Source: Takakia lepidozioides
Taxonomy: Eukaryota > Plantae > Bryophyta
Length of the DNA: 64,000 nt
NCBI GenBank assembly: GCA_030704615.1
Contig: CM060733.1
Span: forward strand, 39,370,001-39,434,000
Direction of reading: 5' to 3'
A program made the translations under genes and the position numbers. Shown here piece by piece: positions 1 through 64,000 of the stretch (its first letter is position 1; each line of letters starts with the position of its first letter). A model generated the notes under the pieces. The model did no database searches. It was not told where the DNA came from and saw nothing but the letters and a program-made list of their open reading frames with translations.

Positions 1-73
1 AATCTGTTTCTCTCAAACCCTTGCTCCGCATTCGCATCCGCCATCGCCATCGCCATCTCCTCCTCGGATCGGC

Positions 74-1290
74 CATCTCTGGTGCGCTTCTACCTCTCCT
101 GTTCTGGTAATGTACACTTGTTTTTCGGTTTTGGTGTTTGATCTTCTGGTGTTGGATTTTGGGGTGGAGAGCTGGATATGGAGTTTAGAGCTTGCGGAAT
201 TGTTATCATCAGAGGAGGTTTGGTTAGCTGCTTGGAGAGCCATTTGGAATAAGCGCTTGTTGTTAGTTCTTCTACATTTGTTTCCGGTTTTGGTGTTTGG
301 TCTTGTGTTGCTGGATTCTCGAGTGGAGAGCTGGATGTGGATTTTAGAGCTTGCGGAATTGTTATCAGGAGAGAGGAGTGGTTTGGTTAGCTGCTTGGAA
401 AGCCATTTGGAATAAGCGCTTGTTGTTAGCTTTTCTACATTTGTTTCCGATTTTGGTGTTTGTCTTGTGTTGCTGGATTCTGGAGTGGAGAGCTGGATGT
501 GGATGTTAGATCTTGTGGAATTGTTATCGGAGAGGAGTAGGTTAGTTAGCTGCTTGAAGAGCCTTTTAGAATCAACGTTTTGGTGTTAGTTCTTGTACAT
601 TTGTTTTTGTCGTTGGTGTTTGATCTTCTGTTGTTGGATTTTGGAGCAGAGAGCTGGATATGGATGTTAGAGCTTGCGAAATTGATATCGGGAGAGGAGT
701 AGGTTTGTTCGCTGCTTGAGGAGTCATTTAGAGTCCTCCTTTTGGTGTTAGTTCTTTGACATTTGCTTCCGTCTTTGGTGTCTGGTTGGGAGAACTTGCA
801 TAATTTAAGTCGGGAGAGGAGTAGGTCTGCTTGAAGAGTCATCGCCTTCACCTGCACAGATCAGCCATCTCTGGTGCGGTTCTTTCTCTCTTTGTTCTGG
901 TAATGTACACTTGTTTTCTGATCGTGGTGTTTGATCTTCTATTGTTGGATTTTGGAGAGGATAGCTGGATATGGATGGGTAGAGCTTGCACAATTGATAT
1001 GGGAAGAGTACGGAGTAGGTTTGTTAGCTGCTTCAGGAGTCATTTAGAGTCCACGTTTCGGTGTGAGTTCTTCGACATTTGCTGCTGTCTTTGGTGTCTG
1101 GTCCTGGATTCTTGGATTTGAAAACCGGATTTGGATTTGAGAACGTGCGCAATTTTATGTCGGGAGAGGAGAAGGTTTGTCATCTGCTTGAAGAGCTGTT
1201 TGGAGTCGACTTTTGTTGTGAAGTTGGTTCTTCGCCGATTTTTCCGTCTTTAGTGTTTGGTCTTGAGTTGTTGGAAAATACTTAAGTTGT
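74..1290. repeat. Degenerate ~160-bp tandem repeat (satellite-like), about 7-8 units
   Basis: The motif GCTGGAT..G recurs at 171, 330, 492, 653 and 964 (spacings 159, 162, 161, 311). The block CATCTCTGGTGCG...GGTAATGTACACTTG occurs at ~74 and again at ~867. No consistent reading frame. Confidence 0.85.
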
Positions 1291-2779
1291 TGGATTTACC
1301 TGGATTACTTGTTGGTTGTGCATCTAAACGTTTATCAGTTCGCCTTAGATAATACTTCCCTGTCAAGGTGCAAACATTACATAGCATGTAACTATTTCTC
1401 TATGGATTTTAGTGTCATAAATTACGACATACAACATCCTATTTATCACACACACACAAAGTTGGACAAAACTCAAAATTAGAGATTGAAAAGCTCCTTT
1501 GGTACATAGCGGCATTACCTTGGATGGATAGACATTTGCATGCACAGGCATGCAGGGACGCATACAGGTTTGTAAAGGTGGGCCTGTTATGCATGTGAAA
1601 TGGGTTTGTCCCAATACTTGCAGTGCTCACTGTATATTTTTGTTGTTTTGTTTTGTTTTGTTGGGTCAGCCAAGACCAGATCGATCTGGGCATCTTTAGT
1701 ATAAAGCTTGTGTAAGGCAAATCAAGAAAATGAGGGCCTCAACATACTTGTTTCACAAGGGACCTTGTCATATCATCTCAAAAGGAAGACCTCCATCAAG
1801 TTAGCATGCAAAGAGTCGCAGCAAGAGAGTACAGTTCCACTTGGAAGCTGTATTTGAAGGGTTATCACTTTCTACTTGAGCCCAGTTTTCATCTTTTACT
1901 TTTTATGTTTTGTTTTACAGATCTGCAAAGTCATGCACTTCCGATCAGAGGGACATGAGATGAGATTAATGCCGTTGAACCTTAGTGGTTATATGGCAGA
2001 GGTCTTGTCTCCTATCCTGGGTTATTGCTTAGGTGTCCTTGCTTAGGTCCAGCAAAGTATATTTCTGCGAAATGCAGAGAAGTTCTCTGTGGGTGATCTC
2101 TGCAGGGAGAGATCTTACTTTATCTAAAACCATGGGTTAGTCATATCCGATAAAGAGCAGCCAACCTCTTTTGGAGTAAAGACAGTTGTCACTTGTCACC
2201 CCCAGTGCCTACTTGACGCTGATCCTGATTGAATTTCTAGCTTGTACGACACCTCAAAACAAGACGCACTGTTTGTTGCTCCCCAATTCACAAGTAGTGT
2301 ACTGTAAGCCTCAAGGGAATATTGTTCTAACCAAAAGATGAATTATGCCCAATATGATTGGATCATGAGTTCGTTGATTGTTAGTTGGAAATAATCCGTC
2401 AAGCCGCTTGATATTGACGCAATCACTCCAAGAAGATGACAAGATTCCAGCTTTAGGTATTCTCATCACTGGCTTCTTAGTAAGGCTTGCAAAGTCTTCA
2501 GGCTTGCCTATTGTAGACTTTTTCGTACCAGTACATTATTCTTCAGTGGCAGCTATGCTGAACAGGTTTCCTGTAAATTGGTCTCAGGTCTTTGGTCTTG
2601 TCATGATTTCTGCTTGCCGTTGAGTTACCTTTGGGGAGGCTGTTTCTAAGTCAGCTTGGACGTCTTCAATTGAGTTTCTGTACTGCCTTCCTGTGTGTAT
2701 TCCATGAGGGCTTTCTTTGTGTCTGCTCTTAACAAGAGACAAGCTGACAAGTACAGAGATTGTACAATAGCCTTGTAGC

Positions 2780-3300
2780 CTTGTGGTCATAGACCCCACT
2801 CCCAGTTTGGGTGGAACAAGAGGGAACAGACAACAGACACTACCTTTGTGAGGGCCTCACTCCAGTAGAGAGACTTGACCTTTGATATAAACAGTTGGTT
2901 CAGGCTTTCCAGATTTCCCTTGGAAACCCCCTCACACAGCCATCAATCTGGCATGTGTAAGCTGCCCAACATTGGACCCCAACAGGGCCAGGTCTTTAGG
3001 CTCAGCTTGGTGAACAGAGGTCCAGGGACTACGCTTATTAGTCCTAGAGAAGGTTGCTCTCTGATGAAAATATCCACACAATGTTATGTCACCTTCATTT
3101 CTCTCTGTATTTTATGCCCAAAACAATTACCCCAACAGGGTCTTTAGGCTCAGCTCTATTTTGAAAGTTGGTGAACAGAGGTCCAGGGACTACGTTCTTA
3201 ATGGTCCTGGAGAGGGTTGCTCTCTGATGAAAATATCCACACAATGTCATCTCACACTCACCTTCATTTCTATCTGTATTTTATGGCCCAAAACAATTAC
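2780..3300. repeat. Dispersed ~290-bp repeat (unclassified; SINE-, LTR- or MITE-like) with a partial tandem duplication of its 3' part
   Basis: TTGTGGTCATAGACCCCAC...GAACAAGAGGGAACA...CTACCTTTGTGAGGG...GTGAACAGAGGTCCAGGGACTA is colinear with 52748-53045. Segment ~2985-3135 is repeated at ~3135-3300. Confidence 0.75.
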
Positions 3301-4737
3301 AACTCTTGACGTAAGTGCAAAAAGCCAATCGCTGACAGTTCCTTCAGGCTTCCACCCATTTCAACAGCTTCAGTCCAAGCAAGATTCCTCCAGATCAGGA
3401 TCCAGAGCTTCTTCTTGTCTGACTTCCAGTTCAATTTCACAAAGATAATACTTGTAGAAAGGAGATTAGTCTTGGAAGTGATATCCATTGGGGGACACAG
3501 GCATATGCCACAATATTAACAAACTCTGGTAACAACTCGTTACTGCTTTTCAAGTGAAAACTAACACACCATCCATGGCTTCCAGGCTGTCCTGAAGGGT
3601 ACAGACAAAAAGAATATGTAGCTTATAAGCTACAACTCATTCTCAAAGTAATCATTTCCTCCACGAGCTGCATTATCTCGGTGTATGAGACACTTACTGA
3701 ACATGTGACTTTCCTCTATACAAGTTTGTCCTGGACATACAGCAACATCTTCGTGTGATCAGAGACTGTACTGAAATGTCACCACAGTTGATCTCATCAG
3801 GACTCTAATGACAAGCTACTGTGAATTATGCAGAAAATCCCCCCTTCAGCCCTGCTACTGCTTTCCAAGAACTCCACGGAGGGCACCAGATGAAAGAAAA
3901 AGCTTTTTCACTTTTTCTCTAACTACCTCCGTCCCTGATATATTCAAGCATTTCCACAAATCCCAAACCAGATTGGGACAATAGACAGACAGTACGAATT
4001 GAAGTTCAACCTTTTCACTCATCAACTTTTTCACTTCTACCTGAATTTTTGAATGCAGTCAAGTCTGTGTGACTTGCGCATCATTCTAACCCCCAGCAAC
4101 CTCCTAAAAACAGACTTGGGGAGAAATTTTGACCCTAACTGCATGAAGCCGAGTGAAGAGAAACCTCAGGTGCCCCAAGACTTGAATAATTGTAGATACT
4201 AGTTCCATCATCATCGATTGTAATCGAAGCCTTAAATGCAGACTCCTGCCAATCTTTCAGTTTGTAATCTCACTAGTTAATCACATCATGATTTGTTCAA
4301 TTTACAATACATTGTTGTGGTTGCTGCACAATAGCTCAATATAAACACCAACACAAGCATAAACTTCTGTTGTGCCACTATCTTTCATACAGACTTGCAA
4401 CAGATTATGTTACTTCTTGTACTAGTACACAACTGTGTTATTTAGAATCAATTGTTAGTGACGGGATGTATTGAGCAGATTGTCATTAGAATCTTGGCAA
4501 TACTCCAACACTCTTATGTGACTCTTTCATTAATCTTATTCAGATCTCCATTTGGGTTGATCATGTCCCAAATTATTAAGAGAAGCAAAGAAAAATGCTT
4601 GCCAAGTGAATTATCCATCAGCTGATATTGGGCAACTACTTCCGTTCTCCGTGAAGCATCTTGCTCCCTTCCCCTTCAGATTCTACAGCCCTCACGATGT
4701 AGAGAGGCCTAAGGGAAAGCAAGGGAGAACCGTTTGG

Positions 4738-7089
4738 CTAGTGCACAGCTAACAATGGATCTGATTGGTCGTCTGTATAGCAGTCTGCAATGTCGTCTGT
4801 GTCGCGCACAATTATCCGGGATGGAAGAATGATGGCAGCAATAGGCAGGTGATCAAGACCCCCACTCTCATCAATTATGAGACGATGTCTTTCAACATGT
4901 AGATGGCCATGGTGTCCACTAACCACCAGCACTCCTTTTTGAGCCAACTCCTGAAACCACAAGTTCCCAAAACAGGGCATCTCATAATCCAAAGATCTGG
5001 CTACACCTGCATTTGAATCATCACAAAGAGAGACAGCCACAGAGAGGATGGGGGGGGGGGGATCTGCTGGACTTACATGAGGTGTATTCCAGACATTTTT
5101 CCGGCCAGAAAGTGGTTCCAAGCGGGGGGCTGTCACGTCGCGTCGGCGCAATAAGTCTAACTGGGTGTCGATGGGCTTTGACTCCTCCAGCCCCGCATGA
5201 ACTGCAATCAATCTACTGTAGCTTGTCTCTGGGTCCCCTGTTTCCACCCCCTCCTGCCCAGCCCATGAAATAATTTGAGATTGCAGGAAAACAAAGACTT
5301 AAGCAACTCAGATGTTGCAATATAGATGCATCACCGACAACATCCCAAACAGGTGGTATCTTGGAATCGAATCAGCATACTTGCTAGAGGAGCTTTATTG
5401 CAGCTGGCCTCAAACAAGAATGTGACAGCAAACAGACAACTGACAAATGAAAGCATTATAGAAAGAGGGGAAGTAAGACACTACCTGTTCATGCACCCAC
5501 ACTAGGTTCCTCAAAAACTCTTTGTGGGTCTCAGGGACGGCGGCGATCAAACCTGCCATCACAGCCCCTCTGTTTTGAACCTCTGAATCACATGAGATGA
5601 TAGTTGAATCTAACCACCATACGTGGATGGCATTGAACTATGCTCTTGTGGCATATATCTATTGTCAGACAGAGAAAACAACAATTTCAACATCCTGCCC
5701 TCAATTTCCTTCCCCATCAGATCCCCCTTCCTCTGACATGCCATCTGGGGTCTCTCCTTTTTGGTCTCTCTCTGTGGTTCTTTGGGCATTGTTTCATGTT
5801 TTTAAAGTCATTTCTCGTCATTGTATCCTGTCCCATGGGCCCCTTGGTAGGGCTGTTACATAGTTCCCTTCTATCTTCTCTTGTGGTGCCAAATGGACAG
5901 GGACAAGAGAGAACAAACCAGCATGGTCACCATGACGAACACCATAGGATTCAAAAGTAGGGGAAGCATCATAAATGGAGCCCTGATATACAGCGCCCTT
6001 GACAACATTGAACTGCACTTTGCTGGTGCCTGCCCACCGCCGCCCCTGCATGCACGCCCTGCCATTGTTTGTGAGAAAGTTTCTTCAGTGCTTCAGTTCC
6101 TTCCAGTCTTTAAGTCCGTTGCTCTGCCCACACATTTTCCTCCAAATTTCGAAGAAATGGTCGAATATGGGTAAAAGACATAGCTTACTATTCCAACATG
6201 GATCCCAAGCATACACTCAAACTGAGGTTTGTGGTTATTTGGTTCCAATCTAAATCCAACACTATCTCTCTGTTTTTGTCCGGTGCCTCAACTACTGTGC
6301 TATTCTGTTCAAGTCTACGTGTCAATGTATCCCAAGTCTTCATGTGGCCACCTTGTTACTATGAAGTGGGACTACTCCAAGACTGAACTGATTGTCTGCT
6401 CAGTCTGCCTCTACTGGTGGGTGAAAAACCCACAACTAGCTCTCGGTTGGATTTCATTATCCTTCTGTATTACTCCATCTTCACACGGCAATTTACAGCT
6501 GTTTGTTGTTGCTTGTGTGGTTGCTAGTCTTGTCCCATAAGCTCTTTCTGGATGGTGTAAAGCTCCTATCTCCCCCCCTCTAAAATTCCTTTGGGTTCCA
6601 TAATTGACATGAAAATCCCACCTAGACTGTCTTACGTCTGGCAATGTGGGAGCGAGATTGGGCATCAAAGATTTTGTCAAATTGATAGGGAAAGGACGAA
6701 TAGTTGACCTGAACATGGACGTCCTCCTCGCCCTCACCGCTCCACCACCCCTCTCTCTCTTCACTGTGCTTGAATTCCTCCCAAGTTTTCCTGTAGGAGA
6801 AACCCTGCGGGGGGGGAGGCAACGCCCCTAAAAATGCTGCAAATGCGAAGTCATGGTTTCCACATAAGAACACGTGGGTTTGCTCGGGGTACCTTCGAGG
6901 GAAACTTATGAGAAATTCTATAACTTGCGCAGTCTCTGGCCCCCTGTCATTATAATCCCCCAGGAAAATCACAGTGCACTTTTTGAATGCCGCTGATCCA
7001 ATTTTGAGCTCCAGATTTTTCCAGAGATTACAGAGGCGCTGCGCATGGCCGTGTAAGTCCCCCACACATATTGTTATTTGTTCCGCCAT
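4738..7089 (-). CDS. RLPH2: Rhizobiales-like metallophosphoesterase (RLPH-type PPP-family phosphatase), ~321 aa, 5 exons: 7089-6709, 6045-5919, 5552-5485, 5253-5077, 4950-4738
   Basis: Metallophosphoesterase motifs GDLHG, GDYNDRG, GNHD, VHAG, SGHHG and IIDESGG. RLPH-like QGRRWAG...SIYDA..TFESYG...VWVHE. All junctions are GT-AG with matching phases. RLPH1 versus RLPH2 cannot be resolved by eye. Confidence 0.9.
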
Positions 7090-7589
7090 TCCCGCTGTCC
7101 TGTAACTCTCTCGCTCTCGCTCTCGCTCTCTCTAACAAGCGCGCGAGGAAGGCGACCCGGATAGGCGGATGGCCGCGTTGAATGTGTTATTCATCGTCAT
7201 CCAGAGCTTGTCGTCATCTGCATCACCCACATGTATCGGAGTGTGTTCTCCATAATGACAACCAGCAACAGCTCACCTTGAATGCTCAGGAATTCAAAGC
7301 TTGTGACTACATGAACTGTGGACCTTTGCCACTGAGCGCATGAACAAGTTCATAACCTTCTGCCGATCATCTTGTAGTTACCTCTATTCTCGCCGTCTTT
7401 TGAACTGTTTGTCCTACAAGAACCCAGGAGGCATGTGAAGCGTGTATAGTGCCCCCTCCCTGCAGATGTGGAGGGCTCATCAGTGCCTCATTTGCTATTG
7501 AGAGAGTCTGAGTTTACATAGTCCTCTATATAGATGGTTTGCGTGCCATGGGGATGTCGTTCTAGCCTACCCCACTAGAGTGGATCGCT

Positions 7590-8011
7590 ATCTCGTGCAG
7601 CTACCACACAACGCACTGGGCAAGGTAACCACTATCGCAGCTCTGGCCAAGGAGAGCGACTACAGCGATCGATCGAGACATTTGGCTCATTGCAAAGGCA
7701 CCCTGGCTGTCGCCTACCCCACTCGAGGGCTCGCGGCACTGCGGGCACGCAGCTCACGCCATGGAGCGCGACTACAGCGATTGAGATATTTGGCTCAGCT
7801 CACGCCATGGAGCGCGACTACAGCGATTGAGATATTTGGCTCATTGCACATGCACTTTCGACAATTTCATGCAGACATGTGCACATTGTGCAACCAAGAG
7901 CGGGTCCATTGGCATCCAGCATGCCTCCGTCCTTGTCGCCTACTATGGATAGCGTCAATTGCTTTGCCACACATGGGTGCTGAAAAGAGTGGCAATCCTG
8001 ATGTACCCACA
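7590..8011 (+). mobile_element. Rearranged remnant of a CRE-type non-LTR retrotransposon (endonuclease region)
   Basis: GACTACAGCGATTG...ATATTTGGCTCATTGCAC...CCAAGAGCGGGTCCA..GGCATCC...CTCCGTCCTTGTCGCCTACTAT matches the reverse complement of ~59670-59880. Translates as AKESDYSD / AIEIFGSLH. Confidence 0.8.
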
Positions 8012-8331
8012 TCAAAAAACACCCCAATATTGAAGATGTATCTCCACTAGTTACTAAGTACATGTGATACTAAATTTTTAATGTAATGAATATGTTGATG
8101 TCAAATACAAACCTAAAAGCACTAAAAGAGGTGCAATAAATGTCAATGTCATGGCAAAGTTTAAGAGATTAGGCTAGACATTGTACATTGGAGGTGTAAT
8201 TTATAGTTATATATTTTAAAATATTATATAATTATCTTGGTGGTATATCAGTCACTGAAGCGGAATGATGAAATGCATACACCCAAAGCTTGGAGATATT
8301 GGAGCTGCTATAAATAAAGTGGACTTGTAAA

Positions 8332-8658
8332 CCTCTCATTTTAAGATAATAGGGTCTTCAATGGCATGTGCGATGTGGCCGGTGGGCCCCGCGCACAGAC
8401 GCCCGGCTCCCCAGCACCCCGCCCGCCCCGCCCGCCGCTGCGCGCGGTCGCCTAGCCGCGGGCGCGGCTGCAGCAACCGCACCCGCGCCCCCGTCCGCCG
8501 CGCGGCCAGTCCGCCGCCTATGAGTCCGCTACTGCCCAGCAGTCTGCCAGTCTGCCGGCCAGTCCGCTGGCCAGTCCCCTGCCACCAGTCCGCTGACGGC
8601 GCAGGATCGCCACCGTCCATTCCCATAATCCATCCGAGCCCTCCATTTTTAGGGCTGC
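8332..8658 (+). repeat. MULE left terminal inverted repeat (~330 bp)
   Basis: Reverse complement of 20629-20991. Contains 12-bp CAGTCYGC subrepeats. Confidence 0.92.
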
Positions 8659-8802
8659 AATTCAAACCTGCATCCCTGCCGCCTGCCACTTGCCAGCAGC
8701 CGCGAACGTGCGCACTGTTCTCCTGGCACGTTGTCGATCGTGTCCTGTACTGCGGCGCGTTTCTTGCATGTTCAGAAGCGTGTCCTTTGTACTGTATAGG
8801 GC

Positions 8803-11800
8803 ATGGACGTGGAAGCAAAACCCGATGATATACTGATCACGGAAAGCCCACTTATACGGCCTCTTCGACAATGTTTGCAAACAGCAAAACCAGGACCCTT
8901 CAACAGGAAGGATCTCCATTAGAAGAGTGAGACGCAATATGGGTTTATGGGTGTGCGAGTGAATGTTGAAAAGGCCTGCATACCTTGGGATAGAGTTGGT
9001 GACTTCGTCCTGGGAGAGGAGAGTTTGGAGGACTACCCCACTCAGTTTTGGGTGAATGTCCATTCTAAAGTGGAACCCGACTCGCGAAAAGCACCCAGAG
9101 CCAACACATTTCTGTCCAATATTATGTGTGCACCATCCTCAGTCCTTTTGACGTTTCATTGCATGTTTGTTGCCATTTTTTGTTTCACGAGTTCTCTGAT
9201 TTTATGCTTCCTCAAGTCGTTGGATATCGATTTTAGAATTTTTTGTCCAGGTATCAATGCTGCTACGGTCCTGATGACAAGCGCACCAACAAGGCAATAG
9301 TGGAGGATCCAAAACAAAAGCGTGGAGGACCTCTTGTGGGTGCTGGAACATCTTGCCCTCATAAAGGCCCAAGGAGAAAGAAGTCGGAGTATGGAGAGTC
9401 TTACAAACGTGGTTGCCAATGCTGTTTCAAGGTCCAGCAATGTTATCTCGCCCCTGACATCTGTGTCCTCACGTACTACAACAACATGGAGCATACAGAT
9501 GCGTGAGGGAAACCCTCGCATGGGAAGTCCGCAGAGTTCAGGAACACCCGCCACGCCTATGCACCACACATTAGCGAGGAATTGAAAGCCTGGGTCGTCG
9601 AGTGTTTGTGCCGAGGTCTGTCGGTCGCCCAAATCATGATGGAGCATAAAGAGCACGTGATGAACAACACCGGCTTGGGCGATGCATGGACCCGTGATGA
9701 TTTTGTTGGAGCAAGATGTTCGCAACCTTGCCGAGAAACGTGCGTGGCAAACCTTCAAAAAGCACGCCGATGATGCAGAGAGTGTGCGCATGTGGAGAGA
9801 CCAGAATCCTGCATCCGTTTTTTTCTATCAAGAGGAGAAATTAGAGCCAACATTCGAGCATTTTGATGGAGATTTGACATTCACTATTGGCATACAGACT
9901 CCGTGGCAGAAACGACGAATGCTGGAACTAGGACATGACCGTATCGTTGCATGTGATGCAACCTTTGGGACAAATCATGACAAGGTACTATTCGAACAAT
10001 TCCATGGACTTGTACGAGCATGATAGCATAGTACCATGCAACATTCACATAAAATTTGGTGTGCTGACCCTTTCTGTATGTTTTCATGTGTACGTTGCGG
10101 AAGACCGAGTGACAGACCCATTGTGAACCGCTGCAGACCTCATCACTCTTATGAAGTCTTCTCGTGTAGAACTGAGCGGAATTTGCATGCTCTGACCATT
10201 TTACATTGTGCATTCCAACAGTTCTCATTGTACACGTTGATGGTCTTCGACGAGTGGTTGAACAGTATACCAGTTGTATATATCCTATCCACGAGGAATC
10301 GGACAAGAGACCTGGTTCCGTGGATGAGAGCCTTGCGCGATTCACTCCTCGCAGATTTGCCGAGCTGGCGACCCAATGCCTTCATTGTGGACGATGCCGA
10401 AGCAGAAATCAACGCTATTCGGTAAGTCTGTTGGTCCACAGCACCGGTTCATTGTCGAGGTCCACTGCAACAGTCCATTGCTACAGTCCACTGGTAGACT
10501 CCTGTGGCGAAACCCGATGGCAGTTCGCTGGGCAAATCCACTGGTAGTCCGCTGTCAAGTCCGCTCATCAGTCCCCTAGCAAGTCCGCTAGCAGTCCGCT
10601 GCCAAGTCCGCTGCCAAGTCCACTCAGAAGTCCCTGGGGTCAGCCGTCCGCTGCCAAGTCCACTCGGCAGTCCCTGGCAAGTCCGCTCGGCAATCCGCTG
10701 TGGCAGTCCAATGGGGCAGTCCGCTGATGCAGTCCGCTGCCCCAGTCCTAGCTAGGGGAAGTCCAATGGGGAAGTCCACTGGGTAGTCCAATGGGGTTAT
10801 TCCAGCACATCAACGTCATGGCATTGTACTGTCCACTGGGCGAGTCCAGTGGCTCTGCCCGCTGATACAGGTCGCTGTTACAGTCCACTCCGGCAGTCCA
10901 CCATTGCAGTCCGATCCAAGACTCTAATGTGTACCATGTGTGTTGTGCAGAATTGTTTTTGAAGGAGTACTCATTTTCCTCTGCCTTTGGCATGTCCGCA
11001 AGGCATGGGTGAAGCAATCATGCAAGAAAACGAAGGATCCGGTGACCGCTGTAAACTTGTTGAAGGATATGGGAGACCTCATGTACTGTAGAGGGGGACC
11101 ACGCAACGAGAAAAGAGCGCTTCGGTGGGTGCAAGGAGAATCCGTCGTATGAGGTCAAAATACCCGAAAGACATGAATTTCTTGACTATATCGAACAGTA
11201 CTGGAAGCCCAAAATAGCAATGTGGTGTACAGCAGCCCGCCATGTCCCTCATGCGAGCCAAGACACAAACGCAAGCATTGAGGCATACCATGGAAATCTG
11301 AAGGCAAGACTTGCCATGGGGAAAGGCAAGATGAGTGGTCGTAGAGTGGACTGGCTTATATGGGAACTCACTGGCCGTGTGCTAACACACTACTGGTACG
11401 CAATCCATTTTTGAAGACCCACGGGTTCATAAGAAATGACAAACACAAAAAGTACATATCCAGTTCTATACTTGCGGCACGAGACATTCATGCTGAGAGT
11501 GTTACTCTTCCCTTGGGTCCTGGTGAACCAGCCTACGTTCTCAGCAGCAACCACCCCGGCACAATATACATTGTTTACAATCCTGATTGCGATTGGGGTT
11601 GTTGCACGTGCCCATGGGCAATGAAGGGAAACTTATGCAAGCATCAGGTCCGTGTCCTGAAGATGCTTCACCCTGACTTGCAGGATGGCCTTCTTGTGCG
11701 CGTTTGTGGCACGGCGCTGGGAACCATTCATGGAGGATTACCTAACTTGCTCTTGGGCAATGGTGCCGACGGCAACGACGAATCCAATCAGTTCATGGAA

Positions 11801-12205
11801 AGACATCCTCCGGACGACTTCCCCTACGACGAAGCACCTCTGGAGGTCTCAGCCTCAATGGAACAAGAATTCGCGGACATACTTCGCATTGTAGGTGATG
11901 ACAAATACCTGGAGGCACATGCCCGATCTGCTCTTCATATGTGCAAAGGGCAGCTCGTTGATATCCTGGCGAAAAGTGCGGCTGGAATGTTGCACCTTGC
12001 GGCAGCGAAGGCTTTCCGTCCTCTGAACGACAACAACAACATGTCTCTAAAAAATAGACGAGATTTCGTGGAGGCCTGGAAAACCCGGCCTAGGGTTTTG
12101 CGGAGAACCAGCAAGAGGGTGTCTGCACCTGCACCTGCAACACATATATACTCAAAAATTCGCAAGGTTTCAGGTCGTGTAGATGTCACGAAGAAGACAA
12201 TATAA
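8803..12205 (+). pseudogene. MULE transposase with SWIM zinc finger (multi-exon, with stops and frameshifts)
   Basis: IPWDRVGDFVLGEE, CCYGPDD...KRGCQCCF, ACDATFGTN (D1), FIVDDAEAEINAI (D2), LCLWHVRKAW, TNASIEAYHGNLK (E), and SWIM CTCPWAMKGNLCKH. In-frame stops at ~8920 and ~9504. Confidence 0.9.
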
Positions 12206-12415
12206 GTCTGCAATGCCTCGAAAAGAGACAAGGTTTCACGTCGTGTAGGTGTCACGGAGAAGACAATATAAGTCTGCAATTCCTCGAAAAGAGACAAGGT
12301 TTCACGTCGTGTAGGTGTCACGAAGAAGACAATATAAATCTGCAATTCCTCGAAAAGAGACAAGGTTTCACGTCATGTAGGTGTCACGAAGAAGACAATA
12401 TAAGTCTGCAATTCC
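12163..12415. repeat. 66-bp tandem repeat, ~3.8 copies, overlapping the transposase 3' end
   Basis: CAAGGTTTCA.GTC.TGTAG.TGTCACG.AGAAGACAATATAA starts at 12163, 12229, 12295 and 12361. Confidence 0.95.
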
Positions 12416-13058
12416 TCTGGTAGCATTGTCCCTTTCTGAAATACAAGTCCGTAATGGACTAATGCACAGTCTCCCAACGGACTCCTCCAGTCTCCCAACT
12501 GACTCCCACACAGTCTCCCAAGCATAGTCTCCCAACGGACTCACGCACAGTCTCCCAACAGAGTCACAGTCAACAGACTGCCAGCGCCAGTAAGCCAGTC
12601 TACTGGTCAGTCTGCTGCCCACTCCAAAAGTCTGCTCACCACACTTCCACCTCATCCCTGCAACTCTTCCAGCAGGCTGCTGGACAGACTAAGTCTCAAG
12701 CAGACTCATCCACAACAGCAGACTCAAAATGGACAGGCTCCAGTGGACTACCTCCCTAACGACTTGTGCCAATCCAGCGTCCCAGCGGACTCATGGACAT
12801 GGTGCCTACCAGACTAGGTACCAGACCCACCAGTCCTAGCCTCGGCAGCGTACTGCTCGCACATTCAAGCTCAGCAGACTCGGGTGCACAGTGCATGGAA
12901 AAATTGACACCATTGTGTCCATTGAGTTTAGTGACAACATTACAAAACATGCCAGCACCCACAGTACACAAAAGTGCTCATCACCACTGGAATAGTAAGC
13001 GAAAAGACTCGCATTTTTTATTTCGGTACATAGACTTCACAGGACAAGTACATCATAC

Positions 13059-16000
13059 TCATGAGAGCAGTTTCTCTACATTGTCCAACCCCCGCACGAT
13101 ATACTGGGCACACTGCATTCGCTGCCCAAGTGCAAACTTGAAAGTAAACCAGTCCTTCGTGAAAGGTGTTCCTCTCTCTGGCTTTGCAGTCTTGGAGACA
13201 TTTGCTCTGACTTTTACCCACTCATAAAACACTTGAATGAATGACATGACGTAAAAGCCACACTCCCAGCTGAATGGTTGCTGGGGCACATCAGGCGCGT
13301 GGAACTGAAATGCTTGGACAATCTCATGCCACTCTGGTGAGTCCATCGAGTACCCTAAGCACTCAGCATGAAGCTTCCGAATCCACCCTAGAACAAAGGG
13401 ACATTTATGCGAGTCCCTGATAGAGTTCAGGTGAGTGTAACAGCCCTTGCGGAGGTCGATGATACAAACACTCCAGTGCCCCCTGCAATGGTATCAAACA
13501 ACATGGCGTCATTGCACAATCATGATGGGCAGACTCAGCAGACTGACACTCAGCAGACCGACCACTCAGCAGACTCAATCTTCAAACCCAGTCCACTGCA
13601 CAAATACAGAGGTCAACTTAATCGCTCAGAGTCAAGACGACACTGCGAAACCAGACTATGACTCAGGAGACAGTCTCAGCAGACTCGGAAGAGTTCTTAC
13701 TCGTCCCCAATTGGCACCAAAATGAAATCGCACTCTTTCAAGTCCTTGCCCAGTCGTTCAGTGCTGAGGCAACCTTTCAAGACCTCCAGAAGGCTTTCAT
13801 GTTGCCCCACCCCCAATGACTTCAACACCGTCCACGTCGACGTTGGAAGAACAGCAATAGTGTTGGTGAACGCAGCCTCAACCGACTTCTCATAGAATCG
13901 ACACCACAGCTCCAGGAGTCTATCTGTGCACTCCGACTCAACCTTCTGGAGCGCCTTTATGTCATCCGGCGACAGTCCGCATTCAAACCGTGGGTCCCCT
14001 TCAAAAAACATCAGCATGGAATTACCCGCCTTCACGTGCAGAGCATGTGCTTTGCCAAACCGAGCACCCATCCTGCACAGAGCAGACCATCCTTCGGGAA
14101 GCCTCATGTACTGAACAGACTGACGTCAACATGGTACCAAACACTCTACAGGCTGAACAATTCATCAGACTGACAAGACTAACCACAACAGACAATGATG
14201 AAACCAGCAGCAGACTGACCAGCGTGCAGACTGACCACAACAGAGCGCAAAGCACTTAACGACAAAGACAGACGAGGAGACTGAGCACAGTACTCACCTG
14301 TGCTGCTCCAGGAAACGACCCACATCTTTGTCCATGTCCAAGGCCAGCTTGCGGTTCTTGTTCATAAAGACGCCAGACTTTTTCTTCGCCGGTCTCTTGG
14401 TACTCGGACCCTCCTCGACCTCCTCAGCATGGTCCACGACAGTCCGCTTCTTGGCTTTGCCTCTCCCCTGGGAAGCAGGGACAGGAGGCTGTAGGCGGGC
14501 TGGATAGAGCAGACAAACGCAGCGCTGCCGCCCTACTTCGCAACAGAGGCTGGTCAGCAGGTTTGTTTACACTTGCTAGACCTGTCTTTGCAGCTTCGTG
14601 GGTTGCATGCATAGAACTGACCCGCGCATCGGGGGGCGTGCTCACCCCCACACCTTTCTTGGTTGTCGATCCCACGTTTGCAGCATGGGCGGAAGATGTC
14701 ATGTCCTCAGAAATAGACAGTCTGCCGACGGAGGGACGAACATCCTATGAGGATACCGAGCAAAATGACGAATTAGCCCAATTTCACAATGTGCTAAAAC
14801 ATAAACAACAGTGCTGAAAGAGGAAATGGCACAACCTGCCCAAGGCGTGAGGGAGCAGACTCCATGTAATCCAGCGCTATACCAGACACTGTCTGCGCCG
14901 CATGTGGTTCATTGTCAGTGTGCCTGCCAGCATGTTCAGTCTGTTGCTCAATGTGGGCAGTCTGCTCGGCCGCCGGTTCTTCGTCAGTCCTTTCGTCTGT
15001 GAACTGTGCAGTCTGCTGGCAACTCTGCAGTTCAGTTTCTTCCTCAAATGTGGGCAATGTGCTCGGTGGCAGGTTGGTCGTCAGTCCTTCCTTTTGTGAA
15101 GTGTGCAGTGTGTTGGTCAGGCCGTGCAGTCTGAACTGTGCAGTCAGAGCTGAGCTGTGCAGTCTGCCGCTCCGAGCCATCCTGGTCAGTCCTTCCATTT
15201 GTGACCTGTGCAGTCTGCTGGTTAGTCTACGGTTCAAATGCTCATCAATGAAGATAGTATGCTGCCCCGCCACAGGTTGCTCGGCAGTCCTTCCATGTGT
15301 CCACTATTCAGTGTGCTGGTCAGTCTGGTGGACAGCCGGCTGGGTGTTCGGATCTCCATGGACTTGGGAAACATCAAGAACATATATGGAAGACCCACCG
15401 GCAATTGCTTCCTCAGACTCTTCTGTAAGATCTATGATACGTTTTAGGGTTCCCAGATTGAGTTCGGTCATCACATAAGACTCATCTATGGCTTTCGCTT
15501 TCGCCATTGAGCACACGAAAAAGGGACTAAGCTGGAAGGTCATAGAAGGCAGGCCACGGGGAGCTGGATAAGAATGTTTTACCGGTGACCTGATGACGTC
15601 GTCAGTGAATGTGCCTGGGGGAAAAGTGGACTCGGTCAAAACACTCATACTGGCAGATCCAAAAACATGTTGTTGGGAACTTAGCAGAAATTCGTCCACA
15701 GGGTCCCGGTGAGGCCAGTGCATCCGAGTCTGTTGCACAATCCAGGGAACAGACTGGTTGTTAGTCTTCTGGATAGTTTGCTCGGCCATATGCTGAGTGG
15801 GTTCGCCAATGTGCTGCACAGTCTGTTGAGGGGCAATCTGCTGGCTGGATTCGTCGGTCTGCTGCACGGTCTGCTGAGGGGCAATCTGTTGGCTGGATTC
15901 GTCGGTCTGCTGCACGGTCTGTTGTACAGTCTGCTGAGGGGCAGTCTGGTGGCCATGTTTGCTGGTCTGCTGCAGAGTCGGCTGAGGGGCAGTCTGTTGG

Positions 16001-18876
16001 CCGGTCTGTTCTCCGGTCTGCTGCAAACTCTGCAAAGTTCGCTGCCCGCTCAGTACTGTTTGCACATACTGAGTATGTGTGTGCGGGGCAGTCTCCTGGG
16101 AGTGATTCGGCCTATTACCCGGGACGGTCTGGTGCAAATGTTCGGTCTCCAGCACTTGGGCAGTCTGCCCACATGTGTCGTGGGGAATATGCTGTTCGAC
16201 ATTCTTGTGGCCAGTCTCCCGAACTCCTTGTAAAGCCAGGACAAGGTCCCTTGCACCTCTGGCAAAAGAGTCGAAAGCAGCCTGCACTTGCTTGTCTCCC
16301 AGATCAATTCGCGCTGCAACACATGTTTATGCAAATGTGAACTTCTAAAAAAGTTGGCAAAAGAAATTGAGCTAAAACACGAAAGTTGTCCATAACATTT
16401 TACCTTCCAAGAGATTTCCGACGAGGCCAATGTCCTTGATTTGCCGGCACAGGCATGCTCCATCGAGATGAGCAATGGCGCCGATGCGGTCTTCAGTTGG
16501 GATCCCATACCACAGGACTTTGAAGACATTGGGATTCTGCAAAACAATGTCGAATACTGCTTGCTCCATCACCAATGCAAACCAGTGCAATGCGTCATCC
16601 ACCACAAACTTCTGTGAATGGTCTGTTCCATGGAGTAAGTCCATCTTCAAACTATGCAGATCCTTCATCAACTTGTTGTATGAGCGGAAATTGCCAAATT
16701 GCATCCATCTGTGTTGTAGGAAGGAAGCTGCCATGCGCTCAAAGTCCTCCTCAGTCAATCCGAACAAGTGCTTTCTTCGCACCCCAAAGGTTGGATGTGC
16801 CATAGGCATATGTCTGAGGTCTTCAGGCCGTGGGTCATCCATGAGAATCAGCTGCACAAGTAGAGGCGGCGCATTTTGGTCGCTTGTGGCTTCAATGGCA
16901 ACAGCAGCGGCGGCTTCTAGAACATGGTTGGCTTCCTCAATAGAAAACTCCATGGAATAATGAAAGGGTACAAATGACCACCGGCAGTCCGCAACAATCC
17001 GGTGGAGCTCATTATGCCAATCCAAATGGGGATTAATTTCTCCCACCCTAAGCCGGGGAAGTGTGAGGTCTTCAGCTCCGGGTCGAATTACCGGTGATGG
17101 CGATCGCCAAACTGCAAAAAGCGCCGTGCTATGTGAGAGAAAGGCAGTCTGCTGGTCAGTCTGCTGGTCCGCAGTCTGTTGGATGACAGGACTTCCCATT
17201 GGCATGGGTTGCATGATGGGCTCCTGGAGAGGAGTCTGCAGGATGACAGGCTGCTCGTTGGGAGTCTGCTCCGTTGGAGTCTGCTAGATGACAGGCTGCT
17301 GAACGGGAGTCTGCTGGATGATGGCCTGTTGAATGGGAGTCTGCTGGATGGCAGACTCGGCTGTCCCAGACGCATTCCCCCCCAACGCGTCTTGAATATG
17401 TAATGCCGCTATAGCAGCAGATGACCCAGGATACTTCAATAATATGTACTCTCGCACGCGGTCCACTTCCGCACGCACTGCAATCGCTTGTAAAGGAGCA
17501 TCATTGCTAGGTATCCGCCAAGCTTGAATGGCCCTACGAATAGAAACACGTTCATCCTGGTACACGGCAGAGAACTTGGACGTCAGGAACATGGACGTGG
17601 ACTCTATATTCACCTCATGCAGCGGACTGGACTCACAGACCAGCAGACTGTAACGTGCGTACGTAGGGTGGAGGCAACTAGTAGACTATACCAGTGGACT
17701 AGACCAGCGGACTGACAAACGGACTCAGTAAGTAATGCAGCGATATAAAACAGACTAACTAACGAGCGGAGTGAGCCAGCGGACTGAGGAGAGAACGCAG
17801 CGGACTGACCAGACTGGATAGACAACGTGACCCCCCAATGATGGACTCAAACAACATAGAGAACAGACTGGGCGGTCAGACTGACCATTACCTCCTCTAC
17901 TTCATCATCGTCATCTTCATCTTCAAAGCTGTTCAACCAGTTATGTTCCGCATGTCGGATGAATGTGCATAGCAGACCTGACTGGGCAACTCTGTAGAAA
18001 TAACGGAAGAAGTCTGGATCCCCAATTGGTGGGCACTCTGGTGGGAAAAGCCCAAAGCCAACGAGGCGCAATGTGCCAGGGCAGACTGGCCATTCAGTGC
18101 TCTGTTGAGTTTTTGGTTTTGACCCTAAACCGATGGCATGGGTCGCGATATTTGTGTGAGTCTGCTACCGAGTCTGGTCAGGCAAGTCAATGTCCACTGG
18201 ACTTGTCACCCCTTCCAGGCCCTGAGCAGATTCACTTTCAGTATCAGTACTGATGGTGTGGGTTTGCCGCCCCTCACGGGGTTTAGTCTGTTGCGTGGAT
18301 TTTGCCCTTGCCTCGCGAGCAGACCTTGCAGCCTTCTCCTTTTTTTGCCTCTCCTTTTTCATCGTTGTACAGTTTGTTTCTTCCAATTGCCAAGCTGTGT
18401 TCCTACTAGACTTGAAAGGCGTCCGGCGTTCCCTGCACTTGCAAATCCTCCATTGACGGGCCACCACAATGGACGCCATACCGTGCGCGCACTTCGTCTA
18501 ATTCCAAAGTGCGGGGGTCAAGCACTGATCCGCGCAAGCGCATTGTGGCCTCTTTGACAATCGACATTTCTTTCAGTATCAGCCAAGGCTTGAAATCCCG
18601 TGGAATCATTGCAACAGTCTCCTTGCAACCCGTGTCAACACAATGCCGATTTAGTTGGATTTTGTCCTTGATAACCTATTCACAGAAGGGACAGAAGAAC
18701 TTGTCCTTCTGCCAATTCGAGTTTTTGGGCTTCCGGGCGCGGAGGTCTACAAATGCTTCCACTATTTTATGATCAAACTCGTCTGGTGAGTACCAGTACC
18801 TTCGCTCCTTCTTCAGTTTGGTTTGATGCACAAAATCCACCCAGTCCGCTCTACCCTTTTCACAAGCATCCTCCAT
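13059..18876 (-). pseudogene. MULE accessory gene: N-terminal zinc-finger-like segment, Gln/Thr-rich repeats, C-terminal Ulp1/C48-like protease (possibly more than one gene)
   Basis: CPFCE*VIKDKIQLNRHC near 18690, QQT(V/A/D) repeats at ~15700-16050 and ~17140-17360, and CDFILVPI...PQQPFSWECGFYVMSFI (Ulp1-type Q-x5-CG catalytic motif). Exon structure only partly resolved. Confidence 0.65.
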
Positions 18877-20628
18877 CGCTGCAGAATGAAACGAAGGTGC
18901 AAGGACAATGAGCGACAGATAGAAGTCCTATGAAAAGACTCACCCTAAGCAAGAAGAGGACACAGAATGGAATGGAAACACCGCAGCAAGTGAAAACCTC
19001 ACCGAGCCGATGAACTTCGAGTTGTTACGAAGGCGAGCGTGTTTGCGACGCTTCGCGGCTCACCGCGACTCTCCACACCTGGGGAAGAATGGTCGTCTTT
19101 CGTTACGGTGATGGAAACGCAAAGAGGAAAACAAAACAGTGCAAAACAGTGCGAAGAAACAGGCGCGAAGATAATGGAGTCGATCGCACAGGGAACATGA
19201 GAAGAAAATAGAAGTAGAAGGGGGAAAGTGGGCATGGCACTGCCAACGTGCCGCGATTTCACAAGCACCAACTATCCGCCGTCATCGCATTGAATACGTC
19301 CACCGAACGAACGCATCGTACTAAATTCATCCACGGTCCTCGCAAGTGCAGCAGACTCATTTCCCATCGGGCCGAGAGTCCACCGGACCGCCAGTCGAGC
19401 GGACTATTCGCTTTGCTGAGGCAAAGCGGCTTCATATTGGAGGCACTTCCCTGCCAGCGGAATGAAGACAAAAGAGAGTAAGGGGAGAACAGGAAAGTCA
19501 AACACACCCATTGCGAACAGACTCGCGGCACAACAGACTGATGCATGCACAGTCCAACAGACTGATATCCATAGAGGAGAACTGTCCAGCAGACGGACGT
19601 TTCGCCAGACTAGCGGGAGAACAAGCCAAAAGACTGACCGGAGGGAAAATAAGAAGTCAAACAGACTTAGTGCAACAGACTTCCGATACAACAGACTGAC
19701 AAATTCACAAGTGTGACAGACAGATATCCCAACAGACGGACTTCCAGCAGACCGCCTCCAAACTGACTGTTATGCACGCGATAAGGGGAATATCCGGAGC
19801 ACTGACGGGCCAGTGGACCCACTGTGAACAGACTCGCGACACAACGGACCTCAAACATCCACACACATTTGCATATGCAATTGTCTCAGCCTGGTCCGTC
19901 TCCTGGCAAATGCAACAATGTACCGATTCTGCACCTACTCCCGTCGTGGCTCAGACATCTGTATTCAGCAGGTGCGTGTGGATGTTTGAGGACCTTACGA
20001 CTGGATGGTGTTCCGTGACGACTCGAATTGCTTTTTTGTGCTGCCATCCCTTATATAATACCATGTGGATCCATCACAAAGCTGGGTTTCTTCAGATTCT
20101 CCACCCTTTTCCACAACTTATGCACGACGGATGCAAGCCGCTATACTTGGTCACATAAACAGTTCCATCGTCCGATACGAAATCTGCAATACACGCCCCC
20201 ATGTGCATACGCTTCCACCATTTTCGCGCCCATGTTACCCATGGGTTCCTTTAACGAACTAAACTTGTGAAGGCTCTCATGAGGGATGCAGTACGAAGGG
20301 GCTAAACGTATCATGATGGATCACAAGCAGAGGACGTTATCGACGACAGATGTCCGCATTTTCCATATTTATGACATAGAACCAAACCATAAAACGAAGG
20401 TTCCCGAAAGCACAACAAGAAGGCAAAATAGTGGAAGCATATGCACGATGGTGGTTGTAGTGCCGAGACAGTCCTCTCATGTTCAAGCACACACTTCATC
20501 ATCATCATGAACATCGCGCGCAAAAGAGGAACAGTCGCGTGCATGGAAACGCCTACTGCAACATCGGACAACAAACAGCCGTCAAAAGAGAGCGGCCGGG
20601 ATTTGGTGGGAAGATCATTGCCATTTTC

Positions 20629-20991
20629 GCAGCCCTAAAAATGGAGGGCTCGGATGGGTTATGGGAATGGACGATGGCAATCGTGCGCCGTCAGCGAACT
20701 GGATGGCAGCGGACTGGCGGACTAGCGGACTGGCAGACTGCTAGGCAGCGGACTGGCAGACTGCTAGGCAGCGGACTGGCAGACTGGAGGGTAGCGGACT
20801 CATGGGCGGGGGACTGGCCGCGCGGCGGACGGGGGCGCGGGCGCGGTTGCTGCAGCCGCGCCCGCGGCTGGGCGACCGCGCGCAGCGGCGGGCAGGGTGG
20901 GCGGGTGCTGGGGAGCCGGGCGTCCGTGTGCGGGGCCCACCGGCCACATCGCACGTGCCCATTGAAGACCCTATTATCTTAAAATGAGAGG
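20629..20991 (-). repeat. MULE right terminal inverted repeat (~360 bp, extra 12-bp subrepeats)
   Basis: Reverse complement of 8332-8658. Confidence 0.92.
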
Positions 20992-22079
20992 CTGTAAAAT
21001 GGGGAAGAGAAAAAAGTCCAAGTATGAGTACCATAGTGCAAAATAGAATTTAGTATAAAACTACTGGATCATATCTTACAATATATAGATTGTAGTAGTC
21101 AGTGACAATTAATAATTGGTCTGGACCTAATGGTGTAGGGCATTGGTGTGCGATGGCAAAGGTTGTGGGATCGAACCTGCATTTTTTGCTTTTGCAGAAA
21201 GTAGTGCATTTGATGGAAAAGTTCACTTAAAATGAAGAAGGTAGCAACTAATGGGCAAGGGAAAAAAATCCAAGTATGTGTACCAAAGAGCAAAATAGAA
21301 ATTAAAACTAGTGGAACAAAAGTTATAATATATATATTATAGTGCACAAATATTTTCAATAATTAGCATGGGCTTGGTGGTATAGAGCATTGATTTATAA
21401 TTGTGAAGGTTTAGGGTTTGAATTTTTGCTACTGGCTTTTGCAGAAAGTAGTGCCTTTAATGAAAAAGTTCAAGTAAAATGAAAAAGGTGGCGACGGAGG
21501 GGGATGAAATATAAAAGGGTGGTAGAATGACCCAAAAACAAACGAAAATGACTGTTTTTCATTCAATTTTGGATGAAATGACACATGTCGCAAAGTTTAA
21601 GAAGTTTATAAAAATAAAAAATAAAAACCAAGTTGTATACGAAAGTTTATCACATTATGTTGTGTGACTTGTTGTGTGACTAGTTGGTTAGACCGCTTAT
21701 CACAAAGATACTAATGATGAGGTGTTGGGTTCAAATATTTTTAGCTTACATAAACTATTGTTTTAGGTCTTATATGGTTAGGGTTGTTAGGGTTGAAACT
21801 CTCTTTCATTCTCTTCTTCGTTTATGACTTCTACGGTGCGGCGCACTTAGAGTCAGCTCGAGCACCTTCAACCTCTGCCGCTTTGGTCTGCTGCAGCGAC
21901 GGCGATGTGTCTCCCTTCCTCTGCCACATTCATAACTACTCCCCCTCAAAGAAGAACACAAGAAGAGCACGACTCCACAGTATAAAGGTGCACTTCTCTT
22001 TCTCTCAACCTCAATTGTTTTCTTCTTGTTCTCCCTCTTCCTTCATTCTCAGCTACCTGGTCTCTTTAAGTTTGAAGCT

Positions 22080-23437
22080 ATGGCAGGTTCGGTGAAGCGA
22101 GAACGCCCTCTGCTGTGTGTAGACGACCTAGATCTTACAGTCCGAGATGCAGCTTTTGAGGGTCTTATATTGAGTAGGTATGGCAATGTGAACAAGCCCT
22201 TTATTTAGGAGTCTCCCAGCACATGGTCCTATTTGCATTGTGATCTCACAAATAGGCTCGGTTTCACAACGGTCAGTGTTACTGTGTCTGGGTCATTGGT
22301 CCAAACACACTAAGAGAAATTCTGCAGGCGCTTATGTGCGCTTAGAGAATTTCTCCGTGCGTCCTAAGCTTAAGTTCGAGAGAGGTGATTTGGTGTACTG
22401 TTTGAAGATTACCTCTGCTACCCTTGTGCAGGTCATAGCACCATTTCAGAGCCCTCCAGTACTCAACTTTTTTTGCAAAGACACCATCAGTGCTTTCTCA
22501 AAAAGATTCCATGAGAAGTTTGCTACCGTCACTATTGTTGTAGTGGTTATAGGAGTACGTGGTCAGGTGGAACAGCGTTTCGAGTTGACAGTGGCGGATG
22601 GGCCTTCTTAGCTGGACGTTCAGATTGTAAGTCTCTTACCATTTGTTTGCTTTTCGCCTTTTCTTTGTTATGTTATTTTAAACTTATTATGGAGTAGTAA
22701 TGATATTGTTTGAGTGTATGCAGGTCAGTTTTCTGCCAGCGTTCCATGCAGAATATAAGCGGTTAGTCCAGCAGTTTCGTAGGGGAGGTGCTACATATGC
22801 ACTTTTCAAAAACATTGGGGCGACTCAGAATGGTGACGTGCAGTTGGTCACACTCCCTTGTACCATTTTCGCTCATGTTTTGGATGATGACACATGTACC
22901 GCTTTGCAGCGAGTGCATAATGCCCACACAGCCCATGGGGGACATGACATAGCTACTCAGGTAATGATCTCTTTTTATTTTCAAGGTTTCTCCTCTTTCT
23001 ATTTGTTTGCAATTGCATTATCTTCTCATCTCTAACACCTTTGCTGGTTTTCTGTCTTTTAGGTTACAGGGATTTTTTACATTACCTCGCCTCCACTCCA
23101 CCCTTCAAACGAGTGTGTGCCACATGTGGCCTCGAAGACATAGCACATCAGGATGACGGCTTGTTTTTTTGTAATGCTTGCAAAATAGTAAGTCATTGTG
23201 CTCTTTATGTTTGCATAGCTGGTAGCATTCAAGGTGTGGATGGGATTGTGTGCAGGCGTATGTCAATTCAGATTGGGTGGAGGCCATAGTGGGCATGACC
23301 GAGGAAGATCTGAAAAATGCTCATAGAACAGACAGGTTTTTCATCATCAAGGCGTTCTCTAGTGTGCGTCATGTGGGACGGTTTTCTTTGAACCCTGTGG
23401 GGGATTTGGTTGGCTTTTGAAGAACATGCAGCTTAGT
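22080..23437 (+). pseudogene. Helitron-borne RPA-like OB-fold ssDNA-binding protein (3 exons, stops)
   Basis: OB-fold-like GAYVRLENFSVRPK..FERGD and VVVVIGVRG...FELTVADG, plus C4 zinc ribbon CATCG...CNAC. Lies upstream of RepHel, as in plant Helitrons. Confidence 0.6.
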
Positions 23438-24110
23438 TCTTTTGCTGCATTCAAGAGCATGCTAGACTAGAGGGCTGCTTTCAGGTGTATCAGCCTTTAC
23501 AATAGTTTACTGTATGCTCGGATTTCCTCGGATTAACTTGGACTTCCTACGTCTATAGGCTATTTGGTTTCATGGTGCTGCTTCATATGTGAAGCATTTT
23601 TCCTGAGCATCTCTACTTAGTCAAAGTAATTCTTACCATGACAATATAGCCCACATAGCATGATTGGATTTTAGTAATCCATTTTTGTGAGTTGTGTGTG
23701 GTTTATGGTTGCAATATATGAGTACTTTAACAATATTGTGTCATTCTTGTGTGTTCTTTCAGTTTTACAGACTTCGGCCTTTTAGTTTACAACTACATTT
23801 TCAACCAGTCCCTCAGTTAATCAGCCAGTCTCTCACTTATTTTTTCAATTCAGATTTATCTACTACAATATTGAATATCTATGAAATTTAATTCATCCAA
23901 ACATATAATTTACTATTATTATTGTTCAACAACTCTTTATTCGACGATTCATTGCCTTGTACACACTGCTTGTTTGTGTTCTTATAAGATTTCCAAAATC
24001 TATCTAATCTGGCCAACCTCCATTAATATTATTTTCTGTTATAATACAACTTGAATCTTAATTCAGTTTTTTTACAACCTTATTTTTATATCTAATTTAC
24101 TCTCTTAATA

Positions 24111-26534
24111 ATGGATACAGAGATAGACTTAATATTATAATCTCAGAATTTGCATCGTGTACACGATTACCATTATGTTGTTGGAGACTATTTATTTGAT
24201 TCAGTTGTTTATTTGCTGCATGATGAAATATCATCTACAGATCTCCGACGTCAAACCATGAAACATTTTTTGCAAACTTTACAATTGCCCACTGATGAGG
24301 TGGCTGAAATGATTGAAATCCACTTTTCTTCAGACGCCCTCTATGAATTACATGGTGTTCGCACAATTGATGAATTTGTTCAACAAATGTCCAAAAGTGT
24401 TCTTTGTGGAGGTTTAGAAGGTGATAATCGTGCCATTTTTTGTTTAGCAAATTATTTACAAAGACCCATTCGGTTCTCCAACTACTTTATGACAATAGAC
24501 ATGCTACGAAGAGTGGGCACTTTGAACCTATTATTTTAAAAAGAACTCATTGCACTTCAAATGTTATGCGGTCAACCTCGATTTCAAATTCTCAATCGCT
24601 TTCAATTTCGGGATTTGCAACATCGGTACAACCTTCTTTGATATCACAACATGTCACTAAAAAAAGGGGTCAACAACAAAATGATATTATGAACAACACC
24701 AATGTAACCCCGAAAACACCTTGTTTTCAATGGCTACCAACTCATGATGAAGACATGTTCAATTTGATGGTCGAGTTTCCGTCGTCAACTCTCAAAGACA
24801 TAGCGCAGATCTTCTCCCGTCATTATGCAACTTTGAATCTCACATTTACTCAAATTTATTCTCATTTGCGGTGAATTAATAATAAAAGAAAGTATATAGC
24901 AAAACAAAATACACCGCAAATTGATTCTCCCATTGAACCTAAAAGTTTAGTCCAACCAATACCTCTTCATTCATTGCATCATTCCAACAATAATCCCATT
25001 GAAATTCATGTCAACTCTGCTCATCGCAGTAAATACATAGAAAAACTGTCTGATACACCAGTGCATCCATGTATGTGTTGTCGTCAACTATGTTTTAAAA
25101 AACAAATTGTTACACCGACAAAAAAATTGTTAAAAAAATTAGCCGTGTATATTCCTATTGTAACAACGGAACAAAATCATGGACAAATGTTTATATGTCG
25201 AAGTTATAAATTAATGTTTGACCACGATAAATCTCCTAAATTTGTAGTTCCTAACATAATTCATCTAAATGCTCCTATTAATAATGTTCAAAACTTCAAT
25301 GCGCTTGAGGAAAGATTAATTGCACCACGTATGGCATTTGTCCAAATATATCAATTGCAAGGTTATGGCCAATATGGTATACGTGGTAGCATTATAAACG
25401 TTCCATCAAATGTTAACAATACACAATCAGTTTTACCTCGCATGCCGAATGACGATACTACCATTGGAGTACTTTTAAAACGTCGTCTGGAATATAAATC
25501 TCCATATTTATCAGGAACTGTTCGTCCCAATTTTATTATGTTGGCTTTACATGATCTTGTTACTACTCCATTATACATAGAAACTAATGTTACCATTCGA
25601 CCACAATGGTTAGGATTATTTGCAATGTCTCATCAAACCGAACAAAATTGTATAAATATCGATGAACCATTAGAAGAATTTAATGAAATATCTCAAGATG
25701 AGTTTGAGGAAGTTGTCGAAAATACTACTAGCGATACTACGGTACAAAATATCCTCACTTCGGAGCAAATACAAGTATTTCATGATGGTCTATTAACAGT
25801 AGCTCATTCTCAAGACTTTAAACCATTGGGTCTTTTCCAAGATACTCATAGTGAAGAATTAAATTTTCCTACTTTGCTTTTTGGACATCCTCGATCAAAC
25901 ACTGGTTCATTGTCTTATCAAGCCATTGCACAATGGGAACTATTACATAAAGATCATGATTTCGCGAGACATATTCCAAATCTTTTTTTAAAAGCTATCA
26001 AAGTATTAATTCATGGCGTTACATCATCTTCATGGATTCGCATTCGTAAAGGTAAACTTCTTGGTAGACAATAGAAAGCGGGCGAACTTACTGAAAAACC
26101 AAATTTAGACAAATTATTACGCTCGGATCTAGGCTATAGGGATTTGGAAAGATTACGAGCATCGCCAGATTATTTGGCTCGTCTCCGCAAATAAACCTTT
26201 ACAATGATTCGACAACTAGCACCAAGTGCAGAAAGTAAATGGTCATCTTTACTGCAAACCATCCATTCGCTCAATCATAAAAAATTCCAAATGACATTCA
26301 AAATTTGGAAAGTAAACACGTTGCCGAACTGGTAAGATCGGATCCCATTACATGTGCTCGATATTATGATCATCAAATGGGTGCATTTAGACATCTATGT
26401 ATGAAAGATTATACCATTTTTGGAACACTCCGTGATTTCTTCTTTGTAACGGAATTTCAAAGCCGAGGCAGTGAGCATGATCATGGTATGTTATGGATAG
26501 CTAATGCACCAATTTACAGGGTTGATAAAAAAAA
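24111..26534 (+). pseudogene. RepHel 5' half: OTU-like domain, zinc finger and Rep (HUH), interrupted by the 16.5-kb insertion
   Basis: VVGDYLFDSV...GHFEPI (OTU-like), CMCCRQLCF...FICRS, LEERLIAPR...GSIINVP, RASPDY, DPITCARYYD and EFQSRGSEHDHGMLW (HUH). Confidence 0.9.
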
Positions 26535-27279
26535 AACCCTATTTTAATTAATTCTGGACTTTTGGCTTAAATCTGGACTAAACTTAATATATATTTGTAT
26601 TAAATTTAATTGAAATATTAATAATATCATGGTGTAATGTGTGATTGAACTTTGTGAAATTTCAGGTGATGTCATACTTGTTTCAAATGTGTCATAGAAG
26701 AGGTCCATTTGACATTGAAGTGCTTAATGTGAAGTAGCAGTATTGAACAATTCATTGAACATCCACTTGGAAGTCGAATAAAGTAATATTCCATTGCAGG
26801 TCATCATGATAAACAAATGGGTCGCATCGAACATGGGCCAAACTCGTACTGTACCATACTCGATACAACTTGCTAGTAATTTTATTGATTGAATGATTCT
26901 TCATATGAAGCACAATGTTCACATACCACGCCATTGGAATGAATCATGTTTTGGATGTGACAAGGGCAGTAAAATATTAGAATAACATGAAACATTCAGA
27001 AGAAGTACTAGGGTAATACAATAAGGTTTGGGGTGTAACTAGAGAGAAGTGTAATAAGGTTTGGGTTTACAGTAAGGGTAAGGGTTTAGGGTTTGGATTT
27101 AGGGTACAAAAAGACAAACAAATATGATGGACTCACACTCGGTAGAATTAAGAAATGGTTGAGGAATTTGATATCCCTGTAATCATTCTATCATACCTTA
27201 TCCAACAAAAGAAAATATTAAAAGAGCATGAAACATTGAGAAGATGTAACATGGTAGTACAATAAGGTTTGGAGTGTAA

Positions 27280-30200
27280 CTAGGGTATTGTCCACACAAC
27301 ATTGTTCACATGGATCCACTGAGAAGAATATGACGAGTTATACTCCCAAAGTTTTGACCAACAGTCCCTGTACCTTTCCAAATCTGTTGGGTTACCACAT
27401 TTTCTCGGTCTCCACCACTCCACCTTCACCTTCTTAAAATTAGGATCATCCCTTTCGCGGATCACGTCAGATATTGCCACCCCCATCCAAACCGAGCACG
27501 TACTTGGGTCATAAGGGCGAACGAGCACAAAAAACCCTTTCTCAATATCCTTGAACGGATTCAGGGATATTCTTGGTCGCTCACACCTCGGGCCACAGTA
27601 AGGTTCTAGGATTTCATCCTCTTCTTCCACATCTGGCAATATATGTGGATGGATTCCATCTCTGTGATGATTCTTGGACCAATTTATTTTCGGCCAGAAT
27701 CCCTCAAGAAGCTAAATACGGTCGGGAGCTTCTGGAATTGGCTTATCCAGCTCGGTGAGAATGTTTCCCCAATACTGGTCGTATTGTTCCATTCGACCTC
27801 TGTAATGATCGTCAAGCATCATTCATTTCGTCCAAAAATCCCTGTATTTTTTTACTCCATTCTTAATGAATGATTGTTTTTCGGAGGAGTCGTCCCCGAC
27901 TCCCCAGATAGGTCTCATTGGAACGGCGTCTGGGTCTCCTTCAGGGAGCTTCGAAGTCTCGTCAGGATTGGACTTCCACATCTTCACGCTATTGTCTGTT
28001 GGAAGTCAATCCGAATCAGTAGCGGACTTATTGTACTTCATGACGGGCCAGCCTTCCGCATCTTTAAAAAAACAGAAGACGTGTGAAATCCCGACCAACG
28101 CCTCTTTTCCATCAGAATACAGCCCTTGACAAAATTCTTGAAGTCGGGAACCTCCTGAATAATCTGTGGAATGAACTGCAGATCTTGCGAGGTCATAAAA
28201 GACCTCATCAAATCTGAAAGAATGTAGGTGCTTCGTTCCTTCAGCTTCTTCGAAATGTAGCTGAAGAACCCGTCGATGTCCTCATGGGTATGTCCGACCA
28301 TTAAGAACCCTAGCTGGATTTCTTCAAAAACATCTTTGGCGGTCAGAAGGGATAGAAAAACAAGCATCCATCTGTTCTTATTGTCCTTCGCAGAGTTGCC
28401 CATTTGCAAGTACAATCTTCTCGGAAGTGGACGAGCACCACGTTTGTCTTCCGGCCTGCAGGGTTTAAGAGCATCCAAACATCTCGATTTACCTCTTAAA
28501 AGTGATTCGAAGAACTCGTTTTGAAGTCGGTAATCGAAAATGTTCCTGGACTCGCAACAGGTTGGCTTCTCCAGCTGGCGCAGGCAACGTGCCAAAGAAC
28601 CAATTGTAAAGTTTGAATTTCCCTTCCAGAACTCAAGAGAATACTGACCGTAAGCTCCATCACCGTGTCCGTGCGTGACCATTCTCGTTAGTGAAACTGG
28701 AAGCTGACCCAATCCAAAAATCATCTTATTTGGAGTCTGTAGCCGTGGAACAGCTGTTTTCTTATGATCCATTTTGTCGTGAATAATACAGAGAAACTCC
28801 TCCGGAATCATAACAGACTCATTCATCGAGCTATGGTACAGTCTTCTGCACGACTCTTGGTGCCTCAAATGTTTATCAAGCGTTCGTTTGTGTGTCACAT
28901 GTTCCGCACTTCTCTTGACAGACTTTCTAATCAGGTCCTTGAACATCTCACACTCCATGCACTTCGCAAATGTACTCCCAGTTTTACGAACCTCCACGTT
29001 AGGAAATATCCGACCCCGGATGCGGCTAACAGCCGACTGCGAGACTTCTTCCAACCCGAAAAGTCTGTTGGTCTGTTACAATAAGGCAGGGTCAGGAAAG
29101 GAACGTACACTGGACAGTGGAGGTTCATGAAGCTAGAACCATAGTCGAAAGAGACAAAATTGAAGGGAAGATCATCCACATTGAATCAGAAAAATCTTCC
29201 AGGAAAGAAATTGAAAAATGGAGATTTCATACCTCGTTGGACTCGTCTCGTATTCGCTTCCAGTTCATTTCAGGTGGTAAGACTCTCAAAGTATCCCTCC
29301 TTCCCTCCCCAATGCATCTTGTCTTATGGGGCATGAGGTCAGTATTTCCGTTGACAATGGACATAATGTTACCCTCTGCCTGAAGCGTCCTTGGGCGTGG
29401 CCTCTTCGCTCCACGGTTCCCATGGAGACTTGACAACCAACCCTGTTTACTCAACTTTTTGTACTCCATGTATGTGGACCTGCCAATTCCATGAATTGTC
29501 CACCAAGCAATCTCACATACATCCACACCCTCAATCGTAACGTATGCCCTGCGAGAGGTCCCTTCCAGCATGTGAAGTCGTTTCGAAACATTCAGTCCGT
29601 GTTTTCTCCTCTCATCGAAAGTGGATCCCCAAAAAGAAGTACGGATAGCCAAGGTTTTTCGCCAATCGAAATATTGACAGCAGTGAAGTCTGCAGCAAGG
29701 TTTGCTGCTCACAGACCGGACTTCCTCCAGAGTAAGATTCTTCATTCTTTTTTTGGAGTGTTCCAAATCTCGATCCCTCTTCTTTCTCGTAAAATGCCGA
29801 TATGTCGCTTTTTTCACACATGCCTCGTGATCTTCGTACAAGATACTGTTAGAGGATCTAATAAAATTCTCCAGATCATTTGAAAGTAATTTCTCACTTT
29901 CCAAAAGTCGTGTTTTTGTTAAAGGCCATTTTACAAGAGACATCAAAGATCCAGAACCTCCAGAAAGTATTCTGGTGACAAGAACTCCAACATCGTCCTC
30001 TCCCAGTTTGTCATTGAGGATCACCTCGTCTGGAATGTACGCTTGAATCCTCCCCTCGAATAGTGCACCCCCATCATCACCCAACAGTACGCACTGCAAG
30101 TTTCTCCAGTTGTTTCTTCCGAGTCCTCCGCTCGGATTCCCGGAACTCTTCGATGGTCTGTGGTTTGATTCATCCTCGTCGTCGTAAGAAGTTTCGGCAG

Positions 30201-30561
30201 TATCTCTTGTCTCCGGCATAAAATCAGGATTCATGTCAGGCCCTCCTTGATACTCGTTATTCTCCGCAAGAACTTCGCCAACATTCCACATCATCGGGGT
30301 CCCAATGGCCTCCTTCAAGGTGTCAGCATCCATATGTCCATAAGGAAGAGGACATAATAAGTGTGCTTCATCACATGAGATGAGAACCACTAAAATGGTT
30401 GAGGAAGATAATTGTTGTCCATGACAGGTCCCAACCCCGGAGACATTAAGGCAGTCCCCAGTGGCTACTGGAGTTGAGGACCCGGGAAGAGTAAGAAACA
30501 CTCTTTGACCCGTCTCTAAAATCATGATCACCGGAACCTCCACTGCACACACGAGGTTCAA
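27280..30561 (-). pseudogene. Sola-like DDE transposase (intron 29232-29073; frameshift near 28110)
   Basis: PCCRLHCC...VCEIAWWTIHGIGRS, FAKCMEC, IIHDKMD, LYLQMGNSAKDNKN (expected catalytic D reads G) and FLMVGHTHEDIDGFFS. The true start is uncertain. Confidence 0.8.
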
Positions 30562-33355
30562 GAAACTGGAAACCCCTCCGTGACGACGTTACTGACAGTA
30601 ATAAGCAGTATGAGTGAAGACTATATTCAGAGATGAATCAATTCAATAAAAGGAAATACACTCGCGTATGAACGTTTCAGAGAAGTAGAATAGAAATGGA
30701 ATTGTTGTTTGGTCTGGAACATGTCATTTGAAGATTGTGTCTAATTATATAACCTCCACTGTACAAGTGGAGGTTAGATGAGATACAGATGGAAAAGTCG
30801 GACGGATGAATATTAGTGGATGAACATGGTTACGTGGATGAATAATTGTAATGACGGATGGATGTGAGCATTGACGCGACTGTCCAGTGGAGGTCCACTA
30901 CTTGGCCTATAACGAAATACAGAAATCGGAGAGTATTGGACTGTAATTTCTAAACATGCAGATGACAAATAAGTAGATTTTCCTGTAGAGTATAGAAAAC
31001 ACATAGATGTCTTAACATTTTCTACGGGTGAAAATGCAGTTCACACGAGAGATCATGGAAATTCAGAGAGTTACGCCTGCGATGGCCGCAGAGGTACTGG
31101 ATGCTCAGAGAGCTGCAGTATGGGAAGCAAGGTGGGAGATGACCAGAGAGGTGCGGGAAACACAATCTGCAAGTGAGAGGTATGGAGATAGAAGTTTGAA
31201 CAGTTTGCACTCAGACCTTATATAGAGGAAACCAGGTTGCCCGTTGGAACTCCTCCAATGGGATAGTGCGATACATTGTCTCCCGGATCGATTTCCGTCG
31301 CCGTTGATATCCGGTATGGCCACAATCGAACGATTCTGGATGGTGCAGGAGTGCACTCTTTGACCGATTTCGGAAAAGAGTGTCCTTTACTGGTAGATCC
31401 CTATGTAACAATTATGATGCCAAAAAGATAACGGCCGATAATGGTGGTTCAATGGTCTCGCACTCGTGCTTATAAAGCAGTACGTATTTTGCATTCAATG
31501 CTGTCCAAGTGGATGATGGCCTGACGCCGATGACAAGGTGCAGCTATGACACTCGGCCGAGAATGCGGCAGGCGTAAATGAGTGACAGAGGAAATATTCC
31601 AACCCTTAATCCGCCGAATGTAGACATGGTCAAGAGCAATAATTCCCAGCGGCAAAATGCCGCAAGAGGATCTGACTTGTACATTTCATTTATCGTCACG
31701 TGCGGGGTGTGGGAAATATCCCACGGGGTTATGATTGATAATCCTGTGCAAGGGATCATTAACGTCATATTTTCTCGTTCATTCATCTATTTTTTCATTT
31801 CATCTAGTCATTCATAAAATGGATGGATAGAATGGAAAGGATGAATTGGATGATATTTGCATGGATGTTGGATGGAACACGCGCGACCGTTCGATTTCGA
31901 AAGGACGTGATGGTTCAGATCCGACGCGACGGCACCATATAAGGGGTGTGGTCGTTCAGCCCACCCTTTCGCCACTCCATTGTGTACGCGGAAGCGCTGA
32001 GGAAGTGGTAAGACCAAGTAGCGCTAGAAAAGAGAGAGTTTTGAAGAGCGGAGAGCGTTCAGGGTGTCGTGAGAGCTGAGAGAAGAGAGCGTGCAGTTCA
32101 GTGCAGCGTGAGAGTGCAGTGGAGGAAAGGAAGCAGACAGCGGATTCAAGTGTAGACAGGAGACGGGAAGGAAGCAGAGCGTAAGGGAGAGCGGTGGAAG
32201 CTTAAGGGTCAGGCGTTTCAGGTCAGCAACAGGGGCACCGAAATGGCTCACGCATCTAGCAGGTAATGTTCTCGTTTACGCATGTGGTTTGATGTCATTC
32301 TCTTTTGCTCGCTTGTCATTCTCTCATTCTCTCTTTGTTCTGTTTGTTGATTTGTTTTTCTTTTTGTTTTGCTATTGCTTTTGTTGGTCAGCATCGCCCA
32401 CGTCGCTGTTGGTTTGCTTCTCTTCCTCACTCGCTTTCGTTCCAGAGGTTATAGAGCACCATTTGATTCTTGCATGTCATGTTTCGTGAGTGTGGTGTCT
32501 TGTCTGATACGGAGCTTCTCTTTTCAATTCATGTGGTTCCAAAGCTGTTTCAATTAGTTTGAATTGATTAAAGCTGTTTAGGTGTTTCAATGCATTGTTG
32601 CTTCTCTGCTGGTGGTTTGTATGGTGGTTGGTATGGGTGGTTTGTGGTCCTGGTTTACTGGTGCTACTGGATTATTAGGGTTATGGATTAGGGTTATGGC
32701 GGGTTAGGATCATGGTTTTTAGCGATTGTTTTTCCGAATTTCCGATATTTGATAACAAGTTTTTCTTCGGGGCTAGGCTACTCTAGTAGACTAGTCTCCG
32801 TAGACCACTAGACCTCTAGTAGACCTCCATAAACTCCGACAGGACAAACCACATGAACCTCGTCTGCCCAGTGGAGGTTCCTGCGTGTTACTATGCCAAG
32901 GCACAACATAAGGATGTATTGAGATAGACTTATGTAGGTTCCTCCCCTGCGTTGATTTTTTGTTCTGTCAGTATAAAAAGAACGGGCGTAGGAGTGCACA
33001 CGGTGGCCAAAGATGGTTCTGAGACCCCGTCGTCGACATCTGTAAGAGGCCAAGGAGACAGAATCCAGTAAGCATCAATGAAGTAGAAAACCAAGACGAA
33101 TCATTGGTTTTATCGAAAACAAAAACCTTCAAGAAGAGATCTGAGAATCAAATATCAGATGTGGGCTCTGACGTGCGAACCTTCATAAATCCGGGCACTG
33201 ACGAATCAATGTTCGAGGGAGTTATTTGACGGGAGACAACGGAGGAAACAGAGGAAGAGAAAGATGAAAGTGATGACTGTAATCTTCAGTCTGATTCAGA
33301 TAATGACATTTCTGTAGGAGATAGTGAATAGTACCAGGGATCCGTCCTTCCGTCC

Positions 33356-33532
33356 TCTCCAGGATACAGTCCTCACTCTCCTCAGTATGCAGTCCTTGTA
33401 AATTCTCCAGAATATGTCCCCGCTGATTCTCCAGAATATGTCCCTGCCGATTCTCCTCAGTACATCCCTGGAGATTCTCCAGAATACATCTCTGGAGATT
33501 CTCTGACATATACACCTAGAGAGTACTCCCCT
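33356..33532 (+). repeat. 24-bp coding tandem repeat encoding SPGYSPHSPQY...(D/N)SPEYVPA-type units
   Basis: GATTCTCCAGAATATGTCCC-type units, about 5 copies, translated by hand from 33356. Confidence 0.9.
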
Positions 33533-35187
33533 GAAACCTTGAGGATGATTCGAGAGAGCCTCCTGTAGTTATTGTAGATACAAGAAAATGAAAAGATGAA
33601 ACTCATCTTACAAAAGAATATCGATTTATTGTAGAAATTATATATTCGTTACATTCATTTGTTTCTCGAAAATCTCCGAATGTCAAGAATGATCACCTGG
33701 CAATTTTTGAGCTGAACCCGGAGATCACAGAATGGGGCATTGTACCCGTTGGCACACCTCCGGACCATAAGTTTCGGTTCCAATACAAGATTGGTGCAGA
33801 GGTCGCCGAGCTCAAATATGCAGATGTGGTCGACGTAGAGCTGGAGATGGATGTGGAATTTCCGATGTTGGTAATGTTCATGATGGAAGATGGTAGATTT
33901 CTCAGAACGTTTGACTTCAAACCGGAGGTACGAATTCTAAGGAAGGCCATGATGAGAGAGTCCATTCGGGCGGGGTTCACATATTGCGACGAGGGTACTC
34001 AATTTACAGATGAAGGTTTTTGCATGGCTTGGGGTATTTTCTTGGATGTGCTTTACTTAAAGGGTAAGGAGATTGCAAAGACGCGGGAGGAGGAGGCTGC
34101 AAGAGCGAAGCCAAAGAAGGGAAAATGGAAATCCATTGACGCCGGTGGTGATGACAATGAAGCCGGTACATCAGGGGGAAAGAAGAAACAAAAGGGGGAG
34201 ATGGATCTTGCGTTCATGACAGATACCAAGAAACCCAAGGCTGCAGACATATTCGACAAAGACAAGTGTGAGAAGATGCTGGAGAGGCTGGAGCAAGACT
34301 ACAAGGACATGTTTCCTTTTGGGTTTGAGGCGACCCAGGACGTCAAAGTTTCCATGATGGAGCTTGCTCCCAGGGATATGGTGTACAGGCCCCTAAATGT
34401 GAAGCACAAAGACGAAGTCAAGGCGCGTCTTTACCAGCTCCGGGTGTTCGACTCCAAACATCCAGTTTATTTGATTCCCGCAAACCCCGAGAAGCCTATG
34501 GAGGTTTCTAGTTCGAAACCTCGAAACTGGAAGGAGGTGGAAAATTCCAGATTCTTTGTCATCGGTGGACAACACACGATCATTGCTGCCAAGGTAAATT
34601 TCCCGACAAAATTCAATTTTTGTAACAACATGAACCTCCACTGTCCAGTGGAGGTTCATGAACTTTAAACAACATGCTTGTTAGATCGATATCATTTCTG
34701 ACCTTATTCAATTCTGTCGCAGGAACTTGTGCAAGACATAGACGACGACAAACTTAAGAAGTACTACACTGACTGGCCCTCAAAGATTATATGGTCAAAG
34801 GATCTGATGAGGCTCGTGAAGCTATCTAAGTTCCTAAACGACCCGAATAAGGCACAGAGATTTGACACAACATTTCTCGAGAAAGTTGCACATGCCCGAA
34901 ATTTCTTTGAGCTGAGGGGGAGGCCGAAAAAGTACAACGATTACACAACGAAGTCGAAGACTAGACAATGGAAGGTAAATGATTCATTGTGTTTTCCGTT
35001 CCTTTTGCTAGAGAACCAAAATATTCTCAAGCTTGGATTTAATGTGACAAACGGAGACCGCATTACGAAGCAGGAGACAGTACAAAAATAGCTTCATAAG
35101 GGAGGGTGCTACAATGATCGAGCGGGATGGTTCAGCATTCGGAAATTCGACATGATGGGGTCTTTTGTAATGTGTCTTGTTTGGTAA

Positions 35188-35432
35188 TGAGGTGCTTGTC
35201 CAGCTCTTATTCTCCCAATCTATTTATGTTCTCCACCTGTAACAGTTCCGCAAATGTGCCGCAAAAATACTTGAAACATCATATGATCATGAAAACGTGA
35301 TGTTGCGGAGAACGCTTCCAAAACTTTTCATGCTCATTGGGTTTTTCAAGGATTTTCTAGGTACACTCTTGGAACTGTTCCTGGTGGAGAACATGAACAG
35401 ATTGGACAAATTTGACTTGGAGGAGCACCGCA
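35188..35432. repeat. Imperfect long inverted repeat (arms ~110 bp) in a cargo-gene intron
   Basis: CCAATCTATTTATGTTCTCCACCTGTAACAGTTCC (~35215-35250) pairs with GGAACTGTTCCTGGTGGAGAACATGAACAGATTGG (~35371-35405). Similarity extends inward and outward. Confidence 0.8.
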
Positions 35433-38400
35433 TTCCGAAGCAGGAGACACTACAGAAAGAGCTTCAAATTACAAGGCACAACAAGATGGACGGAGATGAA
35501 TTCACAATCGAATCATCACTTGGTGTATAGTATAATTGACAAGATAGTTGTGACTATTGTTTCATCTCAAGATTAATATCAAATATTGAATGAAATGTCT
35601 AACTTTGGCCTTGATAATTTTCGTAGGAATTTATGCAAGCATGTCAACTCATACTGGAGATGAGTAGCGTGAAGGAGGCCATGGTTCTGGTTCTTTGTGA
35701 CAAAGACGTATGGAACCTGAGGGAGGAGGTTTCAAACAGTGGGAACAAGGGAAGCTTATTGATATTTTCGGGATTCAGTGCAAGGGTGAACAGCTACCGC
35801 TGAATAAAACCGCTATCGTGAAACTGCAAGGACTTAATAGCAGGCACTTGAAAAGAGTGGCGGAGAAAATCCTAAACAGAGACATTTGCATTCGAGGAAC
35901 GAAATTCAAGGGCGCGGACAAATCCAAAAACACAATGAGCGCGTATATTGACCAAATGAAATTGCGACGGTTTATTATCGACGATGTAATGGAAGTCTTA
36001 GGGTGGCCTCGGAGGAGCAAACAGAACCCGGAACCGTATACCAAACAGGAGTGGCGTGATGTTAAAAAAAAATACAACTTCAACAAAGCTGAGTTTGAAA
36101 CATTTCGAGATAGGCTCGGGAACGACTACATTGTTAGCAAACAGAAGATGAATATGGAGACGTAGCCAATGACTGCTGAAGTATGTCTTGTCGTGCAAGC
36201 AGACCTTCGAGGATAACCAAAATGCCCTGGCGATTCTACGCACGAGCTTCAGGTCCCATTACACACATCTGGGGGGAAACCAGAAATTTGCTGATGCCAG
36301 ATCACAGTTGGGACTTGCACCAAAGAATCGGTTCCACGACATATCCATGGTGTTCGTCAATACAGTTTGTGATGATGACTCTATTGTCTTCGAGACAAAG
36401 GACTACTCAAATATCTTGGATGCTTTTGTGGCTCGGCAGCTCATGTCCAGTGCTTTTGTGTTTTTCTCCACACAAGAATCATCGGGAAATCTTGTGTCAT
36501 ACATCCGGAATGGCCCTGGATCAAAATCGTTTATTATCCGACAGGGTTATTACATTCCCGACGAGTTTGAATCACCTTACAAGAGCTGCACGACTATTTT
36601 CTCCCAGACGGTCCTCTGCCTCGACTACTTATTTCCGGCAATAGCTGAGGAGATGGTGAATCCGGACGACCACATTCAAACTGTTTTGTTATTGCCGGAC
36701 CCAATTAATCTCGTTATCCAAGGACCAGATGTAGACCCGACCTCGCAGGAGATGGAGTGCAGGACTTACAATCATGAGCTGAGGCCGGACACCTACGATT
36801 ACCTGGTTTTTTTTTTTTGCAGGGACGGGATGTCTTGTGTGAACATTTTCGGAGGACTGACAATGACATACGTTCTGCTTGTAAGTGGATTCTGCATCTT
36901 GGAATTGTCTGTGTTTTTAGTTTTCCGGATGTAACTATCGTATTATTGACGTTGTCGGAAAAACGTGTTTAATCTGTGTCTGATTGTTCCATTTTGTTAA
37001 CCTCCACTGGGCAGTGGAGGTTCATGTTATTGGAGTTGTGGGTGTTTTGGGTGTTTGTTATTCTGCAGATTGGTGTGTTTGGTAGTTGTCTCAAAAGAAA
37101 GCCTATCGATGGTTGGTGTTCGTCGGATTTATTTTGATATCATTGTTTGGTTTCATTGCAGGAAAAAACATATTTGTGTGCTCGACATAAACTTTGTAAC
37201 AAAAAAGAAATTTTGTAGAAGCAAGGTGGAGGCCTATTTCAGGACCCTCCAGATTGACAATCAGACTATCGCAGGAGACAGAGATGACGGAGACTCACTA
37301 CAGGATGACGAAGTGGACGAAGAAGATGATGACGAAGGACACGACAAGGATCAGGATGAGGAAATGGAGGAGAAACAAGAAGAGGATAACGATGAGGAGA
37401 AAGACGAAGATGAGAACATGGAAATCGTCAACGGAGTCCAGGGGCAGATGCGGCTAATGTTGGAAAGGGAAAGAGAGGGCCAGGAAATTTCACGGTTGGA
37501 TAATCTAGGTAGTACTCCAAATACCCAAGAACGCGTTGCGCCACAACATGTACACAATCTGGACAGCTCTTCCTCCAGTTCCGATAACACCACGAATAAG
37601 AATCCGGCTTCTCCAGGTGAACAAAAAGCGACATCGACGGAGTTAGTTGAAACCCTCGGTCAAGGGTTCACACCTGTGGAAGGTGACGAGCCATTGATTA
37701 TGTCACCGAAACCCGTTAACACTCGTCGTGAGCTGGTGTCCCAGAATGTCACCCAGGATCTGGTTCTGGATGTAGGTAATGAATGACAATTAGTGAAAGT
37801 TTATTCGTACACACTTCTGAATACAATATGACAATATTGCAATTATACATACTTGTGAGTGGAATAATCCGAATGTTATTTCAAAATTACAATATTGTAA
37901 TTATATATAATCCCAATGTTTTTCCCATATCCGTCTTTCTGGACTTCCGAATAAAACATATTTCCACCCGGATACATATTTTCGTTCGCACATCTTTGTG
38001 GACAGCCACTAACCGATTTGGATAGCTTTTATTGTAGATCCAAGAATCCAATTCGGAGGAAATGACACACACAATAAAAGGATGAAAGGACACTCAAACG
38101 GTGAAGAGACACGTGGATCTGACATTGAGGGTCAGGTCACCTGAGCCGGTTCTGCAAGTAACCTCCACTGTCCAGTCGACGTTGCCATCAAGGGACGCAG
38201 GGATTGAGTCGGAGAATCCTCTTACTCGCGGGGAAGGAGAAGAGACAGAACACCACAATCGCGTAATCCAACAACAGATCCCGATTCAGGTAAAACATTG
38301 GTTTTTTTCTTATCACTCTTATTATTGGTCTTTCAGTCTCATCTTCGGTATTGCTCAATTCGGTAATTTTGTCAGATCATTTTGGACCACCATAGTCGTC

Positions 38401-41400
38401 ATCCGTGGGATTTTTCATTTATTTCTTGTAGATTTGTGAGACGACGTCTGAGGAGATCAAACACACGAGGACCGACTCCATCGACACTAAGACGGTGAAG
38501 AGAAGAGTGGATCGAACAATTACTGTCGCTCTATCTGAGCCGGTCATACAAGTTACCTCCACTGGACAGTCGAGGTTGCCATCTGGCTCCACAGAGAAGG
38601 ACGATAATGTTGGACGTAGAGATGGGAAAGAGGAGGAGCAGCCTGCCCAGGGATCTCAACAGCCCAATCCAAAATCGGTAATGATTTCAACTCCATTCTT
38701 CCGTTTGTCTACTTTGGGATTTCTCAAATTGAAATTAATAATGAACTCTTCTGTTATTCCACAGGACAACATGCATTACCCTCCAGTCGACTATTCCCTT
38801 TCTGTCAATCCAAACGATCTGCATTCCCTTCTTTGGGGACCGAACGGATGCCGGCCAGGATACTACGTCCTGGTTCTGGACATCAGTTACCTTTGTGAGG
38901 TTTTCCTAAAGGATGGAAAGAAAACACCTCCTACCACCTAGCCTTGTATCTCCGTAGCTACGCGAAACGGTCTTGACGAATTTGTTAAGTGGGCCGTCAA
39001 AAAGTTTGCCGTTTGTTTTTGGAACACTGGACCTGAAATGAATGTCGAGACTATCACCAAGGCCGTGTTCAGGAAGTACTATTCCTAGGTCAGAACTTAC
39101 AGCAGTGAGAATTCCGTCATGCATAGATCGACATTCAACGAAAAATGGCCCAAAGCTTCAAAAAATCCCATCTACTTTAAACGTCTTTACAACATTTTCG
39201 CTGAGGAAGACCCGACGGCTTACAAATCCAATACTCTCATCATCGACACTGTAGACAATATGTACAAGTCCTATTTGAACCCGTTAGGACATACCATCTT
39301 CCTTCTAAAATATAAGGCGCGCGTGGACCCTGACAGGGATAAATTTCTACTGGAAGAGCTCAAGCCTCACCTTAACATGTTCCGGTTATCGGGGATGGAT
39401 GTCATGCCTTTCAACGACCTACATCCTTTCGGCGTTTCGAAGGATTTCTTCGAGGACGACCCAGCGGTCAAATTTCTTAGAGGCTTTGATTATAGGTGGC
39501 AGAAGTTTCTTAGCAATCTCGAGTTGCGTGCCGCTGCATTGGGACATAAAATATTTTAACTGAGTTTGGTGAACCTCGACAAACACTACCGGTTAGGGAT
39601 TTGGAGCTCTATGATGTACAAGAACTTGCAGCCCATCCTGGATTTTTTGCTTCATGGTCTACCTCAACCGGCCTTCGTTATGTCTCAAGAGGATTGTATT
39701 TCATGCCCTACTTCGGTTCACCCTCAATTCAAATCAAGATTGGACCCTCCTCATTTGTTTTTGAAGCCACTGGTCAAGGTCTGGAAGGGATTTGGTGGGC
39801 AATACACCAAGAGTAACACTCTGCTCATTGACGACACCGCCATGAAGTGTGTATTGAACCCGTCCGACTCATGTCTTGTTCTCAAACCGTTCCAGACCGT
39901 TGAGACTGATGGTTGCTATCTTCTCAAGGTTCTTCAGACCTATTTGCTTGGAATGAGGAAACATCCCACTGTTTCAAGCTACCTTAGGAGAAAAATGATA
40001 GGGTTGAGTTTTTTTTCCCAATGTTTCAAACGATCCCAAGTTTAGCCCACTCTGGGATTTTATTGAGGACAACGGTTTTAAGAGTCTCAGATATGATGCT
40101 TCAAAATAAATTATTTTTGATCAATCCCATCTCACTCGAGCTATTGAATATCTTCATGGTTTCTCTTTTTCATTTCCTTGTAATCACACACATGAAAAAT
40201 ATGGTACTCTCATTTTGACTCATTTTCAGTTGAATTCTTGACGCACATTCCGGGCAATCCCAAGACTCTGATACAGGCCTTCATACGGGGACAAGACTAT
40301 ATCTAGTGACTTCCACTGTTCAGTGGAGGTTCGCATTCGTGCATTCCCGGATTTATGATTATGTCTCTTTGGCAGGTTCAAGGAGATGCTGACAACGTCA
40401 TCGGTTCCTCAAGTCTCCTAAAGGAACCCTCCGGATCAGCTGTGAGTCGGAGTATTGAAGGCTTTCCGAGGGTTCGCGATGGTGCTCAAATTGAGGATGG
40501 ATCCTCTGTCAGACCCTTGTCCTCCCGAGAAGCGGGCGACACTCTTCTCCTCTCGGGTCCTCCTGGGGGTAAAGTCCAAGGTGCAGGTGAAGAACACAAA
40601 TATCCCGGAGACTTTATCGACCTTTCTCAACATTCCTCACCCTCCCTGTTCAGTACGTAGGGTCTGGTCTATCCAACCGTCGGGGACTCGGCTACGGCTC
40701 CGCTGCACCTGCTTCCGTCTCTTCCTCGCATATCTCCCCAGCACGAGGGTTGGACAGCCCAAATCCGCGCTTGCCTATTGTTGCCCCTCCACTTCTCCCC
40801 TCGTTCAATGGCAAAACATCTCCAACATCGACACAGCGTGACCCTGAACTGCTCGCACAATGTTCTGCACCAAAGAGGCGAAAAACAACCCTCGAGCCAA
40901 TTCCTTCCTCTGAAGGGAATCATTCCAAAGGACAAAAGACTGACAAGAAAAAAAAACCGGACTCCAAACACATGAGGACTCCCTCGGATGTTGTGGCGCC
41001 TCGTCAATCCAAGCCTGCAGGAATCCATTGTTCTTCTGCAAGACATTCCAATAAGGCTTCAATGGTACATTTCAAAACAATTTCTCCATTTTCGTTTGTA
41101 GTTTTTTTTTTTTTGTCCCAAACTAACTCCGTAATTTCTATACAAGCGAGTATGGAGCCGCATAACTTTTTGAATGCACCTCCCGACAAGGTGCGTCCAC
41201 TAACCTCCACTTGACAGCCGACGTTCATCTTTTCGTGATCTCGAACTCTTCGATATATGGTCTACTCTTGGTCCTTTACAGTAGTCCATTGTCGGGACAC
41301 TTATGTCTCCGAAAACGTAGAGGTCACTCTGAAACTAAGAAACACTACATTGTGTTGTTTCTGACGGCGGGAACACTTAAATTGCGCAGGTTGGTATCGT

Positions 41401-43059
41401 CCATCAACCTTCATTTGCAACATCGGGGAAGAGGAAACGGATGCTGTTAATATTGAGTGTCAACGGTCTCCTTTGCTATCGGCCACCTCCAACCGGCGGT
41501 GAATTGTTTAAGGAGAGATTTCGTTTCAGGAAAGTTACAGTTCATGTTCTCGAAAGACCTTTTGTGGTTCTCCGGCCCGGAGTCTTGGAGTTTCTCAACC
41601 TTGCGTTTATGCATTTTCACGTGGCGATCTGGTCATGTGCTGAAAGACATGTTCTTTGTAGGATGCTCGAGTGCTTAGTTTCTACAAAAATTGCGAAGAA
41701 GTTTTGCTTCATCTGGTCAGCTGAGGATTGCAAAGACACTACCGGTTATATCATGCCTGGGATGAAATATCTCGTTAAGGATATTCGCACTGTTCTTGCC
41801 AAGTACCCTGGTACACCCTTTGCAACGCAGGGACAAATACTCCTTGTTGATGATGAGTCATCAAAGGGCCTCTGAAACCCACCAAATACGGGATTCTTCC
41901 CTATCTCATACAAGCCATCATCAAAGGGATTGATGACCAGGATGACAAAAGCTGTGTGGCCATATATATTGAAAATGGCTGCAGTTTCAACAGTCGTAGA
42001 TTACATCAGCGAGAACCCTGCCAAGTGTTCTCGTAAGCCTATTGGTCGTGACCATGCCTATTGGGCTTGATATGGAAGATACGTTGATCCTCGTGTGTGG
42101 ATCCCACAACAAAAGGAACCTGATTACATTGGTATGTACTTATCCCACTGTTTGTTGTTTATGGAGAATTTGATCTTGAAAGTGTCTTCCACTTGCACTT
42201 TTACTTTATCATTTTTTTTACAAATGTTCCACATTTCAACTGACATTTGTCATATGAAAAATTGTTTTGCCCAGTCACATTCAAGGAACGAATTCGAAAA
42301 GAAGAAGAAGAGCTTCGTGATTGGCAAGAATGGCGGGCTTCCCGGCAGGCTTCAAGGGCATCAAGAGATTGAACAAGTAGAGTTCCAAATAACATTTCGG
42401 ATGATAATGTTACTACTAGGTTCGAGTTCTCCGAAAGTATTTCCGTTTCATCTGGTGCGGAGACCGTTGCAAGTGGTTGTGGTAACCGGAGGCGTCTTCG
42501 AACACATGCCTTGACTGCGAGCCGATTGGGAGGAGGCTCTGTAATATTAATGGGTTAGTGTAAGCCGTTGTATGGCTTCGAGCCGCTGGATAACATTAAG
42601 TCCAACGGATGTACAGTTGACGTTACATTAGGTCTGACTGCAACGCCAAAGTTGCAATCTCTAATAAAATATGAATGTTTATCATCAATGTATGCGGACA
42701 CATTCTTTCATATTATCCTCTTCATCACATGCTATGATTGTTCTATGTTTGGTTTTGTATGTCATCTGATATGACAACCATGTTCTGCAAAAAGTTTTAC
42801 ATATCTGACCTCACATCATGGTGTAATTTATTGCATCCTCCCATTTTTTTCGTGAACGTCAACTTGGCAGTGGATATTCTTCTAAAACCACAATACATAC
42901 TTATATTGTCTCCAAAAAATGTTTGGAGGATTATATTGTGTATAAAATAACCAAAATAATCATATATATCGCTTTATTTCAATAATAAATTTTGTTTATT
43001 CATATTTCTCATATTATTTCTGGACCAAACAAAAGTCCAGAATTAGTTAAAATAGTGTT

Positions 43060-46000
43060 AAAATGATATAATTGAACAATTCGTAGATAAATATATAACA
43101 TCCGATAGTAATGTTCTTCCACCCATTCTACGTGAAGCTCAAACCCATCGGCACAAACGAACATGCAGGAAAAAGAATCAAGCTATATGTCGTTTTCATT
43201 ATCCATTGCCCCCAATGAATTCTACCGCAATTTTGGAACCTTTAACAGAACAATTAAACAAACAACAATTGATGCATTTGAATCAAATATCAACCGTAAT
43301 ATTTACTGAGTTGGACAAAATGGATATGGGTTTAGATATTACATTTAATGAGTTTCTTTCATTATTACATATTGATGAAAAAACATATGTAGCTGCTTTA
43401 TGTAGTAGATTACACAAACCAACTTTATTTTTAAAAAGAGCATGTAAAGACATTCGCACAAATGAATTCGGCATACATGCGGGCCCACTGTGGCAAGCTA
43501 ATACTGATGCACAGTATATTCTTGATCCTTATGCAGCAGCTAGTTATTGTACATCTTATCTAACTAAAATAGATAAAACTATTATTAATGAATTTCGTAT
43601 AATCATAGAAAAATGTAATTCAGAACAAATTGATGCAAATGTCAGAATCCGTAAAATGGAAAATATTTTCCTAAATGCACAACCTCGGCTCAATTGGTTG
43701 CATATATTGTGTTATCCATACCACTATATCAGGCATCAAGAACTTTCAAATTTATAAATACATCATCTCCATCATCTCCGCAAGAACGTGCATTTGTATT
43801 GAAATCCGATAAAGATTTGCGAGGTCTTCCACCCGAATCCACAGATATTAAATGTTCGTCTGCTATTGACAAATATATTGAGCGACCAACTACATTACAT
43901 CACTTGAGTCTCAGTGAATATGTAGCAGATTGTAATGTAGATAGAAGTAATATAAAACCGTGGCAAAAATCCCATATTATTAGGTATGTGCACTATAACG
44001 AACATCGCGATTCCAAGAACTATTATCGGGAACAACTTCTACTTTTTCATCCATTTGTGGGAAGCGAAGAATCACAAAAAGGCGACCATGAAACATGACA
44101 TGATGCTTATTTGGTTCATAAACCAACTATATTGATGAAATGTGACAAATTCATATATAAGTTCCTAACAAAAAACATTACTATTTCAGATAGAACCAAA
44201 CGTTTTTCAGTCTCTCACAGATTGCACAGTGATTGAAACATATGACATAGCAACAAAATTCCATTTGCATCTTGAAATTGGATTGTCAACAACAATACCA
44301 GAGGCAAACATATCTACAACACCTGACAACATTATTCCTAATAAACAATTTTATGAACAACTGCGAAAGCTTAATCCAGAACAACGTGCAATTTTCGATA
44401 ACTGCATACACAGAAAACAGATGTTTCCTGACAAACCCTTGCATTTGTTTATAACTGGGGGAGCAGGAACTGGAAAAACGTTTACTTTACTTATTATTAT
44501 TCAATGTCTGCTTAGATTTTATAATAAACATCCACAATCTGACCCACTTAAGAAAAAAGCAATTATTATGGCTTACACTGGCAAAACAGCCTTCAATACT
44601 GATGGAACAACCATTCATTCTAGGCTAAGCATACCTCTTAATTGCAAAGATTTGCCTTCACTCGGATTAGAACGATTGGACACGTTGGTAAAATCATTTG
44701 ATCAACTACAACTTATGGTGTTAGATGAAGTGTCTCTTGTGGGTAATAGGATGCTTACGTTTATTGATCAACGACTACGATCAATTAAACAAATTCATGG
44801 TACTTTCTTTGGTAATATTGATGTTATTATTACTGGAAATTTTTATCAGGCACCGCCAGTAAGAGATTCGTGGGTTTTTAAGAAAAAACTCGGAAGTCCT
44901 GATGCTTTAGTTCTTGGTTTTTGGCAGGACTGTGTTAAATGTTACGAACTTAATCAAGTAATGCGTCAATCAAATAATAATTTATTGGCATACTCAATCG
45001 ACTACGAACAGCAACAGCAACCCGACACGATATTAAGATTCTGAATCAACAATGTTGTCGCCCTCCGCCAAACAATCCAGCATTTCCACATTTATATTAT
45101 ACCAACAAAAATATGTTAAGTCATAATCACAAAGCATTCGAGCAAACTAAAGCATCTGTATATATTTTTGAAGCTATTGACAAACACCATGATACATGTC
45201 CATCTACTTTTAAGCTCTTGGACAATGCAGCCAACACGCCCGGCTTACATACAACAATTCATGTTAAAAAAAAGATGTTAATTGAATTATGTGCAGGAAA
45301 TTATGCAACTCATGATGGTCTAGTAAATGGGGCTGACGGTATATTTAAACATACTTCCGTGTTAACAAATTCAACCCCTTTAATATGGATACAATTTAAC
45401 AATCCAAAATCTGGTGTTGCTACACATGCAAAAAATATTCACTTATATAACTCAACAATAGATAAGTTATGGACTCCAATTCAACCCATTTCTAAAGAGA
45501 TTCAAATAGGATCAAATACTTTACATATAATTACTAGAACCCAATTTCTTATTCAATTAGCAGCTGCTGAAACAATCCATCATTCTAAAGGCTTAACTTT
45601 GGACTATCTAGCATTCGATCCTACAGGGGTATATGAACATGGTTTAAGTTATACAGCTTTGTCACGCATACGTAACAAGAAAAAACTTATACCTCTTAGC
45701 AAATTTGCAATTGAAAATTTTTCATGTTGACAATGGGGTTGCCGAGGAGATGCAACGTCTACATACAAGCGCACGATGGCAGTTACTCGTACCAACTTTG
45801 CACATATACACACAATCACATGTAATTATACAGCACTTGAATACAAGATCATTGTTATTACATAAAGAAGATGTTTTTGCAGACCACAACTTACAAACGG
45901 CTCATGTTTTATGTTTTAGTGAAACGCACTTCAAACCTAATTCCAATATAAATCTGTTTATGGATTCCACAAAATATTCATATATCGCTGTACATGGTAG

Positions 46001-46490
46001 TCATGGCACCATGATGCTATATGACACAACAATGTCCTTAGTATCTTATGAAGTGTTTTCATTCTCTGGTGCTGAATATATAATGGCCACATTCAATAAA
46101 AATACAAGAAGAGCTATTCATGTAGTTACTATTTTCAAACTTCCATCACTTTCGATATCTATATTTTTGTCTCAACTACAAACAATTCTTCATAAAATAC
46201 CACATTTCTGTCCCACCATTATCATAGGGGATTTCAATATAAATATATTACAAAATAATTCAACCATATCAAAACAATTGCTACAATTCATGAGGATGTT
46301 CAATATGACACTTCAATTCATGAAAACTACTACAATACATGGTTCATAGTTGGACCATATTTGGACAAATACACCTAACCAACAATGTATTTCAGGAGTT
46401 ATAGAGGCATATTGGACAGATCACAAACCTATATATATAGCTATCAAACTACCAAACCATGTTGTTAAATATCATCATTCTACAATATAG
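43060..46490 (+). pseudogene. RepHel 3' half: Rep C-terminus, PIF1-like helicase and C-terminal APE/EEP endonuclease
   Basis: QTHRHKRTC...CRFHYP, YAAASYCTSYLTK (catalytic Tyr region), ITGGAGTGKT, LDEVS, GNFYQAPPV, QVMRQ, TIHHSKGLT and YTALSR. Endonuclease motifs NTRSL, FSET, GDFNIN, LDHIW and TDH. Frameshifted. Confidence 0.92.
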
Positions 46491-46553
46491 CATGTAAAAT
46501 ACTTCGTTACACATTCCACATTGGAGGGTGGAGCCATTACGCGTCTAGCCACT

Positions 46554-47748
46554 TGTTTCAATTGCTTTGCATAAAGCACAAGCCACATATATTTTGTATC
46601 GGGTTGATGTGGCTAGCTCAGTGTCATCTCATCTTCCGCCTATACATGACACTTTGCCTATCTCATTGCTCTCTTCCAGGATGTTGGCTTGGGAGGGTTG
46701 TTCTGGTTGAGTAGCTTAACCCTTAAAGGACGAACCCGTTTTTGGTGGGCCTATTCCAAAACGGAACATGCCCTCATGTTTGATGGCATATCTGACATTT
46801 GACAAACATCCATGGGCTGAACCGTATGAAAGTAATCCTACCTACTTCAAGAACCTACAAAAAAAATTTCAGTTGATTTCACCGTCATTACAAAGATTAC
46901 AAAGATGGAGTGAAAAAATTGTTGACCAAGCAATTGGCCTGGCAAAATGATTTTTTTTTTTGGATGACCTCGGATGAAAAAACTTTCTGAATGAAAGTTG
47001 TGCGCCGTGACGTCATGCACCTGCCTATCTTTATGTAACCCTAAAATAATAAAAGCACCGTCGTCAGTTATTTTTTTAGCGTGCATGGGTACCCAATTCA
47101 AGGCCCTCAAGCAGCTTTGACCTACCGACGTGACAAGATATGGGTGGCATGTACCATGAGAATTCATTTTGCATGTAGATAGGTTAGAAAATTCATCTAT
47201 GCATGTACATAGGTTAGAATGCTTTCAAATTTTTATGGTAGTGAGGTCCACGCAAGGAACAATATGACCAGAGGAATTCACATTGTGATGAAAATTTGGA
47301 CACTTTTGAGGCAGATTTGTGGTCAATTGTAATGGATGGTCTTTTTTACCCAATTATTTTTCCATATGTGGGAGATGTCGAATTTCAAGTACTTTGGGTC
47401 GCTGAAAATTCACAAAAAATAGCAAAAATGGCAAAGTGAGGCATTCATGGGACAATGGTTGGAGCCTCGACCGGAGAGATATCAAGGGAAAGGTCTCCGG
47501 TTCAAATTTGGTCATAGGTTCAATGAAAAAAATGATTAGATATGGCTTGCTTCATATATTGATGCACTTGGACTTAGATGACATTGGATATTTGGACACT
47601 TGGGCCAAAAGCACAGGTTACCCTAGTTAGGGGTTAATATAGCCTTTTGTTTTCTTCTCTTGTTTCTTGTTCCTCTCCCCCCCCCTTTTTGGAAACTTCT
47701 CATCCTATGTGCGTTCACCCATTGTACATGTTGTAAATAAAGTCTTAA
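46554..47748 (+). mobile_element. 3' end and 3' UTR of a decayed CRE-type element, interrupted by a MITE
   Basis: 46554-46719 and 47638-47748 match consecutive parts of the reverse complement of ~59335-59685, ending CCCATTGTACATGTTGTAAATAAAGTCTTA. Confidence 0.85.
46720..47633. mobile_element. piggyBac-like non-autonomous element (914 bp), TTAA target duplication
   Basis: TTAA|CCCTTAA... and ...TTAGGGG|TTAA, with degenerate ~40-bp TIRs. The empty site GAGTAGCTTAATATAGC matches the CRE 3' UTR sequence GAGTAGCTTACTATAGC. Confidence 0.75.
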
Positions 47749-48869
47749 TGAGAGGGGTGAGGTTTGGAGAGGATAGTAAGCAATGGCTCATTTTTTATTT
47801 TTTCTAAAAAACAATTAGTCCTGTGGCTCAACCAGTGTCCGGGAAATAATTTGAGTTGAACCAGCCAATAGCCGCTCACTCCCAGCAGCAATCGGCTAAG
47901 TGGGTTGGGCAGTCGGTTGCTGCCCCTTAGTGGTAACTATACCCGGTCAATTTCCGAGATAAATTCTTTACAACCGGTAATATTCCTAATGATTTATTTT
48001 GTGTTCAGCTATAAATCCGGCCCTTATAAATATCAACCAATTGACAACACAAGTAACAATAAGTAAATAATAATAATAATAATAAATAATCACAACCAGT
48101 TTTAAGCAATTCAAACATGTGAAGAACATTGTATCCTTATAGAAGTTGGACCTCCCAGGTGTTTTTTTTGTTTTTTTTTAAAGAAAAAAAAGAAAAGAAA
48201 AAAAAGTTGGACCTGTCGATGCTTTCAAACCACATGGAGGCCAAGAATTGAACCCGGGTGGACATGTGAGCTATGATAGCAGGCAGCGAGTGCAAGCAGG
48301 CGTGGGGTTGGGGGCTGCGAGAGCAACGTCCAGACTTAGTAGGGTTTGCCCGTGGGCCCGCCCTCTTGAGTTCAATATTTCTTCACCTAAACGCCCTTCC
48401 TCGGATGTAACCCGGCCTGGCACGTTGGATTTCCGCCATGTGGTGGACTTCGACGGCCATTTCCGTTTTTGTAATATAAGAAGGGCCGGAATCCGTCCAG
48501 GCCTTGCCAACTAAGGCAGATTTCCTGTCTGTAATGAAATGGAACGACAAATATCCTTCCTAAAAGTAGGGCACCTGGTTGATTTCCGCTTCGGCCATTT
48601 TTTGAACTGTTGTAATTTTGAATAAGTAGATTGTGAATCTATGAATTGGTTATCAACCTGGTCACATCCTGATACAATGTCACAGAAAAAAGGAAACACT
48701 CTTCTTTGTCTTTCACTCCTCCATATTGTTTCTTTCTCCCTCTCTCAACACAAGCATGGTACAAGGGAATAGGCAAGCAAGTGCACTCCCTGCAGGCAAT
48801 CCGACACTCAATGTTGTTGGCAAGACATTATGCATACTTATAAGTACTCTTGAGGTTGATCTGGAGTCT

Positions 48870-50630
48870 AGAGGTTGTTTCCACGAAGGCCAAGCTGGCT
48901 TTCGGCGAAACAGGGGTTGTGTGGATCATATCTTCACTCTAAGCCAGATTACCCAGGGAAGGAAAAAAGAAGGGAAACCCACTTATGTTTTTTTCTGGAT
49001 GTCAAAAAGGCTTATGACACAATGTGGAGAGATGGCCTATGGTTCCGCCTCCAGTCTTGTGGGATAAGGGAAAGATATGGAGAGTTGTCCACAACTTGTA
49101 TGCTCACACCAAAAGCTGTGTCACTGTTAACGGACAGAACTCCAACTTCTTTGACATAGACCAAGGTGTAGCTCAAGGATGTCCTCTCTCCCCTCTGCTC
49201 TTCAATGTTTTCATCAATCAACTCCTCGAGGATGTGAAAAGTGAGGGATTTGGGTTAAGGGTGGGTGATACCACCATACCAGCCCTTATGTTTGCGGATG
49301 ACTTCGCAGGCATAAGGGAGACTCCAACCAATCTCCAGGAGTTGATTGATTGCGCGAAGAGATACTTTGATCTTTGGGGGCTAGAGGCTAATGTCAGAAA
49401 TGTGCAGTGGTAGCATTCAACGACAGAGGAGAGGGAGGAAGTGATCTTAAGTGGCAGTGGGGTAGCCAAGAAATCCCAGTCCTCCCTTCCTACACTTACC
49501 TGGGCGTTGAGTTTTCCTCCAATTGTAATTGGGATGCACATATCCGGAAAGTTGTTCAAACTGGCAAGGGCAAAGCTCTGGGGCTCACTAAATTTTTCCA
49601 CTGCAGAGGGGTCAACTCTGAGGTTAAGAAAACCATGCTTTGTCGCGTTATTGGACCTGCCTTGGAGTACGGATCTGCAATATGGGTTGATAACTCCAAC
49701 CAGGCTAAGTCTCTAGAATCCATTCAAGTGGGGGTGCTTAAGGAGTGTATGTCAGCATGCTCCAAAACTGCCAATGTGGCTGTTCGGGGTGAGTTTGGCA
49801 TTCCGTCCTTAAGCTCCCGACGAGATGAATTCAAGGTCAGATGGTGGGGTCAGCTGCAACATATGTCCAACACCAGATATCCTAAGTTAATCGACTCTAT
49901 ATCTTGGAAACATGACCGCCCTGTCAAACAGGCTAAGTCCTGGCAGAAGAGAGTAGAAGAGATTCTCAAGGACCTGGACCTGGATCCGCAAGTCTTGACC
50001 CCGCTGGATAAATCTGACTTAGAGGCTGTAGTGTCCAAAGCCATGTCTGTTGCCATGAGATTGTCTGATGAAAATGAAGGTAGGCAGAAAACTTCCCTGA
50101 ACTTGTTTCCAGTCAGTGACATGGGGGAGGACATCTTGGATGACCTCAAGGGTCTACCCACTCTCGGCACTAGACTGAAATTTAAACTCAGGGCAGGAAG
50201 CCTACCTTTGAACAACAAACAGAAGCAGAGAGAAAAGGGAGAGTGCAATTGCCCGTTGTGTGGGCAATTTGAAGACAATATTCATATTCATATACACTGT
50301 CTCGGGTTCTCTCACCAAAGAGACGCTATCTTCAAATCTATCAAGGGAATTGTGCCTGTACCCTGTTTACCAACTTTGAAAGTCTCGAGGCTGAGCCAAA
50401 AGCCCAGGCCCTCCTGAGGCCTAGTTTTTGGGCAAATCACACACAACAGATTGATGCTTGTGTGTAGGGATTTCTAGAGGATATCTGGAAAACCCGGATT
50501 AATTCTATATATGAAGGTAAGTCTTACTACCAACGTCAACCCCTGACAAAAATAGGTTCTGTCCTTTTTGTTCCCGCTCAAACTGGGCACGGGGTTAATG
50601 GCCACAAGGCTACGACAAACAACGTCTTAT
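48870..50630 (+). mobile_element. 5'-truncated LINE reverse-transcriptase region (RTE/RTEX-like; frameshifted)
   Basis: QAGFRRNRGCVDHIF, FLDVKKAYDT, GVAQGCPLSPLLFN, MFADD, YTYLGV and C-terminal CPLCG..ED..H...HC. The clade call is tentative. Confidence 0.85.
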
Positions 50631-51736
50631 GAGTACAATCCCTTTCTGCACCTCTGGTGCAATTTTCAGTAGCAGCAGTCCCAAGGATGTTTAAGGATAC
50701 TGAAATGCCGCATGATGTCCTAGGTTGTCTCATGTCGAGAGTGCAATGCCAACATGTCAGTATCATACCCATCTTCCTCTCCAGCAAATCCAGGCCAGGC
50801 AGAGGGATTGCAACCACACCATTTATTTGGGTAACATTAGCCACGTTTTTGAGGAAGTGAGTTCGTTTCAATGTTTTTATTTCCAGCGAAATTTCGCACT
50901 TTTTCGACCTCAAAAATCAAAATCGAATATTCTGTCATAAATTCCCCATTTTCTCATGGATGAAATCGCTAAAATTCTCCAAAAAAAATATAAATCTTGG
51001 GTGCATTCGCCTAATATGGATGATATACATGGATGAAAGTACACAAGAGAATGATTCTGTCCAAATTTCAGTGGATGAGCACAAAATATGGCTATTTCCT
51101 GCAAAACTCAGTAGCCACTCCTGTTCTTTCCCAAATTTGAAAAAAAAACCACTGGTTCGTTTGGTATAGGGAAGGCCAGCTGATGAGACCCTTCCATTGT
51201 TTAAGAATGCCTGATCGAGGGGGGTAGCCTGAGTTCACACATTCAAAAACGGCGGAAGGGCCAAGTCAGCTGCCCTTCACCAGCGAATAAAACCCAACCT
51301 GCCCCTTCATGGCCCCACCAAAATCGTCATCTTCCGAATTGCGTAAGGCCTTAGGTGTCTTACTCCTGGCGTAAGGTACGGCCTCCTGTCAGGATAAACT
51401 TCCCGTCTCAGAAGGTAACGATTTTAACAATGGGAATTCTAGGCGGTTTCTACGTTGTTGTACTCTGTCCCATTGTACAAGTGTAAGTCGTAAACTTCTT
51501 TCGTTGTTTCTTTCACTATCAATCAAGCTAAATAAAGCCCGACTGCCGATTCTGTAGGAATAGCCAAGTACAGGCGTCTCTATGTCCATCTTGGACTCCC
51601 TCCCCCTATTGTCTCAACAAAACAATCAACTGTATGTTTAGCTGGAGAAGAGTGAGCCACCGATTGCTTGAAAGGAAAGCTGCGGTGACATTGATCAATG
51701 TATGGGGATCTCCCGCACAAAAAAAAAACTTGGGGC

Positions 51737-54700
51737 CTACAAGATGATATGATCCACCATGGCCATTACATTCTTATAGTACTCTCCACCATCTGCAGCC
51801 AAAGGCACCTCTGTCATCTCCTCCGTCCCAACTATACTGTGCACCCGCTCTGCAGAGCAGACATGGGGTCTATGGTTATATGAGGACAAAGCAAGGAGTC
51901 TACTAAATACATCTCTGACACACATAGGTCGATTGTCAAAAACTAAAAGCAGTAAAGAGGAAACCAATTTCAGGGGAATGTGAGAGAGCAGGCACATATG
52001 ATGAAGTGGTTGAGCAAGTGGAATAGCTGGTACAATTGGTGCCTCTTTTCGAAGCCTGGAGATTGCGGCAGTACTTCATGATATCCTGCATAGAAGGCCT
52101 CCGCTGCAAAAGCGAGAATATTGAGCAAGTGACAGATAGATTGAGTATTGACTATGGCATACTGGCACTCCCACTTTGATGCAGACCAGTTGTTGGGTTT
52201 TTCAGCCACAGCTTCATCATGAAACTAGAGAGAGGAGACTTTTCTTGTTATGCGTGTCTTGCCTCCTTCTCTCAAAGGATCACTTAAGCAGTTGGGTCTA
52301 GACGTTCATCACTACACATTAACCATGCTGGGGAGAAAGAGAGGAAAGACTGGCACGTACAAAAGCCTGGAAAATGTTCAACAGGAGCCCATCCTCGGAA
52401 AGCCAGATCTGTCAAACACGATAGTCCAACAGGAGCATTAGTGATCTAAGGTTTCTATCTCGATGGGAAAAGACGGGTCTATTGAGTTCTCATTCCCTTT
52501 GTGCAGAGCACGACACTTAACTGACTTGGTTGCTGTATGGCCATAGACTGCACGTGCAGTTTGAACAGACCAAAACAAAGGAAGAAAGAAAGAAAGAATG
52601 ATGGAGTCCACATAGAGGAAAGGAGAACAGGGGAAGACCGGAATGGGGGACAAGAGGGAGAGGGAGCGTTATATAGGGAAAAACAACTGCACAAGTTCAA
52701 CTTCAGAACTGAATTGAAGTATTCAGGAGACGTTGTTTGCCGTAGCCTTGTGGCCATAGACCCCACACGCCCAGTTTGGGCAGAACAAGAGGGAACAAAC
52801 ACTACCTTTGTGAGGGGCTCACTCCAGTAGTGGGACTCACCTTGGTACAGTAAACTATTGGTTCGGGCTTTACAGATTTCCTCTAGAAATCCCATCACAC
52901 ATGCACCAATCTGCTGTGTGTGAGCTGCCCAGCCATTAGACCCAAACAGGGCCAGGGTTTTAGGCTCAGCCTCAAGATTTTGTGAACAGAGGTGCAGGGA
53001 CTAAGTTCTTGATGGTCTGAAGAGGCTCGCTTTCTATTGAGAATACCCTGGATATTGTATCAGAAAATGGATATTGTCTTCAGACCACATCGGGCTTTGA
53101 CAATCTACAATCCTCAAACTTCTCGCTTTGGAAATAAGAGCAATGGTTATTGGAGAAAGTGGTACATAAACCTTCAACAACATCAAGAAGAGATTCCCTA
53201 CCAAATTCAGCATCACCGATGAAGGAAGCTGGGTCAAAAATAGCAACGGTCCCTGTTGATACAAGTCCTGAATTCCCCATCTGATTACAAGTGAATCCAC
53301 CCAGAGGAATAAACAAACAATTTAGAAAAACGGTGCTGGCATCCATGAACAATGGTGACTAATAACAGGTCCAAAGTTTCTTCAGAGAAATCTACCCAGC
53401 TAAATTATGGCCGTTGGCCACACTGAAACCAACAATCCATCAAGCACCATTTGAAGTCTTGCCTTGTTGCCTACATCGGAGGCCACATTACGTCGTCCAA
53501 CTACCCGCAGATTGCCTTACCACGCTCGTAGTTTTGTAGGCAAAACCAGGAATAAGAAGCCCTGTCCACACGGCAAGTGACAGCTAATAGTGCTCAAATC
53601 TCGAAGGACACGGAAAAGACACCCCTTATGGGTTCTTGCTTTATCCAAAACAAGAGTCTGGAAGTGGTAGCTCTCATGAGTTGGTACAAATAGTTACTGT
53701 GGCTTCGGTGAGCACATTCTTCTTACTCTTTTGAAGAGAAGCAGGCAGGTTATGTGAGAATGAAAACTAACCCAGAGATCCCCATGAAGGAGGCTCGGTT
53801 TCACTTTGTGGGCCTCCAGAAGTTGTGCTGCCTGCTGCAGCAATATTTCTCCCTTACTTTCAAGTTCCACAGCTTGATCCCCGAGAGTAGCAGACACTTT
53901 CTGCACACAGCTCTCACAAGATGTAACACAAGAGTGAAACACAGCAGTGACACTACTGTGATAGGCGATCAGATTAGTTTACCTCGTCAATGGTGGCTGC
54001 AAACGTAAGGCTATTCCAGTTGACTCTGGTTATTGATGACAAAAGAAAGGTTTTCCAAAGAGGATCAATGGATGGTTAATTACAGAGTCACTAAAGGACA
54101 AGCGGGAACAGCATATCCATTACACCTCAAAAAAATTTGTGTTTAATCTTGCATAATGGAATGTGAACTGGAAAAGAATGGATTGGGGACAACCCGTCGC
54201 ATACTACAGAGGAGATGCTCGTAGGTACTGTTTGATGGCTAACTCAATGAACAAATAAAATGGCCCACCAATAGATCACTACAAGAGGGCTTGCTCTTCT
54301 GGAATTAAGAAAGTTGATCAACATGCTGTTTTGGCTTCAGTCCAACAGTGAGCCAGTGACACCCAAATTAGGACATGAAATGAAATGGTGCTTTATAACG
54401 TCCACAGAGAGCCCGTAGAGCTTATGGGACAAAGTGGAAGAAAACATGAGAGAGGAAACAAAATGTGACTTGAATTTGTCCTCTCTATCTTATGGGACCA
54501 ACAAAAACAACAGAAATGTGCTCTTCTGCCTTCGAAAGACAAATTTTGGATGACATTCCCAAATATACCTGAAGCCTGTCTCGAAGTCGCTGTTCGATAA
54601 AAAATTTGGTCCAGGACGTGGCCCAACGGTTGTCCAATGACACCACTCCAAGCCTGAACCCAAGTTACTTTCCAATCGCAGCAGAAGAGGATGAAACATA

Positions 54701-57700
54701 AAAATGAAAGACCAATGCGCATAACAAATCAGAGAAAGCCCAAAGAGATTGTGAGCCGAGAGTAGCTGAAAACAAAGTTACAACAAGCAAAGAAGAAAGG
54801 GTGTAAGAAGGTGGGAAAGCCCTACCTAAATTGTATTTTTGGTGATTTTCCAAATTCTTGAATTTCTAATTGATTTTCTGGGTTGAGAGATTCTTCTCTA
54901 TAAATTAGGGTAACCTCAGGCCTCATTACACAGCCTAAAATTGCCCATCCAAGTGCTTGTGAGTCAGATGATGAATTACAACATAACCCAATTGGATGTG
55001 GTAAAATTCTCATAGATTTATCGTCCACGAGGCAATGTTCTGCAGCTACTGCCTCTTTGGAAGTCAACACTTTTATAGCCAACTACAATGCACTTTAGCC
55101 ATTGAATTTACTCCAAATTCCTCCCCTCGCGACTTGAAAGCCCATAGGTATCTAACTTGGCCAAGCAAAAGCTACCCTCAGATGGTGCACTACATACAAC
55201 ATAGGCAAATGAGGATTTCAACCCAGGACCATGAAGCAGCCTTACCACTGGCCTATCTATTGGACGCTCTCGACTCAAACTAACCTAAAACCTGCCGAAG
55301 CCAAGAAACCAAACTTCTTAACAAGCAAATATATCAGAAAACACAAGCCTGGCACCACATGAAACCACCAGCTGGTTCCCATGAGAACCCCTTGACAGCT
55401 AATGGCATAACCTGCCTAGCCAGACCATTAGTATATATGGAGTTATGGAAGAAACACTGCTGGCGATCACAGAGCCATCCCCTACCTTGCTTTCCCTCAT
55501 GCGTCAATCTCTTGCATCAGGCTGGTAACTAACCTTGTATCTGATGGAAACCCAAACAGAGTGCCTGAATCAGCCTGATGCAGCCTTGCCAGATTCCTCC
55601 CAAGGGCAGCTTGACTGCTTTCTTGCATCTGTATGACATGTTCACTATAAACAGAAAGCTCAGGAGAATGCGCATGCAACTAACTTGACTGCCACCAATC
55701 ATCTGATCTCTATCAGTGCATAAAATAGTGACAATGCATGGAGCAGTGAGTGGAACTACAAAAACCTCGAGTTTCAGAAACATCCTTGTTGAATTGCCTT
55801 CAAGGACTGGACCCTTAACAACAATGCTGAATGTTGGTTTAAGATACATGCGAAGTTAGCAATTGAATGTCAAGATAACCTTGTGATATGGCCTGTAGAT
55901 TGTAGTAACCGTAGACCTGAACAAACCAGGTTCAGGGAGCAAGGAAGACAAAACCAAGGGACTTACCATGCCAAAGGGTCGGAATTGCAGATGCTCCATG
56001 ATGATGTATGAACCTCCACCAGGGAGGTTACCACATCCTAGAGGGCTGGGTACATTTATTGTGTTGGTAGCCTTCAACCTTCGAAGCCTGTCAAAATAAC
56101 GCCATAGTACAGCAGGGTACTTTAGACCATCTGCCTTTGATTTTCCACCCCCAAAGACAGCCTGAGAATCTATGTTATGAGATCTTCTTTAAGGTTGTAA
56201 CAGAAGCAGCTCAAGGTTCTTCATCTCCTCACAATTTCGCATTTGTCTTGATTACCACTACTACTGATGTCCTCATAAGGAATCTCTAGAGGAGCGCTTT
56301 GTAGATCTGCACCTCCTTTTTCCTCTTCCAACAGCCCTCCACACTACTACCACTCCACATTGTGAGCTGTCATTGCAAGTTGGAAGGAGATTCCTAGTTT
56401 GCTGTGGATGGGATGGGCATACTTGGATTTTTAGGGGCAACCTCACCCTACATGAGGCCTATAGGTCTGGCTTGAGATACTGATACAAGAGGAAAGTAAA
56501 AGTAGGTACACCAAGTTGTAATGAAAACTAACACTGTGAACTGGCACCAAGAAGGGGGCACACCTACGCTTCAGATTCGCCTGCAAACATGTTGTCCAAG
56601 TCAAAGCTCCTGTCAAGACATTTTTTAAAATGTTAGACACTCAGAAGTCAGAGCCACACATCCTGCATATATATGTAAGTCAAGGGCAAGACACAATATC
56701 AAGATTTCTAGTACAATGCCAGTTTAGATCTACAATCAACACTAAATGAACCTGTAAACTACAGGATGCCAGACTGTTATGTGACTTGTGGGTTAAGTTT
56801 CGCTTCCTGGCAGGAGGGAACTATCCCCATCAACTCTCGGATGTTTAGACTCATGCAAGGACTATGCCCCTTTGGGATGCATCATGGCCAGCATGCACAG
56901 ATCAACGCCACCTCCTTTCACTATTTGTGTTGCAGTCACTGCGAGGCTACTTCATCAAATCCCATAAGCATCATGGGCAGAGAGGACAGGGCGAGGACAC
57001 GCGATATCATGTTAACAAAAGTGTTCAGTAACTAAACCCTGAACCTTGAATCCCGCACTGAAAAACCGTTCATCTGGATCAAAGTTCTTTGCAACTACAA
57101 TCACTTTAACCTCTGATCAACATTCATCTACACAATCCTGTTCAAGATGCTACAAGATCAGTTATATCAGAGATCAACACCAAACAGGGCTGAATCGTGT
57201 GCAGGAACAAACCGGTTGATTTTCACAAAAAAATTGCCGCCGGTGCAATAGAACGCATATGATTCATTTATGCAGCCGCTGAAATGAACCTCCCTCGGGC
57301 GGCGCATTAGGTCCCCGCAGCCCAGGTCTTTCAAATGGGAAAGAATGGTGAAGTCTCCCGTTGTCATCTTTCCCCCTGGTTTGCTGGAGCTTTCCGAGCT
57401 AAAATCAAACCATGATGCTCGACATTGCCGCCTACAAACAAATTCACAAAATATCGATAATAATATAGGAGTCTGCAAGGCAAAATGAACGTCTAAAGTC
57501 CAAACCATGCTTCATGTAGGATGCTACAATCGTCGGGCACTCACAAACCGTGAGAGGATGACAAAAATGGACCGGAATCGCAACGAACTAATAACCTGAT
57601 ACTGGCACAACAATATACATTCGGATAGAAAACTCCGGCCGAATCGCTATACAGAGCCGCTTCTCCTTGCAGATACAGCCCCTGTCGGGGTGGGCATTAT

Positions 57701-57994
57701 GAGGATCATAATTAAACCTTAGACTAGGTCAAGGAAGCACCTGATACCAGAGTCCACTGCACTGAGCCCTCCTCCACACCTAAAGCTGCTCCAGTCGTCT
57801 TTGGGATCAAAATGAGGCCATGCACAAACCAAAAACCTCTGAAAACTGGCAGAGGAAGGATATAACGATAATGACAGCTGAGAAGGAGGGACAAAAGATG
57901 CTGATACTAATGTCTGTAGTAATGGGAGGTGAGAAGGAGTGGAGCACAACAGGGGCGAAGACATTTCACGCAGATGCCACAATCTCGCCACCAT
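51737..57994 (-). CDS. Fructosamine/ribulosamine 3-kinase family protein with a Ser-rich N-terminal extension; 11 exons: 57994-57741, 57431-57213, 56609-56568, 56087-55967, 55628-55534, 54653-54569, 53900-53772, 53280-53202, 52408-52361, 52103-51996, 51792-51737
   Basis: GCIN...[31 protein letters not shown]...[41 protein letters not shown] and [14 protein letters not shown] junctions are in phase. The start may be 57964 instead. Confidence 0.9.
52748..53045. repeat. Second copy of the dispersed ~290-bp repeat (intronic)
   Basis: Colinear with 2780-3070. Confidence 0.75.
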
Positions 57995-58071
57995 CTCTGC
58001 TTCCTCTCCCTCTCCCTTCCTCGTCCCACCAACAAAGCTAGACGAGCGTTGAACATATGGACGTCCAGATG

Positions 58072-58248
58072 GAGGACTTACGTGGCGTGACGACGATGGC
58101 GTGTCTACGATGACGTGGCATTTCGTATAGCGGAAAGTTCTTGCCCGAGGACTTACGTGGCGTGACGACGATGACGTGTCTAAGATGACCTGGCTGCGAT
58201 GACACGTCTACGATGACGTGGCAGTTCGTACAGCGGAAAGTTCTTGCC
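58072..58248. repeat. Tandem duplication rich in ACGTGG / GATGACGTGG motifs just upstream of the kinase gene
   Basis: GAGGACTTACGTGGCGTGACGACGATG...CGGAAAGTTCTTGCC occurs twice (~58072 and ~58147). Confidence 0.75.
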
Positions 58249-58439
58249 GGTGGGCCACTTGTGCCTCCTGGGGAGTTCTGCTTCAAAATGCCCTAAAAAG
58301 TACAAAGGAAAATGTATAGCAGGTTTTTAGGAGTGGGTATGATATGATCATAGTTTTGAATGTATCGTGGATTTTTCTCGTTTAAATAACTGTACCCATA
58401 CCTCATTTATTTAAATGAGTCTTTTGAATTTGGGATCTT

Positions 58440-59320
58440 CTCAGGGTAAGGTAGGTGTCATTAATGTGTATGCGCCCAATGACGAGGGGGAGAGAATAGA
58501 CCTCTGGAAACTTATTAAAGGTAAAATGCTGCAGCCCTTTCTTATAAAGCTGCAAAGGAAAATCTCTCCCAGCTATTGCATGACAAAGTCATGAGGATCA
58601 AAGCGGGAGTGAATTGGTCATTGAAGGGTGAAAAAATGAAGAAATACTTTTTCACAAAAAGCTGCTCAACGTCGCTCCGCTACGGTGGTTCCTGCCTTAC
58701 GTGATATAGCTACTGGAACCCTGTAACGGACCCTAAATCCATGGCCACAATTGCTGCAGATTACTTTCAGCACTTGTTTCGAAAGCGTGATGCCACCCCG
58801 CTTCAGAATCAAGCCAGAGAGGACCTTATTAGTAAAATTCCCTGCTCCATCTCAAATAGTGATAAAAAGAGGTTGGCAGCTCCTTTTACTGCGGAAGAGC
58901 TGGGTCAGGCAGTGGAAGCAATGGTCCCCATGAAATGCCCAGGGCTGGACGGTCTACCTATAGAGTTTTTCAAAGCTATGTGGCACACAATAGGGGGGGA
59001 CTTTCTGCTCATGGCTAATGACATTCTACAGAAAGAATTGATGCCGTCACAGATCTTTGAAGGGCTGGTCACCCTAAAAGGAGACAGAGACAATATGGCC
59101 AACTACCGCCCGATAACGCTCTTGAACTCCACTTATAAGATCATCGCTAGCCCTAGCGTTGAGGTTACAGCCACTACTCCCCCAAATCATCCGCAAAAAT
59201 CAAACAGGCTTCTTGAAGGACCGCATGATCCTTGACAACATATTACTGGCGCATGAGGCATTGCATAGAGCTACATTGAATAACCAACCTTTAGCTTTTC
59301 TGATGCTTGACTTTGAGAAA
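58440..59320 (+). mobile_element. L1-clade LINE fragment (endonuclease remnant and start of RT), split by the CRE insertion
   Basis: INVYAPND, CPGLDGLPIEFFK, NYRPITLLNSTYKI, QTGFL, ILDNI and LMLDFEK. Confidence 0.88.
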
Positions 59321-62300
59321 TGATGAAACCCTGTAAGACTTTATTTACAACATGTACAATGGGTGAACGTGCATATGATGTAAAGTTCCCAAAAAGGGGG
59401 GGAGGAACAAGAAACAAGAGAAGAAAACAAAAAGCTATAGTAAGCTACTCAGCTAGAGAAAAAAAAACAAAAGCTATAGTAAGCTACTCAACCAGCGACG
59501 AAAACAGAAGCTATAGTAAACTACTCAAGCAGAACGACCCTCCCAGCCAACAGCCTGGAGGAGATCAGGCAAGGAGATAGGCAAAGTGTCAGGCAGAGGC
59601 GGAAGACGAGATGACGCGGAGCTAGCTACATCAGCCCGATGCAAAATAGAGATGGCTTGTGCTATCTGCAAAGCAACTGAAACACGTTGTCGATAGTAGG
59701 CGACAAGGACGGAGACATGTGGGATGCCAGTGGACCCGCTCTTGGCTGCATGATGTGCACATGTCCGCAGGAAATCGTCGAAGTGCCGGTGCAATGAGCC
59801 AAATATTTCGACCGCCAGTGGAAGAAATGTGTCGGTGGGATGACAATCGCTGTAGTCGTGCTCCTTGGCCTGGGCTGCTACAGTGGCTGCCGTGCTTGGT
59901 GTGGTAGCTGCGCGCGATAGCAGCTGCGCGCGATAGCAGATCCGCTCGAGTGGGGTCGGCGAGAACGACATCTGTTAAGGTACGCAAACCATCCCTAGAT
60001 AGGACGATGTCAACACGGCGGCGTGTAGAGTGGGACGTGAGCGTGGGTCGTAGATGTGGTTGCTCACGCAGCACATGATACCCTGCCTCCCGAGCAATAG
60101 ATGCCACCGCATCGTGAACCATATCATGAGACGCAGTGCGCTCACCACCACATGGACAGCAGAGGAGATGGATGGCAAGGTCATCGATGGGCTGAAGACA
60201 GACGCAGCGCTGGAGGCCCAATGCTGAAGAATGAGGCAAACCGAGTCGAAGGCGGAACGCAGTAGTGAAAATAGGGGATGAGAGGCAAAAATGTGCAATA
60301 GTGGGTCGTGCTGTCAACCATGCCCCTGCTCCGAGTCCTGCGCATGATAGAATTCGGGCTTGATGCAACTCAGAAGAAGCACTTGAGAGCATGCCGGAAA
60401 AAGAATGACGGTGCACGCGCTCGGAAATGGACTCCTGAAGATGGTCGAGGCCTTGAGCAACCAACTGCTCAAATGGTGGTAGACATGCTCGCGCCGGTGC
60501 CGGAAGAAGATCTCGTGCAGAGCGGAGATGCTGCTGGAAGGATAAAATGCCACTGTCGGCATGTGCAACGGCGTCCATAAGGATGGGACGATGGTCACAG
60601 AGAAACCGTGAAGCGAGGGCTGGTGCCACCAATGCCCAACTGCCGAGGAAAGCTGACGGGGCGGTAGTGATAGTGGACAAAAGACCTACACCACCGGAAG
60701 AGACGGACAAGGTGGCTTGTTGTCGTGGCAAAAGTCCCTGAGCACCCTCCAAAGCTCCTGGTCCTAACAATCTCCCGAAGATAGTCATCATGGTAGTATC
60801 AAACCCAGATAAGAGGTGTAGGAAATCTGGGTTGGGTGGAACAGTGCGCAAGAGATATGAGGGACGCTGAAGGAAACATTAGGTCAAGATTCCATATGCT
60901 ACTTGTACATCTCCGAGCCTAGGAAGGAGATCGGCGTGGGTGACATCTTGGTGGAGTGCATCTTCCAAGAAGGACGTTGTGAACTGGGTGGTGCCAAAAG
61001 AGACTCCCAGGATTCTGATGCCATTGGGCGGAGCAATGAAGTGAGCAGGGAGGACAAAATCTGCAGGGAGACCACACCACACATTTGCGAGGTTGCACTG
61101 AAAGGCCCACGGCAAAGAGTTGGGTGATAAAATGATAGTAAGCTGAAAGTACCTGTGAGGCAGGGCCTACAATGTGCGTGTTGTCTGCCACCGACGGAAA
61201 AAGACAAGATGAGTGAATTTGTGCAGAAGCCGTGAGGGCGCGGACATGAGCCATGGCAAACAAAGGTCCTCCTAAAGGGTCGCATTGGCGGGTCCCAACC
61301 TTGGACTAAATGATGGAGCACTCACCTAGGCGAGAATGAGACTGTAGTATAGGGGAGTGGTGGATGCATAGAATAATCGAACAAACGGAATGAGCTGGTG
61401 GAAATCTCCTCCGGCTGAACGGAGCTCCTAAAAGATAGCCGCTCGTGACACAGTGTTGAAAGCGTTGGTGACGTCGACCTGGAGAACCACCCAATCCGGA
61501 TGAAGATCAAGAGCTGCACGAATCCCCTGAACCACCGCCTCGCAACCGCCTAGAGCGGCGACCCCGAACTTGTGCGGAAAGAGGTGTCCGGAGAAGGCAT
61601 CTCGAAACTGAAGACAAAGTGAGCGGCTAACAAGGCGGTAAAGAACCTCTCCAACTGCGATAGGGCGGATGCCAGTACCTGAGGGTTTGCTCATAGCCAA
61701 CAATCTAGAGGCCCCAAGGAGACGGGCCACTGGGGCAGGGATACGACTAGCAGCAATAAATGAGCAAATCTGAAATAGCTGAGAGAAGCCACTAGCAGAG
61801 TCATGTGGAGAGAAACAGTCGCGTAAGTGCTCATACAAGAGACCGGAAGGACCTGCTGCTGCAAGATGGGGAATGCGCGTGAAGGCATGAGTGAAGACCT
61901 CCCGATCTAGCTTGAGATCCTGGTCTGGCTTGAAGTCCTCAACAAAAAACGGCAGAATATCCTGAGCTGATGGGTGAAGGGCTTCGAGGGCAGTGACAGT
62001 ATCCGGTGATGGAGGCGCTGGTGAGGAAGGTGCTAAAGCCTTGGCCGCGCGTGAGTACTCGCCAACGTGGCCTAACATGAGACTATGACGAAGTCGCCTG
62101 TGGTGAGGGTGGCTGCGTGGAGGAAGCGGGAGGGGCGCGTGCCGCAAGGGCTAGTGCCCGTAATTGATGCTCATCTTGCAGACTCTCCCAATCTCCAGAT
62201 AAAAAACGGTGAAGACGGATGCGCGTCTCTCTGTGCCCTGACTGACCGCCACGAGGGGGCAAAACCAAACACCACTGAGGAAATAACAAGAAAATATACC

Positions 62301-63469
62301 ATGTTGGTATATCATCAGGATCACGAGCCAGCCTGTCTAAGGGTAGACGGAGTGCCAGTTGGACCTCATGACGTAGTGCCACCGGAATTCTTGTATAAAC
62401 ACGAGGCCTTGGCAGTCCTAGCTGAAATGCGCCCAGAACATCTAGCGCTGAAAGCCAATGCCAAGCAGAGGCAGGAGGTGGCGCGTGCAAGACACTGGGC
62501 TGAAATGGAGAATTACCATTTGTGTGGGACTGATGAAGAGCCGCACACGTGCGCTGGTGTCGCGCAAGCCCTCTGATGCGCGCAAAAAGACGACCGCAAG
62601 CTGGGCATGGGGTACGGTCTGATGGGAGAGGCTCCTGCTGTTGGGGTAAGAGTGATGGGGTCGGCAATGCAGGCTGCACAACTGGAGAAGAAGGCACGTG
62701 GAGAGGCTCATGACCAAGAGGAGTTGGGCTGCCTTGAAGCCGCTGCCGAGAATGGGATGGAGAACCTGGAGGAGAAGTGACTGGCGTGGGACCTCGAACC
62801 CTACCTGAGAGGCGCAGTGGGGGAGGGCTCAACAGACATTGTGGGAGTTCTTCGGTCGGTGGGGCGCCAATGGAAGAACCTGGAATCAGCGGTGGAGAAG
62901 ACCGTTGTGAAGATGACGACTCTTCTTGAACTTGGTGTCTGGAGCTTGGACTCTGGTGCGCATCAGGAACATGTGAGCTAGGGGTAGGGGTACGTTGGCG
63001 TTGGGGTCTTCCAAGAGGAGCAGGTCTTCCAGTAGGAGCAGTTGCGGTTGTGTTCAACACCTCTCGTTGCTCTGGGGAGCGAACTGCCAGGGATGGTGGA
63101 GTAGGCAGTAAAAGGGTTGTGGTGAGGGCTGGAGTTGGCTGCCTGTACGGCGTCGGGGCTGAACGAGCTGGGGGACAAGCCGATCGAGGCCGCCTGACCG
63201 GCGTGGGGCCCACTGTTGCACAGCGGCCGCTTGCTCGCTTAGCGCTGCTACCGCTATCGCTACTGCCAACACCTCCACTAAATTGGCGGCGCTGCAGGCC
63301 TTGCCGAGGTTTGGCGACGACGCCGCTCATCGTACTTCTCGTGTCCACGCTCGTCAGACTCAAAAAGCCCCGAAGCCGCCTTTTATATATTCCATGTCAT
63401 CCCACTTCACAAATAATAGCCTTCATGTTCATAGAAGTGGCACTTTCCCTGACCAGACTACTTATGCAA

Positions 63470-63551
<82 letters not shown>

Positions 63552-63631
63552 GATTTTACGTACGGGAAATGAGAACGCGTCGGCGGGTCTTTGCAGGTGC
63601 AGGATCTCGAAAACAAACACGACATCAAAGA
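59321..63631 (-). mobile_element. Apparently full-length CRE-clade non-LTR retrotransposon (C2H2 finger, RT, zinc knuckle and restriction-like endonuclease), 4,311 bp, frameshifted
   Basis: TSD TTTGAGAAA at 59312-59320 and 63632-63640. Motifs CPACGRLF...LARHQRTC, IRPIAVGE, DVTNAFNTVSR, RQCDPLG, SVADNTH, CVC...HLLCC...HD and RVDIVL...TDV...AKEHDY...PLAVEIFG. Confidence 0.9.
63472..63549. repeat. (AG)n microsatellite within the CRE 5' region
   Basis: Uninterrupted AG run of ~78 bp. Confidence 0.98.
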
Positions 63632-64000
63632 TTTGAGAAAGCCTTTGACTCAGTAGACTGAGCCTTTTTGCTGGAAGCGTTGCAGAGAACTGGATTGGGA
63701 GGTCCATTTTTGTCTTGGGTTCGCATTTTGCTGACATCTGCATCCAGTAAGGTCATGGTGAATGGTGTCATTTCCAGCTCCTTCCCCATCTCGAGATCTG
63801 TCAGACAGGGTTGTCCCCTCGCCCCGTTTCTCTTCCTTATTGCAGCGGACTCTCTTGGACATCTGCTGGACAACAGACATGACATCATTGGGCTTCATCT
63901 GCCTACACATGAGCAAGAAATGCTCAAGGACTCTATGTACGCTGATGACACAGTGCTGTTGCTAGACAACACCTCCCGAAGCAACATCGATAGGGCTCTG
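63632..64000 (+). mobile_element. Continuation of the L1 RT after the CRE insertion
   Basis: FEKAFDSVD, SVRQGCPLAPFLF and MYADD. Confidence 0.9.

Follow-up and report, generated by a model that had tools for sequence, protein, structure and literature searches.

In Arabidopsis, the accessory protein VANC of VANDAL21 is paired with family-specific short motifs concentrated in the non-coding parts of its own family and exerts self-specific anti-silencing. TnpA of En/Spm (CACTA) is likewise a second element protein, which binds repeated 12-bp motifs, aids transposition and counteracts methylation of the element. In red algae, Plavaka (EnSpm) transposons carry ParB-like accessory genes beside inverted-repeat arrays, and it was proposed that their products bind their own elements, in a comparison with VANDAL, whose VANC is also cited there (bioRxiv 10.1101/2025.02.11.637652; Curr Biol 2025). 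The best HHpred match of one such protein, PAG3, is the ParB structure family 7BNR (bioRxiv 10.1101/2025.02.11.637652). In Ectocarpus, the 21.5-kb element Sola1-1_Ec32 has a gene encoding ParB and an N4C/N6A DNA methyltransferase opposite its transposase, and its authors proposed that the accessory product attaches to the transposon that encodes it and changes it epigenetically (PMC12477816, Genome Biol 2025). A text search for "palindrom" found no occurrence in that paper (PMC12477816).

The element described here lies at 26535-43059 (16,525 bp between its inverted ends) of the window, the whole 64,000-nucleotide stretch that was analysed. It is a giant DNA transposon of the cut-and-paste kind, now decayed, whose transposase is of the DUF7869 (Sola1-like) type, and it is inserted in a Helitron of a bryophyte-like host. 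It combines a ParB-like gene, a giant DNA transposon and element-specific inverted repeats, and we liken it by description to the algal cases with ParB-type accessory genes. By this analogy it is a variant of the self-recognition design proposed in 2025 for algal transposons and not a new system; the initial annotation had called it a candidate new system, a label overtaken by the published pairing of ParB-like accessory genes with inverted repeats (10.1101/2025.02.11.637652; PMC12477816).

The terminal inverted repeats (26535-26564 and 43030-43059) are 30 nt long and 93% complementary, and the candidate target-site duplication is AAAA (26531-26534 and 43060-43063), the left copy of which sits inside an A-run that makes the exact boundary uncertain by 1-2 nt. 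A short motif is repeated at the ends, as TCTGGACT at 26553 and 26572 on the left and as TCTGGACY at 43019 and 43034 on the right, and it differs from the palindrome described below. The flanking DNA encodes a Helitron Rep protein, whose motif region on the left (...EFQSRGSEHDHGMLW...YRVDKKK) resumes on the right (NDIIEQFVDKYITSD...CRFHYPLPP), with a PIF1 helicase downstream of the continuation (44229-45041). Thus, the clean break and resumption of the Rep frame, together with the paired ends and AAAA, mark the stretch as one discrete insertion. Sola1 elements produce a 4-bp target-site duplication with a preference for AWWT (PMC3845634, citing Bao et al. 2009); AAAA agrees in length and is A/T-rich but is not AWWT, and its boundary falls in the A-run. 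The Sola1 assignment is based on the DUF7869 domain, on an A-rich duplication of 4 nt and on the similar case described in Ectocarpus (PMC12477816), and a literature search found no paper mentioning DUF7869.

The transposase gene (27283-30561, minus strand; Pfam DUF7869, E = 5.6e-35) has 122 homologues, of which the top one is 59% identical, and aligns in three blocks to the 772-aa intronless transposase of a related locus, L013, against which its tail is seen to lose frame near 28130 and to contain two in-frame stop codons. Its translation contains a Cys-rich stretch in the N-terminal part, a candidate region that could bind DNA. A 160-nt GT-AG phase-0 intron (29073-29232, minus strand) contains one palindrome (29103-29126) and is absent from L013 at that position. 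The transposase of locus L006 is interrupted at that very residue (328/329 of L013) and that of L001 within a few residues of it, each gap containing the palindrome of its own lineage, and the palindrome at this position is a different one in the window, L006 and L001. Head to head with the transposase gene, across a divergent spacer (30562-32243) that holds palindromes near 30751 and 30873, stands the accessory or cargo gene, whose ATG at 32244 is predicted from sequence.

The 24-nt palindrome, AACCTCCACTG-NN-CAGTGGAGGTT, is present in 11 copies between 29103 and 42879, and a twelfth copy at about 30751 contains an indel. Allowing up to three mismatches to the 20-nt core pattern, nine copies are found vs. 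0.06 expected and none in the 47 kb of window flanks, and 15 of the 16 half-sites with at most one mismatch in the whole window are inside the element. A palindrome search in one metagenome scan gave no match. The copies occupy non-coding parts, namely spacer, leader, introns and 3' region, and are spread over 13.8 kb of the element, the leftmost 2.5 kb being without any. Beyond the copy in the transposase intron, there is one ahead of the homologous part of the transposase ORF, in its 5' leader (30536-30559), two in the intergenic spacer (30751-30775, with a 3-nt spacer, and 30873-30896), one in putative cargo intron 1 (32857-32880) and a perfect one in the ParB-domain intron (34634-34657), where the symmetry extends to 32 nt (34629-34660). 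Further copies lie between the methyltransferase-like exon and the acidic exon (37000-37023), within a duplicated segment of about 100 nt that holds a site (38161-38184 and 38555-38578), and after NIF-like domain 2 (40309-40332), and two are degenerate (41203-41226 and 42856-42879, the latter lying some 150 nt in from the right end). Two of the palindromes lie in GT-AG introns that fall within coding sequence which runs uninterrupted in intronless relatives, and introns appear to act as site carriers. These observations sustain much of the initial annotation: a TIR-bounded, Sola-like 16.5-kb element, a minus-strand DDE transposase with a divergent plus-strand multi-exon cargo gene, at least 11 palindromes only inside the element (12 inside, against 47 kb of flanks in the window without any), and a decayed copy. 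This 16.5-kb copy is dead.

The decayed multi-exon cargo gene (32244-42067, plus strand, as are all its parts) was traced as ORF pieces with colinear homology to genes at the loci L008, L009 and L010, and has in-frame stops in exon 2 (three) and in the first NIF-like domain (one). It contains a Ser-Pro/Tyr repeat (33356-33532; period 24 nt, 4.2 copies), translated as one YSPHSPQ heptad followed by SPEYVPAD-type octads. A ParB/Srx-like domain with the motif GGQHT follows (34111-35088), its two exons (34111-34593 and 34723-35088) separated by a 129-nt GT-AG phase-0 intron (34594-34722) that contains the perfect palindrome, at a place where relatives are uninterrupted. Next come a helical region and a domain resembling beta-class DNA methyltransferases, whose motifs are degenerate (35710-36931; its pieces align to A2), an acidic low-complexity linker exon with a D/E-rich run in translation and a 27-nt repeat at 37367-37417 (37055-37786), NIF/FCP1-like domains 1 and 2 (38870-40042) and NIF/FCP1-like domain 3 (41381-42067).

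The ParB-like exons of the window match relatives in phmmer (E = 6e-12 to 2e-11) and are also aligned in A1. The model of one relative (P0142:230-475), with pLDDT above 85 over the core, matches ParB 7bnk with a VIA Z of 10.4 and an rmsd of 2.3 over 95 residues, and 48 of its 50 top Foldseek rows are ParB/Srx-fold proteins; the ParB N-domain fold is thus seen in a relative's model, to which the window exons are homologous. In canonical ParB clamps, the GERRxRA box binds CTP and a helix-turn-helix domain reads parS. The GERRxRA box was not found in the window or six relatives, and GQH[STM] stands at its position of a 19-row alignment in all seven. Structural matches of the P0142:230-475 model end with the N-domain, two low-confidence helices follow, and no DNA-binding helix-turn-helix was seen after the ParB-like domain in this model. 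Further along, 35701-36162 gave only weak colinear phmmer matches before a profile was built, and 36188-36931 aligns to the methyltransferase-like half (residues 247-455) of L009 ORF2. The model of that ORF has a Foldseek match to 5hfj at 3.4e-4, its top 50 Foldseek rows are all N6A/N4C/MT-A70 methyltransferases, and residues 247-455 give VIA Z values of 12.7 to M.BceJIV, 11.8 to CcrM and 11.7 to RsrI and MboIIA, so that it shows a beta-class methyltransferase fold and motif order. In a 32-row alignment, D-x-R replaces DPPY and F-x-G-x-K replaces FxGxG, the window itself reads SYIR and IFGGLT, and the catalytic (D/S)PP(Y/F/H) and SAM-binding FxGxG motifs are absent from both. Pfam NIF (PF03031) scores 25.9 bits at 39566-40042 and 31.3 bits at 41441-41872, both above the gathering cut-off of 21.8 bits, and 55.4 bits in L009; phmmer aligns domains 1 and 2 to the NIF domains of L010 and L009, and human SCP1 is the best solved match. 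The DxDxT catalytic motif is absent from window domains 1 and 3, which have DISYL (with an in-frame stop at 38939-38941) and SVNGL in its position, and from L009, L010, L012 and L014, where D[LV]NG[VI] replaces it in four of four (DLNGV, DVNGV or DLNGI).

Judging from these alignments, all enzyme-like domains of the cargo are without canonical catalytic or nucleotide-binding motifs, and because the loss is common to relatives, it suggests a non-catalytic role of long standing and not decay. Enzymatic action on the Pol II CTD is unlikely for a protein whose enzyme-like domains all lack catalytic motifs. Of the initial annotation of the cargo, the ParB-like fold (VIA Z 10.4 to ParB, in the relative's model) and the CTD-phosphatase-like part (NIF/FCP1-like domains above the Pfam gathering score) are borne out, but the methyltransferase-like domain had been missed. 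The proposed CTD mimic is weakened: the repeat consists of one 5-of-7 heptad and four or five SPEYVPAD-type octads, the tandem YSPTSPS heptads of the RNA polymerase II CTD were not found in it, and no CTD-like repeat was seen in the fetched relatives.

The order ParB-like, methyltransferase-like and NIF recurs at seven other loci in at least five public assemblies, with long open frames at 20-35% identity in L008, L009, L010, L012 and L014 and partly in L003 and L013, and in L013 the ParB/methyltransferase-like gene is linked to an intact DUF7869 transposase. From this distribution, the accessory protein is evidently old and conserved. Most of the related loci have their own, different palindrome, including the two transposase-only loci: CCAGTGGGCAATTGCCCACTGG in L008, the GTTATC-TTGA-TCAA-GATAAC type in L009, TATCGTCG-NNN-CGACGATA in L012 and L014, TATCGGCGG-N-CCGCCGATA in L001 and GTGGGGAGGCCTCCCCAC in L006. 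Counted uniformly, the loci have 5-12 sites each vs. at most 2 in Markov controls and 1 per window flank, with weak or no arrays in L002, L003 and L010. The gap after the methyltransferase-like exon holds the locus's own palindromes in L008, L009 and L012, as does the window at 37000-37023.

The cargo resembles PAG3 as a ParB-like accessory protein of the same ParB structure family, accompanied by inverted repeats that differ across families. However, the transposon superfamily is another one, methyltransferase-like and NIF domains stand where PAG3 has a 2OG oxygenase as partner domain, and single sites are scattered across introns and spacers of both genes, whereas PAG3 repeats form tandem arrays beside the gene. 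With Sola1-1_Ec32 it shares a setting in a giant element, here Sola1-like (16.5 kb), and a ParB-like plus methyltransferase-like gene opposite the transposase, but the host is a land plant (bryophyte-like), the methyltransferase-like domain is without DPPY and FxGxG, and one to three NIF/FCP1-like domains and the Ser-Pro/Tyr repeat are added. As in VANC, an element-encoded accessory protein is paired with family-specific motifs in non-coding parts, anti-silencing being here a model; in contrast, VANC motifs are short non-palindromic repeats, and no sequence or fold relation was found. The sites of TnpA are subterminal, those here are spread through the interior, and the proteins are unrelated. 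Bacterial ParB-parS, Noc and KorB resemble this system in the N-domain fold, which is ParB/Srx (Z 8-10), and in having palindromic sites of about the same size, although here GQH[ST] replaces GERRxRA, a helix-turn-helix was not seen, there is no ParA partner, and the setting is a eukaryotic transposon.

Because palindrome arrays also occur in two transposase-only relatives, the cargo is not the sole candidate binder. One may argue that the palindromes bind the transposase and aid a very long element in synapsis or excision, with an unrelated role for the cargo: strict sites (10 in L001 and at least 7 in L006, or 24 there by a looser count) flank the transposase gene and lie in its intron, the 6-10 kb around these arrays show no detectable cargo domain, and the Cys-rich stretch could contact DNA. 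This explanation seems doubtful, however, as in L008, L009, L012 and L014 the arrays surround the cargo gene and the 6-21 kb covered contain no transposase, and the window sites extend over their 13.8 kb away from the ends, leaving the left 2.5 kb empty. In addition, the distinct TCTGGAC motif at the ends weakly suggests that the palindrome is not what the transposase recognises.

Nor does the intronic position of at least two palindromes in canonical short introns, with others in inter-exon gaps, make it at all probable that they act as RNA, as hairpins tuning splicing or small-RNA output with no dedicated DNA-binding protein. Many lie in spacers that are untranscribed or upstream, among them the tandem clusters that precede the gene start in L009, L012 and L014. 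The stems reach no more than 11-14 bp, an Rfam comparison gave no matching family, and a separate sequence for each family would be left unexplained. Improbable as well is that they are functionless insertions of selfish or mutational origin, either hairpin mini-elements or products of gene conversion, which multiplied within the element and in some cases made introns. The introns at 29073-29232 and 34594-34722, missing in intronless relatives, do each have a palindrome near the middle, and a palindrome-bearing segment of about 100 nt is duplicated, but the flanking 47 kb has none, arrays persist in lineages with proteins only 20-35% identical, and different family palindromes at one intron position in three lineages would need concerted turnover across the whole element. 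Chance Pack-type capture of host gene fragments with no transposon role, to which the many stops in the window cargo and the commonness of NIF domains in hosts might point, is close to refuted: the domain order recurs with long open frames at the seven distant loci, the middle domain alone has 71 homologues, and an algal Sola-1 element has a ParB and methyltransferase gene in the same position (PMC12477816).

The anatomy of the element set out above we hold with high confidence. The best explanation as a whole, to which we give a probability of about one half, is that the accessory protein reads the family palindromes and links the marked DNA to the transcription machinery. The palindromes, which are probably functional protein-binding sites, would be cis sites read by an element-encoded dimeric protein. 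The most likely reader would be the accessory protein, which we put forward tentatively as their binder. Sequence recognition would be supplied by the methyltransferase-like module or another region of this protein and self-association or bridging by the ParB-like domain, and the non-catalytic NIF-like domains, with the Ser-Pro/Tyr repeats in the window family, would tie the marked DNA to phospho-CTD-type partners. Family copies might thereby stay expressed or be shielded from silencing in the manner of VANC and TnpA, an output in transcription or anti-silencing that we regard as rather unlikely. Introns would be carriers that spread sites along the element and leave the coding sequence unharmed. 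More speculative still is the complete scheme, a self-recognition code in which a scaffold of three disabled folds reads family-changing palindromes, placed in dedicated short introns at fixed positions of both genes, marks a body of 10-20 kb, couples it to phospho-CTD machinery and resists silencing. If true, it would mean that introns were co-opted to carry cis-regulatory sites.

The segment at 26535-43059 is a discrete insertion. The repeat search of the window returned terminal inverted repeats of 30 nt, 93% complementary, at 26535-26564 and 43030-43059, and AAAA stands immediately outside either end. Both flanks belong to a single Helitron whose Rep region (24902-26544 and 43062-45041; DUF6570, HUH-type motif, PIF1 helicase) is interrupted by the element: a DUF6570 ORF lies upstream, the PIF1 helicase lies at 44229-45041, and the HUH-type Rep frame runs to ...YRVDKKK before the element and resumes directly after it with NDIIEQFVDKYITSD...CRFHYPLPP. 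This is an exact empty-site reading, and since the frame resumes across the insertion, the ends are placed more firmly than by the inverted repeats alone, which bears out the inverted-repeat-bounded element proposed in the initial annotation. The A-rich duplication of 4 nt matches Sola1 in length but differs from the AWWT hallmark in sequence, and Sola1 is a putative label, given by the DUF7869 transposase, the 4-nt duplication and the published Ectocarpus parallel. A TCTGGAC(T/C) motif just inside both ends (26553, 26572, 43019, 43034) is a possible subterminal transposase-binding motif, different from the palindrome discussed below; four of the six TCTGGAC copies in the window lie within 50 nt of the element ends. 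No other pieces of the element were found in a whole-window comparison. Downstream of the Helitron helicase, an ORF at 45705-46346 with a sub-threshold match to Exo_endo_phos_2, an endonuclease/reverse-transcriptase family (25.2 bits, cut-off 27.4), is possibly a LINE, and the surroundings are nested repeats.

On the minus strand, the ORFs give a Pfam DUF7869 match (E 5.6e-35). Of their 122 homologues, those with a name are chiefly from the liverwort Riccia sorocarpa, with one from a bivalve, so a bryophyte-like host is likely. Aligned to the intronless, 772-residue transposase of L013, a related locus (such loci are numbered with L below) from a public assembly, the window transposase has a frameshift near 28130 and two in-frame stops; the window copy of the element is dead, and merely one example of its family. 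A 160-nt insertion falls exactly between L013 residues 328 and 329. It has GT/AG ends in phase 0, carries a palindrome (29103) near its middle and is a putative minus-strand GT-AG intron at 29073-29232.

The cargo gene, an accessory gene on the plus strand, spans 32244 (ATG, a start inferred from sequence) to about 42067. Its exons were searched singly, unjoined, and intact relatives, rather than the broken window copy, served for fold prediction. Exon 2, which contains three in-frame stops, encodes an acidic stretch, one YSPHSPQ heptad and, after it, octads of the SPEYVPAD type, four or five in number, that recur every 24 nt; the CTD mimic of the initial annotation comes down to these units. 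Segments 34111-34593 and 34723-35088 are halves of a single domain that is uninterrupted in relatives. They are split by a 129-nt phase-0 GT-AG sequence with a perfect palindrome (34634) at its centre, a putative intron at 34594-34722. The model of this domain, built on residues 230-475 of P0142, an intact relative, with a 19-row alignment, has a core pLDDT above 85. Among its 50 best Foldseek rows, 48 are ParB, Noc, KorB, PadC, sulfiredoxin or other ParB/Srx-fold proteins, and VIA-align superposes it on Myxococcus xanthus ParB with Z 10.4 and an rmsd of 2.3 over 95 residues. The ParB-like nature of the cargo, claimed from the window alone, is therefore upheld at the level of the fold. The family motif GQH[STM] occupies the place of GERRxRA in canonical ParB, and the P0142:230-475 model contains no HTH after the ParB-like domain. 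A profile search of the ParB-like family alignment against PDB sequences gave nothing meaningful, the ParB match coming from fold comparison alone, and a protein atlas search with the P0142 N-terminus gave no usable match. Between the ParB-like and methyltransferase-like exons, a 133-nt inverted repeat (35163-35457; 74% complementary, 29-nt loop), flanked by 40-nt direct repeats at 35057 and 35427, resembles a foldback or MITE-like element that has entered an intron.

The middle pieces of the gene, 35710-36162 and 36188-36931, have no Pfam match, and a homologous-protein database search with the latter found none. Both can be aligned with ORF2 of the relatives; in L009, the 71 homologues of this ORF all lack Pfam domains. 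The L009 model (mean pLDDT 85) has in its C-terminal half a beta-class N6A/N4C DNA-methyltransferase fold, with a Foldseek match to 5hfj at 3.4e-4 and VIA Z scores of 12.7 for M.BceJIV, 11.8 for CcrM and 11.7 for RsrI and MboIIA. Here too fold comparison alone gave the match: a profile search of the middle-domain alignment against PDB sequences gave nothing meaningful, and a protein atlas search with L009 ORF2 gave no usable match. Across 32 sequences, D-x-R stands in place of DPPY and F-x-G-x-K in place of FxGxG. Further downstream, Pfam NIF scores above cut-off at 39566-40042 and 41441-41872, which confirms the CTD-phosphatase-like assignment at domain level, and a partial third NIF-like domain lies upstream of both. 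The closest solved relative is human SCP1, whose DLDET aligns with DLNGV in L009; D[LV]NG[VI] is common to four relatives, and the window has DISYL and SVNGL. Canonical motifs are thus missing from all three enzyme-like modules, consistently in relatives with long open frames, which argues for a conserved non-catalytic protein, a triple pseudo-enzyme, rather than a plain product of decay.

Related loci, reached through the ParB-like piece and the middle domain, come from independent public assemblies with prokaryote-style gene calls. L008, L009, L010, L012 and L014 are colinear (N-terminal region, ParB-like, helical and methyltransferase-like, acidic, NIF), except that in L008 the NIF domain is not seen, and L003 has ParB-like and NIF domains. 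In L013 (8928-14844), ParB-like and methyltransferase-like genes, with the NIF domain absent, stand tail to tail with the apparently intact DUF7869 transposase, whereas the window genes are head to head. Recurrence of the domain order in independent assemblies shows that the cargo is not a one-off capture of host genes, and cargo identities of 20-35% among relatives indicate that the architecture is old. The nearest transposase loci fetched (L001, L002, L006) have no cargo within reach. The L006 transposon (8000-17593 of ENA ERZ25039595 contig_2366), with DUF7869 and dense palindrome arrays, shares its contig with a cell-wall gene cluster of bacterial type (MraZ, Methyltransf_5, Transpeptidase, Mur ligase, MraY; ORFs split), which could reflect chimeric assembly or a genuine junction.

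In the window element, the repeat search found a 24-nt unit, AACCTCCACTG-NN-CAGTGGAGGTT, in 11 copies from 29103 to 42879; at about 30751 there is a twelfth, whose spacer is 3 nt long. Some copies show a 32-nt extension, CATGAACC...GGTTCATG, and those at 38161 and 38555 sit in a duplicated segment of about 100 nt. At up to three mismatches, nine palindromes were found in the 64-kb window against 0.06 expected; all nine, and 15 of 16 half-sites at up to one mismatch, lie within the element, so the observation that the palindrome occurs only inside it stands for the window. A search of metagenome contigs gave no matches, and an Rfam scan of the element no family. Descent of the variants from a decayed CG-rich ancestor was rejected, because GTGGAGG and GTCGACG differ by C/G transversions, which are not deamination products.

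Each lineage has a palindrome of its own: CCAGTGGGCAATTGCCCACTGG in L008 (11 copies), the AAGTTATC-TTGA-TCAA-GATAACTT type in L009 (9), a third type in L010 (3), TTATCGTCGGGTCGACGATAA in L012 (about 17), GGTATCGTCG-NNN-CGACGATACC in L014 (about 12) and, in the transposase-only loci, GTATCGGCGG-N-CCGCCGATAC in L001 (about 13) and GTGGGGAGGCCTCCCCAC in L006 (24). When sites are counted by one strict rule, the leading palindrome family numbers 5-12 in the window element, L008, L009, L012, L014, L001 and L006, 2-3 in L002, L003, L010 and L013, one in each window flank and at most two in Markov controls. The sites cluster before the start of the gene and in gaps between ORFs. The most informative place is the transposase position 328/329: L006 too is interrupted there, by a gap of 360 nt with three palindromes of the L006 type, and in L001 a 193-nt gap with one palindrome of the L001 type lies no more than a few residues away. 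L002 has a gap in the same region, and L013 has none. The gap that follows the methyltransferase-like exon is likewise occupied, in the window, L008, L009 and L012, by palindromes of the lineage concerned. Fixed gene positions combined with family-specific sequence are hard to account for without function, and the apparent turnover of palindromes between lineages at these positions is comparative evidence of function. The window and L008 share the hexamers CCACTG and CAGTGG in swapped order (CCACTG-NN-CAGTGG versus CAGTGG-GCAATTGC-CCACTG), and outer TATC...GATA arms are common to L009, L012, L014 and L001, which hints at half-site evolution.

Since arrays are present in both cargo-only and transposase-only loci, either protein, acting in trans, could be the reader of the palindromes. 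The main rival to the cargo, reading by the transposase, would fit the arrays of the transposase-only L001 and L006; however, the window sites are scattered over 13.8 kb instead of being subterminal, and the element ends bear another short repeat, TCTGGAC, and we hold this reading to be rather unlikely. Dispersed sites and a distinct end motif slightly favour the cargo, and to the model of the cargo as reader and adaptor we give a probability of about 0.4. As an adaptor, the cargo protein would recognize the palindromes of its family and connect with the transcription machinery, a partner indicated by the CTD-phosphatase-like domains in a conserved triple pseudo-enzyme.

To our knowledge, there are very few examples in which it is understood how a family of transposons distinguishes its copies from the rest of the DNA, namely VANC of VANDAL elements and TnpA of Spm. 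A 21.5-kb Sola-1 element of Ectocarpus carries on the opposite strand a gene whose product combines a ParB-like part with an N4C/N6A methyltransferase; the product was proposed to bind the element that encodes it and to modify it, and green-algal and red-algal precedents were cited (PMC12477816, 2025). In Bostrychia, PAG3 combines a ParB-like domain with a 2OG oxygenase and lies adjacent to tandem inverted-repeat arrays across Plavaka families, and the same self-binding proposal was made, with a comparison to VANDAL (10.1101/2025.02.11.637652). The concept of self-recognition by a ParB-like accessory protein has thus already been published, as a proposal (PMC12477816, 10.1101/2025.02.11.637652), and the initial annotation's "candidate new system" is not new in that respect. 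Nevertheless, unlike the Ectocarpus protein, the window family adds NIF/FCP1-like domains and has a methyltransferase-like domain without catalytic motifs, and its sites are dispersed, intron-borne and at fixed positions, whereas the PAG3 arrays are tandem and beside the gene. Our literature search found, for ParB-like accessory proteins, no published NIF/FCP1-like fusion or loss of catalytic motifs from all modules, and neither intron-borne dispersed sites at fixed positions nor an occurrence in land plants. What the land-plant version adds is the turnover of palindromes between lineages at fixed gene positions and a conserved triple pseudo-enzyme accessory protein with CTD-phosphatase-like domains. 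Moreover, it occurs in bryophyte-like plants, a group with transformable model species, so that the idea of self-recognition becomes testable.
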